Assembly (NCBI RefSeq): GCF_044647545.1
Contig: NZ_CP172818.1
Origin: Escherichia coli
GTDB lineage: Bacteria > Pseudomonadota > Gammaproteobacteria > Enterobacterales > Enterobacteriaceae
Length of the DNA: 64,000 nt
Direction: 5' to 3' (one strand)
In this document: in pieces, positions 1 to 64,000 of the stretch
Numbering within the stretch: the stretch's first letter is position 1
How the letters are laid out: every line of letters starts with the position of its first letter
Position numbers and translations under genes: made by a program
The notes under the pieces: model-generated
Told to the model about the DNA's origin: nothing
The model's database searches: none
The model's input: the letters and a program-made list of their open reading frames with translations, nothing else

Positions 1-350
1 CTGATAAAATCCCAGGTCATGTCATCGGCAAATCCGGGCGTTTCATCCTGTTCGTTCAGGTAATGCCAGAACTGGGAAAAATGCGTGATATCGGCGTACA
101 GCCATTTATCCATTTTCCCCAGCGCATAAATCAAACGCAGCGCAACATCAATATCGTCAAGCGGGCCGCTTTGGGCGAGTAACGGCTTCACTGCATATTC
201 GACGATCTCTTCATCGTTATCGACAAACAGCGACGGCAGAAACTGGCGTATCCCCTGGAGCAAAATAGAATGCGCAGTTTTCATAAATGAAAATAAATTG
301 TCCTGTGCGTCCAGTTGCTCAAGCACATCATCTTCTGTCAGCGTCGCCAT
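1..350 (-). CDS. fumE: FumE/YggD (MtlR-like fumarase E), N-terminal part; gene runs off the window start
   Basis: Minus-strand translation from ATG at 350-348 gives MATLTEDDVLEQLDAQDNLFSF..., consistent with E. coli YggD; synteny with yggF. Confidence 0.8.
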   Translation of the reverse strand, partial: MATLTEDDVLEQLDAQDNLFSFMKTAHSILLQGIRQFLPSLFVDNDEEIVEYAVKPLLAQSGPLDDIDVALRLIYALGKMDKWLYADITHFSQFWHYLNEQDETPGFADDMTWDFI

Positions 351-371
351 TGGTCTTCCGATAGATCACCA

Positions 372-1337
372 TCAATGCAGGGAGTCTATTATATTACACG
401 TTTGGTCCGCGCCGCCGATCAGTAATGTCTGCGTCCGCACCCCATTCGCCGTCTGTTGGATACCGTTCACCAACTCGCCACCCGTCACGCCCGTAGCGCT
501 AAAGAGGATATCGTTCCCCCTCACCAGTTCATCGAGCGAGTACACACGGTTAACGTCAACGCCCATTGCCTTGCAACGCTTGCGCTCCTGCTCTGCAATC
601 TGCCGATTTTCCGTGTAATCCCCTTTAGCCTGACAAAAGTCAATCAGCTGGGCCTGCATATCCCCGCCTAATGCTTTAACGGCACAGGCAGAAATCACGC
701 CTTCTGGCGCACCGCCGATGGTGTACATCACATCGTAAGGATTATCCTGCCAGCAGGTCAGCACGCTGGCGGCGACATCGCCATCCGGCAGAGCGAAAAC
801 CTTCACGCCCAGCTGTGTTGCTTCTTCAATCGCGGCACTCAGGCGCGGTTTATCCAGCGTAACCATGCGCAGCTTGTCCAGCGGTTTGCCTAACGCTTTC
901 GCCACGTTGCGCAGGTTGTCCACCAGTGGCAAAGACAGATCAATCGCGCCCGCCGCCAGCCGATTAACAACCAGTTTTTTCATATACATATCGGGAGCGT
1001 GTAGCAGGCTGCCTCGTGGGGCGAAGGCCATGACTGCCAGCGCATTGCTCTGCCCCATCGCCACCATCCTGGTGCCTTCAATCGGATCAACCGCGATATC
1101 GACTTCTGGCCCATCGCCTTTGCCCACCTCTTCGCCAATCCACAGCATCGGCGCATGGTCAATTTCTCCTTCGCCGATAACCACTCGTCCACGAAAAGCG
1201 ACGTCGTTTAATGCCTGGCGCATCGCGGTGACCGCCAGGCCATCAATTTTATTTTTGTCGCCACATCCGGTTTGCGGCCAGGCAGCCAACGCTGCCTGTT
1301 CCGTAACGCGAAATAATGGCCACGCCAGGGACATCAT
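372..1337 (-). CDS. yggF: Fructose-1,6-bisphosphatase class II paralog YggF
   Basis: 321 aa ORF, GlpX-family sequence, expected position next to yggP/cmtAB. Confidence 0.9.
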   Translation of the reverse strand: MMSLAWPLFRVTEQAALAAWPQTGCGDKNKIDGLAVTAMRQALNDVAFRGRVVIGEGEIDHAPMLWIGEEVGKGDGPEVDIAVDPIEGTRMVAMGQSNALAVMAFAPRGSLLHAPDMYMKKLVVNRLAAGAIDLSLPLVDNLRNVAKALGKPLDKLRMVTLDKPRLSAAIEEATQLGVKVFALPDGDVAASVLTCWQDNPYDVMYTIGGAPEGVISACAVKALGGDMQAQLIDFCQAKGDYTENRQIAEQERKRCKAMGVDVNRVYSLDELVRGNDILFSATGVTGGELVNGIQQTANGVRTQTLLIGGADQTCNIIDSLH

Positions 1338-2611
1338 TGCGCGGCCTCCCCGATATCAACGCCAAATTGCGCCAGCAGATATTTCTCGGCCTGCTCATTC
1401 CAGATGCCGTGCGTTTCCTCAACCAGCCGCGCCAACTCTTTAAACAGCGGATCGGTTTTGCCTTTTTCGGCAAAATCGGCAATGGCAGTGAGCGGCATGG
1501 TCACGCCGTTATAAATGAGTTTTTTACCGCCTGGGATATCCGGCAGATTGAGCACGGTTTCTGGCACCGCATCCAGGCCACCAATATGGGTCACCATAAA
1601 CGACGGCTGTAACTGCCCCGTGGCGCTAAGGGCAATCGCCTCTTTCATGTCGTCCGTTGAACCGCCAGATGTACCGACGACGTGCGTGCTGTTGTAATGG
1701 ACGTTGTAGAAATTAAACGGCACTTTGAAGTTTTTATCCGTCGGCCCGGCAAAGAAGTTCAGGCAGCCATCTTCCGCCAGTAATTCGTCAGCCATCTCAA
1801 CGACAGCAGGCACCGCCGCATAAACAAAAATGTCATCGAACCCGACATCTCCTGTCAGCGCCCGCAGCTTCTGTACCGGATCGCTCATCCCTTTGGTATT
1901 CACATACACCAGCTCAATGCCTTTACTGGCCGCCAGCTCCACCGGCAGCAGCTTCTGTACCTGCGCCAGGCGTTTGTCGTCGATATCGACCACCACCACC
2001 CGCGACGGTTGTATACCGCCGTTAATGGCGTAATCGATAGCGCCAATGCCCATTGGGCCAGCACACGCCAGCAGTGCAATATTGCCGCCAGGTTTGACGC
2101 CCATGCGATGCTCATAAACATATTGCGTGGTGTGATAATTGGCATGATAAGCGCCAATAATGCAGCACATAGGCTCTGCCAGCGACGCCGCAGCAAAATA
2201 AGAGCCGTGATAGGGTAATACGCAGCCCAGGTTAATGGCGATCTCGGGAATAATCATATAGGTGGCGTTACCGCCAAAATATTCGTAGCTGTAGCCCGCT
2301 GAATATCCGCCTGGTAACCCCATCGCCGGTTGCAATACAAAACGCTGGCCTTTTTTATATTTGTCGGTGAGATTTTTACCCACTTCAACAATAACCCCGG
2401 CACATTCATGCCCGGTAATGACCGGATGATTTTCTAAATCGTCGGGTACGCGTTTATGTTCACTACCGAGTAACGCCGCTTTCTAGGTCGATAAACAGAC
2501 GCTGTCAGAAATTACACTCACTAACAGTTCATTATCGGTAATTTCTGGCAGTTCAAATTCGCGCAGACGGACATCCCGCTTGCCATAAATAGCAGCAACT
2601 TTGGTTTTCAT
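1334..2611 (-). pseudogene. yggP: Putative zinc-type dehydrogenase YggP interrupted by an in-frame amber codon (TAG at 2483-2485 on the coding strand)
   Basis: Reading frame from ATG at 2611 (MKTKVAAIYGKRDVRL...SVCLST*) stops at TAG, then continues in the same frame as the 349 aa ORF 1334-2383; total length 425 codons as in K-12 yggP. Confidence 0.75.
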
Positions 2612-2625
2612 TTTTACCTCTGTAA

Positions 2626-4014
2626 TCAGTGTTTATGTTCGGCGGTTAATTGATTAAATAAAGTGTCGAGTTTGGGATCGCCAATATAGTTATTAATCAG
2701 TATCAGCGGTTTATCCGTCACACGTTTCACGCGCCCTTCCAGACTAGCGTGAGTAACGACGATATCCGCATCCGCAGGCACGTTTTCTATCGCGTAATGT
2801 TTTACTTCAATTGCCAGCCCCGCTTTTTCCAGGCGTTTACGGAAGGTGGTTGCGCCCATCGCGCTGGAGCCCATCCCCGCATCGCAAACAAAGGCGATAC
2901 GCTTAACTCTGCTTAGCGAGAATGCACCCTCTTGTTTCATCGCCTTAACCGCATTGGCTGACTGAGCAAACTCATCTTCGCTCTCCGTTTCCACCGTTTT
3001 TTCCATCTTCAGTATCAGCGAAGTGATAGCAAAGGACACCAGGGTACCTACCGTAACACCAGCAATTGTCGCCAGGAATGAGCCTTTCGGCGTCAGCGCC
3101 AGGTAAGCAAAGATAGACCCCGGACTTGGGCCAGCCACCAGACCACCGTCCAGTAAGTTAAACATCCAGGTGCCAGACATACCGCCCGCAATCATGGCAA
3201 TAATGGTCAGCGGCTTCATCAGCACATATGGGAAATACAGTTCGTGGATCCCACCGAGGAAGTGAATAATCATCGCCCCGGGCGCAGAACGTTTACTCAT
3301 CCCTTTACCAAACAAGGTAAACGCCAGCAGCAGCCCCAGGCCCGGACCTGGGTTAGAGGCCACCATAAAGAAGATGGATTTACCGTTAACCGAAGCCTGT
3401 TGCATTCCCAGCGGATAATAGACGCCCTGATCGATCGCATTATTAAGGAAAAGCACTTTCGCCGGTTCATTGATGACTGACAGCAGAGGCAGATAACCCG
3501 CATGTACCAGCGCCTCAATACACTCTTTGACGAAAGTATTGGCAATTAACACCGCCGGGCCGATCACTTCAAAACCCAGCAGACAAAGGAGCATCCCCGC
3601 GATACCTAATGAGAAGTTATTGATAACCATCTCAAAACCAGCAGGTATGCGTTTTTCCAGTGCCTTATCGACATATTTTATGACCAGCCCACCGAGCGGC
3701 CCCATAATCATTGAGCCAAGGAACATCGGGATCTCTGCGCCGACGATCACACCAATAGTACCAATTCCGCCCATGACCGCGCCGCGTTTACCGCCGACCA
3801 GATGACCACCGGTAGAACCAATCATCACGGGCAATAAATAGGTAATCATCGGGCCGACAATTTTGGCGAAATGTTCGTTAGGCAGCCAACCGGTGGGAAT
3901 AAATAACGCAGTAATAAAACCCCAGGCAATAAAAGCACCAATATTGGGGATGACCATTGCAGTCAAAAAGCCCCCAAAAGCCTGGACCTTTGCACGAGCA
4001 GACTTGTTTTCCAT
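2626..4014 (-). CDS. cmtA: Cryptic mannitol-type PTS enzyme IICB
   Basis: 462 aa ORF, PTS EIIC/EIIB sequence, synteny. Confidence 0.92.
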   Translation of the reverse strand: MENKSARAKVQAFGGFLTAMVIPNIGAFIAWGFITALFIPTGWLPNEHFAKIVGPMITYLLPVMIGSTGGHLVGGKRGAVMGGIGTIGVIVGAEIPMFLGSMIMGPLGGLVIKYVDKALEKRIPAGFEMVINNFSLGIAGMLLCLLGFEVIGPAVLIANTFVKECIEALVHAGYLPLLSVINEPAKVLFLNNAIDQGVYYPLGMQQASVNGKSIFFMVASNPGPGLGLLLAFTLFGKGMSKRSAPGAMIIHFLGGIHELYFPYVLMKPLTIIAMIAGGMSGTWMFNLLDGGLVAGPSPGSIFAYLALTPKGSFLATIAGVTVGTLVSFAITSLILKMEKTVETESEDEFAQSANAVKAMKQEGAFSLSRVKRIAFVCDAGMGSSAMGATTFRKRLEKAGLAIEVKHYAIENVPADADIVVTHASLEGRVKRVTDKPLILINNYIGDPKLDTLFNQLTAEHKH

Positions 4015-4041
4015 AATATTATCCTGTAGAGGAGAGAGTAA

Positions 4042-4485
4042 TTATCCGCGGCTGATAATGTCCGCTAATTGTTTTTCTGATGATGCTGTTAAGAGTTGTT
4101 CGAGTATTTCTTCTTCGCACAGTAATTCACTTAACGCCTGAATAGCGCCAATGTGCGAATCGGCATCGGCAGCAGAGAGTCCGATGAGTAATTTAATTGG
4201 TTCGTCATTCCCCGGAAAATAAACACCTTGTTCAAGTAATGTCAAAGACATCCCGGTTTTAAGCGCCCCACATTCCGGTCGCGCATGAGGCATTGCCACG
4301 CCTGGTGCGAGAATATAATAAGGGCCATTGTTAATGGTGGAATCTTTAATTGCCTGAATGTAATTCTCGCTGATATAGTTTTTATCCAGCAATGATACCA
4401 TCGAGAAATCGATAGCTTCCTGCCAATCTTTTGCTGAATGTATAACTGAGATTGATGATTCTGGAAAATAATCACTAAGCCGCAT
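4042..4485 (-). CDS. cmtB: Cryptic mannitol-type PTS enzyme IIA
   Basis: 147 aa ORF, PTS EIIA-type sequence, directly upstream of cmtA. Confidence 0.9.
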   Translation of the reverse strand: MRLSDYFPESSISVIHSAKDWQEAIDFSMVSLLDKNYISENYIQAIKDSTINNGPYYILAPGVAMPHARPECGALKTGMSLTLLEQGVYFPGNDEPIKLLIGLSAADADSHIGAIQALSELLCEEEILEQLLTASSEKQLADIISRG

Positions 4486-4839
4486 AAATTATCCTTATTT
4501 TATTTTTAGGGTACCGTCCGGCGGTAAAAATAAAATACTCGTGCGGTTTAATGAAAGCAATTGAGAAGAAAAACCCCATAAACCAAAATAATAAAACCTT
4601 AAATAACAACAATATGAAATTGATATTTTTAAAGTCAACTTTGTATTTGTTATATTTATCACAAAATCAACATTTTGTTTGTTATTGTATTTGTGATGCA
4701 TATCTCTATTTATTTATTGAATGTTCGAAAACATACTTTTCTAATGCAATGTTTTTTCGCTATACCCCTTTATAGATTCTGAATTCTCACCTGTCGGCTA
4801 TTTTCTCCTTACCTCATGTGACATATTCCCCATTTTACT

Positions 4840-5320
4840 CAAAAAAAATTTATATAAAAGCACCTTTTTCATAAACCTTATTTCCCCCAAAAAAATCTTT
4901 TTTTATCCCTTTGGGCGTTTTTCCTGTTTTTTCCCCCTTTTTTTCTTTTTTACCCCTTAAAAAAAGGAACGCGGCATTTTTTTGCCCTACGAAAAAATCG
5001 TAAAATTTGCCGAGCCGGGTCTGGGTTTTAAGATCCCGTTTTTGAAAAGGGGAAAAAAATTTCCACCCGTAATAAGGCGGGGGTTTATCAGGGATTAAAG
5101 CCTTCAACCCCCCACCAGAAACCGGCAAAAAAAAAAATTGAGTGAGCTTCCACATAAAAAATTCAGAAAAAGGCGCGGTTTATACCACCTACAACACCAT
5201 TGAAGCATTAAAAGATCGTCTGATTGTCCGTCAGTTGCCAACTCAACTGGAGAATTCCCATATACATACAACTACAAAACAACAAACATAAACAAAACCC
5301 ACAAAAAAAAATATCTCTAA
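4840..5320. other. Low-complexity, homopolymer-rich non-coding block in the cmtB-tktA intergenic space
   Basis: Runs of A8-A11, T7-T9, C5-C6, G5; no ORF support; spacer is about 890 bp, which I recall as much shorter in K-12. Confidence 0.6.
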
Positions 5321-5323
5321 AGT

Positions 5324-5349
5324 AATAAAAAGGGCCGCTTTCGCGGCCC
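5324..5349 (-). terminator. Rho-independent terminator downstream of tktA
   Basis: GGGCCGC-GAAA-GCGGCCC hairpin followed by T-run on the minus strand, just past the tktA stop. Confidence 0.75.
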
Positions 5350-5371
5350 TTCTCACAAAGCATCTTACCGA

Positions 5372-7363
5372 TTACAGCAGTTCTTTTGCTTTCGCAACAA
5401 CGTTGTCAACGGTGAAGCCGAACTCTTCAAACAGCAGCTCTGCCGGAGCAGATTCACCGAAGGTGGTCATGCCGACGATAGCACCGTTCAGGCCAACATA
5501 CTTGTACCAGTAGTCAGCAATACCCGCTTCCACCGCAACGCGTGCAGTAACCGCTTTCGGCAGGACGGATTCACGGTAAGCCGCATCCTGCTTGTCGAAT
5601 GCATCGGTAGACGGCATGGAAACCACGCGCGCCTTCACGCCTTCGGCAGTCAGTTTTTCGTAGGCAGCAACCGCCAGTTCAACTTCCGAACCGGTCGCGA
5701 TGAAGATCAGTTCCGGCTGACCGGCACAGTCTTTCAGCACATAACCACCGCGCGCGATGTTTGCCAGCTGCTCTTCAGTACGCTCCTGCTGCGCCAGGTT
5801 CTGACGGGAGAGGATAAGCGCAGTCGGGCCGTCCTGACGCTCAACGCCGTATTTCCATGCCACTGCAGATTCAACCTGGTCACACGGACGCCATGTAGAC
5901 ATGTTCGGGGTCACGCGCAGTGAAGCGACCTGCTCAACCGGCTGGTGAGTCGGGCCATCTTCGCCCAGACCGATGGAGTCGTGGGTGTAAACCATCACCT
6001 GACGCTGTTTCATCAGCGCAGCCATACGTACGGCGTTACGTGCGTATTCCACGAACATCAGGAAGGTGGAGGTGTACGGCAGGAAGCCACCGTGCAGGGA
6101 GATACCGTTAGCAATCGCGGTCATACCGAACTCGCGAACACCGTAGTGGATGTAGTTACCCGCAACATCTTCGTTGATTGCTTTAGAACCAGACCACAGG
6201 GTCAGGTTAGACGGTGCCAGGTCAGCAGAGCCGCCGAGGAATTCCGGCAACAGCGGGCCGAACGCTTCAATCGCATTCTGAGACGCTTTACGGCTGGCGA
6301 TTTTCGCCGGATTAGCCTGCAGTTTAGCGATGAATTCTTTCGCTTTGGCATCGAAGTCAGACGGCATTTCGCCTTTCATACGGCGGGTAAATTCAGCGGC
6401 TTCCTGCGGATAAGCTTTCGCGTAAGCAGCGAATTTCTCGTTCCATGCGGATTCTTTCGCCTGGCCTGCTTCTTTCGCATCCCACTGAGCATAGATTTCA
6501 GACGGGATTTCGAACGGTGCATATTTCCAGCCCAGCTGTTCGCGGGTCAGGGCAATTTCAGCGTCGCCCAGCGGCGCACCGTGGGAGTCGTGCGTACCGG
6601 CTTTGTTCGGTGAACCGAAACCGATGATGGTTTTGCACATCAGCAGGGACGGTTTGTCAGTCACTGCGCGCGCTTCTTCTACTGCGCGTTTGATGGATGC
6701 CGCGTCATGACCGTCGATGCCGCGAATAACGTGCCAGCCGTAAGCTTCGAAACGCATTGCGGTGTCGTCGGTGAACCAGCCTTCAACGTGACCATCGATA
6801 GAGATACCGTTGTCATCGTAGAACGCAATCAGTTTACCCAGCTTCAGCGTACCCGCCAGAGAACAAACTTCGTGGGAGATGCCTTCCATCATGCAGCCGT
6901 CGCCCATGAAGGCGTAGGTGTAGTGGTCGACGATGTCGTGGCCCGGACGGTTAAACTGCGCCGCCAGCGTTTTTTCTGCAATCGCCATACCGACTGCGTT
7001 GGCAATACCCTGACCCAGCGGACCTGTAGTGGTTTCCACGCCAGCGGTGTAACCCACTTCCGGGTGGCCCGGAGTTTTAGAGTGCAGCTGACGGAAGTTT
7101 TTCAGTTCTTCCATCGGCAGATCGTAACCGGTGAGGTGCAGCAGGCTGTAGATCAGCATGGAGCCGTGGCCGTTGGACAGCACGAAGCGGTCACGGTCAG
7201 CCCAGGACGGATTCTGCGGGTTGTGTTTCAGGAAATCACGCCACAGGACTTCGGCAATGTCAGCCATACCCATAGGGGCACCCGGGTGACCGGATTTGGC
7301 TTTCTGTACTGCGTCCATGCTCAGCGCACGAATAGCATTGGCAAGCTCTTTACGTGAGGACAT
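5372..7363 (-). CDS. tktA: Transketolase 1
   Basis: ORF 5372-7393; start placed at [14 protein letters not shown] (ATG 7363-7361), 663 aa. Confidence 0.95.
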
Positions 7364-7640
7364 TTTGACTCCAGATCGGATGATGAAGGGCACGCCCTTA
7401 ACGACTTGACGACAGCGCGTTTTGGGCTACGCCGGAAAATTTGCCAACAATTTACCGCAAGCCGCGCGTCATGTACATGGAACATCCTTTTGCCGCTTCA
7501 GAAATCTCTGGATCATGCTCGCATGTTGCGCAATCTGCTCGCCCGTCCGCTGCGCTTTTCCTTATACTGAGACTGAGCGTCGATTCACCTGCAAACGGCG
7601 CATTTTTAGAATAATCCTGACCTTGTGCGGAAGAGAAAAC

Positions 7641-8399
7641 ATGAAAATTCGCGCCTTATTGGTAGCAATGAGCGTGGCAACGGTACTGACCGGTTGCCAG
7701 AATATGGACTCCAACGGACTGCTCTCATCAGGAGCGGAAGCTTTTCAGGCTTACAGTTTGAGTGATGCGCAGGTGAAAACCCTGAGCGATCAGGCATGTC
7801 AGGAGATGGACAGCAAGGCGACGATTGCGCCAGCCAATAGCGAATACGCTAAACGTCTGACAACTATTGCCAATGCGCTAGGCAACAATATCAACGGTCA
7901 GCCGGTGAATTACAAAGTGTATATGGCGAAGGATGTGAACGCCTTTGCAATGGCTAACGGCTGTATCCGCGTCTATAGCGGGCTGATGGATATGATGACG
8001 GATAACGAAGTCGAAGCGGTGATCGGTCACGAGATGGGGCACGTAGCGTTGGGCCATGTGAAAAAAGGGATGCAGGTGGCACTTGGTACAAATGCCGTAC
8101 GAGTAGCTGCGGCCTCTGCGGGCGGGATTGTCGGCAGTTTATCTCAATCACAACTCGGTGATCTGGGCGAGAAATTAGTTAATTCGCAATTCTCCCAGCG
8201 CCAGGAAGCAGAAGCCGATGATTATTCTTACGATCTTCTGCGCCAACGCGGCATCAGCCCGGCAGGTCTTGCCACCAGCTTTGAAAAACTGGCGAAGCTG
8301 GAAGAAGGCCGTCAAAGCTCAATGTTTGACGACCATCCAGCATCCGCCGAACGCGCCCAGCATATTCGCGATCGTATGAGCGCGGATGGAGTTAAGTAA
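7641..8399 (+). CDS. loiP: Outer-membrane lipoprotein metalloprotease LoiP (YggG), M48 family
   Basis: Start at MKIRALLVAMSVATVLTGC (lipobox); HEMGH zinc motif in translation; 252 aa. Confidence 0.9.
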   Translation: MKIRALLVAMSVATVLTGCQNMDSNGLLSSGAEAFQAYSLSDAQVKTLSDQACQEMDSKATIAPANSEYAKRLTTIANALGNNINGQPVNYKVYMAKDVNAFAMANGCIRVYSGLMDMMTDNEVEAVIGHEMGHVALGHVKKGMQVALGTNAVRVAAASAGGIVGSLSQSQLGDLGEKLVNSQFSQRQEAEADDYSYDLLRQRGISPAGLATSFEKLAKLEEGRQSSMFDDHPASAERAQHIRDRMSADGVK

Positions 8400-8441
8400 T
8401 TTATTACGCCGGATTTGACGCATAACGCATCTTATCCGGGC

Positions 8442-9362
8442 TTACTCGCCCTTTTTCGCCGCCTGAATATACAGCATTTCCAGCGCCAGCGTCGCCGCAG
8501 CCAGAGCGGTGATTTCCGACTGATCGTATGCCGGAGCCACTTCCACTACGTCCATCCCAACAATGTTGAGATCTTTCAGGCCGCGTACCAGTTTAATAGC
8601 GCGATCGGAGGTCAGGCCGCCAATTACTGGCGTACCTGTTCCCGGCGCGAAAGCAGGATCCAGGCAGTCGATATCAAAGGTCAGGTAAACCGGCATATCA
8701 CCTACAATCTGTTTCACCTGAGCGATAACGTCATCCACGCTGCGATCGTTCACCTGGCAGGCGTCCAGCACGGTAAAACCGTTGTCTTTATCAAACTCGG
8801 TACGAATACCAATCTGCACGGAATGATTCGGGTCGATCAGACCTTCTTTCGGCGCGGTATAGAACATGGTGCCGTGGTCAAATTCACAACCGTTAGCGTA
8901 GGTATCGGTGTGGGCGTCAAAGTGTACCAGCGCCATTTTACCGAAATGCTTCGCATGAGCACGCAGCAGCGGCAGCGTAACAAAGTGGTCACCACCGAAG
9001 GAGAGCATACGCTTACCGGCAGCCAGCAGCTTCTCGGCGTGCGCCTGCAGCTTCTCGCTCATCTCACGGGCATCTCCGAAGGCATATACCAGATCGCCGC
9101 AGTCCACGACGTTCAGGCGCTCACGCATGTCGAAATTCCACGGGAAGCGATTGTGTTCCCAGGCCAGATTCGTCGAAACCTGACGGATCGCTGCCGGACC
9201 GTGGCGACCACCCGCACGACCAGAAGTGGCCATATCGAACGGCACGCCAGTAATCACCCAGTCAGCATCGCTGTCATATGGCTGGAAGTTCATCGGCAGG
9301 CGTAAAAAACCAAAGGCGTTGGAAACCAGTGAGTTATCGTATTGATGACCTAAGGTGCTCAT
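8442..9362 (-). CDS. speB: Agmatinase
   Basis: 306 aa ORF, arginase-family sequence, directly downstream of speA. Confidence 0.95.
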
Positions 9363-9390
9363 GGATGGACTCCTATTACAAAGTCGATAT

Positions 9391-9430
9391 AAAAAAACCC
9401 TTCCGCGTCGTTAGGCCCGACGAGGAAGGG
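9391..9430 (-). terminator. Rho-independent terminator/attenuator between speA and speB
   Basis: Inverted repeat CCCTTCC(G/T)CGTCG with 7 nt loop followed by T7 on the minus strand. Confidence 0.6.
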
Positions 9431-9528
9431 TTGGATTTGCGAAACACAAGTATGCGCTAATTATCGCCTTAAATGAAAAGAGGGCCGCATCAAGGACTAA
9501 CACAGGTCCCATACCACCAAACTCCAAC

Positions 9529-11542
<2,014 letters not shown>

Positions 11543-11550
11543 AGCGAACC

Positions 11551-11682
11551 TCAAATTATTTTATTAAGTGTAAAACAGTTAACGACTATCGCAGCCTGGA
11601 ACTGCGATAACAACCCATAAGCACATGGATTTTCCAGCAGTGAATGCTGACGCTCCAACTGCGCAACCGGTTTCTTTTTCAT
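11551..11682 (-). CDS. yqgB: Small protein YqgB (43 aa) upstream of speA
   Basis: Minus-strand translation [43 protein letters not shown]. Confidence 0.7.
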
Positions 11683-11817
11683 AACATTATTAAGCACATA
11701 ACCGAACGTAAGTGTGACAGTTCGGCGAAACCACGAGAAAACTCTTGTTTTTACAAGAGCGCCCTTGTTCAGTCCTCAGTAACTGTAACCAGCTCTTGAA
11801 TCCTGAGAAGCGCCGAG

Positions 11818-12033
11818 ATGGGTATAACATCGGCAGGTATGCAAAGCAGAGATGCAGAGTGCGGGGAACGAATCTTCACCAGAACGGTGAGACAGGTTAA
11901 GCAGCAGACAACGGTTCATTATTTCGTATCACCTCCACGGCCGCCTGTTAAGACGAACCCACAAGCCAAAACTCTGATTTCAACCCGGCTGGAAGTGGCA
12001 ACACGAAAGAAACGTCGTGTGCTTTTTATTTAA
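11818..12033 (+). CDS. yqgC: Small uncharacterised ORF YqgC (71 aa)
   Basis: ORF in expected position between speA and metK; recognition from memory only. Confidence 0.4.
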
Positions 12034-12296
12034 GCCGCGCGCCGCGTTTTATACCCCACAATGGCAGAAAATTGCAAAAGATAAATACGCAGAATGCCAG
12101 CATTGTCAGGAAAAATTTCCAGCCACGTTTTTAAAAGAATGAGACACGATTCAAAAAAAAGTGGAAATCGGGTGAAGAATTGACCTAAAATAGCCATCCA
12201 GATGTTAATCCATCCATACCGATTAACACTCAGACTGCCAGTGTTTTTAACCTGCAGAGTCGTGGTAGGATCCGCTACCACAGAAAATCCACACAA
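12030..12296 (-). CDS. yqgD: Small uncharacterised ORF, possibly YqgD
   Basis: 88 aa ORF overlapping the metK upstream region; weak. Confidence 0.3.
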
Positions 12297-12336
12297 CAGT
12301 TTGAGCTAACCAAATTCTCTTTAGGTGATATTAAAT

Positions 12337-13491
12337 ATGGCAAAACACCTTTTTACGTCCGAGTCCGTCTCTGAAGGGCATCCTGACAAAATTGCTGACC
12401 AAATCTCTGATGCCGTTTTAGACGCGATCCTCGAACAGGATCCGAAAGCACGCGTTGCTTGCGAAACCTACGTAAAAACCGGCATGGTTTTAGTTGGCGG
12501 CGAAATCACCACCAGCGCCTGGGTAGACATCGAAGAGATCACCCGTAACACCGTTCGCGAAATTGGCTATGTACATTCCGACATGGGCTTTGACGCTAAC
12601 TCCTGTGCGGTTCTGAGCGCTATCGGCAAACAGTCTCCTGACATCAACCAGGGCGTTGACCGTGCCGATCCGCTGGAACAGGGCGCGGGTGACCAGGGTC
12701 TGATGTTTGGCTACGCAACCAATGAAACCGACGTGCTGATGCCAGCGCCTATCACCTATGCACACCGTCTGGTACAGCGTCAGGCTGAAGTGCGTAAAAA
12801 CGGCACTCTGCCGTGGCTGCGCCCGGACGCGAAAAGCCAGGTGACTTTCCAGTATGACGACGGCAAAATCGTTGGTATCGATGCTGTCGTGCTTTCCACT
12901 CAGCACTCTGAAGAAATCGACCAGAAATCGCTGCAAGAAGCGGTAATGGAAGAGATCATCAAGCCGATTCTGCCGGCTGAATGGCTGACTTCTGCCACCA
13001 AATTCTTCATCAACCCGACCGGTCGTTTTGTTATCGGTGGCCCGATGGGTGACTGCGGTCTGACTGGTCGTAAAATTATCGTTGATACCTACGGCGGCAT
13101 GGCACGTCACGGTGGTGGTGCATTCTCTGGTAAAGATCCATCAAAAGTGGACCGTTCCGCAGCGTACGCAGCACGTTATGTCGCGAAAAACATCGTTGCT
13201 GCTGGCCTGGCCGATCGTTGTGAAATTCAGGTTTCCTACGCAATCGGCGTGGCTGAACCGACCTCTATCATGGTGGAAACTTTCGGTACCGAGAAAGTGC
13301 CTTCTGAACAACTGACTCTGCTGGTACGTGAGTTCTTTGACCTGCGTCCATACGGTCTGATTCAGATGCTGGATCTGCTGCACCCGATCTACAAAGAAAC
13401 CGCAGCATACGGTCACTTTGGTCGCGAACATTTCCCGTGGGAAAAAACCGACAAAGCGCAGCTGCTGCGCGATGCTGCCGGTCTGAAGTAA
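12337..13491 (+). CDS. metK: S-adenosylmethionine synthetase
   Basis: Start at [18 protein letters not shown]; 384 aa. Confidence 0.97.
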
Positions 13492-13513
13492 TCTTTCTTC
13501 ACCTGCTTTCAAA

Positions 13514-13542
13514 GGCCAGCCTCGCGCTGGCCTTTTTCTTTT
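13514..13542 (+). terminator. Rho-independent terminator of metK
   Basis: GGCCAGC-CTCGC-GCTGGCC hairpin followed by TTTTTCTTTT. Confidence 0.8.
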
Positions 13543-13828
13543 ACCTCACCGCGGTGGATAGGCGTTCACGCGGCATCCGGCAAAAAGCTGCCCGCACAAT
13601 AACATCATTCTTCCTGAACACGTTTTACCGCAAATTATCATCGCTACTGAAACCGATTACACCAACCACACCAGACAAAGATTTGTAATATTTTCATATT
13701 ATTATTCGGTTTTCACAGTTGTTACATTTCTTTTCAGTAAAGTCTTAATTGCAGATAACAGCGTTTAATCTATGATGATATAACTCAATTATTTTCATGC
13801 ACTTAAATCATAACTAAGATAAATGTTA

Positions 13829-13844
13829 GTGTAAGCGATTACAC
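13829..13844. promoter_or_regulatory. Gal operator-like palindrome (GalR/GalS site) in the galP promoter
   Basis: GTGTAAGCGATTACAC, near-perfect palindrome matching the gal operator pattern. Confidence 0.6.
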
Positions 13845-13847
13845 TGA

Positions 13848-13863
13848 TGTGATTTGCTTCACA
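13848..13863. promoter_or_regulatory. CRP consensus site in the galP promoter
   Basis: TGTGA-TTTGCT-TCACA, full match to TGTGA-N6-TCACA. Confidence 0.6.
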
Positions 13864-13926
13864 TCTTTTTACGTCGTACTCACCTATCTTAATTCACAAT
13901 AAAAAATAACCATATTGGAGGGCATC

Positions 13927-15321
13927 ATGCCTGACGCTAAAAAACAGGGGCGGTCAAACAAGGCAATGACGTTTTTCGTCTGCTTCCTTGCTGCTCTGGC
14001 GGGATTACTCTTTGGCCTGGATATCGGTGTAATTGCTGGCGCACTGCCGTTTATTGCAGATGAATTCCAGATTACTTCGCACACGCAAGAATGGGTCGTA
14101 AGCTCCATGATGTTCGGTGCGGCAGTCGGTGCGGTGGGCAGCGGCTGGCTCTCCTTTAAACTCGGGCGCAAAAAGAGCCTGATGATCGGCGCAATTTTGT
14201 TTGTTGCCGGTTCACTGTTCTCTGCGGCTGCGCCAAACGTTGAAGTACTGATTCTTTCCCGCGTTCTGCTGGGGCTGGCGGTGGGTGTGGCCTCTTATAC
14301 CGCACCACTGTACCTGTCAGAAATTGCGCCGGAAAAAATTCGCGGCAGTATGATCTCGATGTATCAGTTGATGATCACTATCGGGATCCTCGGTGCTTAT
14401 CTTTCTGATACCGCCTTCAGCTACACCGGTGCATGGCGCTGGATGCTGGGTGTGATTATCATCCCGGCAATTTTGCTGCTGATTGGTGTCTTCTTCCTGC
14501 CAGACAGCCCTCGTTGGTTTGCCGCCAAACGCCGTTTTGTTGATGCCGAACGCGTGCTGCTGCGCCTGCGTGACACCAGCGCGGAAGCGAAACGTGAACT
14601 GGATGAAATCCGTGAAAGTTTGCAGGTTAAACAGAGTGGCTGGGCGCTGTTTAAAGAGAACAGCAACTTCCGTCGCGCGGTGTTCCTTGGCGTACTGTTG
14701 CAGGTAATGCAGCAATTCACCGGGATGAACGTCATCATGTATTACGCGCCGAAAATCTTCGAACTGGCGGGTTATACCAACACTACCGAGCAAATGTGGG
14801 GGACGGTGATCGTCGGCCTGACTAACGTACTCGCCACCTTTATCGCAATCGGCCTTGTTGACCGCTGGGGACGTAAACCAACGCTAACGCTGGGCTTCCT
14901 GGTGATGGCTGCTGGCATGGGCGTACTCGGTACAATGATGCATATCGGTATCCACTCTCCGTCGGCGCAGTATTTCGCTATCGCCATGCTGCTGATGTTT
15001 ATTGTCGGTTTTGCCATGAGTGCCGGTCCGCTGATTTGGGTACTGTGCTCCGAAATTCAGCCGCTGAAAGGCCGCGATTTTGGCATCACCTGCTCCACCG
15101 CCACCAACTGGATTGCCAACATGATCGTTGGCGCAACGTTCCTGACCATGCTCAACACGCTGGGTAACGCCAACACCTTCTGGGTGTATGCGGCTCTGAA
15201 CGTACTGTTTATCTTGCTGACATTGTGGCTGGTACCGGAAACCAAACACGTTTCGCTGGAACATATTGAACGTAATCTGATGAAAGGTCGTAAACTGCGC
15301 GAAATCGGCGCTCACGATTAA
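13927..15321 (+). CDS. galP: Galactose:H+ symporter (MFS)
   Basis: Start at [17 protein letters not shown]; 464 aa. Confidence 0.96.
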
Positions 15322-15397
15322 TCTCCTCAGGCTTCCTCCCGTCGCGGAGGAAGCCACCTCTTGCAGTCATCTTTTCTTCGCTCTATCCTCTGCCGCT

Positions 15398-15895
15398 ATG
15401 AAAACATCCCGTCTCCCTATCGCCATCCAACAGGCCGTTATGCGTCGCCTGCGGGAAAAACTCGCCCAGGCCAACCTGAAGCTAGGACGTAACTACCCGG
15501 AGCCAAAACTCTCTTACACCCAGCGCGGCACCTCCGCCGGAACAGCCTGGCTGGAAGGCTATGAAATTCGCCTCAATCCCGTTTTGCTGTTGGAAAACAG
15601 TGAAGCCTTTATTGAAGAAGTGGTGCCGCACGAACTGGCACATTTGCTGGTATGGAAACATTTCGGCCGCGTAGCACCACATGGCAAAGAGTGGAAGTGG
15701 ATGATGGAAAGCGTGCTGGGCGTTCCCGCCCGTCGTACGCATCAGTTTGAACTGCAATCCGTGCGCCGCAACACCTTCCCCTACCGCTGTAAGTGCCAGG
15801 AACATCAGCTTACCGTACGCCGCCATAATCGCGTAGTTCGTGGCGAAGCCGTCTATCGCTGTGTTCACTGCGGCGAACAGCTGGTTGCGAAATAA
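15398..15895 (+). CDS. sprT: SprT (YggI) zinc-metallopeptidase-like protein
   Basis: 165 aa ORF with HELAH motif. Confidence 0.9.
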
Positions 15896-15989
15896 CCACC
15901 TGAACTATCAGGAACTTTCCTGACCTGGCTGATTGCATACCAAAACAACTTTCGCTACGTTGCTGGCTCGTTTTAACACGGAGTAAGTG

Positions 15990-16697
15990 ATGTACCGTTA
16001 TTTGTCTATTGCTGCGGTGGTACTGAGCGCAGCATTTTCCGGCCCGGCGTTGGCCGAAGGTATCAATAGTTTTTCTCAGGCGAAAGCCGCGGCGGTAAAA
16101 GTCCACGCTGACGCGCCCGGTACGTTTTATTGCGGATGTAAAATTAACTGGCAGGGCAAAAAAGGCGTTGTTGATCTGCAATCGTGCGGCTATCAGGTGC
16201 GCAAAAATGAAAACCGCGCCAGCCGCGTAGAGTGGGAACACGTCGTTCCCGCCTGGCAATTCGGTCACCAGCGCCAGTGCTGGCAGGACGGTGGACGTAA
16301 AAATTGCGCCAAAGATCCGGTCTATCGCAAGATGGAAAGCGATATGCATAACCTGCAACCGTCAGTCGGCGAGGTGAATGGCGATCGCGGCAACTTTATG
16401 TACAGCCAGTGGAATGGCGGCGAAGGCCAGTACGGTCAATGCGCCATGAAGGTCGATTTCAAAGAAAAAGCTGCCGAACCACCAGCGCGTGCACGCGGTG
16501 CCATTGCGCGCACCTACTTCTATATGCGCGACCAATACAACCTGACACTCTCCCGCCAGCAAACGCAGCTGTTCAACGCATGGAACAAGATGTATCCGGT
16601 TACCGACTGGGAGTGCGAGCGTGATGAACGCATCGCGAAGGTGCAGGGCAATCATAACCCGTATGTGCAACGCGCTTGCCAGGCGCGAAAGAGCTAA
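15990..16697 (+). CDS. endA: Periplasmic DNA-specific endonuclease I
   Basis: Start at [12 protein letters not shown] (signal peptide), GGAG RBS 7 nt upstream; 235 aa. Confidence 0.93.
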
Positions 16698-16776
16698 CCT
16701 ACACTAGCGGGATTCTTTTTGTTAACCCCTACCCCACGCGTACAACCGCGTGGGGAGACGACGCGGATTTTTAACT

Positions 16777-17508
16777 ATGCGTATCCCCCGCATTTATCAT
16801 CCTGAACCACTGACCAGCCATTCTCACATCGCGCTTTGCGAAGATGCCGCCAACCATATCGGGCGCGTACTGCGCATGGGGCCGGGGCAGGCGTTGCAAT
16901 TGTTTGACGGCAGCAACCAGGTCTTTGACGCCGAAATTACCAGCGCCAGCAAAAAAAGCGTGGAAGTGAAGGTGCTGGAAGGCCAACTCGACGATCGTGA
17001 ATCTCCGCTGCATATTCACCTCGGTCAGGTGATGTCGCGTGGCGAAAAAATGGAATTTACTATCCAGAAATCGATCGAACTCGGTGTAAGCCTCATTACG
17101 CCACTTTTTTCTGAACGCTGCGGCGTTAAACTGGATAGTGAACGTCTGAACAAGAAGCTCCAGCAGTGGCAGAAGATTGCAATTGCTGCCTGTGAGCAGT
17201 GTGGTCGTAACCGGGTGCCGGAAATCCGTCCAGCGATGGATCTGGAAGCCTGGTGTGCAGAGCAGGATGAAGGACTGAAACTGAATCTTCACCCGCGCGC
17301 CAGTAACAGCATCAATACGTTGCCGTTACCGGTTGAACGCGTCCGCCTGCTGATTGGCCCGGAAGGCGGTTTATCGGCAGATGAAATTGCCATGACTGCC
17401 CGCTATCAATTTACTGATATCCTGTTGGGACCTCGCGTTTTGCGTACAGAGACAACTGCGCTCACCGCCATTACCGCGCTACAAGTACGATTTGGCGATT
17501 TGGGCTAA
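16777..17508 (+). CDS. rsmE: 16S rRNA m3U1498 methyltransferase
   Basis: Start at [12 protein letters not shown]; 243 aa. Confidence 0.92.
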
Positions 17509-17520
17509 CGGAGAAGAATA

Positions 17521-18471
17521 ATGATCAAGCTCGGCATCGTGATGGACCCCATCGCAAACATCAACATCAAGAAAGATTCCAGTTTCGCTATGTTGCTGGA
17601 AGCACAGCGTCGTGGTTACGAACTTCACTATATGGAGATGGGCGATCTGTATCTGATCAATGGCGAAGCCCGCGCCCATACCCGCACGCTGAACGTGAAG
17701 CAGAACTACGAAGAGTGGTTTTCGTTCGTCGGTGAACAGGATCTGCCGCTGGCCGATCTCGATGTGATCCTGATGCGTAAAGACCCGCCGTTTGATACCG
17801 AGTTTATCTACGCGACCTATATTCTGGAACGTGCCGAAGAGAAAGGGACGCTGATCGTTAACAAGCCGCAGAGCCTGCGCGACTGTAACGAGAAACTGTT
17901 TACTGCCTGGTTCTCTGACTTAACGCCAGAAACGCTGGTTACGCGCAATAAAGCGCAGCTAAAAGCGTTCTGGCAGAAACACGGCGACATCATTCTTAAG
18001 CCACTGGACGGTATGGGCGGCGCGTCGATTTTCCGCGTGAAAGAAGGCGATCCAAACCTCGGCGTGATTGCCGAAACCCTGACTGAGCATGGCACTCGCT
18101 ACTGCATGGCGCAAAATTACCTGCCAGCCATTAAAGATGGCGACAAACGCGTGCTGGTAGTGGATGGCGAGCCGGTGCCGTATTGCCTGGCGCGTATTCC
18201 GCAGGGGGGCGAAACCCGTGGCAATCTGGCTGCCGGTGGTCGCGGTGAACCTCGTCCGCTGACGGAAAGTGACTGGAAAATCGCCCGTCAGATTGGGCCG
18301 ACGCTGAAAGAAAAAGGGCTGATTTTTGTTGGTCTGGATATCATCGGCGACCGTCTGACTGAAATTAACGTCACCAGCCCAACCTGTATTCGTGAGATTG
18401 AAGCAGAGTTTCCGGTGTCGATCACCGGAATGTTAATGGATGCCATCGAAGCACGTTTACAGCAGCAGTAA
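17521..18471 (+). CDS. gshB: Glutathione synthetase
   Basis: 316 aa ORF, ATP-grasp sequence. Confidence 0.96.
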   Translation: MIKLGIVMDPIANINIKKDSSFAMLLEAQRRGYELHYMEMGDLYLINGEARAHTRTLNVKQNYEEWFSFVGEQDLPLADLDVILMRKDPPFDTEFIYATYILERAEEKGTLIVNKPQSLRDCNEKLFTAWFSDLTPETLVTRNKAQLKAFWQKHGDIILKPLDGMGGASIFRVKEGDPNLGVIAETLTEHGTRYCMAQNYLPAIKDGDKRVLVVDGEPVPYCLARIPQGGETRGNLAAGGRGEPRPLTESDWKIARQIGPTLKEKGLIFVGLDIIGDRLTEINVTSPTCIREIEAEFPVSITGMLMDAIEARLQQQ

Positions 18472-18579
18472 CCCACCTTAGCGAGAAGGATCTCGTTGAG
18501 ACTCTGAGTGACAGCGCCCTTCTTTCCACGCATACTGGGCGCTGTTGCTTTTTTGAACCAGGAAACAGAACCTCTGACA

Positions 18580-19143
18580 ATGAATTTACAGCATCACTTT
18601 CTTATTGCCATGCCTGCTCTCCAGGATCCGATTTTCCGTCGTTCCGTGGTCTACATTTGCGAACATAATACCAATGGTGCAATGGGGATCATCGTCAACA
18701 AGCCGCTGGAAAATCTCAAAATTGAAGGGATTCTGGAAAAGCTGAAGATCACGCCGGAGCCGCGTGATGAATCAATCCGTCTGGATAAACCGGTTATGCT
18801 CGGCGGTCCGCTGGCTGAAGATCGCGGGTTTATTTTGCATACTCCGCCCTCCAATTTTGCTTCCAGCATTCGCATTTCAGACAACACGGTGATGACCACT
18901 TCCCGCGATGTGCTGGAAACGCTCGGCACCGATAAACAACCGTCTGACGTATTGGTGGCTCTGGGTTATGCCTCCTGGGAGAAAGGTCAACTGGAACAAG
19001 AAATTCTCGATAACGCGTGGCTAACGGCCCCGGCAGATCTGAATATTCTGTTCAAAACGCCGATTGCCGACCGCTGGCGCGAGGCGGCAAAACTGATTGG
19101 TGTGGATATTCTCACCATGCCTGGTGTGGCAGGACACGCCTGA
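18580..19143 (+). CDS. yqgE: UPF0301 protein YqgE
   Basis: Start at [14 protein letters not shown]; 187 aa. Confidence 0.9.
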
Positions 19144-19559
19144 TGAGTGGAACCTTACTCGCCTTCGACTTCGGTACCAAAAGCATTGGTGTAGCGGTCG
19201 GCCAACGCATTACCGGCACCGCTCGCCCATTGCCTGCAATTAAAGCACAGGACGGTACGCCGGACTGGAATCTCATCGAACGTTTACTGAAAGAGTGGCA
19301 GCCGGACGAAATCATCGTTGGTTTGCCGCTGAATATGGATGGCACCGAGCAACCATTGACTGCCAGAGCCCGTAAATTTGCCAACCGTATTCATGGCCGT
19401 TTCGGTGTTGAAGTAAAGCTCCATGACGAGCGTCTTAGCACCGTGGAGGCACGTTCCGGTCTGTTTGAACAGGGCGGCTATCGGGCGCTCAACAAAGGCA
19501 AAGTTGACTCTGCCTCTGCGGTTATTATTCTCGAAAGCTATTTCGAGCAGGGATATTAA
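19143..19559 (+). CDS. ruvX: Holliday-junction resolvase-like RNase RuvX (YqgF)
   Basis: Start at [20 protein letters not shown], overlapping the yqgE stop; 138 aa. Confidence 0.93.
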
Positions 19560-19599
19560 GGCGATTTAAAAGCCTGGCGGATAGTCGTACCATCCCGCC

Positions 19600-19745
19600 A
19601 TCTTGCCGGATGCGGCGTGAACGCCTTATCCAGCACACATCTGGCAGCGGCTGTAGGTCTGATAAGACGCGTTAGCGTCGCATCAGACGTTTATTGCCGG
19701 GTGCTGCGTTTGTATGCCTGATAAGCGTAGCGCATCAGGCATATT
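19600..19745. repeat. REP/BIME palindromic repeat cluster
   Basis: Tandem GCCGGATGCGGCGTGAACGCCTTATCC / GCCTGATAAGCGTAGCGCATCAGGC units between ruvX and yggR. Confidence 0.8.
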
Positions 19746-19771
19746 TACTAAACTAATCAATCACTTTAGCC

Positions 19772-20752
19772 TCACAAACGTCCTTCCCCCACCCGCTGCT
19801 GATAACTCTGCTGAAACGTTAACATCCCCACCTGCTGCCCGGTTTGAATAACATGCGGCAACTGGTGGGTTTTCCCTTCGCGAATCAAATTCCCCACCGC
19901 GGGAGTGTTAATCAGTAATTCAAACAGCGCCACGCGTCCTTCCTGTTTATCCACTTCCAGCTTTTGTGACAGCACTGCCCGTAAACTACCCGCCAGTTGA
20001 TTACGTACGGGATCTTTTTCCTGCGCCGGAAATGAATCCACCAGTCGCTCAACTGCCTGCGCGGCACCACGCGTATGTAAAGTTGCCAGCACCAGGTGTC
20101 CGGTTTCTGCTGCCGTCAGCGCCAGACGGATTGTCTCGCTGTCACGCAGCTCTCCGAGCAAAATCACATCGGGATCTTCCCGCAATGCGGCCCGCAATCC
20201 CGATGCGAACGTCATACAGTGCAAACCAATCTCCCGCTGCTGGATCAAACATCGCTGGCTGGCATAGAGATATTCCACAGGATCTTCCAGCGTCAGAATA
20301 TGCGCATCGGCATGTTGATTGAGATAGCCAACCATCGCCGCCAGCGTGGTAGATTTGCCGCTCCCCGTCGCCCCCGTCACCAGAATCAGGCCATTCTCGC
20401 TCTTGAGTAATTCCGGCAATACCGGTGGCGCACCAAGCTGTTCGAGCTGTGGACAGTGCGAAGGTAACAACCGTAATGCCAGAGAAATACCTTGCCGTTG
20501 CGCGAACGCACTGCCACGCAACCGCTGATTTTCCGCCAGCGACACAGCAAAATCCAGCTGACCATTCTCCAGCAATATTGCCCGCTGATCGTCATCCAGC
20601 CACTCCCGCAGTAGCTCTTCGACGCCCGGCGCATCAAACGGCGCAGCTTCCATTCGCCCGCGAATACGCCATCGTGCGGGCCAGGCGCTGCACAGGTGTA
20701 GATCCGAGACGTTATGCTTTACACTAAGGGCCACAATTTCTTCCATATTCAT
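19772..20752 (-). CDS. yggR: PilT-like type IV pilus retraction ATPase homolog
   Basis: Start at MNMEEIVALSVKHNVSDLHL; Walker A GATGSGKST; 326 aa. Confidence 0.9.
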   Translation of the reverse strand: MNMEEIVALSVKHNVSDLHLCSAWPARWRIRGRMEAAPFDAPGVEELLREWLDDDQRAILLENGQLDFAVSLAENQRLRGSAFAQRQGISLALRLLPSHCPQLEQLGAPPVLPELLKSENGLILVTGATGSGKSTTLAAMVGYLNQHADAHILTLEDPVEYLYASQRCLIQQREIGLHCMTFASGLRAALREDPDVILLGELRDSETIRLALTAAETGHLVLATLHTRGAAQAVERLVDSFPAQEKDPVRNQLAGSLRAVLSQKLEVDKQEGRVALFELLINTPAVGNLIREGKTHQLPHVIQTGQQVGMLTFQQSYQQRVGEGRL

Positions 20753-20769
20753 ACTAAGATCCTCGGAAA

Positions 20770-21474
20770 ATGAACGATATTGCGCATAACCTGGCACAGG
20801 TCCGGGACAAAATCTCAGCGGCTGCAACGCGTTGCGGCCGTTCTCCAGAAGAAATTACGCTGCTTGCAGTCAGTAAAACAAAACCTGCGAGCGCCATCGC
20901 AGAAGCCATTGATGCCGGGCAGCGTCAATTTGGTGAAAACTACGTTCAGGAAGGGGTAGATAAAATTCGCCACTTTCAGGAACTGGGCGTAACAGGATTA
21001 GAATGGCATTTTATTGGCCCGTTGCAGTCTAATAAAAGCCGCCTGGTGGCAGAGCATTTCGACTGGTGTCATACCATCGACCGTTTGCGCATTGCTACCC
21101 GCCTCAACGATCAGCGCCCGGCAGAACTTTCCCCTCTTAACGTACTGATTCAAATTAATATTAGTGATGAAAACAGTAAGTCCGGGATTCAACTGGCAGA
21201 ACTGGACGAGCTGGCAGCTGCGGTCGCTGAACTACCGCGTTTACGTCTGCGCGGGCTGATGGCAATCCCTGCGCCTGAGTCAGAATATGTAAGGCAGTTT
21301 GAAGTTGCACGCCAAATGGCTGTAGCATTTGCCGGACTGAAAACGCGCTACCCGCATATCGACACGCTCTCTCTGGGAATGTCGGACGATATGGAAGCCG
21401 CCATTGCGGCAGGTAGCACGATGGTTCGTATCGGCACTGCAATTTTTGGTGCGCGTGATTACTCTAAAAAATAA
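20770..21474 (+). CDS. yggS: PLP-homeostasis protein YggS
   Basis: 234 aa ORF. Confidence 0.93.
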   Translation: MNDIAHNLAQVRDKISAAATRCGRSPEEITLLAVSKTKPASAIAEAIDAGQRQFGENYVQEGVDKIRHFQELGVTGLEWHFIGPLQSNKSRLVAEHFDWCHTIDRLRIATRLNDQRPAELSPLNVLIQINISDENSKSGIQLAELDELAAAVAELPRLRLRGLMAIPAPESEYVRQFEVARQMAVAFAGLKTRYPHIDTLSLGMSDDMEAAIAAGSTMVRIGTAIFGARDYSKK

Positions 21475-21491
21475 GGAATTAAAGGAACGCC

Positions 21492-22058
21492 ATGAATACG
21501 TTGACTTTCCTGCTTTCAACGGTCATTGAGCTGTATACCATGGTGCTGTTATTACGCATCTGGATGCAGTGGGCTCATTGTGATTTTTACAACCCCTTCT
21601 CACAGTTTGTGGTGAAGGTAACGCAGCCAATTATCGGGCCACTGCGCCGCGTTATTCCGGCAATGGGTCCCATTGATAGCGCCTCGCTGCTGGTTGCGTA
21701 CATTCTCAGTTTCATCAAAGCCATCGTGCTGTTTAAAGTGGTGACCTTCCTGCCAATCATCTGGATTGCCGGTTTACTGATTCTGCTGAAAACCATCGGC
21801 CTGCTGATTTTCTGGGTCCTGCTGGTGATGGCGATTATGAGCTGGGTAAGCCAGGGTCGTAGCCCGATTGAATACGTGCTGATTCAGCTGGCAGATCCGC
21901 TGCTGCGCCCGATTCGCCGCTTGCTACCGGCAATGGGTGGGATTGATTTCTCGCCGATGATCCTCGTTCTGCTGCTGTATGTCATCAATATGGGTGTCGC
22001 AGAAGTATTACAGGCAACCGGAAACATGCTGCTGCCGGGGCTGTGGATGGCGTTATGA
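21492..22058 (+). CDS. yggT: YggT inner-membrane protein
   Basis: 188 aa hydrophobic ORF. Confidence 0.9.
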
Positions 22059-22345
22059 GTGCCGTAACAGTTAATGATGACGGTCTGGTTTTACGGCTCT
22101 ATATTCAGCCGAAAGCCAGCCGTGATTCTATTGTCGGTTTACATGGCGACGAGGTAAAAGTCGCCATTACCGCGCCGCCGGTTGACGGCCAGGCCAACAG
22201 CCATCTGGTGAAGTTTCTCGGTAAGCAATTCCGGGTTGCCAAAAGCCAGGTGGTGATTGAAAAAGGCGAACTTGGCCGCCACAAACAAATTAAAATCATT
22301 AATCCGCAACAAATCCCGCCAGAAATCGCGGCGTTAATTAATTAG
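22055..22345 (+). CDS. yggU: UPF0235 protein YggU
   Basis: Start at [13 protein letters not shown] overlapping the yggT stop; 96 aa. Confidence 0.88.
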
Positions 22346-22352
22346 GTATCAT

Positions 22353-22946
22353 ATGCAAAAAGTTGTCCTCGCAACCGGCAATGCCGGTAAAGTGCGTGAG
22401 CTGGCGTCGCTGCTTAGCGACTTCGGTCTTGATATCGTGGCCCAAACAGACCTCGGCGTAGATTCCGCTGAAGAAACCGGCCTGACCTTTATTGAAAACG
22501 CGATTCTGAAAGCGCGCCATGCGGCAAAAGTGACCGGTTTACCGGCAATTGCCGACGACTCCGGTCTGGCGGTAGATGCGCTGGGTGGCGCGCCGGGTAT
22601 TTACTCCGCGCGTTATTCCGGTGAAGACGCGACCGATCAAAAGAATCTGCAAAAACTGCTGGAAACGATGAAAGACGTACCGGACGACCAACGTCAGGCG
22701 CGTTTCCACTGCGTGCTGGTATATCTGCGTCACGCGGAAGATCCCACTCCGCTGGTATGCCACGGTAGCTGGCCAGGCGTGATTACTCGTGAACCAGCGG
22801 GCACTGGTGGCTTTGGTTATGATCCAATCTTCTTCGTACCTTCCGAAGGGAAAACCGCTGCCGAACTGACCCGCGAAGAAAAGAGCGCCATTTCCCACCG
22901 TGGTCAGGCGTTGAAACTGCTGCTGGACGCTTTACGTAATGGTTAA
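22353..22946 (+). CDS. rdgB: Non-canonical purine dNTP pyrophosphatase
   Basis: 197 aa ORF, Ham1 family. Confidence 0.95.
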
Positions 22947-24075
22947 ATTACCGCCGCTGAGTCTCTACATTCACATCCCGTGGTGCGTGCAGAAATGCCC
23001 GTACTGCGATTTCAACTCTCACGCGTTGAAAGGAGAAGTGCCGCACGACGATTATGTTCAGCATCTGCTTAACGATCTGGACAACGATGTGGCTTACGCT
23101 CAGGGCCGTGAAGTAAAGACAATCTTTATTGGCGGTGGTACGCCGAGCCTGCTTTCCGGCCCGGCGATGCAAACGCTGCTGGACGGCGTGCGTGCGCGTT
23201 TGCCGCTGGCAGCGGATGCAGAAATTACTATGGAAGCGAACCCTGGTACGGTAGAAGCCGATCGCTTTGTCGATTATCAGCGTGCTGGTGTGAACCGCAT
23301 CTCTATTGGTGTGCAGAGTTTTAGCGAAGAAAAGCTGAAACGACTTGGGCGCATTCATGGCCCGCAAGAAGCGAAACGAGCTGCGAAGCTGGCGAGCGGT
23401 TTAGGGTTACGTAGCTTTAACCTTGATTTGATGCATGGGCTGCCGGATCAATCACTGGAAGAGGCGCTAGGCGATCTGCGCCAGGCTATTGAACTGAATC
23501 CGCCGCATCTTTCCTGGTATCAACTGACCATCGAACCTAATACGCTGTTTGGCTCTCGCCCGCCGGTGCTGCCGGACGACGATGCGTTGTGGGATATATT
23601 CGAACAGGGGCATCAGTTATTAACCGCAGCGGGCTATCAGCAGTATGAAACATCCGCTTACGCCAAACCAGGTTATCAGTGCCAGCACAATCTCAACTAC
23701 TGGCGTTTTGGCGACTACATCGGTATTGGCTGCGGCGCGCACGGCAAAGTGACCTTCCCGGATGGGCGCATTCTGCGTACCACCAAAACGCGTCATCCGC
23801 GTGGTTTTATGCAGGGAAGATATCTGGAAAGCCAGCGTGATGTCGAAGCCGCAGATAAGCCGTTTGAGTTCTTTATGAATCGCTTCCGTCTGTTGGAAGC
23901 CGCGCCGCGCGTGGAGTTTAGCCAGTATACTGGCCTTTCTGAAGAAGTTATTCGCTCTCAGTTAGACGAGGCCATCGCTCAGGGTTATCTCACAGAATGT
24001 GCGGATTACTGGCAGATAACGGAACATGGTAAATTATTCTTAAACTCACTTCTTGAATTATTCCTCGCTGAGTAA
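22939..24075 (+). CDS. hemW: Radical-SAM heme chaperone HemW (YggW)
   Basis: 378 aa ORF with CxxxCxxC radical-SAM motif (CVQKCPYC). Confidence 0.93.
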
Positions 24076-25262
24076 TCATTAATGCCGCATGCGGCGTTAA
24101 TCACTTCTATAATAAATATAATTATATATTAAACATATATTAAAATAACACAACAATAATATTCTTCAATCAAAAATAAACAAAAACACACGATGAACCG
24201 AACAACATGCAAAAACAAATCACATCTCAAAAATTTATAACACTCTTCCCCTCCAACAACGAAAACAAAGAAAAATACGTTAAAAAACAAAAAATATCGA
24301 AACAGAAAAACGAAAAAAAAATAAAGTAATGAATCACCACACGAGAACAAGAAAAAAACAACAAAATATATACTAATAACACAGTAGGAAAGGAATAAGA
24401 ATCAACAAAGAAATTTTTACCATCATCAAACGATAACAAACAACCGAAGAGGGAGATAGTTGCCACACCGACACAGAACATCTCTCCACATCACAACAAT
24501 AACAGGTAGCGGAGCACCCCCAATAACCAAAACACAGACCCATACTTGACAACCAGAACAAAAAAACACAACGACAAAAACCAAACAACGAAGAATGAAA
24601 AATGATAAAGAAGAAATTGAATAATTAACACTATCACCCCTACATCAAACTAGAAAAGAAATCGTTGTTAGATATGCGCGGTGTGGTGGTCCTGTGATGC
24701 GCGAACTAGGCGTGACGCCTTTTCTGTCGCCGTCATGCTTGCTCTGGTTGTATGCGTAGTCTGATAAGACGCTCCAAACCACAAAAGCACAGCATCCCAT
24801 TCAGACCAAAGAAGGTTATGATTGCCGGCATTTTCTACCGCTGTCAACGTCTCATCTTGTTATAACTGGATTACTGATACCGCCCTCAAACGTGTTAATT
24901 GTTTTTCCCTACACTGCGCGTTTCTAGCACGCTATTAGCGGGATATGCAAGGGACTAAGAGTCGCGGTAAAAACCGGCATATCAAACGCGGCTACCCGCT
25001 TCAGAAAAAGCAACCTCCAGGCCTAAAGCGTTCGACCTACCAAGTTCTCGTCAAGGCGGCATCGGCGGCATTTTACGCAACGAAGGCCGATCTTCACAAT
25101 TATGATTACCGGGAATAAAATCGCGATTTACCCAAACGATCGAACGGTTACAAATAATTCGCACCGCAAACCAACAATCCAAAAACTAGGATTCAAACCC
25201 ACCAAATAAAAAAAAAAAAAAAAAGGAAAAACAAAAAAAAAAACAACAAAAAAAAAAAAAAG
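24076..25262. other. About 1.2 kb non-coding block with extreme A/C-rich, G/T-poor plus-strand composition, REP-like fragments and a terminal A-rich tract
   Basis: Composition read directly; only low-complexity minus-strand ORFs; ends in A-rich run 25205-25262 abutting the yggM stop. Confidence 0.7.
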
Positions 25263-25265
25263 AAA

Positions 25266-26273
25266 TTACTTAATCACACCATTGCGCCGCAATTGTTCGG
25301 TATCTTTTTTCCAGCGTTCATTAGCCTGGTTGATATCGTCAATTTTCATCAAAATCGTGACTTTTTTACTGTTTATTTCTGAAACTTTCATCGTTAACGG
25401 ATATTGCCCTTTTTCGAGCGTTATCCAGTCATCCTGCAATTTACGGCTAAGTTTTTGTGATTGCAGGAAAGTCTGTCGCCGTTGTTCGTTGATATCGAAA
25501 TCTCGCTTCTGCTGAATCGGCACTTCATAACACTCTTCACTCTGTTTATGACATGCCGCAATCGCCGGTTGATAAACCTCTTTGTCATATTTAACCGCGA
25601 ACGCCTCGCTATCGTTCTGTTTATTAAACTCATCACGCTGTTGGTGAATTTTTTTAAAGGCGTCTTCGCGGGTCATTTGCTTACCATTTGCATCTTTTCC
25701 CCAATATGCATCCGCTGCTTTCTGCGCCGCCACCATTTGCTTATCAAGCGCTTTCACTTCCTTTTCCAGCGCAGGAATCGAGTTCTTCTGGGTATTCAAC
25801 GCAGTCTCAAGCTGACTAAAGCGATAATTGAAATCTTCGCTATTCACGATCAGATATTTATTATTCGTTTTGATATCGTCGACCACCCGCCCACGATCGC
25901 TGGCTGCCGCCTGAAAAGAGTAAAAGTTCACCGACCAGCCAGACGCGGGCGTTCCTTTACTGGTTAACATCGCCGAGAATTTTACCGGTTTATCTTTCGT
26001 CCAGGTCTGTTCGAGCAGTTCGTAATCTGCCAACTGACCGACCCAGGTATAGAGATCGTCACTGGAAGATACATCGCCTTCCGCTGACCAGGTGGCCTGA
26101 TTACCCTTAGCATCAAGATTTTTTAAGCTGATGGCATCAAGCTTGAGAATGCCGTGATACTGCTTTTTGAATTGATCTTTTAAGATATTTTCAGTTGGCG
26201 ATTCGCCATCTGCCCAGACATTACCAGTCATCAACATAAGCAGCGCCGTGCCAACAATCCATTGCTTTTTCAC
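25266..26273 (-). CDS. yggM: Periplasmic DUF1202 protein YggM
   Basis: 335 aa ORF with signal peptide. Confidence 0.9.
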   Translation of the reverse strand: MKKQWIVGTALLMLMTGNVWADGESPTENILKDQFKKQYHGILKLDAISLKNLDAKGNQATWSAEGDVSSSDDLYTWVGQLADYELLEQTWTKDKPVKFSAMLTSKGTPASGWSVNFYSFQAAASDRGRVVDDIKTNNKYLIVNSEDFNYRFSQLETALNTQKNSIPALEKEVKALDKQMVAAQKAADAYWGKDANGKQMTREDAFKKIHQQRDEFNKQNDSEAFAVKYDKEVYQPAIAACHKQSEECYEVPIQQKRDFDINEQRRQTFLQSQKLSRKLQDDWITLEKGQYPLTMKVSEINSKKVTILMKIDDINQANERWKKDTEQLRRNGVIK

Positions 26274-26355
26274 CCGAAAACCCTCGCGCGGAATAATTTA
26301 TTCCGGTGATTATCATCAGGGTAATGAAAATTGGCAATGGACGTAAGTCTGAAGT

Positions 26356-26382
26356 GAAAAAGCCCCGGCACGATACCGGGGC
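26356..26382 (-). terminator. Rho-independent terminator of ansB
   Basis: GCCCCGG-tatcgtg-CCGGGGC hairpin followed by TTTTTC on the minus strand. Confidence 0.8.
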
Positions 26383-26389
26383 GAGGTGA

Positions 26390-27436
26390 TTAGTACTGAT
26401 TGAAGATCTGCTGGATCTGCTGCGGATCTTTGGTTTGCGTCAGAGCCAGTTGCAGCAGAACGCGCGCTTTTTGCGGGTTCAACGTGCCAGAGGCGACGAA
26501 GCCGTATTTCGCATCATCGACTTCGGCATCCTGAGTGGTAGCGCCCGTCGGTACGCGGGAAGAACGCACGACTGCAGTGCCGTTTTTCGCGGCGGTCGCC
26601 AGAGTGTCAAATACGGATTTATACAGGTTACCGTTACCCACACCAGCGCTAACAATGCCATCATAGCCCGCATCTACCAGTGCTTTAGCCGGAAGATCGG
26701 ATGCGTTAGCGTAGTTATAAACAATGCCGACTTTCGGCAGTTCATTCAGTTTAGAGACATCGAACGGCGTGTCGCTGGTGTGCTTACGTGCCGGGGTACG
26801 TTGGTAGTCAATCTTACCGTTGTGAATGTAACCCAGAGGACCGTAGTTAACAGACTTGAAGGTCGCTACGTCGGTGGTGTTGGTTTTAGTGACATCACGG
26901 CCATCAAGCACGGTGTCGTTCATCACTACCAGTACGCCACGATTAGCGGAGGCTTTATCAGCTGCGGTCACTACCGCGTTATACAGGTTGAATGGACCGT
27001 CTGCGCTCATGGACGTGGACGGGCGCATTGCACCGACCATCACCACCGGTTTGTCGCATTTTACCGTCAGGTCGAGGAAGTAAGCGGTTTCTTCCATCGT
27101 GTCGGTACCGTGGGTAATGACGAAGCCGTCGGTTTTATCGCAGTCGGTGTTAATTTTTTTCGCCAGTGTCAGCCAGACATTATCGTTCATGTCCTGGGAG
27201 CCGATATTCACTACCTGCTCGCCTTTAACGTTCGCAATGTCCTTCAGTTGCGGCACCGCATTAACCAGATTTTCTACGCCAACTTTACCCGCTGTGTAGT
27301 TAGATTTGGTTGCGGAGTCACCACCACCGGCAATGGTCCCGCCGGTTGCTAAAATGGTGATATTGGGTAATGCCAATGCTGCACCACTAAAACCCATAAC
27401 CAGTGCGGCAAGTGCCGTCTTTTTGAAAAACTCCAT
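26390..27436 (-). CDS. ansB: Periplasmic L-asparaginase II
   Basis: 348 aa ORF with signal peptide and TGGTIAG motif. Confidence 0.96.
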   Translation of the reverse strand: MEFFKKTALAALVMGFSGAALALPNITILATGGTIAGGGDSATKSNYTAGKVGVENLVNAVPQLKDIANVKGEQVVNIGSQDMNDNVWLTLAKKINTDCDKTDGFVITHGTDTMEETAYFLDLTVKCDKPVVMVGAMRPSTSMSADGPFNLYNAVVTAADKASANRGVLVVMNDTVLDGRDVTKTNTTDVATFKSVNYGPLGYIHNGKIDYQRTPARKHTSDTPFDVSKLNELPKVGIVYNYANASDLPAKALVDAGYDGIVSAGVGNGNLYKSVFDTLATAAKNGTAVVRSSRVPTGATTQDAEVDDAKYGFVASGTLNPQKARVLLQLALTQTKDPQQIQQIFNQY

Positions 27437-27611
27437 TTCATTCCTCCAGTTACGTGAACGCTACGCATTATCCCTTAGCTTTGTATGGGAAATTTGACGT
27501 TAAACAATTTACAACGTGAATATATTTTGGAGATCTACAAAGTTAGAGGCAGGTAACAAAACGAAGAATTAAACGGCATAAAAAAGTATTATGCCGTCTT
27601 AAAATAGAGGA
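27437..27611 (-). promoter_or_regulatory. ansB promoter region (FNR/CRP-dependent in E. coli)
   Basis: Position upstream of ansB; individual sites not resolved by eye. Confidence 0.4.
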
Positions 27612-28331
27612 TTATTTTAAATTCCCGACCAGGGCTTTGCGACTATCTTCCAGAGTCACAACGCGGCTACAAACATCTTTGCCAAACTGTTGGAAATCTT
27701 TTTCCTGCTTTTTCCATTCGGTTTGGATTGAGGATTGCAGACCGCCCAGGCTTCCCAGCACATTCTGTAATGGGTTACCACCGCTTTTCAGCACCGCTTT
27801 CGCACCCATTTCATTAATGCTGTCCTGTAAAATTCCGCCCATTGCCTGATTCACTAATTGCTGGCCTTCGGCGCGAACCTGATCAATGGCTTTATAGTGG
27901 AACGTCAGGCCATCGCTGCGCGTTTCGATAATGCGGTTCATCTGCTCTTTCAGCTGCGCATCAAGTTTGGTCAGACGGCTGCGCATTTTGCTGCTTTCGC
28001 CCATCTCCTGAACGATAATTTTATCCAGCGCAATACGGGCTTTTTCGACGCGGCTTTTCGCGCCTTCATCAATCCACGGCAGGGTGCTACGGAGTTCAGC
28101 CTGATAATCCTTCGCCTGCTCGCGCTGGGCGGCATTCAGGGAATATTGCTTACCGTTATACATCACGTTGCCGTCTGGCGTGATCACCAGATTGCCGTTT
28201 TCGCCCTTCACCTGCACGGTTTGCGGGCTGACAATCACATCGTCACGCGGCGTGACGCTGCACTGGTAGTCGGCGTGAGCGGTCATTGCCGTCACTGAAA
28301 GTGCTGCCGCCAGCAGCATTTTGCGCATCAT
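27612..28331 (-). CDS. yggN: Periplasmic DUF2884 protein YggN
   Basis: 239 aa ORF with signal peptide. Confidence 0.9.
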   Translation of the reverse strand: MMRKMLLAAALSVTAMTAHADYQCSVTPRDDVIVSPQTVQVKGENGNLVITPDGNVMYNGKQYSLNAAQREQAKDYQAELRSTLPWIDEGAKSRVEKARIALDKIIVQEMGESSKMRSRLTKLDAQLKEQMNRIIETRSDGLTFHYKAIDQVRAEGQQLVNQAMGGILQDSINEMGAKAVLKSGGNPLQNVLGSLGGLQSSIQTEWKKQEKDFQQFGKDVCSRVVTLEDSRKALVGNLK

Positions 28332-28399
28332 AGTCTTCCCTCAAGAACAAATCAGGCCAGCATTTGCTGGCCCCAGATTGATAACAAAGTGCGCGTTTT

Positions 28400-28495
28400 C
28401 CATGCCGGATGCGGCGTAAACGCCTTATCCAGCCTACTCGATCGTGCATCTTTATAGGCCTGATAAGCGTAGCACATCAGGCAGTTTTGCATTTG
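28400..28495. repeat. REP/BIME palindromic repeats
   Basis: GCCGGATGCGGCGTAAACGCCTTATCC and GCCTGATAAGCGTAGCACATCAGGC units. Confidence 0.8.
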
Positions 28496-28514
28496 TCATC
28501 GCCCGTATGTTTTC

Positions 28515-28841
28515 TTAGTCCCACCAAACGTCGAAAAGTTCGCTGGTGCGTACCTCGCCCAGTTTGCGCTCTTCCAGCCACTTACGCACAATCGCCTGAT
28601 GTTCTTCGGTGCATTTGCCGATTTCCTGCATGCAGATCAGACCTTCCCAGGCCAGATAACCGCTGCCGTCAAAGGCCAGTTTGTTCGGTTCGATAACCTC
28701 GTTAATAAAGTCATCAACGGTTTTATCAATCTGTTCTTCCGATGTACCTTCCGGGAATCGCCATGCCACCGAAAATCCTAATTCCTGGAATTCGTCGATG
28801 TGCATTTTTTTACGCAGACGACGGCTACGGTTCTTTGCCAT
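28515..28841 (-). CDS. yggL: DUF469 protein YggL
   Basis: Start at [18 protein letters not shown]; 108 aa; start overlaps trmB stop. Confidence 0.88.
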   Translation of the reverse strand: MAKNRSRRLRKKMHIDEFQELGFSVAWRFPEGTSEEQIDKTVDDFINEVIEPNKLAFDGSGYLAWEGLICMQEIGKCTEEHQAIVRKWLEERKLGEVRTSELFDVWWD

Positions 28842-29560
28842 TATTTCACCCTCTCGAACATTAAGTCCCATACTCCGTGACCAAGACGATGACCACGTTG
28901 TTCAAATTTCGTCACCGGACGTGATGCCGGACGCGGTACGTAATCATTGCTCTCTGACAGGTTTTTATAACCGTCAATAGAAGACATCACTTCAAGCATA
29001 TGTTCCGCATAAGGTTCCCAGTCGGTCGCCATATGGAATACGCCCCCCAGTTGCAGTTTGCTTTTTACCAGTTCGGCAAACGGCACCTGAACGATACGGC
29101 GTTTATTATGGCGCGCTTTGTGCCACGGGTCAGGGAAAAAGAGCTGCACCATGCGCAATGAATTGTCAGGAATCATTTTATGCAGCACTTCAACCGCATC
29201 GTGACACATCACGCGCAGGTTGCTTAAGCCCTCTTCATGCGCAGAAGCCAGGCACGCACCAACGCCCGGTGAATGCACTTCAATGCCGAGGAAGTCCTGC
29301 TCGGGGCGATCTTTAGCCATTGCCACCAGCGACGCCCCCATGCCGAAACCAATCTCAAGCGTCACCGGCGCTTCACGGCCAAAAAGCGCAGGGAAATCCA
29401 GCATATCTTCGCTGAACTCAACGCCCATCACCGGCCAGTAGTTTTCCAGCGCATGTTCCTGGCCTTTGGTCAGTCGCCCCTGGCGGCGCACAAAACTACG
29501 GATACGGCGCAGCGGGCGGCCGTTTTCATCAAATTCCGGTGAGATGACGTCGTTTTTCAT
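28841..29560 (-). CDS. trmB: tRNA (guanine46-N7)-methyltransferase
   Basis: 239 aa ORF, SAM-dependent methyltransferase. Confidence 0.94.
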
Positions 29561-29720
29561 AAAGATTTAGTCGCTTGTGAAAGTGTTCTGAAAACGGGCA
29601 TTATCCAAAGTTAGTTGCCGGATGCAAGCATGATAAGGCCGTGGCTGCGGAAAGTTCCGGTTTACACCCTGCCGTCGCTGTGCTGCAATCTTGCCCCCAA
29701 CAACAGTGAATTCGGTGACC

Positions 29721-30773
29721 ATGCAAGCGTCGCAATTTTCAGCCCAGGTTCTGGACTGGTACGATAAATACGGGCGGAAAACGCTGCCCTGGCAAATTGA
29801 CAAGACGCCCTACAAAGTATGGCTCTCAGAAGTGATGTTGCAACAAACTCAGGTTGCGACCGTTATCCCCTATTTTGAACGCTTTATGGCGCGCTTCCCA
29901 ACGGTGACCGATCTCGCCAATGCGCCGCTCGACGAAGTTCTCCACTTGTGGACCGGGCTTGGCTATTACGCCCGCGCGCGCAACCTACATAAAGCGGCAC
30001 AACAAGTGGCGGCCTTACACGGCGGTAAATTCCCGGAAACTTTTGAGGAAGTTGCAGCACTGCCAGGCGTCGGGCGTTCCACCGCAGGCGCGATTCTCTC
30101 GCTTTCTCTGGGTAAGCACTTTCCGATTCTCGACGGTAACGTCAAACGCGTGCTGGCGCGCTGCTATGCTGTAAGCGGCTGGCCTGGGAAAAAAGAGGTC
30201 GAGAATAAACTATGGAGTTTGAGCGAGCAGGTGACGCCCGCGGTCGGCGTGGAGCGGTTTAATCAGGCGATGATGGATTTGGGCGCGATGATTTGCACGC
30301 GCTCGAAGCCGAAATGCTCGCTCTGTCCGCTACAAAACGGGTGTATTGCCGCCGCCAACAATAGCTGGTCGCTTTATCCGGGCAAAAAACCAAAGCAGAC
30401 GCTACCGGAGCGCACGGGTTACTTTTTACTGTTACAGCATGATGATGAGGTATTGCTGGCGCAACGCCCGCCGAGTGGATTGTGGGGCGGTTTATACTGT
30501 TTCCCACAGTTTGCCGACGAAGAAAGTTTGCGGCAGTGGCTGGCGCAACGGCAGATTGCTGCCGATAACCTGACGCAACTGACCGCGTTTCGGCATACCT
30601 TCAGCCATTTCCACTTAGATATTGTGCCTATGTGGCTTCCCGTGTCGTCATTCACCGGCTGCATGGATGAAGGCAATGCGCTCTGGTATAACTTAGCGCA
30701 ACCGCCGTCAGTTGGCCTGGCGGCTCCCGTGGAGCGTTTGTTACAGCAGTTACGCACTGGCGCGCCGGTTTAG
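29721..30773 (+). CDS. mutY: Adenine DNA glycosylase
   Basis: Start at [14 protein letters not shown]; 350 aa; 4Fe-4S cysteine cluster present. Confidence 0.95.
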
Positions 30774-30797
30774 CGCGTGAGTCGATAAAGAGGATGA

Positions 30798-31076
<279 letters not shown>

Positions 31077-31113
31077 AAACAGTGCCGGAGCACGCCTCCG
31101 GCAACTTGCATAA

Positions 31114-32220
<1,107 letters not shown>

Positions 32221-32421
32221 TTCCACTAACCGCCCCTGACGATGCTCAGGGGTAAAAATGTTATCCACATCACAATTTCGTTTTGCAAATTGGGAATGTT
32301 TGCAATTATTTGCCACAGGTAACAAAAAACCAGTCCGCGAAGTTGATAGAATCGCATCATCTCGCACGGTCAAATGTGCTTTTTCAAACACTCATCCGCA
32401 TCACGATGTGAGGAAATTAAC
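32221..32421 (+). promoter_or_regulatory. nupG promoter/operator region
   Basis: Upstream of nupG with CRP-like half sites; by position only. Confidence 0.35.
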
Positions 32422-33678
32422 ATGAATCTTAAGCTGCAGCTGAAAATCCTCTCTTTTCTGCAGTTCTGTCTGTGGGGAAGTTGGCTGACGACCCTCGGCT
32501 CCTATATGTTTGTTACCCTGAAGTTTGACGGTGCTTCTATTGGCGCAGTTTATAGTTCACTGGGTATCGCCGCGGTCTTTATGCCTGCGCTGCTGGGGAT
32601 TGTGGCCGACAAATGGTTAAGTGCGAAATGGGTATATGCCATTTGCCACACCATTGGCGCTATCACGCTGTTCATGGCGGCACAGGTCACGACGCCGGAA
32701 GCGATGTTCCTTGTGATATTGATTAACTCGTTTGCTTATATGCCAACGCTTGGGTTAATCAACACCATCTCTTACTATCGCCTGCAAAATGCCGGGATGG
32801 ATATCGTTACTGACTTCCCGCCAATCCGTATCTGGGGCACCATCGGCTTTATCATGGCAATGTGGGTGGTGAGCCTGTCTGGCTTCGAATTAAGCCACAT
32901 GCAGCTGTATATTGGCGCAGCACTTTCCGCCATTCTGGTTCTGTTTACCCTGACTCTGCCGCATATTCCAGTTGCTAAACAGCAAGCGAATCAGAGCTGG
33001 ACAACCCTGCTGGGCCTCGATGCATTCGCGCTGTTTAAAAACAAGCGTATGGCAATCTTCTTCATCTTCTCAATGCTGCTGGGCGCGGAACTGCAGATTA
33101 CCAACATGTTCGGTAATACCTTCCTGCACAGCTTCGACAAAGATCCGATGTTTGCCAGCAGCTTCATCGTGCAGCATGCGTCAATCATCATGTCGATTTC
33201 GCAGATCTCTGAAACCCTGTTCATTCTGACCATCCCGTTCTTCTTAAGCCGCTACGGTATTAAGAACGTAATGATGATCAGTATTGTGGCGTGGATCCTG
33301 CGTTTTGCTCTGTTTGCTTACGGCGACCCGACTCCGTTCGGTACTGTACTGCTGGTACTGTCGATGATCGTTTACGGTTGCGCATTCGACTTCTTCAACA
33401 TCTCTGGTTCGGTGTTTGTCGAAAAAGAAGTTAGCCCGGCAATTCGCGCCAGCGCGCAGGGGATGTTCCTGATGATGACCAACGGCTTCGGCTGTATCCT
33501 CGGCGGCATCGTGAGCGGTAAAGTGGTTGAGATGTACACCCAAAACGGCATTACCGACTGGCAGACCGTATGGCTGATTTTCGCAGGTTACTCCGTGGTT
33601 CTGGCCTTCGCGTTCATGGCGATGTTCAAATATAAACACGTTCGTGTCCCGACAGGTACACAGACGGTTAGCCACTAA
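32422..33678 (+). CDS. nupG: Nucleoside:H+ symporter
   Basis: Start at MNLKLQLKILSFLQF; 418 aa. Confidence 0.95.
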   Translation: MNLKLQLKILSFLQFCLWGSWLTTLGSYMFVTLKFDGASIGAVYSSLGIAAVFMPALLGIVADKWLSAKWVYAICHTIGAITLFMAAQVTTPEAMFLVILINSFAYMPTLGLINTISYYRLQNAGMDIVTDFPPIRIWGTIGFIMAMWVVSLSGFELSHMQLYIGAALSAILVLFTLTLPHIPVAKQQANQSWTTLLGLDAFALFKNKRMAIFFIFSMLLGAELQITNMFGNTFLHSFDKDPMFASSFIVQHASIIMSISQISETLFILTIPFFLSRYGIKNVMMISIVAWILRFALFAYGDPTPFGTVLLVLSMIVYGCAFDFFNISGSVFVEKEVSPAIRASAQGMFLMMTNGFGCILGGIVSGKVVEMYTQNGITDWQTVWLIFAGYSVVLAFAFMAMFKYKHVRVPTGTQTVSH

Positions 33679-33685
33679 TTACGCA

Positions 33686-33723
33686 AAGAAAAACGGGTCG
33701 CCAGAAGGTGACCCGTTTTTTTA
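33686..33723. terminator. Bidirectional rho-independent terminator between convergent nupG and speC
   Basis: AAAAACGGGTC...GACCCGTTTTTTT, hairpin flanked by A-run and T-run. Confidence 0.8.
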
Positions 33724-33726
33724 TTC

Positions 33727-35862
33727 TTACTTCAACACATAACCGTACAACCGTTTCATGCCATCCGCATCGGTTTCGCTATAGACACCTTGCAGCTCCG
33801 GCGAAAATCCCGGCAACAAATTCACCCCTTCTTCCAGTGCAAGGAAATAACGTTGAACCGCCCCACCCCAGACTTCCCCGGGTACCACGCAAAGCACGCC
33901 AGGTGGATAAGGTAACGCCCCTTCTGCCGCAATTCGCCCTTCGGCATCACGAATCCGCACCAACCCCACTTCACCGCGAATATAAGCGCTATGCGCATCC
34001 TGGGGATTCATCACCACTGACGGGAAACTCTGCTGGCGGAACATCGCTTTTTGTAGGTCTTTGACGTCGAAACTGACATACAGATCGTGCATCTCCTGAC
34101 ACAACTGGCGCAGGGTGTAGTCGCGATAACGCACCGGATATTTGTTATAAACGCTCGGCAACACCTCAACCAGCGGCGAGTCATCCTCAATATGCTGTTC
34201 AAACTGCGCCAGCATCGCCACCAGTTGTGCCAGCTTCTCGTGGCTTTCCGCCGGAGTTAATAAGAACAGAATGGAATTGAGATCGCACTTCTCCGGCACA
34301 ATGCCGTTCTCACGCAGATAGTGCGCCAGAATCGTCGCCGGAACGCCAAAGTCGCTATATTCGCCAGTTTCGGCATTGATACCTGGTGTAGTGAGTAACA
34401 GCTTGCACGGATCAACAAAATACTGATCCGCGGCATATCCTTCAAAGCCGTGCCACTTCGCCCCCGGCTCAAAACTGAAAAAACGGCGGTCGCTGGCTAA
34501 CACTGACGTCGGATAATCCTGCCACAATTTGCCATCAACAACGGGCGGGATAAACGGGCGGAACAGCTTACAGCGCGCAAGAATCGCCTTCCGGGCTTCA
34601 ATCCCCAACGCAACGCACTCCGCCCACAGCCGACGCCCACTCTCCCCTTCATGAATTTTGGCGTTAACGTCCAGCGCGGCGAACAGCGGATAGAACGGGC
34701 TGGTAGAAGCATGGAGCATAAAGGCATTATTCAACCGCTTATGCGGGCAAAAACGCGCCTGTCCACGGATATGGTTATCTTTTTTATGGATCTGCGACGT
34801 CTGTGAGAATCCCGCCTGCTGTTTGTGCACCGACTGGGTCACAAAGATCCCCGGATCGTTTTCGTTAAGTTCTAACAGCAGCGGCGAGCTATCCGCCATC
34901 ATCGGGATAAACTGTTCGTAACCGACCCACGCGGAATCAAACAGAATGTAATCACACAGATGCCCAACGGTATCGATCACCTGACGGGCGTTATAGACAG
35001 TGCCGTCATAGGTTCCCAGCTGAATAATCGCCAGGCGAAACGGGCGCGGCAGGTCGGCTTTTTCTGGCGCAACGTCGCGAATTTGCTGGCGCAGATACTC
35101 TTCATTAAAACAGTGTGCATCAATACCGCCAATGAAACCAAACGGGTTACGTGAAGCTTCCAGATAGACCGGCGTCGCCCCCGCCTGAATCAGCGCGCCG
35201 TGATGATTCGACTTATGGTTGTTACGGTCGAAGAGCACCAGATCGCCACGCGTTAACAGCGCATTCGTCACCACTTTATTCGCTGCCGATGTGCCGTTCA
35301 GTACAAAATAGGTTTTATCGGCATGAAAGACTTTGGCTGCGAATTTCTGCGCATCCTTCGCCGATCCTTCATGAATAAGCAGATCGCCCAATTTTACGTC
35401 AGCGTTACACATATCGGCGCGAAAGATGTTCTCGCCAAAGAAATCGTAAAAATGGCGTCCGGCAGGATGCTTTTTAAAGAACGCACCATGTTGATGTCCA
35501 GGGCAAGCAAAGGTGCTATTGCCCATCTCAACGTACTGCGTCAGCGTGTCATAAAACGGTGGCAGCAAATTCTCTTCATACTGACAGGCTGCGGATTCCA
35601 GCTCCAGCCACTGCTGCTCGTTGCCGTTGATTACCGCCGTAACGCCCGCAGGTAATTCAACAGCATGTTCGGAATACAAAAACACCGGTAGATGAAAACC
35701 GGTACGCTTAAGCAACGCAAGAATGCCACTGCGGCTATCCGCAGCGGTAATGACGACTGCCGCGACGTCCGTAAAATCAGTATCTCCCAACGCCACCACG
35801 CGGCGATGAGTAGAAAGTCGGGATACCAGTTCACTACTGGCGGCAATATTCATTGATTTCAT
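33727..35862 (-). CDS. speC: Constitutive ornithine decarboxylase
   Basis: ORF 33727-35946; start placed at MKSMNIAASSELVS (ATG 35862-35860); 711 aa. Confidence 0.94.
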   Translation of the reverse strand: MKSMNIAASSELVSRLSTHRRVVALGDTDFTDVAAVVITAADSRSGILALLKRTGFHLPVFLYSEHAVELPAGVTAVINGNEQQWLELESAACQYEENLLPPFYDTLTQYVEMGNSTFACPGHQHGAFFKKHPAGRHFYDFFGENIFRADMCNADVKLGDLLIHEGSAKDAQKFAAKVFHADKTYFVLNGTSAANKVVTNALLTRGDLVLFDRNNHKSNHHGALIQAGATPVYLEASRNPFGFIGGIDAHCFNEEYLRQQIRDVAPEKADLPRPFRLAIIQLGTYDGTVYNARQVIDTVGHLCDYILFDSAWVGYEQFIPMMADSSPLLLELNENDPGIFVTQSVHKQQAGFSQTSQIHKKDNHIRGQARFCPHKRLNNAFMLHASTSPFYPLFAALDVNAKIHEGESGRRLWAECVALGIEARKAILARCKLFRPFIPPVVDGKLWQDYPTSVLASDRRFFSFEPGAKWHGFEGYAADQYFVDPCKLLLTTPGINAETGEYSDFGVPATILAHYLRENGIVPEKCDLNSILFLLTPAESHEKLAQLVAMLAQFEQHIEDDSPLVEVLPSVYNKYPVRYRDYTLRQLCQEMHDLYVSFDVKDLQKAMFRQQSFPSVVMNPQDAHSAYIRGEVGLVRIRDAEGRIAAEGALPYPPGVLCVVPGEVWGGAVQRYFLALEEGVNLLPGFSPELQGVYSETDADGMKRLYGYVLK

Positions 35863-36233
35863 AAGCGCAAAACCCGTTTCGGGGAAGTAAGAATACCGGA
35901 CAAGGTGAAAAACCCTGCCCCACGAGATATGGGTCAAACTGGTCACCAGCTCCGACCGCCAGACATCAGTAAAAGCAGAAACGCTCTGATTTTACTGTTG
36001 TCCTGCAGTGAGCGTGCGTTAACCTCACCGCATGAGCAGAAAAAGGGAGGAGTTTCGCGCGAAACGGCGATAAGCGAGAGAATGTAAGGAGGTGGCGTGC
36101 ATCGGGCAAACTCCGTACAGAGAGGAGAAAATTCGCGCAATCATGGCACCTTTCACCAGAGCGTGCAAGCCAGGACTTTGCGAACAAACAAGCCATCGAA
36201 GGAGCCAAACGGTCATAATAAGAAAATCAGACA

Positions 36234-36962
36234 ATGCAGCTAACAGGAACTCTTGTGGTCATCGGTCCTTTTATCAACGCAAGTGCAGTATTACTGGGTG
36301 GCGTTCTCGGTGCACTCCTTAGTCAACGCTTACCGGAACGTATCCGCGTCTCCATGACATCAATTTTTGGTCTGGCATCGCTGGGGATTGGTATTTTACT
36401 GGTGGTGAAATGCGCCAACCTTCCGGCGATGGTTTTAGCAACCTTACTCGGTGCATTAATCGGCGAAATGTGTCTGCTGGAAAAAGGGGTCAATACCGCG
36501 GTCACCAAAGCACAAAATCTGTTTCGCCACTCACGTAAGAAGCCAGCGCATGAATCTTTTATTCAGAATTATGTCGCGATTATTGTCCTGTTTTGCGCCA
36601 GCGGCACCGGGATCTTCGGGGCGATGAACGAAGGGATGACCGGCGATCCGAGTATTTTAATCGCCAAGTCATTTCTCGATTTCTTTACGGCGATGATCTT
36701 CGCCTGCTCGCTGGGTATTGCGGTGTCGGTGATTAGCATTCCATTACTGATCATCCAGTTAACACTGGCGTGGGCTGCCGCGCTGATATTACCGCTGACC
36801 ACACCGTCGATGATGGCAGACTTCAGCGCCGTAGGCGGTTTATTGCTGCTGGCAACCGGATTACGCATCTGTGGCATTAAAATGTTCCCGGTGGTCAACA
36901 TGCTTCCAGCACTCCTTCTGGCAATGCCGCTTTCCGCCGCCTGGACCGCCTGGTTTGCCTGA
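36234..36962 (+). CDS. yqgA: DUF554 inner-membrane protein YqgA
   Basis: 242 aa hydrophobic ORF immediately upstream of pheV. Confidence 0.85.
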   Translation: MQLTGTLVVIGPFINASAVLLGGVLGALLSQRLPERIRVSMTSIFGLASLGIGILLVVKCANLPAMVLATLLGALIGEMCLLEKGVNTAVTKAQNLFRHSRKKPAHESFIQNYVAIIVLFCASGTGIFGAMNEGMTGDPSILIAKSFLDFFTAMIFACSLGIAVSVISIPLLIIQLTLAWAAALILPLTTPSMMADFSAVGGLLLLATGLRICGIKMFPVVNMLPALLLAMPLSAAWTAWFA

Positions 36963-37067
36963 CAATGCGTGCAATAGCGGCAAAGTGATGATAGATTGTG
37001 CAGTCTGCAGTAAATTGAAGAAATTTGATTGACGAGACGAGGCGAATCAGGTTTAATGCGCCCCGTT

Positions 37068-37143
37068 GCCCGGATAGCTCAGTCGGTAGAGCAGGGGATT
37101 GAAAATCCCCGTGTCCTTGGTTCGATTCCGAGTCCGGGCACCA
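37068..37143 (+). tRNA. pheV: tRNA-Phe (anticodon GAA)
   Basis: GCCCGGATAGCTCAGTCGGTAGAGCAGGGGATTGAAAATCCCCGTGTCCTTGGTTCGATTCCGAGTCCGGGCACCA, canonical cloverleaf with 3' CCA. Confidence 0.97.
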
Positions 37144-37154
37144 ATTCATAAGAA

Positions 37155-37182
37155 CCCGCCCACAAGGCGGGTTTTTGCTTTT
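37155..37182 (+). terminator. Rho-independent terminator of pheV
   Basis: CCCGCC-CACAA-GGCGGG followed by TTTTTGCTTTT. Confidence 0.85.
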
Positions 37183-37288
37183 GGATCTGACAATAACCTT
37201 CACGAAAAAAATTAGCTTATAAAGTCTGGGGGAATTACTCTCGCCACGTTAACGAGAGTAATTTTATTGATATTAATCTCCTGATACC

Positions 37289-37825
37289 TTACCCCCGTCC
37301 AAACTCCAGTCGCTGCACATTCACCATCCCAGGCTTCTCAGCAGCACTGACATCAATTTGTGTCACCCGCAGCGCATATTTTTCATCCAGTGCTTTTAAC
37401 CAGTTCAGCAGGTCATTAAACACCACAGGTTCTATCCAGACTTGAATATTCTCCCCACGCTCGGCTATCCGCTTGATGACCACCGAGTGCGCGGAAGCAC
37501 TGTCACTGATGACCCGCGATACCTGCGCAGGCGTTGTTGTGGCAGATTTTCGCGCTGCAATAATATCCGGCGCAGTGCTCTTCAGTCGCGCGTTCATCGC
37601 CACGAGCTGCTGCAACATCGTCTCCTGTTGCTCAATCCGTTCGCTCAACGGCTGCCAGATGACGACGTAATATCCGACGCTAAACAGGAACACCACCGCT
37701 GCCAGTAACATGCCCTTTTCACGCGGAGAACGCCCCGCCAGGTGTTGTGTCAGCCAGTGTTCGCCACGGCTTAACTGGCGTTCACGCCATTGCTGAAAAT
37801 AGTGAATAAATTTATCGCGTAACAT
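37289..37825 (-). CDS. yghD: Type II secretion GspM-like protein (cryptic)
   Basis: 178 aa ORF, position downstream of pheV. Confidence 0.8.
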   Translation of the reverse strand: MLRDKFIHYFQQWRERQLSRGEHWLTQHLAGRSPREKGMLLAAVVFLFSVGYYVVIWQPLSERIEQQETMLQQLVAMNARLKSTAPDIIAARKSATTTPAQVSRVISDSASAHSVVIKRIAERGENIQVWIEPVVFNDLLNWLKALDEKYALRVTQIDVSAAEKPGMVNVQRLEFGRG

Positions 37826-37826
37826 G

Positions 37827-48266: not shown

Positions 48267-50438
48267 TTAATGACTTTCTTTTTCGCGTAAACGCCAGGCG
48301 TGTAATAACGGTTCGGTATAGCCGTTTGGCTGTTTCACGCCGAGGAAGATTAAATCGCTGGCAGCTTTAAAAGCACACGAGTTAGCGAAATTCCCCGCCA
48401 TCGGACGATAAGCCGGATCGCCAGCGTTTTGCTGATCAACCACTTTCGCCATATTCTCCAGCGACGCCTGCACCTGTTCTTTGGTCAGAATACCGTGACG
48501 TAACCAGTTGGCGATATGCTGGCTGGAGATACGCAACGTTGCACGGTCTTCCATCAGCGCCACATTGTGAATATCCGGCACTTTTGAACAACCAATCCCC
48601 TGCTCCACCCAGCGCACCACGTAACCCAGAATCCCCTGCACGTTGTTATCCAGCTCTTGTTGGATCTCTTCCACTGACCAGTTAGCGTTTTCAGCCACCG
48701 GAATAGTCAGCAGATCGTCCAGCAGCGGTTCAAATTCAGCATTGAACTCGCTCTGGGCAATGTTGGCTTGCACGCTCTGTACGTTGGTTTGGTGGTAGTG
48801 CAGCGCATGGAGCGTAGCGGCAGTTGGCGACGGAACCCAGGCCGTGTTTGCCCCGGCACGCAGTTGGTCGCCCTTCTGGCTGTACATGTCTGCCATCAGG
48901 TCCGGCATTGCCCACATGCCTTTACCGATTTGCGCTTTACCGCGCAGCCCACAGAACAGGCCGGAAAGCACGTTATTACGCTCGTAGGCTTTGATCCAAG
49001 GCGTCGATTTCATCTGATTTTTACGCAGCATCGGGCCAGCTTCCATCACCGAATGCATTTCATCGCCGGTACGGTCGAGGAAACCGGTATTGATGAACGC
49101 CACGCGGTTGCGCGCCTGAGCGATACAGCTACGCAAGTTCAGCGAGGTCCGACGTTCTTCATCCATAATGCCCATTTTCAGGGTATTCGGTGCCATACCG
49201 AGCATTGTCTCAATGCGGGTAAACAGTTTGTTGGCGAACGCCACTTCCTGCGGACCGTGCATTTTCGGTTTCACAATATAGACGCTGCCAGTGCGCGAGT
49301 TTTTCTGCACTTTTAAATCATAGAGGGCAATCGCGCCAGTCATGACGCCATCAAGAATGCCTTCCGGGATTTCATTGCCTTCGCTGTCCCAAATCACAGG
49401 AATAGTCATCAAATGACCCACGTTGCGGATAAACAGCAGCGAGCGTCCGTGCAGAGAAATTTCAGAGCCATCGGCGGCGGTGTAATGACGATCGTCATTC
49501 AGTTTACGCACGATTTGTCGACCGTTCTTCTCCATTTTCTCTTGCAGAGTCCCCTGCATCAGGCCCAGCAGGTTGCGGTACAGCAGGATTTTATCTTCCG
49601 CATCAACCGCCGCGACCGAATCTTCGCAGTCGAGAATAGTACTGATGGCCGCTTCGACGATAACATCGTTGATATGCGCCGGATCGTCTTTGCCAATCCG
49701 CCCGTTGGCATCAATTTGCAGTTCAATATGCAGGCCGTTATTTTTCAGCAAAATGCAGGTCGGCGCAGCGGCATCGCCACGGTAACCGACAAACTGCGCC
49801 GGGGTACGTAACGTGGTTTCTTTACCATTTTTCAACTGGATGCGTAATTGTTTATCGACCACCTTAAACGCCAGCACATCCTGATAGCTGCCGTTTTCCA
49901 GCGGTAGAGATTCATCGAGGAAACGCCGAACCCAGGCGATAACCTGCTCACCGCGCTGCGGATCGTAGCCGCTGACCATCGCCCCTTCCTGCGGGATGAT
50001 GTCGCTGCCGTATAACGCATCGTACAGTGAGCCCCAGCGAGCGTTCGCCGCGTTCAGCGCGTAGCGGGCGTTCATTGCCGGAACCACCAGCTGTGACCCC
50101 GCCTGGCTGGTGATTTCGCTGTCAATGCCCGTGGTTTCCACCGTCACGCGCTCCGGTTGTGGCACCAGGTAGCCCAGTTCACGCAGGAAAGATTTATAGG
50201 CCTCTTTATCTTTAACCGGCCCCGGATTGCTGCGATGCCACTCATCAAGCGCCGCCTGAATGCGATCGCGTTCTGCCAGCAACTGACGATTTTCTGGTGC
50301 CAGATCGTGAACGATCTCATCAAAATTGCGCCAGAACGCCGCAGTGTCCAACCCTGTTCCCGGTAAAACTTCTTCATCCACAAAACGTTTAAAATTGGCG
50401 TTAATGCGTAAACGGCCCTGGGTTATGGTTTGACTCAT
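48267..50438 (-). CDS. glcB: Malate synthase G
   Basis: 723 aa ORF. Confidence 0.96.
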
Positions 50439-50459
50439 TGTTTATCTCCTCGTTTTCGC

Positions 50460-50864
50460 TTATTTCGCCAACACCGCTGCTGCCACTTTCGCGACCTGCG
50501 CATCCTGTGCTCCGGTTAAACCAGAAACGCCCACGGCACCAATAATTTGCCCATCCACAACAACCGGTACGCCACCTTCCAGCGACGTCAGTAACGGCGC
50601 AGTCACGAACGCGGTACGTCCGTTGTTCACCATCTCTTCATAGCCCTTAGTTTCACGACGCCCCAGCGCGGCGGTACGCGCTTTCTCCTGGGAGATGTAA
50701 GCCGCAATCGGCGCGCAATCGTCCATGCGACTTAACGCCAGCAGATGACCGCCGTCATCGGCAACAGCAATGGAAACAGACCAGTTATTTTTCTGCGCCT
50801 CTTCCTGACCTGCGGCAATAATTGCACTCGCCATTTGCTGGCTAAGAATGACTTTAGTTTTCAT
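50460..50864 (-). CDS. glcG: GlcG (heme-binding-like protein of the glc operon)
   Basis: Start at MKTKVILSQQMASAIIAAGQ; 134 aa. Confidence 0.9.
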   Translation of the reverse strand: MKTKVILSQQMASAIIAAGQEEAQKNNWSVSIAVADDGGHLLALSRMDDCAPIAAYISQEKARTAALGRRETKGYEEMVNNGRTAFVTAPLLTSLEGGVPVVVDGQIIGAVGVSGLTGAQDAQVAKVAAAVLAK

Positions 50865-50868
50865 TTTG

Positions 50869-52092
50869 TTATTCCTTTTCAAGGGCTTGTTCTACAATTT
50901 CAATCCAGTGACGCACAGAGGTACGACCGGCGCTCGCCAGATGCGTCTGGCAACCAATGTTGGCGGTGACGATCATTTCCGGTTTGCCGCTTTCCAGCGC
51001 ATTCATTTTGTTATCCCGCAGCTGGCGCGCCAGATCGGGATGCGTTAACGCATATGTTCCCGCCGACCCGCAGCACAGATGGCTGTCGGGAACGTCCGTT
51101 AAGGTAAATCCAAGACGAAGCAACACTTTTTCCACTTCGCCGTTCAGCTTTTGCGCATGTTGTAGGGTACACGGGCAGTGGAAGGCCAGTTTTTTATCGC
51201 CGCGAATTGCCAGTTTTTCCAGCGGTTCCTCGCGCAGAAGTTCGACTAAATCGACCGCCAGCTCACTGACCTGACGCGCTTTATCGGCATATAACGCATC
51301 GTTTTTCAGCATCTGCCCATACTCTTTAACGAACGCGCCACAACCGCTGGCGGTTTGCAAAATTGCCTCGGCACCTGCTTCAATCGCGGGCCACCAGGCA
51401 TCAATATTATTTCGCGCCCGCGCCAGCCCTTTCTCTTGCGCATTAAGATGATAGTCCACCGCGCCACAACAGCCTGCTTCGTTAGCTGGCATGACGCTGA
51501 TCCCCAGACGATCCAGCACTCGCGCGGTTGCCGCGTTGGTGTTGGGCGAAAGCGTAGGCTGGGCGCAGCCTTCCAGCATTAAAACCCGACGCTTATGGCG
51601 CAGCGGTGGTCGCGGTTTAGCTTTCACCGTTTCGGCGGGCAGTTTTGCTCTGACCTGTTCCGGCAGAAACGGTCGCAGCACCAGTCCTACCTGCGTCAGC
51701 GCACGGAAGACCGCCGGACGCGGCACTACCTGGCGCAATCCTTCGCGCAGCATTCGCTCCGGCAATGGGCGTTTCACTTTCTGCTCGACAATATCACGCC
51801 CGATATCCAGCAAATTGTGATAGCGCACACCAGAAGGACAGGTGGTTTCACAATTACGGCAAGTGAGACAGCGATCGAGATGTTCCTGCGTTTTAAGCGT
51901 GACGTCGTTGCCTTCCAGCACCTGTTTAATCAGATAGATGCGCCCGCGCGGCCCGTCCAGTTCATCGCCCAGAAGCTGATAGGTTGGGCAGGTTGCGGTA
52001 CAAAATCCGCAGTGAACACAGGCGCGCAGGATGCTGTCGGCTTCCAGCGCGCGCGCGTTCTGCCGCATCTCTTCAGTTAATTGGGTTTGCAT
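50869..52092 (-). CDS. glcF: Glycolate oxidase iron-sulfur subunit
   Basis: Start at MQTQLTEEMRQNARALEADS; two CxxCxxCxxxCP ferredoxin motifs; 407 aa. Confidence 0.93.
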   Translation of the reverse strand: MQTQLTEEMRQNARALEADSILRACVHCGFCTATCPTYQLLGDELDGPRGRIYLIKQVLEGNDVTLKTQEHLDRCLTCRNCETTCPSGVRYHNLLDIGRDIVEQKVKRPLPERMLREGLRQVVPRPAVFRALTQVGLVLRPFLPEQVRAKLPAETVKAKPRPPLRHKRRVLMLEGCAQPTLSPNTNAATARVLDRLGISVMPANEAGCCGAVDYHLNAQEKGLARARNNIDAWWPAIEAGAEAILQTASGCGAFVKEYGQMLKNDALYADKARQVSELAVDLVELLREEPLEKLAIRGDKKLAFHCPCTLQHAQKLNGEVEKVLLRLGFTLTDVPDSHLCCGSAGTYALTHPDLARQLRDNKMNALESGKPEMIVTANIGCQTHLASAGRTSVRHWIEIVEQALEKE

Positions 52093-52102
52093 AGCCTGCT
52101 CC

Positions 52103-53155
52103 TCAAAGTTCCGCGTACATGCGACCGGGGTTAAACACGCCGCAAGGGTCGAGCTGCTGTTTAAGCTGCTGGTGATAGCGGAATAAAGGAGCCGGTAGCG
52201 GGGCAAAGCCACCATCTCCGGCACTAAAGCGGGTCGCATGACCGCCCGCGTTGCGGGCGATGCGATGGATTTGATTGTCATCGGCTGTCGATTTCAGCCA
52301 GTGTAGCGCCCCGCCCCAGTCGATCAGTTGCTCGCCGGGTAAATCTATCATCGGCGCATCGCTGGGTAAGGAAATGCGCCATAAGGTACCTGGTAACGAG
52401 AAGAACGGCAGTTGTTGTTCACGCAATTGCTGCCAGAACTGACCCGCAACCTCTTCGCCCCCCAGCAGTTCACGCGCTGCTTTTACCGATCCTTCGCCGC
52501 CCTCAAGGCGGATCCACAACGCATTGTCGAAGTAACATAAGCCACTAATGGGTAATGGCTGGAGTTGCCACTGGGCGATTTCATTCATGGCTTCTTGCAG
52601 GCTGATTTCCCGACGCAGACTCAGGGTGGCGCGTGGTCGCGGTAACACTTTCATCGAGATTTCAGTGAGCACACCAAGACAACCGTAGCTTCCGGCCATT
52701 AATCGCGAGAGATCGTATCCGGCAACGTTTTTCATCACTTCGCCACCAAAACGCAGATGTTTTCCAGTGCCGGTAATGATGCGCGTGCCGAGGACAAAAT
52801 CGCGGACCGAACCGCTCCACGGACGACGCGGCCCCGCCAGCCCGCAGGCGACCATCCCGCCCCAGGTGGCTTCTTCACCATAATGCGGCGGCTCGCAGGG
52901 GAGCATTTGCCCGGCGCTCTCCAGCGCTGCTTCAATCGCCACCAGCGGCGTTCCGGCACGAGCGGTTATCACCAGCTCGGTCGGGTCGTAATTAACAATG
53001 CCGCGATGACAACGCACATCTAGCGTTTGCCCGGTGACAGGACGACCTAAAAAGGCTTTGCTATTGCTGCCCTGAATCACCAACGGCGTTTTATCGCTAA
53101 TCGCCTGATTCACCTGCTCCAGCAGCGCCTGGCTGTAATCACACTCGCGTAGCAT
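52103..53155 (-). CDS. glcE: Glycolate oxidase FAD-binding subunit
   Basis: 350 aa ORF. Confidence 0.93.
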   Translation of the reverse strand: MLRECDYSQALLEQVNQAISDKTPLVIQGSNSKAFLGRPVTGQTLDVRCHRGIVNYDPTELVITARAGTPLVAIEAALESAGQMLPCEPPHYGEEATWGGMVACGLAGPRRPWSGSVRDFVLGTRIITGTGKHLRFGGEVMKNVAGYDLSRLMAGSYGCLGVLTEISMKVLPRPRATLSLRREISLQEAMNEIAQWQLQPLPISGLCYFDNALWIRLEGGEGSVKAARELLGGEEVAGQFWQQLREQQLPFFSLPGTLWRISLPSDAPMIDLPGEQLIDWGGALHWLKSTADDNQIHRIARNAGGHATRFSAGDGGFAPLPAPLFRYHQQLKQQLDPCGVFNPGRMYAEL

Positions 53156-54654
53156 CAGAAACGCTCCAGTTCAGGAAAAGGTAAATGACCGTGATGCACA
53201 TGCATGGCACCAAATTCAGCACAGCGGTGTAGCGTGGGAATGTTTTTCCCAGGGTTCAGCAAACCATCGGGGTCAAACGCCGCCTTGACCGCATGGAAGG
53301 TCGTGATTTCATCGCTGTTGAACTGGGCGCACATTTGATTGATTTTTTCTCGCCCGATGCCATGTTCGCCACTGATGCTGCCGCCAACTTCAACGCAGAG
53401 TTCGAGGATCTTCCCGCCCAGCTCTTCCGCGCGGGCAAATTCACCGGGTTCGTTGGCATCGAAAAGGATTAACGGGTGCATGTTGCCATCTCCGGCATGA
53501 AAGACGTTGGCAACACGTAAATCATATTGCTGCGATAAACGGGCAATGCCTTCCAGTACGCCAGGCAGGGCGCGACGCGGGATGGTGCCATCCATGCAGT
53601 AGTAATCCGGGGAGATACGTCCTACCGCCGGGAACGCATTTTTGCGACCGGCCCAGAAACGTACGCGCTCTGCTTCGTCCTGTGCCAGACGGACGTCAGT
53701 CGCGCCCGCTTTCAACAAGATGTCGTTAACCCGCTCGCAGTCTTCCTGTACGTCAGACTCCACGCCGTCCAGCTCGCATAACAAAATCGCTTCGGCGTCG
53801 ACGGGATAACCGGCATGAATAAAATCTTCCGCCGCGCGGATCGACAGGTTATCCATCATCTCCAGCCCGCCGGGGATAATGCCATTGGCGATGATGTCAC
53901 CAACCGCAAGTCCGGCTTTTTCTACCGAGTCAAAGCTGGCTAACAGAACCCGCGCCACGGGCGGCTTCGGCAGCAGTTTTACCGTCACTTCGGTGGTCAC
54001 GCCGAGCATACCTTCCGATCCGGTGAACAGCGCCAGCAGGTCAAAACCAGGTGAATCCAGCGCGTCCGATCCAAGCGTCAGTGCCTCGCCGTCCAGCGTT
54101 TGCACTTCAATTTTCAGCAGGTTATGTACGGTCAGACCATATTTCAGGCAGTGGACGCCGCCGGCATTTTCAGCCACATTGCCGCCAATGGAACAGGCGA
54201 TTTGTGAGGAAGGGTCCGGTGCGTAGTAGAGATTATGCGGTGCAACGGCCTGGGAGATCGCCAGGTTACGCACGCCTGGCTGCACGCGCGCGCGGCGACC
54301 AACGGGGTTAATGTCGAGGATCTCTTTAAAGCGCGCCATCACCAACAACACACCTTTTTCCAGCGGCAGCGCGCCACCAGAAAGCCCGGTGCCTGCACCA
54401 CGGGTCACCACCGGTACACGCAGGCGATGGCAGACAGCCAGAATCGCTGTCACCTGTTCCATTTGCTTAGGCAGAACAACCAGTAATGGACGCGTGCGAT
54501 ACGCGCTCAACCCGTCACACTCGTAAGGAATGATCTCCTCATCGGTATGCAGGATCTCAAGTCCAGGGACATGCTCACGCAGTGCCATCAGTACCGATGT
54601 GCGGTCGACATCGGGTAAAGCGCCATCAAGACGCTCTTCGTACAAGATGCTCAT
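53155..54654 (-). CDS. glcD: Glycolate oxidase subunit GlcD (FAD-linked)
   Basis: 499 aa ORF. Confidence 0.95.
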   Translation of the reverse strand: MSILYEERLDGALPDVDRTSVLMALREHVPGLEILHTDEEIIPYECDGLSAYRTRPLLVVLPKQMEQVTAILAVCHRLRVPVVTRGAGTGLSGGALPLEKGVLLVMARFKEILDINPVGRRARVQPGVRNLAISQAVAPHNLYYAPDPSSQIACSIGGNVAENAGGVHCLKYGLTVHNLLKIEVQTLDGEALTLGSDALDSPGFDLLALFTGSEGMLGVTTEVTVKLLPKPPVARVLLASFDSVEKAGLAVGDIIANGIIPGGLEMMDNLSIRAAEDFIHAGYPVDAEAILLCELDGVESDVQEDCERVNDILLKAGATDVRLAQDEAERVRFWAGRKNAFPAVGRISPDYYCMDGTIPRRALPGVLEGIARLSQQYDLRVANVFHAGDGNMHPLILFDANEPGEFARAEELGGKILELCVEVGGSISGEHGIGREKINQMCAQFNSDEITTFHAVKAAFDPDGLLNPGKNIPTLHRCAEFGAMHVHHGHLPFPELERF

Positions 54655-54904
54655 GAGTAGGCTTCGCTTTGTTGTGTTGTGTGGCAGCTGATTTTTGCGC
54701 GCTGCTTCTGTGAACAGTTATTAAGCGGGCTTTTCGTTTTCGTCTATCTCTTTAGCTACCGGTCAGACCATTTTTTTTCCAGCTCTGTGACCTTGTCTTG
54801 GTTAACTCAATGTTAAATTGATGTAACATAATCACTTACGTGATGTGCGTGTTTTGCGAGTTAAGAACAGAAAAATTGGTCCTACCTGTGCACGAGGTCC
54901 GGGA
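54655..54904. promoter_or_regulatory. Divergent glcD / glcC promoter region
   Basis: Intergenic between divergently oriented glcD and glcC; by position. Confidence 0.4.
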
Positions 54905-55669
54905 ATGAAAGATGAACGTCGCCCTATTTGCGAAGTGGTTGCAGAGAGTATCGAACGGTTAATTATCGACGGCGTACTGAAGGTCGGTCAGCCGCTTCCC
55001 TCGGAACGTCGACTGTGTGAAAAGCTCGGCTTCTCACGCTCCGCACTGCGTGAAGGGCTGACCGTGCTGCGCGGGCGCGGGATTATTGAAACGGCGCAGG
55101 GTCGCGATTCTCGTGTCGCACGGCTTAATCGGGTGCAGGACACCAGCCCGCTGATCCATCTGTTCAGTACGCAGCCGCGAACGCTGTACGATCTGCTCGA
55201 CGTTCGCGCATTACTGGAGGGCGAATCGGCAAGGCTGGCGGCAACGCTGGGAACGCAGGCTGATTTTGTTGTGATAACCCGCTGTTATGAAAAAATGCTC
55301 GCCGCCAGTGAGAACAACAAAGAGATTTCGCTGATCGAACATGCGCAGTTGGATCACGCTTTCCATCTCGCCATTTGTCAGGCTTCTCACAATCAGGTGC
55401 TGGTGTTTACGCTGCAATCATTGACCGATCTGATGTTTAATTCAGTGTTTGCCAGCGTAAATAATCTCTACCATCGACCACAGCAAAAAAAGCAGATCGA
55501 TCGCCAGCATGCGCGGATCTACAACGCGGTGTTGCAGCGGCTGCCGCACGTCGCCCAGCGCGCAGCACGCGATCATGTGCGGACCGTGAAAAAGAATCTC
55601 CACGATATCGAGCTGGAAGGCCACCATTTGATTCGCTCGGCGGTGCCGCTGGAGATGAACCTGAGTTAG
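54905..55669 (+). CDS. glcC: GntR-family transcriptional activator of the glc operon
   Basis: Start at MKDERRPICEVVAESIERLI; 254 aa. Confidence 0.94.
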   Translation: MKDERRPICEVVAESIERLIIDGVLKVGQPLPSERRLCEKLGFSRSALREGLTVLRGRGIIETAQGRDSRVARLNRVQDTSPLIHLFSTQPRTLYDLLDVRALLEGESARLAATLGTQADFVVITRCYEKMLAASENNKEISLIEHAQLDHAFHLAICQASHNQVLVFTLQSLTDLMFNSVFASVNNLYHRPQQKKQIDRQHARIYNAVLQRLPHVAQRAARDHVRTVKKNLHDIELEGHHLIRSAVPLEMNLS

Positions 55670-55675
55670 CTGGTA

Positions 55676-56950
55676 TTAAATCTGCTTTTCATACAATCGG
55701 TAACGCTTGTACGGCTCCGCCCCAATGCGTTCCAGCATGTTATTCATGCCTGTATTGGTTTCGAGGATCCATGACATCTCCAGCGCATCGATCTTCCGGC
55801 GGGCAAACGGATCGCGTAAGGCTTCAATCAATAACAGCGCAATCACCGGGCCGATGCGGCTGAACTGATACTCGTCGCGCACGCCCATCAGCGGTACTCG
55901 CGCAGTTCGCACACCGCTGACTTTCAAACGCCACAGCAATTTTGCCCAGCCGAAGGGAAAGAGCGATCCGTTCAGATCGGCAATCGCCTCGTTGATGTTC
56001 GGCAAGCCGACAATAAACGCGCAGGGTGCAGAATCAATCTCAGCGATATAGATCATATCGTCCGGCACCAGATATTTAAGTTGATCGCCCATGGTCGCGA
56101 ATTCATGTTCGGTAAACGGCACAAATCCCCAGTTGTGCTGCCAGCCAGAGTTGAAAATCTCACGCAGGATCTGCATCTCTTCGGCAAACCGCTGACGATT
56201 GATGCAGCGAATGGTCACCTTTTTGCGCACCTGATCCATCAGTTTTTTTAGCGCCGGAGAGAAAGTGAGATCGGTTCGCTGCATCCACCACGCCAGTAAA
56301 TCAATGCCTTTGTGATAACCCAGTTGTTCAATATGCGCGGCATACCACGGTTTGCCGTGTGGCATCATCGCACAGGGTGGTGTGTCAAAACCTTCAATCA
56401 GTAATCCGCTTTCCTGATTGATATTCAGGCTGAAAGGACCGCTGATCTTACTTGCACCTTGTGACTTCAACCACGCTTCCGCTGCGCCAAACAACGCGGC
56501 AAAAACCTGCGGATCATCAATGGCGTCAATCATGCCGAAATGACCGGTATCTTTGCCGTAACGCTCGCGGTGCAAGGTATCTATTTGCGCGGTAATACGC
56601 CCAACTATCTGCCCCGCTTTTTTTGCCACCCACGCCTGCCAGATGATATGGTCCGTCCCCGGATTTTTCGCAGACAAATGCTCGTTGCGTTCAATGAATA
56701 AAGGGGGTATCCAGTTTGGATCGTCGGGATAAAGTGATGACGGAAAAGCGATAAATGCCTTAAGGTCATTTTTATTAAAGACGTCGCGAAACTGAAGACA
56801 ACCGGAAATTAACTTAAAACACTCCGAACGAATTTTATAATAAAAAACGATCGCGTCATACCGAAACAATACGATTCGTAAGTTTTTTTCCATATCCTTA
56901 TCGCGTCCCTCATTCAATCGTTTTAAGCCAGGATCCCTGGTTAACGGCAA
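55676..56950 (-). CDS. yghO: YghO, uncharacterised protein (possibly GNAT-like acyltransferase); start uncertain (alternative ATG at 56893)
   Basis: 424 aa ORF in the expected position after glcC; fold assignment is a guess. Confidence 0.7.
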   Translation of the reverse strand: MPLTRDPGLKRLNEGRDKDMEKNLRIVLFRYDAIVFYYKIRSECFKLISGCLQFRDVFNKNDLKAFIAFPSSLYPDDPNWIPPLFIERNEHLSAKNPGTDHIIWQAWVAKKAGQIVGRITAQIDTLHRERYGKDTGHFGMIDAIDDPQVFAALFGAAEAWLKSQGASKISGPFSLNINQESGLLIEGFDTPPCAMMPHGKPWYAAHIEQLGYHKGIDLLAWWMQRTDLTFSPALKKLMDQVRKKVTIRCINRQRFAEEMQILREIFNSGWQHNWGFVPFTEHEFATMGDQLKYLVPDDMIYIAEIDSAPCAFIVGLPNINEAIADLNGSLFPFGWAKLLWRLKVSGVRTARVPLMGVRDEYQFSRIGPVIALLLIEALRDPFARRKIDALEMSWILETNTGMNNMLERIGAEPYKRYRLYEKQI

Positions 56951-57900
56951 TACGAACGATTCCTCACGTCCATTCGAACGATATCCCTACCTCCATACAC
57001 CTCCCACACCCTTTCCGGCTCATTATCACCCACCGAAGAGGCTAATCACGTCTATAACACGACGGCATTAAATTACCCGCGACCGCATCGCTCCTCTACC
57101 ATGAAGGGACGGTCGGCTTGACCCCCCCACGCACCATAGATTACGCACCAATCACTCCCCAAGCTTAAAGACATAAAAACCGGCACCTCCCCCGCCCATG
57201 AATTTCCACGCCCTGAATGAAAGAAATCCCTGAACTGGATCTTTCTCTGCGCGTCGCGGTATTTCAGAACCCATCTCCAGAACAGACTCTATCAATTTGC
57301 CATGCCCCACATTAACTATGATCATTCAACCCACGCATACAACGAATACATTTTAACCACCCTTTTAACATACCAACCGATTCCTCCACTCCACCGAAAA
57401 TTATACGCCTACCTCCATACACCCCCACACCGTTTCCCGTCATTACACCCACCGAACACCGAACACTCTATAACACACGCATTAAATACCCCCGACCCCT
57501 CTCCCCTTTCACCAATAATTCGGCTTTCTCCTGACCCCCCCACCACATAATTACATAATTTACTCCAATTAAAATCATAAAAAATCCGGCATTTCTCCTC
57601 TATGAATCCACTAATAAAAAATCTAATGGATCTCCCCTTACAAACACCCAAACAACCATCAATAATTTATTAAACAAACTCAACACAAAAATTCACTTTT
57701 ATGAACTCTTAACGAATATCCACACCAAACAGTAAACCCCTCAAACACGCCTATCGATTTTCCGTCAAGTAAAACTTTTGAACAGATTGAAAATCCGCAG
57801 TGAAGCATATCCGGCGCGGCGGAATTTAGTGCAGATGCTTCATCACTCCTCTCAACCTTTAACGAAATCCAATCTCAAATCAGTAAACCTCCCCGGTCAA
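56940..57900. repeat. Degenerate direct repeats in a G-poor, C/A/T-rich non-coding block
   Basis: Two diverged copies about 440 bp apart (from about 56940 and 57380) sharing the motif CGATTCCTC...CCTACCTCCATACACC...CACCCACCGAA...CATTAAAT; no coherent ORF. Confidence 0.6.
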
Positions 57901-58024
57901 AACGCCTATCACTTCTCAACTGCGGCAAAGCTGGAAATTATTAAATCCAGCACTGTGAGCGGTGTATGCCTTGGCGGAACAGTTTCGGTAAGCCACCTCA
58001 TCTCCGGTCCGTCTATGACTTACT

Positions 58025-58300
58025 TTGGCGACCAGTTCGCAAGCAATTGCCGCGACGGGCTGGTTAGACACCGGCGACCTCGGTTATCTGCTGGACGGTT
58101 ATCTGTATGTCACCGGACGCATTAAAGATCTGATTATTATTCGTGGCCGTAATATCTGGCCGCAGGATATTGAATATATAGCGGAACAGGAACCGGAAAT
58201 TCATTCTGGCGATGCGATTGCTTTTGTTACCGCCCAGGAAAAAATCATTTTGCAGATCCAGTGTCGGATCAGCGACGAAGAACGTCGCGGGCAGGTTTCC
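58025..58300 (+). pseudogene. Fragment of an acyl-CoA synthetase / AMP-binding enzyme (C-terminal region only)
   Basis: Translation ...GWLDTGDLGYLLDGYLYVTGRIKDLIIIRGRNIWPQDIEYIA... matches the conserved C-terminal region of adenylate-forming enzymes; upstream frame is lost. Confidence 0.6.
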
Positions 58301-58558
58301 CACCCCGCACGCGGCCAAAATGAAAATGGAGTTACCCCTGCTAGCGATTTTCGATCTCTCCACACCACACCCTTTTACGGCCCCTCCAACCCCACCCGTG
58401 CGCAAGCGGAAACACGTAAACATTAGCGTAGGCTTCTAGTCTCAATGTTCATGAACCCCAATCATTAATCAAACTGACACTGTGACGGTGGCGAGCGGTA
58501 CTAGCTTTAAAGGTATTAATATTATAACCTGCTCGCCCGCGGCTTTCACGTTCGCGCA

Positions 58559-58840
58559 TTGACGCGTACTGCCCGCGCTCACGTCAATGATAATCTCCCC
58601 TCGGTGGGGGGTTGGCTGCAGGATACTCATTCACTTAGCGAGCTGGTTGCCGGAGCCAGCGTAGTGGTCCATTGCGCCGGGCAAGTGCGCGGGACAAGCA
58701 CCACGCTAATCGACCAGTCTAACCTTACCAAGCACCAAAGAGAGCTGCTAGCGCCAACGGTGTCCGTTTTTTTCTACCCTTTTCTCTTTCTATCTTCAGT
58801 TCCCCCGTACCCAAACGCGCTATACTGCTCTGAGCAATGA
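58559..58840 (+). pseudogene. Possible fragment of an NAD-dependent epimerase/dehydratase or SDR
   Basis: Short VVHCAGQV stretch resembling the DxVxHxAA region of Rossmann epimerases; weak. Confidence 0.25.
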
Positions 58841-59764
58841 CAATCAGTAATGGCGGACCAAATGACGCTGGTGGTGGACCACCTTACAGTCGGCGTTTTT
58901 CCCGCGAAAAAAGTGTTTAAACCCCGCGTTGACGGGATGAAACCCCTCTTTCTGTGACTACTTGGCGCCCTACAGACACAGCTTTCTTTGCCGGATATCA
59001 CCCTTTTTTTTCAGCAGGTGACCAATTAAGCCGGAGAAGCGCCTCAATGATACAGACGCAAAAATACAAGCAAACCTATGAATTATGCGATGGCGTCGCC
59101 GGCGGCTATGACTGGCAACGCGTACAGCAACTTGCCGCCGACGCCCGTTGCGGTTCCCTGGATGGTGTTCATTGCCGGTACTCACCGGCCTTGCGGATAT
59201 CAGTACCGCGTTGAGTCGCCTGGCAGGTAAAGAACCTATGCTCTACCCGTCGAAAATTCGTGAATTAACCCACGCTACCTTTCGTCAACTTCTAACCCTG
59301 TTGTTGAAGATAGTTAGCCTGGTCCCCGGATTACCCAGCAAGACGTATTACTTAACTTGTTTTTTGGTCTGTCACGTTTATATGTTTAATAATGTAATAA
59401 TAATAAATTGTAAAATTTCCTTTTTACAGGATTTTGTCGATATAGTGTAGTTATTCCGAAAGAGGGGGATCTCGTAAGCGCTATAGCCATTGCGTCGATG
59501 AACGTGCTGGGACTCTTTCTAATGGTTGGAGCCCGTAACGATGTTTCCATACCGATTCATATTTTGATGGCTATTAATACCCCTGCGGATGTCATAACCA
59601 CTGTGCTATCATGGGTGGCGCTTCTATCATGGGGCTATAAGGTAGATGTGCGCGACTAGCTAGAGGGCGACTGCGCTTTCGAGCCACCGCATTTTAGCCA
59701 TTACGGGTTACTCACCTGTTTATGATGTTTATTTCCGCCACCGAAGGCCGGATCGGCAATAAAA

Positions 59765-60259
59765 ATGATATCTGGCCGGGACCGATTTTTCGGTTTTGTA
59801 ACCTTTAATCATGATGCCATAGGCGAAGGTCAGGCCGCGTTAGCGGCCCAAGGTACCGGCACCACCGGTTCTCGTATGGCAAACGGCAGTTATGCGCCGC
59901 ACCTGGCGTTAGAGAAAGAGATTGCCGAGTTTTTCAATCGCCCTACCGCTATCGTTTTTTCAACCGGTTATACCGCTAATTTAGGCGTCATCAGCGCACT
60001 TGCCGACCATAACGCCGTGGTGTTACTGGATGCCGACAGCCACGCCAGTATTTATGACGCCTGTTCTCTCGGTGGCGCGGAAATTATTCGTTTCCGCCAT
60101 AACGATGCTAAAGATCTGGAACGGCGGATGGTTCGCCCCGGTGAACGGGCGAAAGAGGCGATTATCATCGTTGAGGGTATCTACAGCATGCTCGGTGACG
60201 TTGCGCCGTTAGCGGAAATTGTTGATAAACATCTGCGTGTGGGTGATTTTTGTTTCTAG
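59765..60259 (+). pseudogene. Fragment of a PLP-dependent alpha-oxoamine synthase (BioF/Kbl/serine palmitoyltransferase family)
   Basis: Translation ...GTGTTGSRMANGSYAPHLALEKEIAEFFNRPTAIVFSTGYTANLGVISALADHNAVVLLDADSHASIYDACSLGGAEIIRFRHNDAKDLERRM... is typical of the family; N- and C-termini missing. Confidence 0.65.
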
Positions 60260-60849
60260 TAAGGCCCTTTGGTTTGCGTTGTAGGCGGAAAGGGGGGGCG
60301 AACTGCTTAAACTTGTCGGGGTTGAGGTTATTGTGATTTTTATCGTCGGCACCTTCAGTAAGTCTCTCCCCTAGTTTCGCTTTTTTTGTCTGGTTTCGAA
60401 AGAGGTAAAAGTGGTGCGATGCCACCCCCCCCCATATTTTTTTCCCCCCTCTCTTTCCCCCCCCTCGACGCGCCCGTGCCGTTAACAATGAGCGCCATAC
60501 CACCAGAGCCGGGGCAAAAGCTGATGGAGAAGGATAATCACCTGTATCACTGTGTCGATATACAAGGATTGGATTTTAGGTTACATATAAGTATTAGAGT
60601 GCTGGTAATAATCATAATCAAATAGGACGGGGTACGTATCCGGCTCTAGCGTGTGTTTCTTTCGTTGATCTTTTATGTGCATCTTATCCTCCCCCCTGCC
60701 GGGCATCACGCCGTCGCGCTGTACCCTAAAGCGTGCACACTGCTGAGAGTAGACAAATCGATGCCATCATTCAGGCATTTGCTACTCTGAAGCAGTAATG
60801 TGAGCCCGCCGTGGTGTTGCGCCACGGCGGGTTTAATGTGTTGTGTGAT

Positions 60850-62050
60850 ATCACTTACACCAGGCTCAACGCCACCAGCACAAACGCTATCGGTAAACCG
60901 AGCGCGGTAACAGGTGCGTCACGCAAATAGCAATCCCAGATTGACCATGATTTGATAGCTGATCCAGGTGAGTAAGCCAACGATGACACCTACAGCGAGA
61001 CGGCTACCCATCCCTCGGGAGCGCGGGGCGCTAAAAATAAACTGGACAGCCAGGAAAAATAACCCCAGGGGTAGGAATGGTTTCCCCAGTTTTTCCAACA
61101 TGGCAAGGCGTTATCCGTGGTGGGTTGCCCCGTTTCCTGGCAATTATGGGAGTTATGGATTAAGTGGAGGGACGGAAAATATATTCCCCCGTCGTTATAA
61201 CTTTTCAATTTTTATACGTGTAAAGCGCTTGCCCGGGGCAATTTTATGATATTTTCCGAGTGTTTTTGCGCCTCTCCCCTATTTTTTCTTTCACTATTAC
61301 ACCATGCAGGATCCACGTTTTGTCGTCTTCAATGGTGGCACTGCGTGCATAAATGTAGGATTCGAGCGAAAGATTACCACGAGATTGTAATATCTCTCCG
61401 CCCACAGGGGCTCCCCGTGCTTGTTGCGCGTTTACCGCGACAAATTTTCTACCCCGCCCCTCCCACAGCGCATTTTGGGGGTAGTGACCTCCTCCCCCCC
61501 ACGGCGCTGGCAGTCGATTTGATTTGCAGCGCCTGTTGCTGCAATGGCGACGCCACCCACTCATCTATCGCGCCTAACGAAACAGTCCACAATATCCCGG
61601 CAACCAGCGCCACCAGTGCAATACGGAAGATAGAAAACCCAGTGCTGCGAATGGCGGTAAGCTCACTGTTTTTCGATAACTGCCCCAGGCCAACAATCCC
61701 TCCCAATAATGCGATAAACGGCGAAAGTTCGACCAGTGTACGCGGTAAGGTCATCAGCACCACCAGCACCGCCTGAGTCCAGCGATAACCGCCCGGGCTG
61801 ACATCATCCAGTTCGTTAATCAGGTTGAAGGTGGTAAAAAGCGGCAGCAATAGCCCTGCGGCGGCGGCAAAACCGAGAAAGAGATGACGGATTAAATAGC
61901 GACTGAAAACGTTCTTCGGGAAAATTTCTGGAGCAAAGAGAAGTCGCGTGCGACCAGCATCAGCAGGCCCATTAGCATGAGTCCGGGTACTAACCACAAA
62001 CCAGGAAGGATGGGGACGCGTTTGCGCCCGTTAGCGCACTCGGCAGACGT
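60850..62050 (-). pseudogene. LptG-like (YjgP/YjgQ family) permease, frameshifted
   Basis: ORF 61449-61997 gives ...SRYLIRHLFLGF...LTAIRSTGFSIFRIALVALVAGILW...; ORF 60919-61101 matches the LptG C-terminus in another frame. Confidence 0.55.
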
Positions 62051-62981
62051 CGCCGCCATAAAAAATGGCAATAAACAGCAACGTCAGTGGCAATAACGTT
62101 GTAAAATCGCCCTTGCCGCGGTTTTACCCGACTTAATGAAATGGCCAGCAGCGCCATCAACAATGCGGTCAGGCCACGGCTTTGTCGCCATTGCAGTTCG
62201 GCATGATCGGCAGGAAAGGCGGAGCGCGCCAGCTCCGTGACCGATTTTGCTTTGCGTTTGACGTTAGGGCTTTGATCCAGCGGATTCAGATGTAATTGCA
62301 GATTACGGTAGATCTGTTCGTTGTCGTCACGCCCCTGATGATCGAGAAGATAGGCGGTGCCATTCAACAAAATGATCGTTGGTTAGTTGAGTGGTCAACC
62401 ACACCAATCGAACGGACGCGGGAAAAACGTGTGCGATCGGTAGGAGAAGGATAAATCAGTGCGTGAGTCAGTCGAGCATTTATTTTATTAACCGACCGTC
62501 AAAGGAACATTCGTTCGTTAGTTTTCGTTTGTATTTTATTTCTTCCCCAACAAGTGGAGATCCACCAGCTACGGCTACGGCTGTTCCAGCCGATAAAAAT
62601 TCTGAGAATCCCACGGCCGACGATCCAACGACGGAAGGGGGATAAAAATACTTATTGGTATTATCAGAAAATGAAGGGCGGCTTTCAACCGTCGCCCAGG
62701 GCCCCCCCCGAGAGAGAGCTGGAGGTTATTAGCGGGTAGATATCCGTCCGACCGAGAGTCCAACCGACAGATACATACCGACAGGCAAGTACATCCCCAT
62801 CGCGAGCAGTACGCTGTATGTAACGATCGCTATCCCGAACATCAAGAGCTAAGGTCCCATTTGCCGCTTCGGTCAGATAACGCTGTGCGGAGTAGCTGGC
62901 GAAAATAAAGATCAGAAAACCGACGATAATCAGCACCAGACGGCGCGTACCACGCATGATGTAGTGTTCAACCAGCTTCAT
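61990..62981 (-). pseudogene. LptF-like (YjgP/YjgQ family) permease, frameshifted
   Basis: N-terminus MKLVEHYIMRGTRRLVLIIVGFLIF (62981) and C-terminal ...ELQWRQSRGLTALLMALLAISLSRVKPRQGR (ORF 61990-62370) resemble LptF but lie in different frames. Confidence 0.55.
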
Positions 62982-63011
62982 CTCACTAACACCCTCAATC
63001 CTTTGAATTTT

Positions 63012-63573
63012 TTATTCATTGATCAGTTTCTGCGCCAGCGCAATGACATGATCTACCTCTTCCGGCGTCAGGCTGCCGTCCTTTGCCCACTGAATTTGCC
63101 CGTCTTTATTCAGCACCAGAATGGTTGAACTCTGCTCCGGCAACCGCCAGGCAACGCGTCCCAGTCCATTGCCGTCAATAACGAATTGCGCCCACGGATA
63201 GCGGCGTTTATTTTTTTCGATTTTGCCAACGACAAAATAGCCAGTACCAAAGATGGCATCATCGGTGTTCACAATGGTGGTGGGCTGAAAACGATCCTGC
63301 GGAAAGTTTGCCGCTTCAACCGCTTTAATTAACAGTGGCTTTTTTTTTTTCGCGGCCACTCACCCGGCGCTATATTCGGTATAACGCGGTTTTCCCCCGC
63401 GATGTGTGCTGTTCCCCACTTTGTGGTGTGTATTGTCGTCGCTCTATTCAGAAGGATCGCCCCGTTCCTGGGTATTAAACGGGGGTAACCGTTTTGCCAG
63501 TGACAAAATTGTGTGCCTGCACACCCTGGGCTAAGAGCATGATAATCAGCGCAATAATCAAACGAGATGACAT
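63012..63573 (-). pseudogene. YtfJ-family periplasmic protein paralog, frameshifted near homopolymer runs
   Basis: C-terminal ORF 63012-63359 (...QDRFQPTTIVNTDDAI...RRYPWAQFVIDGNG...VLNKDGQIQWAKDGSLTPEEV) and N-terminal signal peptide MSSRLIIALIIMLLAQGVQAHNFVTGKTV from ATG 63573 resemble E. coli YtfJ but are out of frame. Confidence 0.55.
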
Positions 63574-64000
63574 CATTGCTCCGGTTATAGCGGAAAACGC
63601 GAAATCAGCAGCTCTAAGCGCTGGCGAATATCGCTATCCAGCGCCACCGGTGCATTATACGACCGGGCGGTTTTCCTAATAATCCCCACCATTGTGGCCG
63701 TGTTTTCCCCCATCAGGCCATTAATGGCGGCGAGGAAGCGGGAAATCTTTTATTGCTTTTGTTTATCAAGCGATCTTAAGGTGTCGTAATAAGAAACCTG
63801 CTGACTGATGATTTTTCGCACATCATGAAATTCCCTGCCGGTTAGTCGCGGTTTGGCAATTATCTTTTCATGTGAATTATTTTTTTTCGATAAAAATAAA
63901 AAAACTTCCGATTTTTGAATTGGTAAGGCTTAATGAAAATTCCACCAAGGACAAGACCGAAAAGTTTAATAAAACCCTAAACAATTTCCCTTAAACCAAC

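Follow-up and report, generated by a model that had tools for sequence, protein, structure and literature searches.

Deamination of 5-methylcytosine at Dcm sites, which is countered by Vsr very-short-patch repair, is a classic cause of amber hotspots in Escherichia coli. Hotspots of this kind were reportedly located at Dcm sites of lacI by Coulondre and colleagues in 1978. There, the inner C of CCAGG changes to T, giving CTAGG and an amber codon, the change recurs, and the host possesses both dcm and vsr. In these respects the lacI hotspots resemble the yggP locus described here. The two cases differ in the strand and the codon concerned: in lacI, CAG (Gln) becomes TAG on the coding strand, whereas in yggP the methylatable C lies on the non-coding strand, and TGG (Trp) becomes TAG. 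They also differ in the source of the evidence: the lacI hotspots came from a selection experiment, while the yggP amber codon was seen in natural populations and from sequence alone.

The closest described counterpart of the gene itself is yggP of E. coli K-12 (b4465, YP_026187.1), which occupies the same locus, with the same neighbours, start, length and ADH_N/ADH_zinc_N domains, and differs in having TGG at codon 43 and being intact. Within the MDR superfamily, sorbitol dehydrogenase (1pl6, 3qe3) and ketose reductase (1e3j) have the GroES-like and Rossmann layout and the Cys...GHE motif in common with YggP, although the relationship of YggP to the polyol/ketose-phosphate dehydrogenases of the superfamily is distant (E about 1e-9). 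YggP is named "L-sorbose 1-phosphate reductase" in some sources. The literature found on YggP function consisted of incidental mentions, namely of CRP control of cmtB, of a sigma-54 site and of a Shigella gene-content list.

The window, by which we mean the whole stretch of 64,000 nt of E. coli DNA that was analysed, contains the gene order cmtB-cmtA-yggP-yggF-fumE-yggC, the same as in K-12. The features of this cluster that bear on yggP are collected in Table 1. Translated from the minus strand, yggP reads MKTKVAAIYGKRDVRLREFELPEITDNELLVSVISDSVCLST, then TAG, then KAALLGSEHKRVPDD..., so that 42 residues are followed by the amber codon and by 382 further in-frame codons, ending in ...GVDIGEAAQ. 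This TAG is the lone in-frame internal stop of the gene. The original prediction, that a single TAG splits an otherwise intact gene of 425 codons, was thus exact as described, and the translation and the list of open reading frames agree on it.

Table 1. Positions in the window of the features discussed in the text.
Feature	Position	Strand	Description	Basis
yggF	372..1337	-	class II fructose-bisphosphatase (PGAP label glpX), intact	ORF, annotation
yggP pseudogene	1334..2611	-	zinc-type medium-chain dehydrogenase/reductase, orthologue of K-12 b4465; ATG at 2611, 425 codons plus terminal TGA at 1336-1334	
Downstream ORF	1334..2383	-	349 codons; GTG start (codon 77), the first in-frame start past the stop	ORF list
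Sigma-54 binding motif	2075..2091	-	CTGGCGGCAATATTGCA, intragenic in yggP, 3' of the amber codon	motif search
N-terminal remnant ORF	2483..2611	-	42 codons from ATG	ORF list
Amber codon	2483..2485	-	TAG (CTA on the plus strand), yggP codon 43; ancestral TGG (Trp43)	sequence, relatives, K-12, Salmonella
Former Dcm site	2483..2487	+	CCAGG (plus strand)/CCTGG (coding strand), now CTAGG	sequence context
cmtA	2626..4014	-	PTS mannitol-type EIICB, intact; directly upstream of yggP, 14-nt gap	ORF, annotation of identical DNA
cmtB	4042..4485	-	PTS EIIA, intact; heads the cluster	ORF, annotation

The 1.6 kb around the stop (window 1200-2800, 1601 bp) matched 5393-5414 of the 5426 complete E. coli genomes, four of them at 100%. 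The nearest other relatives, IMT16316 and ECONIH1, showed one difference in 1601 bp, with C and not T on the plus strand at window position 2484, and therefore TGG at codon 43. In these nearest TGG relatives yggP is annotated as intact, with the product WP_022646100.1. A 33-mer centred on the T at 2484 matched four of the 5426 genomes: WP4-S18-ESBL-09 (wastewater, Tokyo), MS14385 (blood, Australia), and 4973 and EC11 (both human). The stop was present in four of about 60 close relatives. In two of the carriers, RefSeq/PGAP lists the gene as "zinc-binding dehydrogenase, pseudogene, internal stop" (H7R19_RS04485 in WP4-S18-ESBL-09 and EW040_RS04750 in MS14385), and the DNA of both is identical to window 1200-2800 including the TAG, with no difference inside yggP. 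MS14385 and ECONIH1 have been given as ST648 (PMC8454413). Among public contigs drawn from NCBI, ENA, JGI and Logan, the exact 42-aa product was found on 298 (including BBR96869.1 of WP4-S18-ESBL-09) and the exact 349-aa product on 158 (BBR96870.1).

A recent inactivating nonsense mutation was among the explanations put forward originally, and it is backed by these comparisons: K-12, Salmonella and the nearest relatives all retain the ancestral TGG, and no other base change was found over the 1601 bp. The K-12 codon was established by the comparison with reference E. coli that had been proposed as a check. The allele can be considered recent because yggP carries no second lesion. The competing explanation was a base-call or assembly error, or an artefact of the window, with TGG in the true genome. 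Such an explanation can draw on the unreliable sequence present elsewhere in the window, where there is homopolymer-smeared and poly-A filler, and whose final 7 kb amount to a noisy copy at 84-85% identity. However, window 1-4561 showed zero differences from MS14385, the T at 2484 is shared by four complete genomes that are independent of one another and come from different laboratories, and 158-298 contigs carry the exact truncated products; a random error would not recreate a circulating allele. A base-call error at 2484 was therefore rejected, and we regard an artefact of any sort at this position as scarcely credible. The TAG in yggP is a real, inherited mutation, and the allele circulates in an ST648 subclone.

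Since other parts of the window are of a different quality, they are described here separately. No verbatim copy of the window was found among the complete E. coli genomes compared. Blocks 1-4561, 5327-8398, 9566-24085 and 25266-37143 are identical to MS14385 save for three substitutions, all of them to A (26617, 26630 and 26888), which may be minor corruption or true strain differences. Small indels relative to MS14385 coincide with the block limits or fall between them (4562, 5319/5326, 8399, 8439, 24086-24096 and 37144); those at or just after the end of loiP, a deletion of 4 nt after 8399 and of 1 nt at 8439, may likewise be corruption or a strain difference. In the cmtB-tkt interval (4562-5311), all that is left of a prohibitin-family gene, which every close relative possesses, is a copy of the 5' part smeared by homopolymers (about 4840-5311; for example ...CTCaaaaaaaaTTTATATAAAAGC...), with about 490 b missing and an 8-nt deletion at 4562. 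This looks like sequence corruption and not biology. Between speB and speA (9476-9565), where relatives have a 732-nt hypothetical gene (WP_000758898.1), the window has some 90 nt of filler, including a 35-nt poly-A run (9530-9564). Between hemW and yggM (24109-25265), three TRAP-transporter genes, which take up about 3.2 kb in relatives, have given way to A-rich low-complexity text of about 1.15 kb, in which poly-A runs occupy 25208-25224 and 25248-25261 and nothing but short garbled fragments still matches.

Further along, tRNA-Phe (37068-37143) is followed directly by yghD, and the pheV island of about 87 kb found in ST648 genomes is absent. Over 37144-38791 the type II secretion operon (gspL to gspC) shows the deletion of the K-12 type, and the sequence runs colinear with that of K-12 at an identity of 97.1%; the blocks on either side, in contrast, have ST648-like SNPs and 99.9-100% identity to ST648 genomes, so that the window is a structural mosaic at this point. 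From about 56.8 to 57.9 kb the sequence is strongly G-poor, with a GC skew of -0.46 at 57-58 kb, and carries nearly repeated phrases, for instance ...cctacctccatacacc[t]cccacacc..., which stands near both 56.99 kb and 57.41 kb. Beyond 57.9 kb, up to 64000, the window copies acyl-AMP ligase, epimerase, ACP, spt and lptG/lptF-like genes at 84-85% with numerous indels; the ORFs there are broken, and none exceeds 182 aa. Compared with WP4-S18-ESBL-09 and MS14385, the window beyond yggP therefore has lineage-specific accessory segments that are missing or garbled and no pheV island. The filler, smeared and degraded stretches look artefactual, and any other findings made in such parts need checking against real genomes. 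The yggP finding is untouched by them because the gene sits in a block that is identical to real genomes.

The gene disrupted by the TAG is a conserved one. With the tryptophan restored, YggP matched PF08240 (ADH_N) at residues 26-123 with 37.1 bits (Pfam gathering cut-off 23.5), and PF00107 (ADH_zinc_N, the Rossmann domain) at residues 186-329 with 62.6 bits (gathering cut-off 31.8). None of the NCBIfam equivalog cut-offs was reached by the restored protein. In an alignment with alcohol, sorbitol and ketose dehydrogenases of solved structure, Cys39 and Gly67-His68-Glu69 fell on the conserved C...GHE motif, which supplies the zinc ligands in this family; Cys39, His68 and Glu69 are the putative catalytic zinc ligands of YggP. 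Compared to b4465, the window gene has the same ATG and the same 425 codons and is identical at 1243 of 1278 nt (97.3%, 35 nt differing). Counted by codon, this amounts to 27 synonymous and 5 non-synonymous differences plus the stop, with the amino-acid changes from K-12 to the window being V18E, G83D, S101G, M248K and A256V. The Salmonella orthologue is full length and 91% identical at the protein level, its residues 27-73, W43 included, are identical, and across K-12 and Salmonella hardly any of the N-terminal 60 residues vary. This conservation indicates that yggP is a conserved, selected gene, and that the full-length form is the native one.

Two other views of the gene were rejected on the same grounds. 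The first is that the native protein is a shorter one, made from a downstream start. K-12 and Salmonella share the upstream Met and the almost invariant N-terminus, and reference alleles, which the original prediction had considered might start at the downstream Met, in fact have the same upstream Met. The second is a general, species-wide decay of a "cryptic" gene, which is at odds with the ratio of synonymous to non-synonymous differences and with the presence of the region in nearly all of the complete genomes. The label "cryptic", as applied to yggP at the outset, is consequently only partly apt, and what speaks against it is the purifying selection on yggP across the species.

The mutation itself is a change of G to A on the coding strand (C to T on the plus strand at 2484). 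The mutated base occupies the inner, Dcm-methylated cytosine position of CCAGG, the ancestral coding strand being ACC-TGG-AAA. There are 7 Dcm sites in yggP, with 14 possible deaminations of 5-methylcytosine, and only the change at the Trp43 site gives a stop. Altogether, 141 single substitutions could produce a nonsense codon in the gene, and 16 of these are transitions. Both dcm (1419 nt) and vsr are annotated as intact in the clone genome MS14385, and a query consisting of vsr and about 290 nt of dcm found vsr and the dcm-3' segment in all four clone genomes. Taken with the recurrence described below, this makes spontaneous 5-methylcytosine deamination at a Dcm site the probable origin of the stop. 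The inner C of CCAGG would have been deaminated to leave a T:G mismatch, which would have been missed by Vsr very-short-patch repair and fixed as CTAGG. Against a Dcm origin, it should be said that any G-to-A transition at this base yields the same TAG.

Stops at Trp43 were also found outside the window allele. The 42-aa peptide with the K-12-type V18 was present on 27 contigs. In four of the six loci retrieved (L019-L022), the TAG lies in a K-12-like allele, which differs from K-12 by 1-2 nt and from the window allele by 34-35 nt. In L023 the TAG at codon 43 is found in a third allele background, and in L024 the codon has changed from TGG to TGA. Judged from the retrieved loci, the change of TGG to TAG at Trp43 recurs in at least two allele backgrounds besides that of the window. 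An amber hotspot created by Dcm would account for the appearance of one and the same change in yggP alleles that are unrelated. The TGA of L024 does not follow from Dcm chemistry and counts against such an origin, and the recurrence of a stop at Trp43 could alternatively reflect selection for loss.

A second position in yggP deserves mention in this context. Codon 101, located at another Dcm site CCAGG (2310-2314), is Gly (GGC) in the window and Ser (AGC) in K-12. The difference is the change expected of 5-methylcytosine deamination on the opposite strand and may be another footprint of Dcm in the gene; the Salmonella residue here is Ser as well.

Disruptions of other kinds were observed as well. 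In the close relative DFL.5 (NZ_CP104843.1), IS1 is inserted in yggP. A 45-aa yggP product ends in VMLPTY, and frameshifted products diverge at codon 43; the VMLPTY end presumably reflects translation into the terminal repeat of IS1. Shigella dysenteriae Sd197 has a 329-aa remnant of YggP, and in L023 cmtA is also split, into two ORFs. It appears from this survey that yggP is lost sporadically though conserved overall.

Selection for loss would mean that the mutation is real, but that its recurrence and spread are due to positive selection for the loss of YggP in the cmt-linked sugar pathway and not to neutral hitch-hiking. The occurrence of the same amber codon in three allele backgrounds, and of TGA at the same codon, is in line with such selection, as are the IS1 insertions near codon 39, the frameshifts, the truncated gene of Shigella dysenteriae and the presence of the ST648 allele on hundreds of contigs. 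These observations have to be set against the strong conservation of the gene with respect to both K-12 and Salmonella, the match of the region in 5393-5414 of the 5426 complete genomes and the restriction of the stop to four of about 60 close relatives. In addition, a Dcm hotspot alone predicts recurrence at exactly base 2484. We therefore consider positive selection unlikely as the cause of recurrence and spread. An intermediate scenario, in which Trp43 would be a Dcm-driven amber hotspot and the allele would persist in ST648 because the loss of YggP is advantageous, for instance in that a toxic sugar-phosphate intermediate is avoided, is in our opinion just as doubtful.

The remaining explanation offered by the original prediction was that the amber codon is read through, either by a suppressor tRNA or as a programmed site, and that full-length YggP is still made. 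In favour of readthrough, the rest of the yggP ORF is intact, with no second lesion, but an intact remainder is expected of any recent mutation. Suppressor alleles do occur in E. coli genomes, as the supE44 strains below show. Seven 33-mers with a mutated anticodon, derived from K-12 tRNA genes, were combined in a composite query covering supE, supF, supD, supP, trpT-CUA, supB and supC (Lys-tRNA ochre suppressors were left out), and a segment of yggP with the TAG was added to it. As a positive control, 159 genomes matched the suppressor composite, and all 60 among the matches listed were supE44 K-12 laboratory strains, including C600, DH5alpha and DH1. With the yggP segment added, the top ranks went to the four clone genomes, each of which matched at a single place, and thus none of the seven suppressor alleles was found in these four genomes by a method that detects supE44. 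No suppressor tRNA was found in the 64-kb window, where the only tRNA is a wild-type tRNA-Phe(GAA). Codon 43 is not a conserved recoding site either, being TGG in the ST648 sisters, in K-12, in Salmonella and in essentially all other E. coli. The proposal of readthrough in an amber-suppressor background has therefore found no backing, and we regard the production of full-length YggP from this allele as highly improbable.

Thus yggP in this genome is, with high probability, a recently formed pseudogene, which arose by a nonsense mutation through a single transition and represents an allele of an ST648 subclone. The 42-codon remnant ends 3 residues past the putative zinc ligand Cys39, and translation would stop ahead of the GHE motif and of the whole NAD-binding Rossmann domain. 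The 349-codon ORF contains neither Cys39 nor the GHE motif (His68/Glu69). Since the stop precedes both the GHE zinc-ligand motif and the NAD-binding domain, no functional enzyme is expected. Re-initiation would not change this picture with regard to catalysis: the first in-frame start is the GTG at codon 77, past GHE, so a re-initiated product would be devoid of the catalytic zinc site. From the position of the stop and the absence of an in-frame start between it and codon 77, we infer a loss of YggP activity.

The stop may also have consequences for the genes downstream. The ATG of yggF overlaps the TGA of yggP in the sequence ATGA (1337-1334), an arrangement that suggests translational coupling of the two genes. 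With an early stop and such an overlap, the coupling of yggP and yggF would be lost, and about 1.15 kb would be left untranslated. Rho-dependent polarity, together with the lost coupling, could then lower the expression of yggF-fumE-yggC. Two elements may partly offset this reduction. One is the GGAGG (Shine-Dalgarno) that yggF carries upstream of its own start, and the other is the sigma-54 site inside yggP. In K-12, the sigma-54 site of yggP has been described as IS35, with yggF given as the downstream gene (PMC4591121). The motif is conserved from K-12 in the window, where it overlaps another Dcm site.

As a case of gene inactivation, the yggP nonsense mutation is ordinary: it is a lineage-specific pseudogene, annotated in RefSeq and already known, and being routine it matters little in itself. 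Its uses are modest. The T at 2484, which creates the TAG, can serve as a clean single-base marker by which a subclone of the multidrug-resistant ST648 lineage is recognised. Natural isogenic material for studying the function of YggP and of the cmtBA-yggPF-fumE-yggC cluster is provided by isolates that carry the stop together with isolates that lack it. Finally, with the Dcm origin being probable, Trp43 of yggP would be a natural example of the textbook amber hotspot caused by deamination at a Dcm site, recurring in unrelated alleles.

Follow-up and report, generated by a model that had tools for sequence, protein, structure and literature searches.

What occupies the interval between cmtB and tkt (tktA) in the 64,000-nucleotide stretch of Escherichia coli DNA analyzed here (the window)? 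The original prediction had given a spacer of about 890 bp at this position, compared to about 300 bp in K-12, and had taken the excess for extra low-complexity DNA lying in intergenic space. Both lengths were accurate, since the window spacer measured 886 bp (positions 4486 to 5371) and that of K-12 MG1655 measured 313 bp (L004 5332-5644), a difference of 573 bp. The alignment to the K-12 interval that had been proposed as a check was run, and K-12 was found to share only about 90 bp adjoining cmtB plus the tktA coding end. Beyond those first ~90 bp, K-12 possesses an unrelated, AT-rich middle of 222 bp, lacks the SPFH gene described below, and has a terminator stem (GGTCGCC/GGCGACC) unlike that of the window. 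A native K-12-like spacer was thereby ruled out, and the window spacer was assigned to the B2-type allele rather than the K-12 allele.

The B2/ST131-type spacer is 1,330 bp long and contains a 909-bp SPFH/Band 7 ("prohibitin family") gene, which was present in 1,813 to 1,830 of 5,426 complete E. coli genomes (about one-third). This gene has its own upstream region and has its terminator in common with tkt. The encoded protein (WP_000646940.1; 302 amino acids) matched PF01145 with an E value of 5.6e-32 (111.6 bits, compared to a cut-off of 23.6) and was only distantly related to HflC and HflK, with scores under their equivalog cut-offs; homologues of the same name were found across the Enterobacterales. 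A membrane segment lies at the N terminus of the protein, whose C-terminal region contains repeats rich in alanine and glutamate. Identity to the reference was 90% or more in each of the 1,830 natural copies, of which 1,819 were full length. The native gene is thus an ordinary accessory gene encoding a fifth SPFH-family protein in about one-third of E. coli, and since it had previously been annotated as such, there is nothing new in it.

When the window was compared with the locus carrying this gene (L002), both edges of the spacer proved to be native. The stretch adjoining cmtB was identical to L002 save for an 8-bp deletion (GGGTACGC) at 4562/4563, the point at which the K-12 and B2-type spacers part; this deletion was not seen in any of the 5,426 complete genomes, where the best full-length match was 97.7%. 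On the other side, positions 5312 to 9475 showed zero mismatches to the ST131-like reference. The homopolymer-rich block that had been placed at 4790 to 5330 was confirmed, in that this interval held 21 runs of at least five bases, compared to 2.7 ± 1.6 in mononucleotide shuffles (maximum, 9), but the truly anomalous stretch was only 4833 to 5311, positions 4790 to 4832 being native. Likewise, most of the runs that had been listed were present (A8 at 4841, A11 at 5127, A9 at 5303, C5/C5/C6, and G5), but the longest T runs were three T7 runs, and the T9 that had been reported was not found. Of 1,270 541-bp windows taken across the 64 kb, only 5 reached a count of 21, and all of these overlapped this block or the other anomalous blocks. 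The fraction of adjacent bases that were identical was 0.54 in 4833-5185, compared to 0.27 in the whole window and 0.29 in the native counterpart.

Base for base, positions 4833 to 5254 corresponded to 21 nt upstream of the SPFH gene plus its first 407 nt, at about 82% identity, with 77 to 78 substitutions and 6 gap columns (Table 1). The start codon at 4854 was changed from ATG to ATA and the ribosome-binding site from AAGGAAG to AAAAAAA. Six in-frame stops preceded the longer of two error-free islands, and the 3' half of the gene was replaced. That longer island is the short coding-like stretch that had been noticed near 5187 to 5250, and it was indeed coding in origin: 5171-5254 was 100% identical to the native SPFH gene over residues 109 to 136. 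A direct BLASTP comparison gave the same answer, a 49-amino-acid ORF (5142-5291, plus strand) matching residues 99 to 136 of WP_000646940.1 with 35 of 38 identities (E = 1e-23); nothing of the protein beyond this 38-residue fragment could be recognized. Beyond this island, a filler of 57 nt stood where the gene has 486 bp (L002 6311-6796), a net shortening of 429 bp. Native sequence resumed with the last 15 nt of the gene and was interrupted only at 5319 to 5326, where a 2-bp deletion and a 1-bp insertion were observed; the inserted T yields a K-12-like run, GTAATAAAAA (5321-5330). These differences account for the length of the spacer exactly (1330 - 8 - 6 - 429 - 1 = 886). What had been read as additional low-complexity DNA is instead a corrupted copy of the SPFH gene, 429 bp shorter than the original, and the block looks intergenic only because the gene has been destroyed.

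Table 1. Features of the cmtB-tkt locus and of the other segments of the window that are discussed in the text
Feature	Positions	Strand	Remarks
cmtA	2626-4014	-	E. coli gene order in the window
cmtB	4042-4485	-	Left flank, intact; 147-aa ORF; identical to ST131-like reference
Native B2/ST131-type cmtB-SPFH intergenic region	4486-4832	.	100% identical to L002 except for 8-bp deletion
Spacer plus SPFH gene (non-K-12 segment)	4576-5370		Smeared, then filler
Smeared ribosome-binding site and SPFH gene start	4833-5254	+	In register with L002 5883-6310
Error-free island	5007-5041	+	35-nt perfect run; encodes VAEPGLGFKIPF, a conserved N-terminal SPFH-domain motif
Error-free island	5171-5254	+	84-nt perfect run; native residues 109-136
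A/C-rich filler, unalignable	5255-5311	.	57 nt; A 61%, C 26%, G 0%
SPFH gene end plus tkt terminator/3' untranslated stretch	5312-5371	-	Last 15 nt of gene; otherwise native
tkt (tktA)	5372-7363	-	Right flank, intact ORF; followed by loiP onward
Short loiP-speB spacer	8399-8439		Non-K-12 gap 8400-8425; 4-bp and 1-bp deletions
speB-speA segment (non-K-12)	9476-9565		90-nt filler ending in A46 in place of ~900 bp with a 732-bp hypothetical gene
hemW-yggM segment (non-K-12)	24109-25265		1,157 nt of A-rich filler in place of ~3.2 kb with three TRAP transporter genes
Operon after yghO (non-K-12)	56779-64000		Native operon spans ≥7.7 kb, from acyl-AMP ligase to lptF/G-like genes; patchy noise
Native SPFH gene (reference locus)	L002 5904-6812		Window has no intact form

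Several kinds of functional element were sought in the block. Homology to the SPFH gene and synteny with cmtB and tkt were evident, and both a domain match and an intact frame of about 300 amino acids were lacking. Two new small ORFs, the 49-amino-acid ORF and one of 101 amino acids on the minus strand (4850-5155), were considered and rejected, since neither had a Pfam match at an E value of ≤0.01 and the 101-amino-acid ORF had no database record. No terminal inverted repeats, REP palindrome, insertion sequence (IS) end, or substantial tandem array was detected in the block, the sole repeats being driven by homopolymers, and the best Rfam match of the block scored 26.9 bits compared to a gathering score of 50. 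A mobile element, a REP element, or a small RNA was therefore ruled out, in keeping with the original prediction that no IS end or REP structure was present. That prediction had also called the tktA terminator intact at the edge of the block, and this was borne out: the hairpin GGGCCGC-GAAA-GCGGCCC lies at 5332-5349 (minus strand), is followed by UUUUUAUUAC, and is undamaged, the 2-bp deletion and 1-bp insertion affecting only the adjacent run. The 68-nt fold had a free energy of -26.6 kcal/mol (z = -4.9), and it was absent from the consensus-scan list. With a G+C-rich hairpin and a U run, the intrinsic terminator of tkt is real and intact.

The substitutions within the block carried a signature of their own. 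In 68 of 77 cases (88%) the new base was the same as an adjacent base of the reference, compared to a null expectation of 36.7 ± 4.1 (z = 7.6); in a natural allele used as a control (L006), neighbor copies made up 18 of 40 substitutions (45%; null, 18.3; z = -0.1). The two also differed in their ratios of transitions to transversions (30:47 in the block versus 24:16 in L006), in the distribution of changes over codon positions 1, 2, and 3 (29/21/23 versus 4/1/35), and in identity to the reference (about 82%, with 77 substitutions, versus 95.6%, with 40). Changes from GC to AT numbered 45 in the block, compared to 9 from AT to GC. Copying was symmetric, the new base matching the previous one in 53 and the following one in 62 of the 78 substitutions (e.g., AGA to AAA), a symmetry that ruled out directional left-to-right copying inside the SPFH block. 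Since the variant bases copied their neighbors and not K-12, a majority consensus of the K-12 spacer and the SPFH gene was ruled out as well. Divergence was about 18% over 422 bp, whereas the remaining 4.8 kb of the alignment differed by a single SNP and one gap of 8 bp. Family-level conservation bore only a weak relation to the corruption (0.45 against 0.58; P = 0.014), conserved codons surviving somewhat better; errors that track the conservation of the protein family, as would be expected of a model-based process, were therefore considered, and the link was weak. The usual marks of a natural pseudogene were absent, as there was no transition excess, no independence of neighboring bases, and neither flank-like divergence nor intermediates. 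Judged by this signature, the damage to the block is not evolutionary.

Nor was the same version found in nature. None of the 5,426 complete genomes contained the exact version in the block, the best match to it there being 81.9%; a 43-mer taken from the block had no match in GTDB representative genomes or JGI metagenomes; and the 1,830 natural copies included no intermediates between the native gene and the block copy. Thus, none of the genomes searched supplied an equivalent native spacer, a finding that would have told against the block being anomalous.

The block is one of several in the window that share its character, as the original prediction had held. Compared with two ST131-like genomes (NZ_CP033850.1 and NZ_CP009859.1), the window was 99.96 to 99.99% identical wherever K-12 also shares the sequence, that is, at 1-4575, 5371-8399, 8426-9439, 9564-24100, and 25263-56790, so that K-12 homology to the left of the block stops at 4575. 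Every anomaly fell outside these ranges, and the non-K-12 segments were garbled, shrunken, or missing. The filler in the cmtB-tkt block resembled in composition those at 9476-9565, 24109-24712, and 25033-25265, and the fillers were A-rich on the plus strand irrespective of the strand of the gene replaced. The first three blocks were near-correct at the left and recovered abruptly at the right, a pattern of filler and decay oriented along the plus strand. In the operon following yghO, error-free runs of up to 500 nt alternated with patches of 20 to 35% substitutions; there the spectrum was flat over the 12 types, codon positions 1, 2, and 3 accounted for 327, 313, and 333 changes, the ratio of transitions to transversions was 340:623, and all ORFs were shattered. 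The flatness of the spectrum, the even distribution over codon positions, and the disruption of the ORFs ruled out a natural divergent allele or a recombination mosaic at 56779-64000.

Two further segments of the ST131-like genomes were missing outright. Directly after the tRNA-Phe gene pheV, the pheV island was absent and a 141-bp K-12-type empty site was present (37143-37283), and at 38790/38791 8.0 kb of the type II secretion operon, running from within gspL to gspD, was missing, with exactly the junction seen in K-12 (yghE/yghF). Both sites were bordered by ST131-identical DNA (gsp flanks 99.9 to 100% ST131-like). No natural complete genome was found to combine these pheV and gsp structures with ST131-like alleles, the best contiguous match being K-12, at 96.8%.

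Smaller observations were made at the edges of these segments. In the loiP-speB spacer, the 4-bp deletion directly follows the loiP stop codon and the 1-bp deletion lies 40 nt farther on; in K-12 this spacer is occupied instead by REP elements totaling about 200 bp. After the speB-speA filler, perfect ST131-like identity resumes at exactly the speA stop codon. Just 3' of hemW, the sequence at 24086-24100, TGCCGCATGCGGCGTTAATC, is a hybrid of ST131 and the REP-like K-12 sequence TGCCGGATGCGGCGTGAAC, and the adjoining hemW-yggM segment retains homology only in two short islands (24713-24763, 96%; 24788-25032, 83%) and has long A runs at 25200 to 25262. At pheV, the empty site differs from that of K-12 by 1 mismatch and a 3-bp deletion, and ST131-like references have an integrase-led island there instead. 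The operon after yghO comprises genes for an acyl-AMP ligase, an epimerase, and an ACP, together with spt, lptG/F-like, and ytfJ-like genes, at about 82% identity, and its damage begins where K-12 carries an IS5 insertion. At that point, 9 of the 11 bases of GACGTCGCGAA (56780-56790) are those of the K-12 IS5 terminal repeat and differ from ST131. Extended IS5 sequence at 56779 was ruled out, as the resemblance ends after 11 nt, and with so short an extent it may be due to chance.

Taken at the level of its sequence, the block is very probably a non-biological corruption of a known accessory SPFH gene and not a native spacer, a mobile element, or a regulatory element. It would represent a failed copying of that gene by whatever process yielded the window sequence. 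In the window, both flanking genes are reproduced almost without fault, as are the upstream region and the final 59 bp; the first 407 nt of the gene are smoothed, with bases taking the identity of a neighbor and homopolymers building up while the register is kept; and the following 486 nt are swapped for A/C filler of 57 nt. The whole stretch would then be a reconstruction that follows the alleles of an ST131-like strain faithfully where the sequence is shared with the common K-12-type backbone and that fails elsewhere, the SPFH gene being one such failure. Since the non-K-12 stretches are all garbled or missing, the window would not be a verbatim natural sequence.

As to which process was at work, within a non-biological origin we lean, with chances that are about even, toward a predictive or generative sequence model whose output degenerates into low-complexity text at points of uncertainty. 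The texture is consistent with such a model: low-complexity collapse, garbled stretches separated by verbatim ones, skips ahead in the sequence, and the somewhat better survival of conserved codons would all be produced by it. The absence of the block from public collections is likewise indirect evidence for a machine-made sequence. What such a model would not readily explain is fidelity of 99.96 to 99.99% to the alleles of one lineage over tens of kilobases.

A second non-biological process is a possible though less favored source, namely, a consensus of data from an ST131-like strain that was guided by a K-12-like template. Shared sequence would then receive the alleles of the strain, large insertions would be dropped, and non-homologous replacements would be blurred because the data there were not properly aligned to each other. 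A template of this kind would account for the exact match between the set of damaged or missing segments and the set lacking K-12 homology, for recovery within 1 to 3 bp of the return of K-12 homology in two cases (9564/9566 and 25263/25266), and for the K-12-type gsp deletion junction and pheV empty site. K-12-like bases at block edges are also consistent with it, as in GTAATAAAAA (5321-5330), the REP-like CGCATGCGGCGT (24086-24097), and the bases shared with the IS5 end at 56780-56790, and a vote among slightly out-of-register copies would be expected to give symmetric copying of neighbors. On the other hand, perfect sequence was seen over 257 bp of spacer that K-12 lacks (4576-4832) and at the terminator, which is likewise not of K-12 type, and neither the 222-bp spacer of K-12 nor its IS5 was kept. 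Moreover, a 7-kb non-K-12 operon was attempted, if in garbled form, and the 8-kb gsp segment was skipped cleanly; an 84-nt error-free island 340 nt into the block fits poorly with a progressive loss of register; the errors were mostly substitutions, unlike those of raw long reads; and the resemblance to IS5 stops at 11 nt. Whether model generated or template guided, the block would carry no biological function.

We also considered the possibility that the SPFH gene had decayed in the cell, becoming a genuine pseudogene through dislocation errors or local hypermutation in vivo followed by a net deletion of 429 bp. The block does derive from the native gene, at its native locus and between native flanks, decay does occur in accessory genes, and substitutions templated by a neighbor are a known class of polymerase error. 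Nevertheless, decay is very unlikely to have produced the block. It would have to place 77 substitutions in 422 bp beside unchanged kilobases, with no third-position or transition bias such as that of the natural allele control L006; it provides no source in the SPFH gene for a 57-nt G-free filler, and nothing intermediate was seen among the 1,830 natural copies. Furthermore, similar damage, poly-A fillers, and flat-spectrum noise were found in every other non-K-12 segment, which a process specific to this locus would not produce. An even slighter likelihood attaches to a variant in which the DNA is real and the SPFH gene was wrecked by a bounded burst of neighbor-templated mutagenesis with an internal replacement, several ST131-like accessory segments being hit and the backbone spared. 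The reading originally offered, a native low-complexity intergenic insert in the cmtB-tkt spacer of the lineage, is next to impossible: the spacer is longer than that of K-12 and has neither an intact ORF nor a Pfam match, as such an insert would, but the native spacer of the lineage is longer still (1,330 bp) and coding, and the block aligns base for base to the SPFH gene in a version that occurs in none of the genomes searched.

On the sequence evidence, then, we judge the block not to be a real feature. If its origin is indeed artifactual, it would have no biological content but could serve as a useful quality flag. Because the window, and presumably its source too, would not be a verbatim natural sequence, the blocks at 9476-9565, 24109-25265, and 56779-64000, together with the pheV and gsp junctions, should not be interpreted biologically. 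Simple diagnostics of such corruption are the fraction of neighbor copies, a transition-to-transversion ratio near or below 1, and an even spread over codon positions; to these can be added A-rich fillers fixed to one strand and damage limited to accessory segments.

Two known systems resemble the damage in part. In dislocation (transient misalignment) mutagenesis by error-prone polymerases, the new base is that of a neighboring template position, and the new bases in the block likewise equal neighboring template bases. However, dislocation yields isolated events rather than changes in 18% of one 400-bp patch with untouched flanks, and it leaves no fillers, poly-A runs, or flat-spectrum noise at other loci. 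For autoregressive genomic language models (Evo 2), a low-complexity collapse with homopolymer runs has been reported (bioRxiv 10.64898/2026.01.17.700093). The window is similar to such output in its homopolymer-rich and A-rich text, in its loss of fidelity where the sequence is less predictable, in the alternation of error-free spans with garbled spans that are roughly in register, and in its forward skips. The reported collapse differs from it in being multi-kilobase and in following the decoding of hundreds of kilobases, whereas the blocks in the window span 60 to 1,200 bp and the text returns after them to near-perfect, lineage-specific sequence.

Follow-up and report, generated by a model that had tools for sequence, protein, structure and literature searches.

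The speA-metK intergenic region

The 64,000-nucleotide stretch of Escherichia coli DNA analysed here, referred to as the window, contains between speA and metK an entire intergenic region of 794 bases (11543-12336), delimited correctly in an earlier note on this DNA (Table 1). That note placed yqgB, of 43 aa, directly upstream of speA with its stop less than 10 nt from the speA start, and the gap measures 8 nt. It also described yqgC and yqgD as small ORFs on opposite strands overlapping the metK upstream region, and suggested that such ORFs may act as leader peptides or regulatory elements for speA and metK. The conserved 47-aa yqgG was absent from it. Both yqgG and yqgB are already known as ORFs. 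The comparison set used below consists of 78 Enterobacteriaceae species and the window (79 sequences), drawn from 80 of the 445 speA loci that were found.

Table 1. Genes and features between speA and metK, in window coordinates
Feature	Position	Strand	Description
speA	9566..11542	-	
Hairpin around speA start codon	11497..11549	-	GUUCGCU..CUGACGA / UCGUCAG..GCGAAC; from conservation
speA leader (5' UTR)	11543..12040	-	~498 nt; cloning-primer mapping
yqgB	11551..11682	-	43 codons; Pfam PF11036, NCBIfam NF033844
Five-helix RNA domain within yqgB CDS	11570..11672	-	98% of alignment cells paired
Hairpin upstream of yqgB	11702..11725	-	CCGAAC...GUUCGG; 94% paired; compensatory changes at 4/6 pairs
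Long stem-loop between yqgG and yqgB	11728..11770	-	conserved; terminator-like in simple scan
yqgG (b4784 in K-12)	11776..11919	-	47 codons; annotated, Pfam PF23505
C-rich, G-poor yqgG body, candidate rut site	11821..11916	-	from composition; putative rut function
yqgC	11818..12033	+	71 aa; antisense to speA leader
5' structured domain	11926..12022	-	alignment of 40 sequences; 3' end 11926 published
yqgD	12030..12281	-	83 aa; over speA promoter and metK promoter region
speA sigma-70 promoter (predicted)	12048..12077	-	read from sequence; inside yqgD ORF
Most conserved metK-side block	12186..12236	+	conservation 0.90-0.99; putative function
metK	12337..13491	+	

Both yqgC and yqgD are present as ORFs on opposite strands, with a mutual overlap of 4 nt; yqgD does extend into the region ahead of metK, its end lying 56 nt from the metK ATG, but yqgC ends ~300 nt upstream of metK. 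YqgC matches Pfam PF17430 at 133.9 bits but does not behave as a conserved, expressed gene: in most genera only 2-55 aa of its frame remain, and Weaver et al. 2019 found no ribosome density on yqgC and did not detect the tagged protein. Conservation outside E. coli, offered earlier as a check on the small ORFs, holds for yqgB, which is open in 79/79 sequences, but not for yqgC and yqgD, whose frames outside Escherichia are interrupted at differing positions or have no start codon. Even within the genus, Escherichia sp. E1V33 has a yqgD shortened to 43 aa, and YqgD has no match in Pfam or NCBIfam. ORFs of 40-88 aa are numerous in all frames across the intergenic region, and yqgC and yqgD are probably incidental ORFs, no more than expected by chance, rather than genes; the results favour striking both off the list of credible genes. 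An unannotated 46-aa ORF (11690-11830, minus strand) resembles its counterparts in a few species at the amino-acid level. In most species, and in another E. coli too, the frame is interrupted at 14-40 aa, leaving nucleotide conservation only, and the ORF was rejected.

The sole conserved stretch of yqgD, whose 3' end overlaps the speA promoter, coincides with the conserved metK-side block and with a predicted metK promoter and met-box-like operator. A promoter scan places the -10 element (TAAAAT) at 12186-12191, and four degenerate met-box-like repeats occupy 12192-12223 (match 18/32, z 4.4, the second best in the 64-kb window). The promoter/operator assignment is a putative one: the operator is plausible but not unique, and a search of the literature found no primary description of the metK promoter. 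The metK side appears to hold a promoter/operator and nothing more; the proposed leader-peptide role for metK is unsupported, yqgD lying on the strand opposite metK and yqgC lacking conservation.

Reading frames of yqgG and yqgB

Both yqgG and yqgB lie within the 5' UTR that begins at 12040 and are carried by the same transcript, as uORFs of speA. YqgG is a member of its Pfam family (129.9 bits against a cut-off of 27), and YqgB matches its Pfam family (113.3 bits, cut-off 24) as well as the NCBIfam model small_YqgB (90.1 bits, cut-off 35). A protein search with the single YqgB sequence returned Escherichia, Shigella, one partial sequence labelled Klebsiella and nothing else; a profile search was needed to reveal the family across Enterobacteriaceae, to which the element is confined. 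Translation of both ORFs has been observed. Ribosome profiling and an SPA tag revealed the YqgG protein (Weaver et al. 2019); the yqgB start codon is seen by INRI-seq, and yqgB figures among the small ORFs with experimental validation (via Adams et al. 2021); both YqgB and YqgG accumulate when tagged.

The yqgB ORF is maintained far beyond chance: between 0 and 6 of the 79 sequences are open in each of the other five frames, and in shuffled sequence the chance of an open frame is p ~0.08 per species, a shuffle statistic that overstates independence, the alignments being of related sequences from one bacterial family. The frame remains open across insertions of 20-128 nt. For yqgG the ATG is kept in 78 and the frame is open in 77 of the 79 sequences, with ORF lengths of 42-55 aa. 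In the window the yqgB TGA (11553-11551) overlaps the speA Shine-Dalgarno (uGAGG) ahead of the speA ATG (11542-11540); in 51 sequences 8 nt separate the stop from the ATG, and in 28 there is an overlap of 8-11 nt. No sequence has the stop more than 11 nt away from the speA ATG, and both geometries use UGA.

Neither ORF evolves in the manner of a protein-coding gene such as speA. Codon periodicity is absent from both, the entropies by codon position being 0.59/0.69/0.62 for yqgB and 0.73/0.67/0.77 for yqgG, compared with 0.08/0.02/0.89 for speA. The dN/dS ratio (omega) is 0.79 for yqgB overall versus 0.011 for speA; in the variable half of the yqgB codons omega is 0.98, and in the conserved codons it is 0.23 with a dS of only 0.16, versus 0.91 for speA. 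yqgG has an omega of 0.52, and its codons 4-27 one of 0.64, a value below 1 that speaks against the leader reading set out below. On omega, dS and periodicity YqgB, named as an "acid stress response protein" or "virulence promoting factor", fails to show the purifying selection expected of a protein. yqgG and yqgB are thus held open yet evolve as RNA elements rather than proteins, and since the reading frames are strictly maintained it is translation itself that matters for the leader. The earlier suggestion of small ORFs as leader or regulatory elements for speA is upheld in that yqgB lies inside the speA leader, but the evolution of these ORFs is RNA-like, not that of peptides.

Rare Arg codons near the end of yqgG are conserved (CGA in 41/41 sequences, with AGG, AGA or CGG at a second site), while tandem regulatory codons are absent from it. 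The yqgG body is rich in C (32.7%) and poor in G (18.6%); codons 2-33 have a C/G ratio of 1.79, and C exceeds G in 77/79 species despite the variable sequence. The remaining leader segments have C/G <1, the C>G skew being limited to yqgG. Judged by composition, the yqgG body is a candidate Rho loading site that translation of yqgG could mask.

Transcript, Rho and RNA structure of the speA leader

The predicted speA promoter consists of a -35 TTGCAA (12077-12072) and a -10 TATAAA (12053-12048) separated by an 18-nt spacer, with TTGC and TATAAA kept across 78 species. The 5' UTR construct of Adams et al. 2021 begins 7-8 nt downstream of this promoter, its forward cloning primer GCGCGGCTTAAATAAAAAGC mapping to 12040 and its reverse primer to 11544; the published transcription start is likewise near 12040, where that clone begins. 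Rho-dependent termination in the E. coli speA 5' UTR was reported in the same study from rhoR66S reporter fusions and northerns, a northern band was interpreted as a likely yqgG-yqgB-speAB transcript, and yqgB-speA was listed as an uncharacterised candidate uORF pair (Adams et al. 2021). The supplement of that paper lists a Rho-associated RNA 3' end at K-12 position 3085854, i.e. 11485 (minus strand) in the window and 57 nt into speA, with a Rho score of 3.09 and a "uORF" flag; a Term-seq 3' end at K-12 3086295 corresponds to window position 11926.

The leader as a whole folds with an MFE of -177.8 kcal/mol (z -2.88), and its conservation tracks RNA helices, several with compensatory changes. 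In the 5' domain a stem-loop (12022-11998) is followed by an anti-Shine-Dalgarno sequence, CACUUCCA at 11997-11990, that pairs with the yqgG Shine-Dalgarno, UGGAGGUG at 11938-11931. This closing helix of 8 bp is invariant in 40/40 sequences and is predicted from conservation and pair compatibility, being too conserved for compensatory changes; it encloses an inner hairpin that covaries, with compensatory changes at 5/6 pairs in the 40-sequence alignment. The long stem-loop between the two uORFs has a top helix that is 99.4% paired with compensatory changes at 5/5 pairs, and its lower helices are invariant. In the five-helix domain within yqgB, helix 2 covaries (AU 41 / GC 14), the YqgB "protein motifs" KKPV, QH..LL, GLLS and AIVV are helix positions, the variable residues are loops, and some genera carry an extra hairpin of 20-128 nt at one fixed site. 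A covariance-model search of 9000-14200 with Rfam 15 (E up to 1) returned no relevant match; its one hit, to a Brucella sRNA model at 13509-13634, scored 19 bits where the gathering score is 229 and is spurious.

At the 3' end of the leader a conserved hairpin appears to hold the speA AUG at the place where yqgB translation ends. Its arms lie at 11549-11532 and 11512-11497. It is 98.7% paired in 53 distinct sequences, and the entropy of speA third codon positions is 0.12 at paired sites as opposed to 0.70 at unpaired ones. The changes are one-sided and pair-compatible with none compensatory, and the folding energy of the hairpin by itself is unexceptional and not significant (z -1.06), so that the proposed structure follows from conservation and pair compatibility. 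speA carries a good GAGG Shine-Dalgarno of its own, and INRI-seq and Ribo-RET place initiation at the speA start as annotated, in vitro on transcripts on which yqgB had not been translated beforehand. Coupling between yqgB and speA is for this reason not obligatory.

A proposed translated, Rho-sensitive leader and its alternatives

The speA side of the region is read here, with somewhat more confidence than doubt, as a translated regulatory leader acting in cis, in which Rho and translational coupling control speA, and not as a cluster of independent small-protein genes. Observed here in its favour are reading frames kept open, substitution patterns unlike those of a protein, helices that are conserved and covary, the excess of C over G, and the placing of the yqgB stop relative to the speA start. 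Published work adds the transcript, its Rho dependence, the translation of both ORFs, and the drop in speA and speB mRNA after yqgB deletion. Transcription from near 12040 would yield a heavily folded 5' UTR of ~498 nt carrying two translated uORFs, in which the invariant anti-Shine-Dalgarno pairing would set the frequency of yqgG translation. When the yqgG body is left uncovered by ribosomes, Rho could load on it and terminate transcription in yqgB or early speA. Ribosomes translating yqgB would pass through the five-helix domain and terminate on or just within the speA ribosome-binding site, where they may open the hairpin on the speA AUG to give coupled speA initiation; such coupling could also keep Rho away from the speA start. 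The speF and mdtJI leaders suggest, by analogy, polyamine or arginine status as the likeliest input signal. A farther-reaching version is possible but doubtful, namely that the YqgB and YqgG "families" represent no functional proteins but the translated read-out of a family-specific, multi-domain mRNA sensor of polyamine or arginine status that gates arginine decarboxylase, by way of anti-Shine-Dalgarno control, Rho access and termination-coupled initiation.

Alternatively, YqgB and YqgG may be true trans-acting small proteins, for example in acid stress, whose position upstream of speA reflects operon membership only. Tagged YqgB and YqgG are detectable, the ORFs are conserved throughout one bacterial family, curated protein families exist for them, and in RefSeq YqgB bears the name "acid stress response protein". 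The acid phenotype reportedly goes back to the small-protein papers of Hemm from 2008 and 2010. In Salmonella, deletion of yqgB sensitises the cells to acid and to colistin; however, the phenotype follows a loss of speA and speB, whose mRNA and enzyme levels fall, and putrescine or spermidine rescues it, while the words "complement" and "polar" are absent from the main text of the paper. Overproduction of YqgB elicits an aggregation-type heat-shock response. Given also that omega in yqgB is 0.79, rising to 0.98 in its variable half, that third-position wobble is absent in both ORFs, and that the conserved YqgB "motifs" fall on RNA helices with the variable residues on loops, a trans-acting function is considered unlikely.

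The structure of the leader invites two other explanations. In a trp-type attenuator, yqgG would be a leader peptide on which the position of the ribosome selects between an antiterminator and an intrinsic terminator at 11770-11728. A hairpin followed by UUUUCUC lies here, 15 nt past the yqgG stop, and is flagged by a terminator scan; it is strongly conserved and covaries. Rare Arg codons are conserved near the end of yqgG, and in E. coli the 5' arm of the hairpin has its complement in CAAGAGC within yqgG. This antiterminator is however paired in just 75% of cells across species, two of its pairs being unpaired in 58/68 and 28/68 sequences, and it was rejected, as was an intrinsic terminator at the hairpin of 11760-11741, where the U-run is predicted to be paired within the extended conserved stem and no Term-seq 3' end is listed. 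With no run of regulatory codons in yqgG, and with the termination documented in the leader being Rho-dependent, attenuation of this kind is highly improbable. Somewhat better placed, though still quite improbable, is that the conserved folds, especially the five-helix domain, form a riboswitch-like sensor of polyamine, agmatine or arginine to which the ORFs are secondary. A multi-helix domain with invariant single-stranded nucleotides and a variable-length hairpin at one fixed site resembles many structured RNAs, the gene context suits feedback on polyamine synthesis, and the z-score of the leader points the same way. On the other hand Rfam provides no match, only a few helices covary, the element does not occur beyond Enterobacteriaceae, and the reading frames are strictly maintained where a pure riboswitch would need no translation.

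The favoured reading of a translated, Rho-sensitive leader bears on polyamine feedback onto speA expression in enteric bacteria, which has never been explained mechanistically; a structured leader with two uORFs turns this question into one that can be tested by a few point mutations. It also cautions that what has been named as a family of small proteins may be an RNA element crossed by a reading frame. Annotations describe YqgB as an acid-stress or virulence factor, recent work has pursued it as a drug target, and the phenotypes of its deletion may arise in cis, through speA; were the mRNA-sensor version true, the acid-stress, virulence and colistin phenotypes of YqgB and the work on targeting it with drugs would all reflect such cis effects on speA expression.

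Among the closest known systems is orf34/speFL-speF-potE of Salmonella and E. coli, in which translation of orf34 in the 516-nt speF leader blocks Rho and unfolds a structure that sequesters the ribosome-binding site. The two leaders share a polyamine decarboxylase gene, a length of about 500 nt, and a short translated ORF with Arg codons in its conserved part. They differ in that the speA leader has two uORFs (47 and 43 codons) where speF has one, and in that yqgB ends right on the speA start whereas the speF uORF ends hundreds of nt upstream; the speA leader moreover has neither sequence similarity to that of speF nor an Rfam element of the speF type, and the corresponding steps in speA are as yet proposals. 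In the Rho-controlled leaders mgtL-mgtA, corL-corA and tnaC-tnaAB of Salmonella and E. coli a short translated ORF alters access of Rho to a C-rich site and/or alternative folds, and these leaders sense Mg2+/proline or tryptophan through defined arrest or pause codons; the speA leader has no such codon signature beyond its conserved rare Arg codons. Termination-reinitiation coupling resembles the yqgB-speA junction in that the yqgB stop adjoins or overlaps the speA start and the AUG lies in a hairpin that an upstream ribosome could open. It differs in that speA has a strong Shine-Dalgarno and initiates de novo in vitro, and for that reason the coupling would modulate speA expression rather than be required for it. 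The spermidine-responsive mdtU-mdtJI of E. coli is likewise a leader uORF of a polyamine-related operon, in which mdtU controls premature Rho termination, but the conserved C-terminal peptide of mdtU is thought to be important, unlike in yqgB and yqgG, whose substitutions argue against selection at the peptide level; mdtU-mdtJI came from the same 3'-end mapping study as the speA leader (Adams et al. 2021).

Small reading frames between speA and metK

The interval 11543-12336 is exactly the divergent speA-metK intergenic region, and yqgB, yqgG, yqgC and yqgD within it are known annotations. Of 5,426 complete E. coli genomes, 5,425 contain the 1-kb stretch around the locus, many of them with 100% identity. 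The earlier note placed the yqgB stop within 10 nt of the speA start, correctly: the TGA (11553-11551) is separated by 8 nt from the speA ATG (11542-11540) and shares bases with the Shine-Dalgarno sequence of speA (uGAGG). The yqgC and yqgD frames that it saw on opposite strands are also present, but their existence is uninformative because ORFs of 40-88 aa abound there in every frame. It overlooked yqgG, which is b4784 in the K-12 annotation.

Genes and small ORFs of the region (K-12 MG1655 coordinate = window coordinate + 3,074,369)
Feature	Position	Strand	Length
speB	8442-9362	-	
speA	9566-11542	-	
yqgB	11551-11682	-	43 aa
yqgG	11776-11919	-	47 aa
yqgC	11818-12033	+	71 aa
yqgD	12030-12281	-	83 aa
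metK	12337-13491	+	

A SpeA scan with one genome per species gave 80 Enterobacteriaceae loci, and in the 78 that reach metK the speA-metK distance is 633-1039 bp, with much of the region conserved as blocks. Counted over 79 sequences, the window included, the yqgB frame is open in 79/79 and the five other frames over the same interval in 0-6/79; same-composition shuffles leave the interval open with p ~0.08 per species. In 51 sequences the stop is a UGA lying 8 nt short of the speA AUG, and in the remaining 28 a UGA 8-11 nt beyond it; the frame survives 20-128-nt insertions at one fixed site in several genera. The yqgG ORF, 42-55 aa long, has its ATG in 78/79, an open frame in 77/79 and an invariant GGAGG upstream. 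A profile search finds YqgB relatives spread over Enterobacteriaceae genera and none outside that family, apart from two labels that resemble misassignments. Conservation across species holds for yqgB and yqgG but not for the other two frames: yqgC is shortened to 2-55 aa in most genera, and outside Escherichia yqgD lacks its start codon or is interrupted, being truncated already in Escherichia sp. E1V33.

The insertions in the 3' part of yqgB (~11572, minus strand) are palindromic, with TATACC...GGTATA flanks, and lengthen the ORF to 55-91 codons with the frame still open in Kosakonia, some Enterobacter and Atlantibacter (speA loci L027, L029, L063, L066, L072, L013 and L069). A two-codon mini-ORF, AUG UUA UGA (11679-11687, minus strand), overlaps the yqgB AUG with its stop as AUGA, and 66/79 sequences have an AUG at its position; yqgB has no obvious Shine-Dalgarno sequence of its own. 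An unannotated 46-aa ORF at 11690-11830 (minus strand) is interrupted in almost all sequences and was rejected.

Substitution pattern and RNA structure of the speA leader

The "speA 5' UTR" construct of Adams et al. 2021 (PMC7815308) was made with primers matching 12040 and 11544, hence a leader of ~498 nt, and the authors used reporter fusions and northerns to document Rho-dependent termination in it. They placed RNA 3' ends at 11926 and at 11485, the latter 57 nt into speA with a Rho score of 3.09 and flagged "uORF", and listed yqgB-speA among candidate uORF pairs, so that yqgB as a speA uORF is an idea already raised in print, though uncharacterised there. Weaver et al. 2019 discovered yqgG through ribosome profiling of start codons and could detect its tagged product; yqgC was without ribosome density and its tagged protein was undetectable. 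INRI-seq picked up the yqgB start codon in vitro; it also confirmed the in-frame speA start inside the gene, already known, at codon 27, which yields a shorter cytoplasmic SpeA isoform. A perfect AGGAGG precedes the ATG at that codon (11462-11475, minus strand), and just upstream of it is the 3' end associated with Rho (11485).

Against this background what is new is evidence, from comparison of sequences, that the evolution of YqgB and YqgG is that of a translated RNA leader and not of proteins, together with a map of conserved structures in the leader, a C-rich tract within yqgG, the yqgB-stop/speA-start geometry over a bacterial family, and a case against yqgC and yqgD being genes. The entropy, dN/dS and dS values of yqgB and yqgG indicate that selection acts on the open frame and on particular nucleotides rather than on the amino-acid sequence. 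The conserved yqgB codons are frozen at synonymous sites also: their dS is 0.16, where speA has 0.91 over the same pairs of species.

Substitution pattern (pooled Nei-Gojobori estimates; speA codons 30-160 of the same genomes as comparator)
Segment	Entropy, codon positions 1/2/3	dN/dS	dS
yqgB, whole	0.59 / 0.69 / 0.62	0.79	
yqgB, variable codons		0.98	
yqgB, conserved codons		0.23	0.16
yqgG, whole	0.73 / 0.67 / 0.77	0.52	
yqgG, conserved 3' part		0.18	0.28
speA codons 30-160	0.08 / 0.02 / 0.89	0.011	0.91

The whole E. coli leader folds with -177.8 kcal/mol (z = -2.88), and Rfam has no family matching it. In the 5' domain CACUUCCA (11997-11990) pairs with the yqgG Shine-Dalgarno sequence UGGAGGUG (11938-11931), invariant in 40/40; the hairpin that this helix encloses has compensatory changes in 5/6 pairs, and a few nt beyond the helix comes the published 3' end (11926). 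Between the ORFs, the top helix of a stem-loop (11770-11728) is 99.4% paired with compensatory changes in all five pairs, and a hairpin at 11725-11702 has them in 4/6. Five helices inside yqgB are 98% paired; the second covaries (AU 41, GC 14), a Gln/Arg codon change being matched by a synonymous Ala-codon change. The helices correspond to the apparent "motifs" KKPV, QH..LL, GLLS and AIVV and the loops to the variable "residues". At their single site the insertions of particular genera add a further hairpin (UAUACC...GGUAUA flanks). Around the speA AUG, GUUCGCU..CUGACGA (11549-11532) pairs with UCGUCAG..GCGAAC (11512-11497), 98.7% paired over 53 distinct sequences with one-sided, pair-compatible changes only; compensatory changes are found neither here nor in the helix at the yqgG Shine-Dalgarno sequence, and the start hairpin alone is unexceptional in folding energy (z = -1.06). 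Third-position entropy in speA codons 2-20 is 0.12 at paired vs 0.70 at unpaired sites, which explains the low synonymous variation of codons 1-29.

A proposed cis-acting translated leader and an alternative

Codons 2-33 of yqgG, the sequence-variable part of the ORF, hold 32.7% C and 18.6% G, with C exceeding G in 77/79 species, and C/G is below 1 in every other leader segment; the tract is a candidate Rho site. A cis-acting translated leader, which we consider somewhat probable, would work as follows: the 5' fold would govern access to the yqgG ribosome-binding site, and ribosomes on yqgG would mask the C-rich tract, which might otherwise load Rho; yqgB would then be translated across the structured domain to terminate at the speA start region, thereby opening the hairpin around the AUG and passing ribosomes to speA. 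The logic is that of the 516-nt speF leader, where translation of orf34 was shown experimentally to block Rho and to unfold an RBS-sequestering structure, and on this model the speA leader would belong to a known type, polyamine-gene leaders controlled by a uORF and Rho. A natural guess for the signal is polyamine or arginine status; the rare Arg codons conserved near the yqgG end (CGA in 41/41, AGG/AGA/CGG at a second site) are a lead, not evidence. Against the model, the two helices on which it chiefly depends, at the yqgG Shine-Dalgarno sequence and at the speA start, lack compensatory changes, speA has its own Shine-Dalgarno sequence and in vitro (INRI-seq) ribosomes initiate on it de novo, and the YqgB and YqgG proteins are detectable. 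In a 2026 Salmonella study deletion of yqgB lowered speA and speB mRNA, enzyme levels and spermidine, and putrescine or spermidine gave rescue; its main text contains neither "complement" nor "polar". Overproduced YqgB induces aggregation-type heat-shock proteins.

A trp-type attenuator was also considered, since UUUUCUC follows the hairpin 11760-11741, whose 5' arm could in E. coli form a helix with a CAAGAGC further upstream. However, that pairing is kept in just 75% of cells across species, with two positions mostly unpaired, the U-run pairs within the extended conserved stem, and the mapping of Adams et al. 2021 (PMC7815308) has no RNA 3' end there; this reading is rejected.

The metK side and the speB-speA spacer

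The proposal of the earlier note that these ORFs may include a leader peptide for metK is unsupported: yqgD is on the wrong strand and yqgC ends ~300 nt upstream, at a hairpin mirroring the 5' stem-loop of the speA leader. This terminator-like hairpin with its T-run (12001-12020, plus strand) is the reverse complement of that stem-loop, and yqgG-yqgC appears in ExcludonFinder among the divergent pairs with overlapping transcription. Conservation on this side is strongest at 12186-12236 (0.90-0.99), a block with a promoter-like -10 TAAAAT and four degenerate met-box-like repeats (12192-12223; 18/32 consensus positions matched, z 4.4, ranking second in the window), and part of "YqgD" seems conserved because this block underlies it. 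The 3' end of yqgD overlaps the predicted speA promoter (-35 12077-12072, -10 12053-12048).

Downstream of speA, the speB-speA spacer contains, at 9476-9564, ~55 nt of sequence and then an uninterrupted run of 35 A, which on the sense strand of speA and speB reads as 35 T immediately behind the speA stop. Apart from this run, homopolymers of at least 12 nt occur in the window only as two neighboring A runs, 17 and 14 nt long (25208-25224 and 25248-25261). The spacer differs between strains, 203 bp here vs 137 bp in K-12, and this version is covered by 0 of 5,426 complete E. coli genomes. In E. coli FDAARGOS_497 (locus L001, 1-521) the spacer sequence next to speA differs, and a 'hypothetical protein' of ~243 aa stands beside speA at the K-12 place of speB, which suggests strain-level rearrangement downstream of speA.

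Follow-up and report, generated by a model that had tools for sequence, protein, structure and literature searches.

A probable corrupted rendering of a TRAP transporter operon between hemW and yggM in an Escherichia coli assembly

The hemW-yggM interval and its composition

The window analyzed here, a 64,000-nt stretch of the E. coli contig NZ_CP172818.1, contains hemW (22939-24075, plus strand, ORF of 378 aa) and yggM (25266-26273, minus strand, ORF of 335 aa). The block between them spans 24076-25265 (1,190 nt) and is bounded by both stop codons. An earlier reading, made from the letters of the sequence and without database searches (the sequence-only reading), had placed this block exactly between the stop codons of two intact genes, which the full-length ORFs of hemW and yggM confirm. 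It had also named a short spacer at this position in K-12 and a much longer interval here; indeed, the spacer of MG1655 (K-12) measures 154 nt, compared with the 1,190 nt of the window.

The plus strand from 24109 to 24660 consists of 54% A, 21% C, 16% T and 9% G. With 75% A+C, the skew noted in that reading is real, and only the wording that the first ~600 bp were nearly all A and C was too strong. The best 450-nt window of the block reaches 76% A+C, whereas 450-nt windows of the background, calculated with the corrupted blocks described below excluded, average 51 ± 3% and never exceed 63%; the skew of the block thus lies about 8 SD off the background. At the right end, the A-rich tract noticed beside the yggM stop codon was located at 25203-25262, where 87% of the 60 nt are A. 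The REP-like fragments noticed in the middle of the block are represented by the 14-mer GTCTGATAAGACGC at 24759-24772 (plus strand), an exact match to the REP of the K-12 spacer and evidently a fragment of a K-12-type short-spacer allele. REP or BIME units are imperfect palindromes of ~35 nt that usually occur in pairs; the copy at 24759-24772 is a 14-nt half-site for which no complementary arm was found.

Distant blastn searches of the A/C-rich part against 5,426 complete E. coli genomes, 72,556 plasmids and 50,697 phage records were all negative. This agrees with the earlier impression of a composition unlike that of any E. coli intergenic region, insertion sequence or prophage end, and on this basis a mobile element, phage or plasmid was rejected as the source of the A/C-rich part. 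An exact 43-mer taken from the junk sequence was absent from the GTDB representative genomes and from JGI metagenome contigs. The ORFs of 57-84 aa within the block matched no NCBIfam family, and Rfam and tRNA searches of the block gave no real match; a hit to CrcZ was dismissed as a chance event, its score being 16.8 bits against a threshold of 95.

A TRAP transporter operon occupies the site in related strains

To place the locus among its relatives, megablast was employed on the collection of 5,426 complete E. coli genomes. The flanks of the window are near-identical to ST131-type genomes, e.g., FDAARGOS_497 and ECONIH1. In these ST131-type genomes, the nearest relatives of the window, the hemW-yggM interval is filled by a DctPQM-type TRAP transporter operon of 3,203 nt, with the gene order hemW, dctP-like, dctQ-like, dctM-like, yggM; an example is NZ_CP033850 (locus tags EGY17_RS04140-04150). 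The binding protein of the relative matches TIGR00787 (dctP) at 3e-85, and its large permease matches TIGR00786 (dctM) at 3.5e-142. The TRAP-derived part of the block is matched by 1,476 of the 5,426 complete genomes (~27%). The hemW-yggM site is a known presence/absence polymorphism, occupied by the TRAP operon in some strains and by a short REP spacer in others.

The sequence around the block follows the ST131-type allele closely, with flank identities of 99.97-100%. No difference from the relative NZ_CP033850 was found in 9566-24084, the stretch 25266-25600 is 100% identical to the relative, and the sequence between the corrupted blocks is essentially the same as in ST131-type genomes, with one difference in 18 kb. 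Homology to K-12 picks up again at 25263. An origin from a non-coli Escherichia, considered in view of a mean identity of 94%, was rejected given these flanks; the mean was low because the garbled piece had depressed it.

Operon remnants and base-specific thinning

Pieces of the operon follow one another along the plus strand of the block. The A/C-rich string at 24109-24660 corresponds to the thinned upstream region of the operon together with the dctP-like gene (1811 to ~3100 in the coordinates of the relative, L001). A well-preserved piece of the dctQ-like small-permease gene is located at 24713-24763 (L001 3161-3211, 96% over 51 nt), and tblastn recovered from the block residues 16-25 of the small permease as 10 identical amino acids. 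The fragment of the dctM-like large-permease gene at 24788-25137 (L001 3999-4439) is progressively thinned. Sensitive BLAST aligned 24788-25032 to L001 3999-4278 at 80% with many small gaps, and 25103-25137 to L001 4401-4439; in tblastn, residues ~128-210 of the large permease were recovered in frameshifted form, in two frames. The thinning ends in 25138-25265, where the operon allele, with ~540 nt of it still to come, runs out in the 60-nt A-rich finish, and accurate sequence returns abruptly at the yggM stop codon. In total, the block takes up 1,190 nt in place of 3,203 nt, and about two thirds of the bases are lost.

The thinning was quantified by aligning 24788-25265 to positions 3999-4979 of the relative, with an equal deletion cost for all bases. 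From left to right along this alignment, reference bases are skipped ever more often while their order is kept. Over the well-aligned part (24788-25137), 337 positions match, 10 are substituted and 94 bases of the reference are deleted; the deletions comprise 51 T, 33 G, 10 C and no A (chi-square against composition, p = 2e-10). Between the first and the last 100-nt bin, retention drops from 27/29 to 0/25 for T, from 16/16 to 1/14 for G and from 27/27 to 2/14 for C; for A, the final two bins still give 25/27 and 21/28. Over the 200 nt that close the interval in the relative, 46 of 55 A, 3 of 37 C, 3 of 30 G and 0 of 59 T are kept. The alignments show that the block is an ordered subsequence of the operon, from which T, G and then C have been dropped with rising frequency and A kept. 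Once T, G and finally C are no longer retained and A stays, an A-rich tract is left at the end; the apparent "poly-A tail" is the 3' end of the permease gene after all but A had been dropped.

For the A/C-rich part, a global alignment with very cheap gaps proved too permissive and was replaced by the longest common subsequence (LCS) and locally shuffled controls. The LCS of the 24109-24660 region against the homologous stretch of the relative (1,350 nt) was 560 of 604, compared with 539 ± 2.9 for shuffles and 513-543 for the A/C-rich part against other reference segments. The alignment score of this part was 239 versus 174.5 ± 12.5 for the locally shuffled controls, and its hidden collinearity with the 5' part of the operon is significant, at z ~5-7. 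This likeness to the operon is seen only by such statistics and is invisible to BLAST.

In comparison with the TRAP operon of NZ_CP033850, the block shares the locus, the orientation and collinear remnants of all three genes (statistical only for the dctP-like gene), but it has no intact gene, is A/C-skewed and has lost bases in a base-specific pattern. In place of a DctP-family gene, the window contains collinear DNA that is detectable only statistically and is accompanied by neither an ORF nor a peptide match. The DctQ-type gene is reduced to the 51 nt (10 aa) at 24713-24763, and the DctM-type gene to residues ~128-210 in two frames, followed by thinning to poly-A. The block is derived from the TRAP operon, yet it is no functional operon of this type.

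Strand-specific transition hypermutation of the deaminase type (G>A, T>C) was also considered and rejected, as the well-aligned part shows 10 substitutions against 94 single-base deletions. Natural pseudogene decay and hypermutation, known from DGR variable regions and deaminase footprints, do share with the block a localized departure from a template with a strand-asymmetric base bias. However, DGR and deaminase processes act by substitution (A-to-N, C-to-T), whereas in the block single T, G and C bases are lost in an ordered way; nor do they leave neighboring sequence identical to that of relatives or interleave a second allele, both of which are seen here.

The terminal A-rich tract, the strand-skewed composition and the location precisely between two stop codons could also be accounted for by a novel mobile or retro-element, i.e., a processed, poly-A-tailed insertion (SINE-like or retron-derived) between hemW and yggM. 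The A-tract, however, aligns to A residues kept from the 3' end of the permease gene, and similar A-runs close other corrupted blocks, such as the A35 run at 9530-9564. A search for terminal repeats or a target-site duplication around the block found none; the sole inverted repeat in the block is the hemW terminator, and its direct repeats are A-rich low-complexity pairs only. The terminal inverted repeats, target-site duplication and transposase of an insertion sequence or transposon are all lacking, and no further copy was present in the window or in the collections searched. In the block itself, no reverse transcriptase and no other protein or RNA family was found. The probability of such an element is negligible.

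Pieces of the K-12-type spacer within the block

The block shares four exact 9-14-mers with the K-12-type spacer, their strand and order being preserved: ATGCGGCGT at 24089, GTCTGATAAGACGC at 24759 (positions 62-75 of the K-12 spacer), TGATTGCCGG at 24819 and ATATCAAAC at 24979. None of them is present in the operon allele. Local shuffles gave an expectation of 0.33 such k-mers, and the chance of finding four in order is ~2e-5. The 9-mer ATGCGGCGT results from four edits at 24085-24097 relative to the related genome, which turn a stretch of the operon allele that has no counterpart of it into an exact match to the K-12 spacer.

Like the K-12-type spacer, the block has the four collinear 9-14-mers, the REP fragment and a K-12-like hemW terminator. 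Unlike it, the block scatters these pieces over 900 nt among operon-derived sequence, and no such natural allele exists in the 5,426 genomes. Recombination does not produce an interleaving of two alleles on a scale of 10 nt.

The terminator hairpin of hemW (24076-24108, plus strand) is an ST131-type allele with these four edits toward the K-12 REP. The edited hairpin resembles this REP (GCCGCATGCGGCGT), and its palindromic core is kept.

Further corrupted blocks in the window

At least three further corrupted blocks were identified in the window, all of them at DNA absent from K-12. Comparison with the relatives shows the same kind of damage at these places, where ST131-type DNA has no K-12 counterpart. 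All blocks decay from left to right on the plus strand regardless of gene orientation, and all reset abruptly, 0-60 nt from the point at which K-12 homology resumes.

In the first of these (4800-5311, plus strand), a prohibitin-family gene is smeared and then gives way to A/C junk, with 58 nt replacing 487 nt. In the smear, 60 of 63 substitutions copy a neighboring base, compared with 330 of 663 (50%) in the other noisy stretch of the window (p = 4e-15). The accurate sequence is back 15 nt before the stop codon of the prohibitin-family gene. In the second block (9476-9565, plus strand), the speB-speA interval with its hypothetical gene is reduced from 900 nt in the relative to 91 nt and closes with the A35 run at 9530-9564. 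Embedded at 9498-9506 is the 9-mer TAACACAGG, with which the K-12-specific spacer ends; 0.04 occurrences were expected.

The third and longest block (56779-64000, plus strand), delimited by comparison with E. coli genomes, consists of A/C-rich junk followed by ~6 kb of noisy sequence. The junk (56779-57915) begins exactly at the site of the K-12 IS5 in yghO and contains no IS5 k-mers. Within this block, a segment of ~160 nt is doubled in differently corrupted form, at ~56957-57120 and 57378-57540. The ~6-kb stretch at 57916-64000 has ~85% identity to every complete E. coli genome and is collinear with accessory genes of the ST131 type (fatty acyl-AMP ligase, epimerase, ACP, spt, annotated lptG and lptF). 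Compared with ECONIH1, it contains 663 substitutions and 402 indel bases. Its alignment has 108 gap openings, and its ORFs are shattered, none exceeding 182 aa. The noise in this stretch is at the level of raw reads and comes without compression.

The loiP-speB spacer, the length of which also differs between K-12 and ST131-type genomes, shows two small deletions (GCAT and C) at 8400-8440 relative to ST131-type genomes. These deletions may represent natural variation or minor corruption.

K-12-type layout combined with ST131-type alleles

The region 28711-56790 aligns collinearly to MG1655 over 28 kb without a break, at 96.5%. The window has a K-12-type layout here: the pheV site is empty, the gspL-gspC deletion is that of K-12, and junctions lie at 37150-37284 and 38790. 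The stretch 37050-38900 is covered in one piece only by K-12-lineage genomes, at 96.4% identity. ST131-type genomes match this DNA piecewise at 99.9-100% and add a ~100-kb pheV island as well as gsp genes amounting to 8 kb, both of which are missing from the window. The combination of a K-12-type layout with ST131-type alleles was found in none of the 5,426 complete genomes. As far as the comparison of layouts and alleles goes, this chimera suggests a reference-guided or mixed-strain origin.

Origin of the block

The small-permease piece, the REP pieces, the thinning, the sister blocks and the chimera lead us to read the block as an artefact and not as a new element. A two-haplotype or reference chimera is visible both in layout versus alleles and in the K-12 k-mers within operon-derived sequence, and a non-biological error pattern recurs at structurally variable sites with the conserved sequence exact. 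The novel inserted element implied by the sequence-only reading gives way to a degraded operon allele with pieces of the short spacer, at a known polymorphic site. We consider it highly likely, with a probability of about 0.88, that the block is not cellular DNA but the 3.2-kb TRAP operon in a computationally corrupted form, blended with fragments of the K-12-type 154-nt REP spacer.

We hypothesize that a consensus, polishing or reference-guided step met conflicting or missing support in strain-variable DNA. Reads of the ST131 type could have been laid over a K-12-type scaffold, a mixture of K-12 and ST131 could have been collapsed to a single sequence, or a neural polisher or infilling model could have been at work. 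Such a step would have chosen a base or a gap for each column, with a bias to the gap and to A, then C, the first letters of the alphabet. Several observations count against this explanation: the ~6 kb at 57916-64000 are noisy yet uncompressed, the block that starts at the K-12 IS5 boundary has no IS5 k-mers, the core is essentially error-free, and the A/C-rich part resembles the operon only statistically. No single simple model accounts for everything.

An artefact could also have arisen without a second haplotype, if a neural polisher, a base-caller or generative infilling drifted to low-entropy output, or if a gap was closed with a single low-quality read. The directional decay ending in a homopolymer, the retention in alphabetical order (A > C > G ~ T), the segment rendered twice (56957 and 57378), the raw-read-like noise of the ~85%-identity stretch and the poly-A and poly-G junk of strain BS-04, described below, would all fit an origin of this kind. 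However, the collinear K-12-spacer k-mers and the K-12-type layout of the window point to a second, K-12-type source, and a core that is exact over tens of kb is beyond a free-running generator. An artefact from one haplotype is regarded as unlikely.

The block could, on the other hand, be real DNA, namely a TRAP operon eroded in vivo by localized, strand-asymmetric mutation of accessory genes, with an A/C-rich pseudogene relic left behind. Its collinearity with the operon at the native locus and the intact flanking genes are in line with such erosion, and a targeting of foreign DNA could in principle explain why other accessory genes are damaged in the same way. Erosion would nevertheless require ~2,000 separate single-nucleotide deletions, of T, G and C only and with almost no substitutions, next to flanks that show 0 differences from relatives over 14.5 kb. 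The direction along the plus strand is constant whatever the gene orientation, pieces of the other allele alternate with operon sequence on a 10-nt scale, and the layout/allele chimera has a count of 0 among 5,426 genomes. We know of no mutational mechanism that gives such an ordered, base-specific loss, and erosion of the operon in vivo is judged very improbable. Even less credence is given to the wider proposal that the block and its sister blocks are all real, the A-rich relics of a directional removal of T, G and C in vivo that acted on horizontally acquired DNA and left the core untouched.

Similar junk in a RefSeq complete genome

The biology beneath the block is the ordinary presence/absence polymorphism of TRAP operon and REP spacer, and the interest of the case lies in quality control. 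Corrupted accessory genes that resemble exotic elements occur not only in the window but also in at least one RefSeq complete genome, the independent assembly of strain BS-04 (NZ_CP172819, L002 in our coordinates). Records of this kind make the accessory genome seem smaller and introduce false pseudogenes and false novel sequence. Such assemblies could be flagged automatically by an exact core, a layout/allele chimera and, at strain-variable sites, a left-to-right, base-specific thinning that ends in a homopolymer.

A search of the literature returned nothing useful on the assembly method of BS-04. In this 4.52-Mb genome, junk at 2930-3575 of L002 lies in the hemW-yggM interval, and its presence shows that such corruption reaches public databases. 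Around a small-permease piece, it comprises two runs of A (A60 and A24) and a G-rich run of ~180 nt; it adjoins the end of a K-12-type spacer and is unique to the BS-04 record. BS-04 and the window share homopolymer-rich strings in the same interval, but the strings themselves differ: in BS-04, G as well as A is dominant, the flanks are not of the ST131 type and the right end is a K-12-type spacer.

Follow-up and report, generated by a model that had tools for sequence, protein, structure and literature searches.

A hairpin beyond the pheV terminator of Escherichia coli: chromosomal backbone and a candidate fail-safe terminator facing yghD

Behind the tRNA gene pheV and its terminator T1, the stretch of DNA that we analysed (64 kb in all, hereafter the window) carries a second hairpin, HP2, which is part of the chromosomal backbone and is independent of the islands that occupy pheV. 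We put the probability at roughly 55% that HP2 serves as a weak, leaky fail-safe (tandem) intrinsic terminator, catching read-through from pheV and limiting antisense transcription into yghD. HP2 is an ordinary and essentially known feature, since it is present in K-12 and its RNA 3' end is tabulated in published supplementary data. It offers a concrete, testable case of a tRNA gene facing a convergent operon and backed by a weak second terminator.

The pheV-yghD spacer and its second hairpin

The features of the region, in window coordinates, are:
37068..37143, plus strand: pheV, tRNA-Phe(GAA) (ARAGORN; Rfam tRNA match, 68 bits)
37149..37185, plus strand: T1, the canonical pheV intrinsic terminator, with its stem at 37149-37177 and its tail reaching about 37185 (consensus scan)
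37189..37288, no strand assigned: A+T-rich backbone segment of 100 bp holding HP2 (single copy in 2512/5426 E. coli genomes)
37233..37263, plus strand: HP2, a perfect inverted repeat with 11-bp arms and a 9-nt loop (sequence, folding, repeat scan, arm invariance)
37264..37276, plus strand: U-rich tail of HP2, TTATTGATATTAA (equals the K-12 RNA 3'-terminus peak 3110565-3110577)
37289..37825, minus strand: yghD, GspM-like, type II secretion beta cluster (ORF list; RefSeq annotation of matching E. coli genes)
37377..37388, plus strand: further K-12 plus-strand 3' terminus, 3110678-3110689 (Bar et al. 2023, Supplementary Data 3)

The gene yghD closes the type II secretion beta cluster and lies on the minus strand, so it and pheV converge on a spacer of 145 bp. 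The layout is the same in K-12 MG1655 (pheV 3110366-3110441, yghD 3110590-3111126), where no feature is annotated between the two genes. The operon to which yghD belongs shows little expression in K-12. T1 consists of a G+C-rich stem (AACCCGCC/GGCGGGTT), a loop of 5 nt and the tail TTTTTGCTTTTGG; its stem-loop has a folding energy of -13.6 kcal/mol and its terminator score is positive.

HP2 starts about 48-56 nt past T1, and 26 nt separate it from the yghD stop codon. Its left arm is AATTACTCTCG (37233-37243), its loop CCACGTTAA (37244-37252) and its right arm CGAGAGTAATT (37253-37263), with TTATTG directly 3' of the repeat (37264-37269). The first-pass annotation of this DNA had described a second inverted repeat after the pheV terminator, and the perfect 11-bp arms bear this out. 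The 10-bp arms that it gave, ATTACTCTCG / CGAGAGTAAT, and its spacing of about 50 nt after T1 were both correct, as was its TTTTATT run, which lies at 37262-37268 and so reaches 3 nt past the end noted for it (37265). A U-rich tract follows the hairpin on the plus strand only (TTTATTG, five T in seven, after a 10-bp stem); the corresponding minus-strand tail is CCCCCAG, with the U-tract absent.

Folding of the region, as the same annotation had proposed, showed that HP2 folds on both strands beyond shuffled controls. The plus-strand fold that includes HP2 reached -16.6 kcal/mol (z -3.0; equalled in 2/200 shuffles) and its minus-strand counterpart -16.1 kcal/mol (z -4.3; equalled in 0/200). Taken alone on the plus strand, the HP2 stem-loop has an energy of -12.0 kcal/mol, with G-C pairs at 4 of its 11 positions. 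A d'Aubenton-Carafa-type terminator score was -17 for HP2 versus +5.7 for T1. A simple consensus terminator scan with a loop limit of 8 nt did not call HP2, since its 9-nt loop exceeds that limit and only four of its pairs are G-C. An Rfam 15 scan of 36500-38000, with E values up to 10, returned the tRNA only and nothing over 37233-37263 at gathering score. A promoter scan found no promoter-like site between T1 and HP2, which makes an independent small transcript unlikely.

A count of perfect inverted repeats of this size (arms of 11 bp or more, loops of 3-12 nt) gave three loci in the 64-kb window, versus 0.27 expected from dinucleotide shuffles. Up to 3 mismatches allowed, the full 31-nt HP2 motif still has a single copy there. 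One of the other two repeats, AAGCCGGATGAT...ATCATCCGGCTT (46192-46222), has 12-bp arms. The other, AAAAACGGGTC...GACCCGTTTTT (33689-33720), lies directly after speC with A- and T-runs on both sides, and from this pattern it looks like a bidirectional terminator.

Some features of the surrounding DNA are particular to this window. The tRNA CCA is followed by ATTCATAAG (37144-37149), where K-12 and all other sequences examined have CTAATTCTTAAG or CTATTCTAAAG; relative to these, the window lacks 3 nt and carries a T>A change at 37149. A comparison of 37068-37300 with 5426 complete E. coli genomes gave a best full-length match of 97.9%, of the K-12 type and 3 nt longer, and for the 2.5-kb region the best match reached only 97.3%. 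On these figures the window may stem from a source beyond those genomes, such as Shigella or a different Escherichia lineage. Beyond yghD (37827-39748), the window encodes a 297-aa GspL-like ORF and a 331-aa YghF (GspC-type) ORF, the order in K-12 being yghD, yghE, yghF. These reading frames suggest a reduced secretion cluster of the K-12 type.

RNA 3' ends in K-12 and the role of HP2

K-12 and the window are identical across HP2 and its tail. In K-12, Bar et al. 2023 (PMC10687069) mapped a plus-strand 3' terminus to 3110565-3110577, with 3110570 dominant, labelled it pheV-yghD intergenic and drew for it a fold that is exactly HP2. The dominant position is the G of TTATTG, 6 nt past the stem (window 37269), and the peak as a whole corresponds to window 37264-37276. 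The terminus was recovered in two RNAtag-seq data sets, each with three replicates (PMC10687069, Supplementary Data 2 and 3), namely the authors' LB libraries, all three of them significant, and their re-analysis of an independent data set. Adjusted p values were 5e-18, 2e-20 and 1e-42 in one set and 4e-7, 2e-7 and 1e-11 in the other (PMC10687069). A further plus-strand end, at 3110683, lies antisense inside yghD, 113 nt past 3110570 (PMC10687069), which indicates that some transcripts pass HP2 and that HP2 is leaky. The sequence at that site (37377-37388) contains a T5 run, and the stem predicted there is weak (-8.8 kcal/mol).

A second published data set describes how much transcription enters the spacer. 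The curated Term-seq table of Adams et al. 2021 (PMC7815308) lists the mature tRNA end only in this region and no 3' end at HP2, and their Rho table includes position 3110486, which is the end of T1. Coverage upstream and downstream of 3110486 was 4606/50 without bicyclomycin and 3667/293 with it (PMC7815308); the former ratio implies that about 1% of the signal passes T1. The Rho score at this position was 7.36 (p 3.6e-54), and inhibition of Rho raised downstream coverage about 7-fold (PMC7815308), in windows of 800 nt within which HP2 read-through and bicyclomycin-induced antisense starts inside yghD are not separable. This effect of bicyclomycin shows Rho to be a further restraint on transcription in the pheV-to-yghD direction. 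The supplements of TERMITe have no entry for pheV or yghD. Overall, the Rho effect and the end found 113 nt further on indicate that much of the read-through is stopped by means other than HP2.

Intrinsic terminators consist of a stable stem-loop, usually G+C-rich and with a loop of 3-8 nt, and a U-tract immediately 3' of it, and rrnB T1-T2 are tandem fail-safe terminators of this kind after stable-RNA genes. The end of pheV resembles the rrnB arrangement in that a heavily transcribed stable-RNA gene runs directly into a strong first terminator, behind which, within about 50 nt, stands another hairpin on the same strand with a U-rich tail and mapped RNA 3' ends. It differs in the A+U-rich stem of HP2, where 4 of the 11 pairs are G-C, and in its 9-nt loop, and HP2 falls below the usual thresholds. 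Terminators between convergent genes, including bidirectional ones, were reportedly described by Ju and colleagues in 2019. The 145-bp spacer between pheV and yghD is similar to such sites, being A-rich on one side and U-rich on the other and folding on both strands, but its U-tract serves one direction only and no minus-strand 3' end is documented for it.

The case for HP2 as a fail-safe terminator thus draws on its U-rich tail, present on the plus strand only, on the K-12 3' ends 6 nt past its stem and on the read-through of T1. We also count in its favor that the promoter scan was empty between T1 and HP2, that the arms do not vary in 42 sequences (see below) and that other hairpins of its size in the window stand at gene ends, for example that at 33689-33720 after speC. 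The case is weakened by the A+U-rich stem, by the large loop, by a terminator score that is negative where that of T1 is positive, by the negative consensus scan and by the lack of an HP2 end in the curated Term-seq table. The proposed sequence of events would begin at a very active pheV promoter, from which a small fraction of transcripts would escape the strong T1. These transcripts would run about 85 nt further and fold the 11-bp HP2 stem, and transcription would then end in the U-rich tail just past it, so that less antisense transcription would enter yghD and the type II secretion operon. The mapped 3' ends would accordingly come from termination rather than trimming, the transcripts bearing them would probably have started at the pheV promoter, and the benefit would be the insulation of yghD. 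The first-pass annotation had raised the idea of a tandem or second terminator here, and it gains support from the strand-specific tail and from the K-12 terminus at 3110565-3110577, directly after the stem.

The main rival to the fail-safe terminator is that HP2 does not stop the polymerase at all, with Rho terminating transcription downstream, in antisense yghD, and 3'-to-5' exonucleases trimming the RNA back to the stem. We regard this as possible though, on balance, unlikely. The K-12 data do place a Rho termination region after T1, with the score and significance given above, and Adams et al. 2021 (PMC7815308) hold that Rho-terminated RNAs are trimmed to processed ends. Trimming would also accommodate the second plus-strand end 113 nt downstream, as well as the weak score and large loop of HP2 as an intrinsic terminator. 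Against it, the 3' end falls 1-13 nt past the stem and inside a U-rich tract, the classical arrangement for an intrinsic terminator, and the 800-nt Rho windows mix read-through of HP2 with antisense starts that bicyclomycin induces inside yghD. It is more doubtful still that HP2 is in essence a stem-loop of the yghD 3'-UTR, stabilising or ending the operon mRNA on the minus strand, with its plus-strand activity a by-product; such a role might also coexist with a terminator. HP2 would be well placed for it, starting 26 nt past the yghD stop codon, and the minus-strand RNA does fold better (14 pairs and a 3-nt loop, -15.4 vs -12.0 kcal/mol, z -4.3). Moreover, when alignments were inspected by eye, the alleles of strain 1190, E69 and E. 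whittamii, which are described below, each had a GGTGAG.../...CTCACC repeat shortly past the yghD stop. The minus-strand stem is followed, however, by CCCCCAGAC and not by a U-tract, and Bar et al. 2023 report no minus-strand 3' end here in K-12, which is a weak test given the poor expression of the operon.

Two other proposals fare less well. Perfect, invariant 11-bp half-sites with centres 20 bp apart would suit an operator, that is, a DNA-binding site for a dimeric protein, but HP2 is flanked by the ends of two convergent genes and has no promoter-like site close by, the mapped RNA 3' ends coincide exactly with its tail, and neither the window nor the genome holds a second copy that would suggest a regulon. 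We find an operator hardly credible. It is also a long shot, if a marginally better one, that the trailer of about 128 nt from the CCA end of pheV to HP2, capped by T1 and HP2, is a stable functional RNA, acting as a sponge of the 3'ETS type or regulating the 3' end of yghD in antisense. RNAs of the 3'ETS-leuZ type derive from tRNA 3' external transcribed spacers. The pheV trailer is similar to them in that it would be a read-through trailer enclosed by two stable stem-loops, with a 3' end that can be detected, but differs in having no Hfq-linked interaction support: sRNA prediction tables based on RIL-seq list pheV and the yghD-yghF spacer and no RNA from the pheV-yghD spacer. Were the trailer functional, the capsule locus described below would remove that function in capsulated lineages.

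HP2 in the backbone and at the ends of pheV islands

The segment at 37189-37288 was found in 2512/5426 complete E. coli genomes (46%), at 95-100% identity, always on the chromosome and once per genome (median one place across the 2512 genomes). The empty site, with pheV, T1, HP2 and yghD contiguous, accounts for about 1540-1580 genomes; in the remaining ~950, the segment and T1 are present together, apart from pheV. Phage genomes, viral contigs and true plasmids gave no match to the segment. A lone 'plasmid' match proved to be a 4.8-Mb record, evidently a chromosome.

Variation within HP2 was assessed in 42 sequences, comprising 36 metagenome contigs, five E. coli genomes and the window. The metagenome search pattern was fixed on the flanks and open over the hairpin itself; 36 of its matches were genuine copies and 2 arose by chance. 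All 22 arm positions were invariant in 42/42 sequences, and the sole change in the hairpin was a C>T in the loop; among the other spacer positions, about 10/80 varied in the same sequences. The invariance of the arms suggests constraint, at a P of about 0.05 that is not significant and among sequences that are related. It also means that no compensatory arm changes occur among the 42 sequences.

We also considered HP2 as a dispersed palindrome of the REP/BIME or ERIC kind and rejected this, there being one copy in the window and a median of one per genome across 2512 genomes. The likeness is that of a short perfect intergenic palindrome between convergent genes; HP2 differs in being single-copy, without an Rfam match, and A+T-rich versus the G+C-rich REP consensus.

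The last 22-23 nt of pheV are the attachment core of pheV islands, and in other strains a partial repeat of them, TTCGATTCCGAGTCC-GGCACCA, stands at the far ends of islands. We compared island strains in three genomes (an O111:H2 strain, strain 103605 and UMNF18) and numerous metagenome contigs. In these, the tRNA 3' end recurs as an imperfect repeat of 22 nt, and T1, the spacer and an unchanged HP2 follow it. The distal island repeat (22-23 nt) therefore lies upstream of T1, with HP2 about 90 nt beyond it in unchanged backbone, which places HP2 outside the island boundary and leaves it the same with or without an island. Indeed, HP2 is identical at empty sites and at the far ends of islands. 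These island ends agree with the LAA island, published with 23-bp imperfect repeats and with yghD adjoining the distal one (PMC5539235). Another strain, EPEC E2348/69, which expresses the secretion operon, has an integrase island at pheV.

The first-pass annotation had wondered whether the second hairpin marks an island or attachment-site scar. We find this barely tenable. The idea has some appeal in that pheV is a known island hot spot, that the A+T-rich segment occurs in just 46% of genomes, and that insertion sequences occur in or beside it (IS679 in UMNF18, IS1A in STEC2018-553). The boundary repeat, however, consists of the final 22-23 nt of the tRNA and stands upstream of T1, HP2 is identical at empty and occupied sites, and the segment is single-copy, with no match among phages, viral contigs or true plasmids. 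Within the window itself, no second copy of the pheV 3' end was found, even with 3 mismatches, and the ORF list shows no integrase adjoining pheV. HP2 does share its locus with the tRNA-linked attachment sites of islands (pheV, P4-type integrases), and in island strains its segment adjoins the distal tRNA 3'-end repeat. It differs from them in lying about 90 nt outside the repeated core, in being unaffected by islands and in being absent from mobile-element collections. The same annotation had also reasoned that an ordinary terminator should be conserved regardless of island content; this held for integrase-type islands and failed at the kps locus, where the whole segment is replaced.

For the mapping of pheV islands, HP2 and the surrounding 100 bp are best treated as backbone, forming the right-hand flank beside yghD, with the island boundary at the 22-23-nt tRNA-end repeat upstream of T1.

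Some copies of T1 carry stem-weakening changes at the equivalents of 37159 and 37171 (locus L007 and metagenome contigs), either a G>T in the 3' arm or a missing C in the 5' arm. The G>T was found in sequences whose T1 follows a distal island repeat rather than an intact tRNA, and the 1-nt C deletion likewise solely in copies after a distal island repeat.

Other alleles of the spacer

A further ~1500-1700 genomes match the window up to 37188 on the pheV side, and their match restarts at the yghD stop codon. Four of these genomes were examined, and in each (4/4) the gap holds an IS110 remnant and the kps capsule cluster. Strain 1190, for example, has the IS110 remnant and kps, about 17 kb together, exactly between 37188/37189 and the yghD stop. 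The kps capsule locus thus replaces precisely the interval that begins just past T1 and runs to the yghD stop codon and, judged by these alignments, the HP2 segment and kps behave as alternative alleles of one spacer. The pheV site has been published as bounded by 'kpsF or gspM/yghD' (PMC7686366), and a spacer filled by kps fits those bounds. At the junction with kps and its IS110 transposase remnant (L002, 1369-18438), the yghD stop codon is changed from TAA to TAG.

A third allele, likewise without HP2, came from a YghD search of the genome collection, which returned two loci, in E. coli E69 and in E. whittamii. Its divergence begins within the last five yghD codons. No tRNA lies within the retrieved flank of these loci (L004, 1835-2130; L005, 3495-3790), and the third allele and the yghD-side flank of the kps allele have the motif GGTGAGTG in common.

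Insertion sequences were also seen at the HP2 segment itself. In UMNF18 (L006, 4001-4056), IS679, of the IS66 family, splits HP2 right after its left arm. In STEC2018-553 (L050, 3001-3145), which carries an SPI-7-type element at pheV, IS1A lies 14 nt past HP2, and yghD through most of gspC is deleted.

Follow-up and report, generated by a model that had tools for sequence, protein, structure and literature searches.

The anomalous block that adjoins yghO in this Escherichia coli sequence is not a real feature. Within the 64,000-nucleotide stretch of DNA that was analysed (the window), we found that the two 'tandem copies' in this block align to the same template and are two renderings of a single-copy stretch of a fatty acyl-AMP ligase (FAAL) gene. 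Judged by sequence comparison, everything from position 56779 to position 64000 (at least 7.2 kb) reads as a real E. coli chromosome of the ECONIH1 lineage that has been rendered anew with losses, and the block is the first and worst part of this stretch. Whatever its source, the block is almost certainly a data artefact of non-biological origin.

Two diverged direct copies in a G-poor block

The original prediction described two diverged direct copies of a unit of about 300 bp, about 440 bp apart, in a G-depleted block at 56940–57900. Local self-alignment bore out the two copies: copy 1 (56916–57242) and copy 2 (57345–57633) are identical at 243 of 336 alignment columns (72%), with an alignment score of 110 compared with 16.6 ± 2.4 for dinucleotide-preserving shuffles (z of about 39). 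The unit measures approximately 290–330 bp, as predicted, but the spacing was not as described: there is no fixed offset of 440 bp, and the distance from copy 1 to copy 2 is 429 bp at the start and falls to 391 bp. A repeat search found seed families in register at spacings of 422, 421, 421, 414 and 404 bp. The local alignment gave two copies of the diverged unit only, and Tandem Repeats Finder (TRF), run on 56500–58800, reported micro-repeats of 7, 8 and 13 bp and nothing with a period near 420.

The depletion of G on the plus strand was likewise evident, the G fraction being 0.13 at 56779–58045 compared with 0.25 where the window is intact, with a GC skew of −0.32 to −0.77 over 56800–57900. 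The anomalous block spans 56779–58045 and is wider than first described. It does adjoin yghO, but it is not merely upstream of the gene, as its onset lies within the first 13 codons of yghO. No open reading frame (ORF) longer than 82 aa lies wholly within the block, and the longest plus-strand ORFs in 56779–58426 are 82–133 aa. The block had been called neither coding nor IS-like. There is no IS5 end at the junction; 'neither coding' is correct as far as the lack of an ORF goes, but not as to origin, because the block derives from the coding sequence of the FAAL gene.

The native FAAL locus and its two renderings

The window carries glcD, glcC and yghO, and the last faithful sequence before the break is native yghO on the minus strand, from its stop codon to codon 14 (55676–56778). 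Positions 52782–56778 of the window correspond to positions 1–3997 of the ECONIH1 locus (L006) at 100.000% identity with 0 mismatches, and yghO is annotated there at L006 2895–4037 on the minus strand. The longer segment 46500–56778 matches at least 12 complete genomes, among them ECONIH1 (NZ_CP009859.1), at 100% identity, and 9600–24000 is also 100% identical to the ECONIH1 lineage. In ECONIH1-type genomes, an intergenic region separates yghO from a divergently transcribed cluster that encodes FAAL (562 aa), an NAD-dependent epimerase, an acyl carrier protein, the serine-palmitoyltransferase-like spt, lptG-like and lptF-like genes, a ytfJ-family gene and others. The stretch that is doubled in the window occurs just once, within an intact FAAL gene, in ECONIH1, NCM3722 and Z1323HEC0477. 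K-12 MG1655 lacks the FAAL cluster; in that strain, IS5LO lies within the 5′ end of yghO and the neighbouring DNA is deleted. The approximately 7 kb missing from MG1655 occurs in NCM3722 and many other strains (PMC3045373).

Fidelity ends between 56778 and 56779, at the same base at which IS5LO starts in K-12 MG1655. Identity to the native sequence is perfect through 56778 (L006 3997), which is also where the homology between MG1655 and ECONIH1 stops, and it collapses at the next base. The three junctions share catttttattaa and then part: it is followed by ggaaggtgcgaac in MG1655 (...ttattaa/ggaaggtgcg), by ttactttttc in ECONIH1 (...ttattaa/ttactttttc) and by agacgtcgcg in the window (...ttattaa/agacgtcgcg). 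The window therefore resembles the MG1655 locus, with its IS5LO (insH9) insertion and deletion, in leaving the native sequence at the IS5 start base and in having all of the garbling past 56778 within the segment that MG1655 lacks. It differs from that locus in having no IS5: the IS5 terminal sequence GGAAGGTGCGAAC was not found at the junction, where the window has AGACGTCGCG, and garbled native DNA stands in its place. An IS5 remnant or an MG1655-type IS5 insertion is thus ruled out. Instead, the break is a jump in the text from L006 3997 to approximately L006 4528 over a shared 8-mer, ATTTTTAT, which is present at the break (L006 3989) and again 528 bp onward within the FAAL gene (L006 4517); it is directly past this second occurrence that the window resumes.

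From this point, the block can be aligned globally to the FAAL gene in two successive passes on the plus strand. Pass 1 (56779–57300), which holds copy 1, renders L006 4528–5363: of its 522 bases, 508 match the gene in sequence order, 13 are mismatched and 1 is extra, and 315 of the 836 native bases are omitted. The omissions are strongly biased by base (63% of G, 42% of T, 27% of C and 16% of A), and the alignment score of 225 compares with −9.4 ± 7.8 for shuffles (z of 30). Near 57300, the text jumps back by approximately 520 bp at a shared 5-mer, TCAAT, from about L006 5355 (CATCAATTCG) to about L006 4823 (GTCAATGCCG). Pass 2 (57301–58045), which holds copy 2, is a second and worse rendering, of L006 4838–5706, in which 584 bases are identical and 60 are mismatched; it omits 225 native bases and adds 101, of which 48 are A. 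Here the omission was 56% for G, 27% for T, 15% for C and 3% for A, and the score was 211 compared with 26 ± 7 for shuffles (z of 26). A chain of collinear 9-mers runs through pass 2 (window 57406, 57520, 57759, 57916 and 58046 to L006 4938, 5105, 5370, 5558 and 5707, respectively); A/C-rich filler occupies approximately 57600–57750, after which the rendering improves until it is exact at 58046. The roughly 100 bp between the copies (57243–57344) also map to the FAAL gene.

The impression of diverged tandem copies arises because the text jumps back by about 520 bp and renders the same FAAL stretch again. Native bases lost from copy 1 are still present in copy 2, such as TCGGCTTTCTCCTGACCCCC at 20 of 20 positions, which argues that both were drawn from the native template and excludes copy 2 as a simply diverged copy of copy 1. 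Some errors are common to both copies, for example a G dropped in CCAGTAC and the change of ATCGCG to ACCG. The depletion of G results from native Gs being omitted rather than substituted: G to A accounts for only 1 of the 32 substitutions in copy 1, and a bisulfite-like or deaminase-like G-to-A conversion is thereby excluded, the Gs not having been converted. The block thus follows the native FAAL gene (ECONIH1_RS17690, WP_001326490.1) in order and strand in both passes, but it lacks about one-third of the bases, the first approximately 80 bp of the gene and the promoter region, renders one stretch twice and retains no reading frame. A functional FAAL ORF (approximately 562–576 aa) is absent, the native 576 aa comparing with 82–133 aa for the longest ORFs in 56779–58426.

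Database searches returned no known intact element and led only to the FAAL gene. Using 56779–57900 or 56779–58045 as the query, the best match among 5,426 complete E. coli genomes covered 34% of the block at 68.8% identity and lay on the FAAL gene; 4,102 genomes matched the block once or twice only, at no more than 34% coverage. Three plasmid records matched, each in the FAAL gene at approximately 69–72.5%, and no phage matched the block. Rfam, searched with 56500–58400 on both strands at E values up to 1, gave no match, which leaves a structured non-coding RNA recognizable by its covariance models without a candidate. A 29-base pattern common to both copies matched none of 16.6 million genome contigs or 241 million metagenome records, but both collections contain few E. 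coli isolates, which makes this weak evidence. As would be expected of computationally generated or re-rendered sequence, the block is absent from the public collections searched and its flanks reproduce public genomes exactly.

These results bear on the three readings offered by the original prediction. A decayed minisatellite, which direct copies at a period of approximately 390–430 bp do resemble, fails on the presence of two copies only, the lack of a TRF array and the lack of any repeat at this locus in related genomes; both copies map to one FAAL stretch that is single-copy in 4,102 natural genomes, and what sets them apart is bases omitted from a shared external template, not point divergence of one from the other. 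An eroded integration-site or target-site duplication fails as well, with no mobile element between or beside the copies, FAAL sequence between them, no non-native ORF of 90 aa or more, no phage match and a flank that is 100% identical to genomes with the intact gene. Only the third option, misassembled or computationally generated sequence, holds.

The patchwork tail and other garbled patches

The first run that is again exact to the native FAAL gene is 249 bp long (58046–58294, plus strand, equal to L006 5707–5955). Beyond it, a run list and a 100-bp identity profile revealed a patchwork from 58295 to 64000, in which exact runs alternate with blocks of about 67% identity; exact runs in the tail measure 43–500 bp. 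The tail spans the 3′ end of the FAAL gene, the epimerase, acyl carrier protein, spt, lptG, lptF and ytfJ-family genes, and the next gene. In its degraded columns, 67.2% of positions are identical, with 842 substitutions (267 transitions and 575 transversions), 155 deletions and 85 insertions. The substitution rates in these blocks at codon positions 1, 2 and 3 are 0.29, 0.25 and 0.28, with a transition-to-transversion ratio (Ti/Tv) of 0.46, compared with 48, 35 and 211 substitutions and a Ti/Tv of 2.8 in the natural divergence of the same genes. All of the reading frames are broken and no native tail gene stays intact: the longest tail ORF is 182 aa, compared with 576, 304, 390, 386, 356 and 187 aa for the native genes (native ORFs of at least 90 aa, 187–576 aa), and the tail holds no ORF of 90 aa or more other than fragments of native genes.

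The lineage behind the tail can be recognized. In the well-preserved stretches of the tail, the ECONIH1-lineage allele is present at 24 of 24 sites that differ from K-12 and at 99 of 100 sites that differ from strain Z1323HEC0477, which indicates that the underlying text is the true ECONIH1-lineage sequence. K-12 NCM3722 is excluded as the underlying strain, as all 24 discriminating sites follow ECONIH1. The noisy blocks change the net length by only −16 to +4 bp, and the native text is rejoined in register after them.

Comparison with ECONIH1 identified three further garbled patches in the window, all of them G-poor on the plus strand (G fraction 0.04–0.15, compared with 0.22–0.25 in the native sequence). 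At 4833–5311, only 479 bp stand for the 914 bp of a prohibitin-family gene; at 9495–9565, 71 bp with a run of 35 As at their end take the place of a 900-bp gene; and at 24109–25265, a TRAP transporter operon of 3.2 kb has shrunk to 1.16 kb of A-rich text, in which one stretch is recognizable at 73% identity and A runs reach 11–17. All four garbled patches, including the block at 56779–58045, fall in DNA that K-12 MG1655 lacks, and their edges lie 0–60 bp from breakpoints of homology between ECONIH1 and K-12, with exact agreement at 56778, 9566 and 25266. The left edge of the prohibitin patch is not as neat and fits a dependence on K-12 less well: an 8-bp loss lies exactly at the breakpoint, but heavy garbling begins 257 bp past the end of K-12 homology.

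The window also lacks the approximately 103-kb pheV island. It has the exact gspL/gspC deletion junction of K-12, yet carries non-K-12 alleles within approximately 85 bp of that junction. Among complete genomes, none that is collinear with 36800–39800 exceeds 96.7% identity, whereas split matches to ECONIH1 reach 99.9–100%, which leaves no natural strain with the K-12-like pheV/gsp structure of the window.

Origin of the artefact

The block points to an artefact rather than evolution because more than 35% of its positions are changed while the adjoining 10 kb are identical to several strains, and because of the bias towards omission of single Gs, the codon-blind errors and the recurrence of the same garbling at three unrelated loci bounded by K-12 breakpoints. 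We know of no mutational process that produces omissions with the base hierarchy G > T > C > A. The source is probably a computational re-rendering, in which a neural network or another algorithm with a strong K-12 prior re-emitted, reconstructed or generated the sequence; this judgement follows from the fact that all four garbled patches lie in non-K-12 DNA. Such a process would have had the true strain sequence as its input, since the strain alleles are kept and the text re-synchronizes in register, and its fidelity would depend on whether the DNA is present in K-12 MG1655. The comparison shows a text that is exact up to 56778 and then skips approximately 530 bp at the shared 8-mer. The FAAL gene is next rendered with about one-third of its bases left out, mostly G and then T, until the place is lost at about 57300; a jump back of some 520 bp at the shared 5-mer starts a worse re-rendering, which drifts into A/C-rich filler, re-synchronizes at 58046 and continues as an alternation of exact and noisy text.

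Collapse into homopolymers or low-complexity sequence is a reported failure of long generation by autoregressive genome models (bioRxiv 10.64898/2026.01.17.700093). The window resembles the output of such models in its re-run with drift, its collapse into A-rich or A/C-rich text, its A runs of 11–35 and its jumps at short words, although this is a resemblance only. Unlike free generation, the window keeps strain alleles and rejoins the true sequence in register, for which true input is needed. A free-running generative model should not reproduce 24 of 24 strain alleles or rejoin in register, and a set-up that takes the true sequence as input would be unusual. The errors in the tail look like uniform random noise, which a simple noise channel would fit equally well.

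An error of sequencing or assembly is a less probable source, which we consider possible but rather unlikely. It would involve very noisy or partly corrected long reads, filling in where a K-12-guided or K-12-trained step such as reference-guided scaffolding, polishing or base calling had failed, and two low-quality renderings of one stretch of the FAAL gene that were concatenated. Several of our observations resemble what this would produce. The patchwork of perfect and roughly 67% blocks is similar to partly corrected long reads, the net block lengths are nearly in register and the true strain alleles are kept; garbling tied to non-K-12 DNA is expected if K-12 served as the reference, and a K-12-type structure carrying the alleles of another strain is what a reference-projected consensus gives. 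The errors shared by both copies are also like systematic base-calling errors. However, MG1655 lacks the entire tail, and a consensus guided by it cannot supply 7 kb of in-register sequence. The omission of 56–63% of Gs compared with 3–16% of As, specific to the plus strand in all four patches, is likewise at odds with a two-strand consensus, which should be symmetric, and to our knowledge a strand-specific omission bias of G > T > C > A matches the error profile of no sequencing platform. Moreover, in the early patches the sequence is shortened by a factor of 2 to 12 and runs out into poly-A, which is not expected of read noise, and an assembly would not usually place exact 500-bp runs beside 67% blocks.

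The natural readings, even taken jointly (duplication with decay, hypermutation and mosaic recombination), are very unlikely to explain the block. A scenario in which part of the FAAL gene was duplicated in tandem and then decayed, be it as a pseudogene, as a decayed minisatellite or as an eroded duplication, formally predicts what we see in the copies, namely two direct copies with private losses and some common changes, and jumps at short shared words do occur in slippage or microhomology events. It is nevertheless highly improbable: the adjacent 10.3 kb has zero substitutions relative to strains with the intact gene, which leaves no time for a change of more than 35%. In addition, the changes are almost all omissions of single bases, biased in the order G > T > C > A, the downstream errors are codon-blind, similar garbling occurs at three unrelated loci in the window and none of the 5,426 complete genomes contains an intermediate form. 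A naturally decayed pseudogene is rejected on similar grounds, with a 10.3-kb flank that is 100% identical, 315 omissions against 13 substitutions, and a Ti/Tv in the tail of 0.46 against 2.8.

We give scarcely any credence to the block being the real DNA of an unusual isolate, in which G (and T) would have been deleted strand-specifically from recently acquired non-core DNA and re-copied by template switching, so that scrambled remnants of genes would lie beside core genes left untouched. Targeted hypermutation by a deaminase, a diversity-generating retroelement or some process that removes G would account for a base bias that is strong and strand-specific, but we regard it as extremely improbable. 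Diversity-generating retroelements make adenine-specific substitutions relative to a template repeat; here A is the best-preserved base, the opposite of what such mutagenesis would leave, the changes are omissions rather than substitutions, and a variable region of this kind is accordingly rejected. Apart from fragments of native genes, the tail has no ORF of 90 aa or more, and the same bias is seen in unrelated patches whose limits are K-12 breakpoints. There is similarly next to no chance that the alternation of 100% and approximately 67% blocks arose as a mosaic, through recombination with the homologous but divergent cluster of another species, as a real homologue would keep its frames and its third-position bias, whereas here every frame is broken and the codon positions change at equal rates, and E. 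coli genomes, plasmids and phages hold nothing closer to the block than the E. coli FAAL gene.

The main value of these results is in quality control. A repeat, a G skew and a lack of ORFs together mimic an exotic non-coding element, and this element vanishes when the block is set against real genomes. No biological interpretation is advisable for 56779–64000 or for 4833–5311, 9495–9565 and 24109–25265, and findings in these regions need the same check; the pheV/gsp structure at about 37150–38800 is also suspect. Such sequence can be flagged elsewhere by a reusable fingerprint, which combines flanks that are exact with copies that skip bases, restarts at short shared words, collapse into A-rich text, noise that ignores codon position and a fidelity that follows presence in K-12.

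yghO and a near-repeat upstream of it

The listed yghO ORF encodes 424 amino acids on the minus strand (window 55676-56950), and its 5′ end is an artefact. Garbled text has overwritten codons 1-13 and the promoter, and the ORF extends through this text as far as a TTG at window 56950; the true start codon would be expected at window about 56818.

Within the second of the two base-skipping renderings of the native fatty acyl-AMP ligase (FAAL) gene, a small internal near-repeat occupies window 57693-57866, with a spacing of 150-155 bp (pairs 57693/57843 and 57744/57899). Another re-run of the native text is probably not the explanation, because in the best global alignment the members fall on successive native positions. 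Chance similarity, or an echo of low-complexity text within the rendering, probably accounts for the near-repeat.

Further garbled patches

A second garbled patch (window 4562-5311) lies in a prohibitin-family gene that is absent from K-12. It begins with an 8-bp loss at window 4562, coinciding exactly with the breakpoint of K-12 homology, followed by T/A-rich garbling at window 4833-5170, in which T/A stands in place of G/C. At window 5254-5312, approximately 490 native bp are gone and A/C-rich filler takes their place. At a hypothetical gene (positions 8947-9678 of L007, a segment of the comparison genome ECONIH1), 71 bp of C/A-rich text at window 9495-9565 stands for a 900-bp native segment. 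This text closes with a run of 35 A (window 9530-9564), and native text returns at window 9566, the exact point at which K-12 homology resumes.

The TRAP transporter operon, also absent from K-12, has shrunk from 3.2 kb to 1.16 kb of A-rich low-complexity text (window 24109-25265). Its single recognisable base-skipping stretch, window 24788-25137, corresponds to L007 26556-26996 with 73% identity and 97 gap positions. The patch contains A runs of 11-17, followed by an exact re-join to native sequence at window 25266.

K-12 structure with alleles of another lineage

K-12 seemed at first to be the source because it is likewise 100% identical to the ECONIH1 lineage across window about 53400-56778, which is a natural shared segment; upstream of about 53400, the two differ by approximately 2-3%. 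Suspect structure is found at window 37150-37284 and about 38789. The pheV island and kps region, approximately 103 kb in ECONIH1, are absent from the window, and the gspL/gspC deletion junction is exactly that of K-12 (199-bp ungapped match), with non-K-12 alleles at most approximately 85 bp away. No complete E. coli genome collinear at the pheV/gsp region exceeded 96.7% identity. Together, these comparisons indicate that the window is a chimera of K-12 structure and alleles of another lineage.

The patchwork tail

The patchwork tail (window 58295-64000) covers the FAAL 3′ end and epimerase, ACP, spt, lptG, lptF and ytfJ-family genes. Codon-blind noisy blocks of approximately 67% identity are interleaved here with exact runs, the longest of which is 500 bp (window 62838-63337). 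Features called anywhere in this tail are suspect.

Follow-up and report, generated by a model that had tools for sequence, protein, structure and literature searches.

The last 7 kb of the window, by which we mean the whole 64,000-nucleotide stretch of Escherichia coli DNA analysed here, raise the question of whether they hold the remains of a lost lipid-modification locus or a fault in the genome record. A preliminary description, drawn from the letters alone, had read them as a decayed lipid-tailoring island, while regarding an artefact as at least as likely. The pattern of the damage bears out that caution. As judged from sequence comparison, 56779-64000 is very probably a reconstruction artefact over the intact cluster of an ST131-type E. 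coli, and not a decayed island.

Results

The anomaly was confirmed, as was the statement that K-12-like synteny stops past yghO (collinearity with K-12 runs out at window 56790, whose K-12 counterpart is IS5, then yghQ), but the anomaly sets in earlier than 56951, at 56779, which falls within the 5' end of yghO. A long intact open reading frame is indeed lacking, the three longest in 56951-64000 being of 182 aa (61449-61997, minus strand), 176 aa and 164 aa. By tblastn, the acyl-CoA synthetase C-terminus noted at 58025-58300 proved to be that of a fatty acyl-AMP ligase, the alpha-oxoamine synthase core at 59765-60259 is the core of spt, and the possible epimerase fragment was recovered at ~58511-59333. 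The LptF-, LptG- and YtfJ-like genes described on the other strand correspond to minus-strand remnants at 60833-63573. The reported similarity of ~30-65% to the housekeeping copies agrees at its low end with the intact paralogues, which against K-12 show 28% (LptG) and 29% (LptF) identity and 47-51% positives. The list of fragments was sound but incomplete, the remnant of an acyl carrier protein gene having been overlooked (Table 1).

Table 1. Cluster features in the window from yghO to its end, and their state.
Feature	Position	Strand	State in the window
yghO (aca-type N-acyltransferase), intact part	55676..56778	-	100% identical to ECONIH1
Worst garbled block	56779..58056	.	~51% identity, global alignment
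aasR remnant (fatty acyl-AMP ligase / acyl-AcpR synthetase)	56989..58467	+	recognisable residues only 416-546 of 562
epi remnant (NAD-dependent epimerase/dehydratase family)	58464..59356	+	split among three frames
acpR remnant (specialised acyl carrier protein)	59382..59629	+	whole length garbled, 40% aa identity
spt remnant (serine palmitoyltransferase)	59629..60798	+	aligns over residues 1-390, divided between frames
lptG-like permease remnant (LptG2-type)	60833..61916	-	clean 60867-61020, 61309-61367, 61518-61915
lptF-like permease remnant (LptF2-type)	61913..62981	-	clean 61927-61999, 62053-62347
ytfJ-family remnant	63012..63573	-	clean 62849-63326, 63480-63649
274-aa hypothetical-protein gene, 3' part	63585..64000	-	partly garbled; runs past window end

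Each cluster gene is interrupted in the window, except for most of yghO. Garbled sequence replaces the first 13 codons of that gene (56779-56818), and this overwriting creates a spurious 424-aa open reading frame that extends to 56950. The worst block, strongly depleted in G and T, stands for 1,720 bp of ECONIH1, comprising the yghO 5' end, the intergenic stretch and all but the last quarter of aasR; ~5300-5823 of the ECONIH1 locus is present in duplicate, at window 56907-57300 and ~57330-57607. Base bias shifts along the region, with G and T depleted at 56779-58056 and later blocks leaning towards T or having no clear bias. The junk is a low-complexity sequence rich in A and C, and in three of the garbled segments terminal poly-A (A9, A35 and A17/A11/A14) directly precedes the return of shared sequence. 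Clean sequence survives in aasR at 58057-58283 and in the core of spt (59814-60213), the 5' and 3' thirds of which are garbled, the latter with C9/T7/C8 runs at 60425-60464. The lptF-like remnant is garbled at 62348-62848, with a C8 run at 62702, and the ytfJ-family remnant is interrupted by garbled sequence at 63327-63479 that contains a T11 run. In intact genomes, the 274-aa hypothetical gene precedes yghQ. The homopolymers singled out earlier are all present (C9 at 60425-60433, C8 at 62702-62709 and T11 at 63340-63350), but the errors extend far past homopolymer slips and amount, over 7.4 kb, to 937 substitutions and 331 indels.

The region after yghO aligns end to end, and collinearly, with an annotated intact cluster of ECONIH1, an ST131-type strain; the order of this cluster is that of E2863: yghO/aca, aasR, epi, acpR and spt, and, divergently, lptG-like, lptF-like, ytfJ-like, a hypothetical gene and yghQ. 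This yghO-adjacent cluster is intact and widespread, 3,452 of the 5,426 complete genomes of E. coli having at least 80% of it. The ECONIH1 products include a fatty acyl-AMP ligase (872 bits on NF006624, cut-off 600), a serine palmitoyltransferase (599 bits on NF047599, cut-off 500), paralogues of LptG (307 bits on TIGR04408, cut-off 240) and LptF (319 bits on TIGR04407, cut-off 230), and a YtfJ-family protein (216 bits, NCBIfam cut-off 151). In both ECONIH1 and E2863, acpR is an 82-aa acyl carrier protein gene whose end meets the start codon of spt; the NCBIfam acyl carrier protein matches of its product are weak, under the housekeeping cut-offs. The epi product is the presumptive keto-sphinganine reductase.

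The genetic marks of a sphingolipid cluster were all found, namely a proteobacterial-type Spt, an acyl carrier protein gene directly upstream of spt, and adjacent aasR, epimerase-family reductase and yghO. The LptF2/LptG2 type is likewise recognisable from a pair of LptF and LptG paralogues that lies inside the sphingolipid locus, separate from the housekeeping pair and without lptB; no LptB-type gene is annotated within the ECONIH1 cluster. The genes fit the amino-lipid or sphingolipid logic and the LptFG-type export proposed in the preliminary description, and both points are published (Padilla-Gómez et al. 2022, PMC9386255; Uchendu, Isom and Klein 2026, bioRxiv 10.64898/2026.04.12.717747). 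A match to a known yghO-adjacent E. coli cluster, named there as one part of the evidence that would count against a decayed island, was found for the underlying sequence. Going by gene content and order, the region is a scrambled form of the usual E. coli cluster for making and transporting sphingolipids, which had been characterised before.

How it is scrambled was judged from the distribution of the differences. Over the 4,457 bases that end at 56778 the flank does not differ from ECONIH1 at all (100.0% identity over 48000-56778), and beyond that point 100%-identical blocks, the longest of 478 bp, are interspersed with others of only 50-80% identity. The alignment is bimodal, with 2,673 columns at 99.55% identity and 5,250 at 64%; 41 of 148 bins of 50 columns are free of differences, against 0.004 expected, and the index of dispersion of differences is 6.9. 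The ratio of transitions to transversions is 0.51 overall and 0.48-0.62 within corrupt blocks, substitutions in the window copy fall on the three codon positions 325/288/321 times, and only 44 of its 331 gap openings are multiples of three. A natural pair of alleles, E2863 and ECONIH1, has a ratio of 3.03, codon-position counts of 27/10/91 and one gap. Natural decay would be expected to give an even spread of differences between similarly diverged flanks and an excess of transitions, neither of which was found: an overall divergence of ~17% lies beside a zero-difference flank of more than 4.4 kb. In the clean blocks the ECONIH1 allele is present at 52/52 informative sites.

The window carries ST131 sequence on K-12 gene order, with noise only where ST131 has DNA absent from K-12. 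It is collinear with K-12 in one alignment, 25263-56790, that includes the pheV-yghD junction and the gsp deletion; its alleles side with ECONIH1 against K-12 at 1,476 sites and with K-12 against ECONIH1 at 5, four of the latter within 16 bp of a structural junction. A stretch at 37189-37283 matches K-12 at 95/95 positions and has no ECONIH1 counterpart. The ST131-specific segments kept in the window are garbled or shortened in four cases out of four, each being absent from K-12, and the 8-kb gsp segment (gspD-K) and the pheV island are wholly missing, with K-12's exact junctions, not garbled. Window, ECONIH1 and K-12 part at one same base, the first of K-12 IS5LO (window break 56779). The anomalies thus sit at structural differences between sample and template, and template-only sequence and template alleles occur at junctions, as expected of a template artefact. 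Because the damage starts exactly at the base where the K-12 structure differs, and is bimodal, without mutational or codon bias and over the allele of the flank, the decayed island proposed earlier is not supported.

The scrambled form was not found in relatives: of the 5,426 complete genomes, the closest matched at 84.9%. The broken open reading frames occur once among ~15 billion proteins; the seven found, three of them single-member clusters, all lie on one NCBI contig of 4,499,902 bp, and two have RefSeq protein accessions (WP_400164856.1 and WP_400164855.1). We take this contig to be too small for an ST131-type chromosome. A sensitive search of the 5,426 genomes with 56779-57950 gave a best identity of 68.8%, solely to the acyl-AMP ligase gene. 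The idea that the first 1.1 kb (56779-57915) might be a foreign element was rejected, as this part aligns only to aasR, poorly and with part of aasR doubled. A divergent allele acquired by recombination was also discarded, since the clean blocks carry the ECONIH1 allele, the divergent blocks are full of frameshifts and the sensitive search gave nothing closer.

Discussion

The garbling would be computational or sequencing noise that entered as the genome record was made, and the template of the reconstruction was probably a K-12-like reference. The record would have been built on such a scaffold, with reads made into a consensus along it, and inserts relative to the scaffold would have been filled from very poor or sparse data and then partly repaired; junk broken up by perfect blocks would be the outcome. 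In the real organism, an intact cluster is to be expected. Some observations sit uneasily with a template artefact. A simple reference consensus would normally drop a 7-kb insert rather than copy it noisily, so an extra gap-filling or local-assembly step must be assumed; a template artefact does not of itself account for the outright absence of the gsp segment and the pheV island where other inserts are garbled; and no specific tool that we can name would produce the poly-A tails, the junk rich in A and C or the doubled part of aasR.

The best placed of the other readings, although improbable, is a generic low-quality stretch of de novo long-read assembly (unpolished or single-read, with homopolymer errors) made without a reference template. 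The region is rich in indels and its homopolymers are inflated, with 16 runs of at least 7 bases in the window copy versus 3 in the true sequence, 15 of the 16 within corrupt blocks, and a patchwork of repaired and unrepaired sequence might be expected if a noisy draft had been polished incompletely with short reads. However, this reading leaves unexplained why all four noisy segments fall at DNA that K-12 lacks, why the pheV island and gspD-K were lost with the exact junctions of K-12, and why junctions have K-12 alleles and a 95-base stretch found only in K-12; moreover, blocks of 50-65% identity are poorer than raw long-read error would make them.

Less probable again is an origin in silico, in which simulated corruption or a generative or imputing model, and not reads, filled the non-reference segments. 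The low-complexity A/C-rich junk, the terminal poly-A of three garbled segments, the random-like transition/transversion ratio of ~0.5 and the emission of part of aasR in duplicate all suit it. Against it, identical broken reading frames in an NCBI genome with RefSeq accessions mean that the corruption was not added to the window afterwards, and the exact strain-specific allele in the clean blocks points to real strain data. This reading overlaps with a template-based reconstruction, from which only the noise-making step differs.

Genuine pseudogenisation, that is, an old and neutrally decaying copy of the lipid cluster in the isolate, is scarcely credible. It would account for the lack of any reading frame above 182 aa in 7 kb, the interruption of all cluster genes and the presence of the broken frames in a public NCBI record, two of them with RefSeq protein accessions. 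Going by the pattern of differences, it is already contradicted: the divergence and the 331 indels adjoin an unchanged flank, perfect and poor blocks alternate, the transition/transversion ratio is far under that of two natural E. coli alleles, the clean blocks keep the allele of the flank, the first damaged base is the one at which K-12 has its IS5 insertion, and the forms are seen in no other genome or protein record among those searched. That the scrambled DNA is real, through localised, strand-asymmetric and indel-rich hypermutation or error-prone resynthesis of exactly the accessory segments, is every bit as hard to believe; it also needs an ST131-type chromosome that lacks the pheV island and gspD-K at the breakpoints of K-12.

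The relevance of a reconstruction artefact at this locus is to the quality control of public genomes and not to biology. A public E. coli record appears to contain junk at each structural difference between the strain and K-12, and to lack the true accessory genome of that strain. Anyone who trusted it would infer false pseudogenes and singleton protein families, as well as false losses of the pheV island, type II secretion genes and a TRAP transporter. The underlying E. coli cluster, with its genes for sphingolipid synthesis and LptF2/G2-type transport, is a real and common one that earlier work has described, and the window sequence adds no new information on natural sphingolipid production or export by E. 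coli.

Comparison with known systems

In K-12 MG1655 (yghO-IS5-yghQ), the whole cluster between yghO and yghQ has been lost and IS5 is there; the window keeps to the structure of K-12 as far as the base at which IS5LO starts and then has a noisy copy of the cluster, without IS5.

In Caulobacter crescentus, LptF2/LptG2 are needed for sphingolipid transport, and many sphingolipid loci of alpha- and gammaproteobacteria contain LptF/LptG paralogues, according to the passages of the preprint considered here, in which the transport requirement and the interaction with LptB are shown for Caulobacter only (Uchendu, Isom and Klein 2026). As in Caulobacter, the LptF and LptG paralogues of E. coli, a putative sphingolipid transporter, lie inside a sphingolipid locus without lptB. 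The E. coli locus differs in having an extra YtfJ-family protein, a hypothetical protein and the MOP-flippase-like YghQ, whereas an LptC-like gene appears, in those preprint passages, for Caulobacter only; the term 'YtfJ' is absent from the preprint text.

The E. coli B-strain cluster comprises yghO/aca (ECD_02850), aasR (ECD_02851), epi (ECD_02852), acpR (ECD_02853) and spt (ECD_02854), with yghO assigned as aca, and co-expression of the BL21(DE3) trio aasR/acpR/spt produced 3-oxo-sphinganine (Padilla-Gómez et al. 2022). From the literature, AasR would put a fatty acid on AcpR, Spt would join acyl-AcpR and serine to give 3-oxo-sphinganine, and the epimerase-family reductase and the YghO N-acyltransferase would finish the dihydroceramide, which the LptF/LptG paralogues may carry towards the outer membrane, probably powered by the housekeeping LptB. 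This Rhodobacteria-type dihydroceramide/sphingolipid cluster of E. coli B occupies the same site beside glcC-yghO as that in the window, and shares its gene order with the intact ECONIH1 and E2863 copies. By contrast, the window genes, most of yghO excepted, are broken by noise, and because this breakage would be technical, the window copy would not represent a separate variant of the cluster.

Gene remnants after yghO

No ORF between yghO and the end of the window is longer than 182 aa, with the next two at 176 and 164 aa, which agrees with the preliminary description of this region as having no intact long ORF. The positions it gave for gene fragments were confirmed by tblastn with intact proteins and the three homopolymer runs it listed are present, while an acyl carrier protein remnant had been overlooked.

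Features of the window after yghO and in other segments where the ST131-type strain ECONIH1 has DNA that K-12 lacks
Position	Strand	Feature	Remark
58031-58417		fatty acyl-AMP ligase C-terminus	tblastn, intact protein as query
58511-59333		epimerase-family gene	tblastn, intact protein as query
59382-59629		acyl carrier protein remnant	
59629-60795		spt	tblastn, intact protein as query
60882-61913	minus	lptG-like	tblastn
61916-62981	minus	lptF-like	tblastn
63015-63573	minus	ytfJ-like	tblastn
60425-60433		C9 run	
62702-62709		C8 run	
63340-63350		T11 run	
4833-5311		prohibitin-family gene between cmtB and tkt in ECONIH1	garbled, 486 bp missing
9476-9565		90 bases of junk, A35 at end	for ~900 bp of ECONIH1
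about 24101-25265		~1.16 kb of A/C-rich low-complexity junk	for 3.2-kb TRAP transporter cluster

A megablast search of 5,426 complete E. coli genomes with 56951-64000 matched 4,184 of them, with query coverage of at least 80% in 3,452, all at only ~85% identity. In ECONIH1 (NZ_CP009859.1) the corresponding stretch is intact and fully annotated, with the gene order yghO, fatty acyl-AMP ligase, NAD-dependent epimerase/dehydratase, acyl carrier protein and spt and then, divergently transcribed, lptG, lptF, a YtfJ-family gene, a hypothetical protein, a yghQ-type flippase-like protein and yghR/S/T. The bovine strain E2863 has the same arrangement, also intact. The intact fatty acyl-AMP ligase, serine palmitoyltransferase, LptG, LptF and YtfJ proteins score above NCBIfam cut-offs, and identity to the housekeeping proteins of K-12 is 29% for the LptF-like and 28% for the LptG-like protein. 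Beyond the window end (11742-13915 of the ECONIH1 locus), the lptG/lptF/ytfJ-like operon of intact genomes extends to a 274-aa protein without an NCBIfam match and a 449-aa MOP-flippase-like YghQ, after which come the P-loop proteins YghR/S/T.

Pattern of damage

The flank at 48000-56778 is 100.0% identical to ECONIH1, and the 4,457 bases preceding 56779 contain no mismatch to it. From 56779 the global alignment consists of near-perfect blocks (2,673 columns in total at 99.55% identity, single blocks reaching 478 bp at 100%) and corrupt blocks at 50-80% identity (5,250 columns in total at 64%). Junk blocks include 56779-58056, 58284-58533, 58684-59082, 59262-59741, 60214-60766 and 62348-62848. 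Differences counted in fifty-column bins have an index of dispersion of 6.9, and 41 of the 148 bins have none, compared to 0.004 expected under random placement. The 937 substitutions show a transition/transversion ratio of 0.51, as random base replacement would give, and are spread over codon positions 1/2/3 as 325/288/321; of 331 gap openings only 44 are multiples of three. The natural baseline for the same genes, E2863 versus ECONIH1, is 129 substitutions with a ratio of 3.03 and a distribution of 27/10/91 over the codon positions, and a single gap. There is also a strand asymmetry, as G, T, A and C of the reference are changed or deleted at 66, 43, 19 and 23%, respectively, in 56779-58056, and ECONIH1 locus positions ~5300-5823 appear twice in the window. 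Of the sites that distinguish ECONIH1 from E2863, the window has the ECONIH1 base at 52 of 52 in the near-perfect blocks and still at 48 of 70 in the corrupt blocks. Based on the flank, the bimodality, the substitution spectrum and the allele sites, the underlying sequence is the allele seen in the perfect flank, overlaid with noise. The proposal of a decayed lipid-tailoring island is therefore rejected on the perfect flank, the bimodal blocks, the ratio of 0.51 and the invariant ECONIH1 allele at clean sites.

The onset of the anomaly lies within the first 13 codons of yghO. The preliminary description was right that K-12-like synteny ends after yghO: the stretch collinear with K-12 (MG1655) runs to 56790, where K-12 has the IS5 copy IS5LO and then a truncated yghQ, but the anomaly starts at 56779 and not 56951. 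The window, ECONIH1 and K-12 are all identical through ...TTTTTATTAA, and the next base, the first of IS5LO in K-12, is the point from which all three diverge. The 424-aa "yghO" ORF at 55676-56950 is a chimera in which the residues encoded at 56779-56950 are translated from junk; authentic YghO has 380 aa, with its start at 56818. YghO (aca) is an N-acyltransferase and a member of the sphingolipid cluster rather than its mere border (PMC9386255).

K-12-like structure with ST131-type sequence

Window positions 25263-56790 align to K-12 as one collinear alignment that includes the direct pheV-yghD junction and the yghE/yghF deletion of gspD-K. Over the 52,031 positions that align to both references, the window shares its base with ECONIH1 but not K-12 at 1,476 and with K-12 but not ECONIH1 at five. 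Four of these five (24085, 24089, 24096 and 37290) are no more than 16 bp from a structural junction and look like residual reference bias. At 37150-37290 yghD comes directly after pheV, which is the K-12 order, and the pheV island and capsule region, which span almost 90 kb between these genes in ECONIH1 by record coordinates, are absent; within this junction 37189-37283 is identical to K-12 at 95 of 95 positions, for which the ECONIH1 loci compared offer no counterpart, and the flanks carry ST131 alleles. At 38787-38791, in the type II secretion operon, the 5' part of gspL is fused to gspC in ST131-type surroundings, and the loss of gspD-K there is probably another template effect rather than a real deletion. 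No complete genome among the 5,426 ranked above structurally K-12-like genomes at 97-98% identity, which we take to mean that none joins ST131-level identity to the K-12-like structure of the window.

The gsp segment and pheV island were dropped cleanly. In contrast, wherever ECONIH1 has DNA absent from K-12 and the window keeps any of it, that DNA is garbled and shortened (four segments, including that from 56779 onwards). The garbled segments are A/C-rich junk, three of which end in poly-A just ahead of shared sequence. In the prohibitin segment identity to ECONIH1 is perfect ~257 bp into the insert and is followed by noise rich in A/T runs, with A9 directly before perfect sequence returns at 5312. 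The segment ending in A35 stands for a region of ECONIH1 with a 732-bp hypothetical gene, which is flanked by speB and speA and missing from K-12. In the junk replacing the TRAP transporter cluster, located between hemW and yggM in ECONIH1 and absent from K-12, only 24788-25032 is alignable, at 80% identity, and A17, A11 and A14 runs occur at its end.

Seven of eight broken ORFs tried had exact matches, in every case on a single NCBI contig (4,499,902 bp), and are real entries of the public record; two have RefSeq accessions (WP_400164856.1 and WP_400164855.1) and three of the seven form single-member protein clusters. As an ST131-type chromosome is usually >5 Mb, a length of 4.5 Mb is consistent with a genome that retains little beyond its template-shared DNA.

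Origin of the damage and function of the locus

Judged from sequence comparison, the damage in the sphingolipid cluster is very probably an artefact and not biological, which bears out, more strongly and in more detail, the alternative offered in the preliminary description. The pattern across the window suggests reconstruction on a K-12-like template, in which inserts foreign to the template would have been filled from poor data. A plain reference consensus would leave out a 7-kb insert rather than copy it with noise, so this reading also requires some step of gap filling or local assembly; a generative or imputing step is an unlikely alternative source of the junk. The choice among these bears on the technical step at fault and leaves the non-biological reading of the feature unaffected.

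The identification of the genes and the functional logic proposed for them, an acyl-activating enzyme, a serine palmitoyltransferase and LptFG-type export, are correct but not new, as both are already in print. The locus was described in E. coli BL21(DE3) by Padilla-Gómez et al. 2022 (PMC9386255) as yghO/aca (ECD_02850), aasR (ECD_02851), epi (ECD_02852), acpR (ECD_02853) and spt (ECD_02854); co-expression of E. coli AasR, AcpR and Spt gave 3-oxo-sphinganine, and acyl-AcpR is the preferred Spt substrate. In Caulobacter, according to a preprint (bioRxiv 10.64898/2026.04.12.717747), the LptF/LptG paralogues of the sphingolipid locus are required when sphingolipids are made, form a complex and bind the housekeeping LptB.
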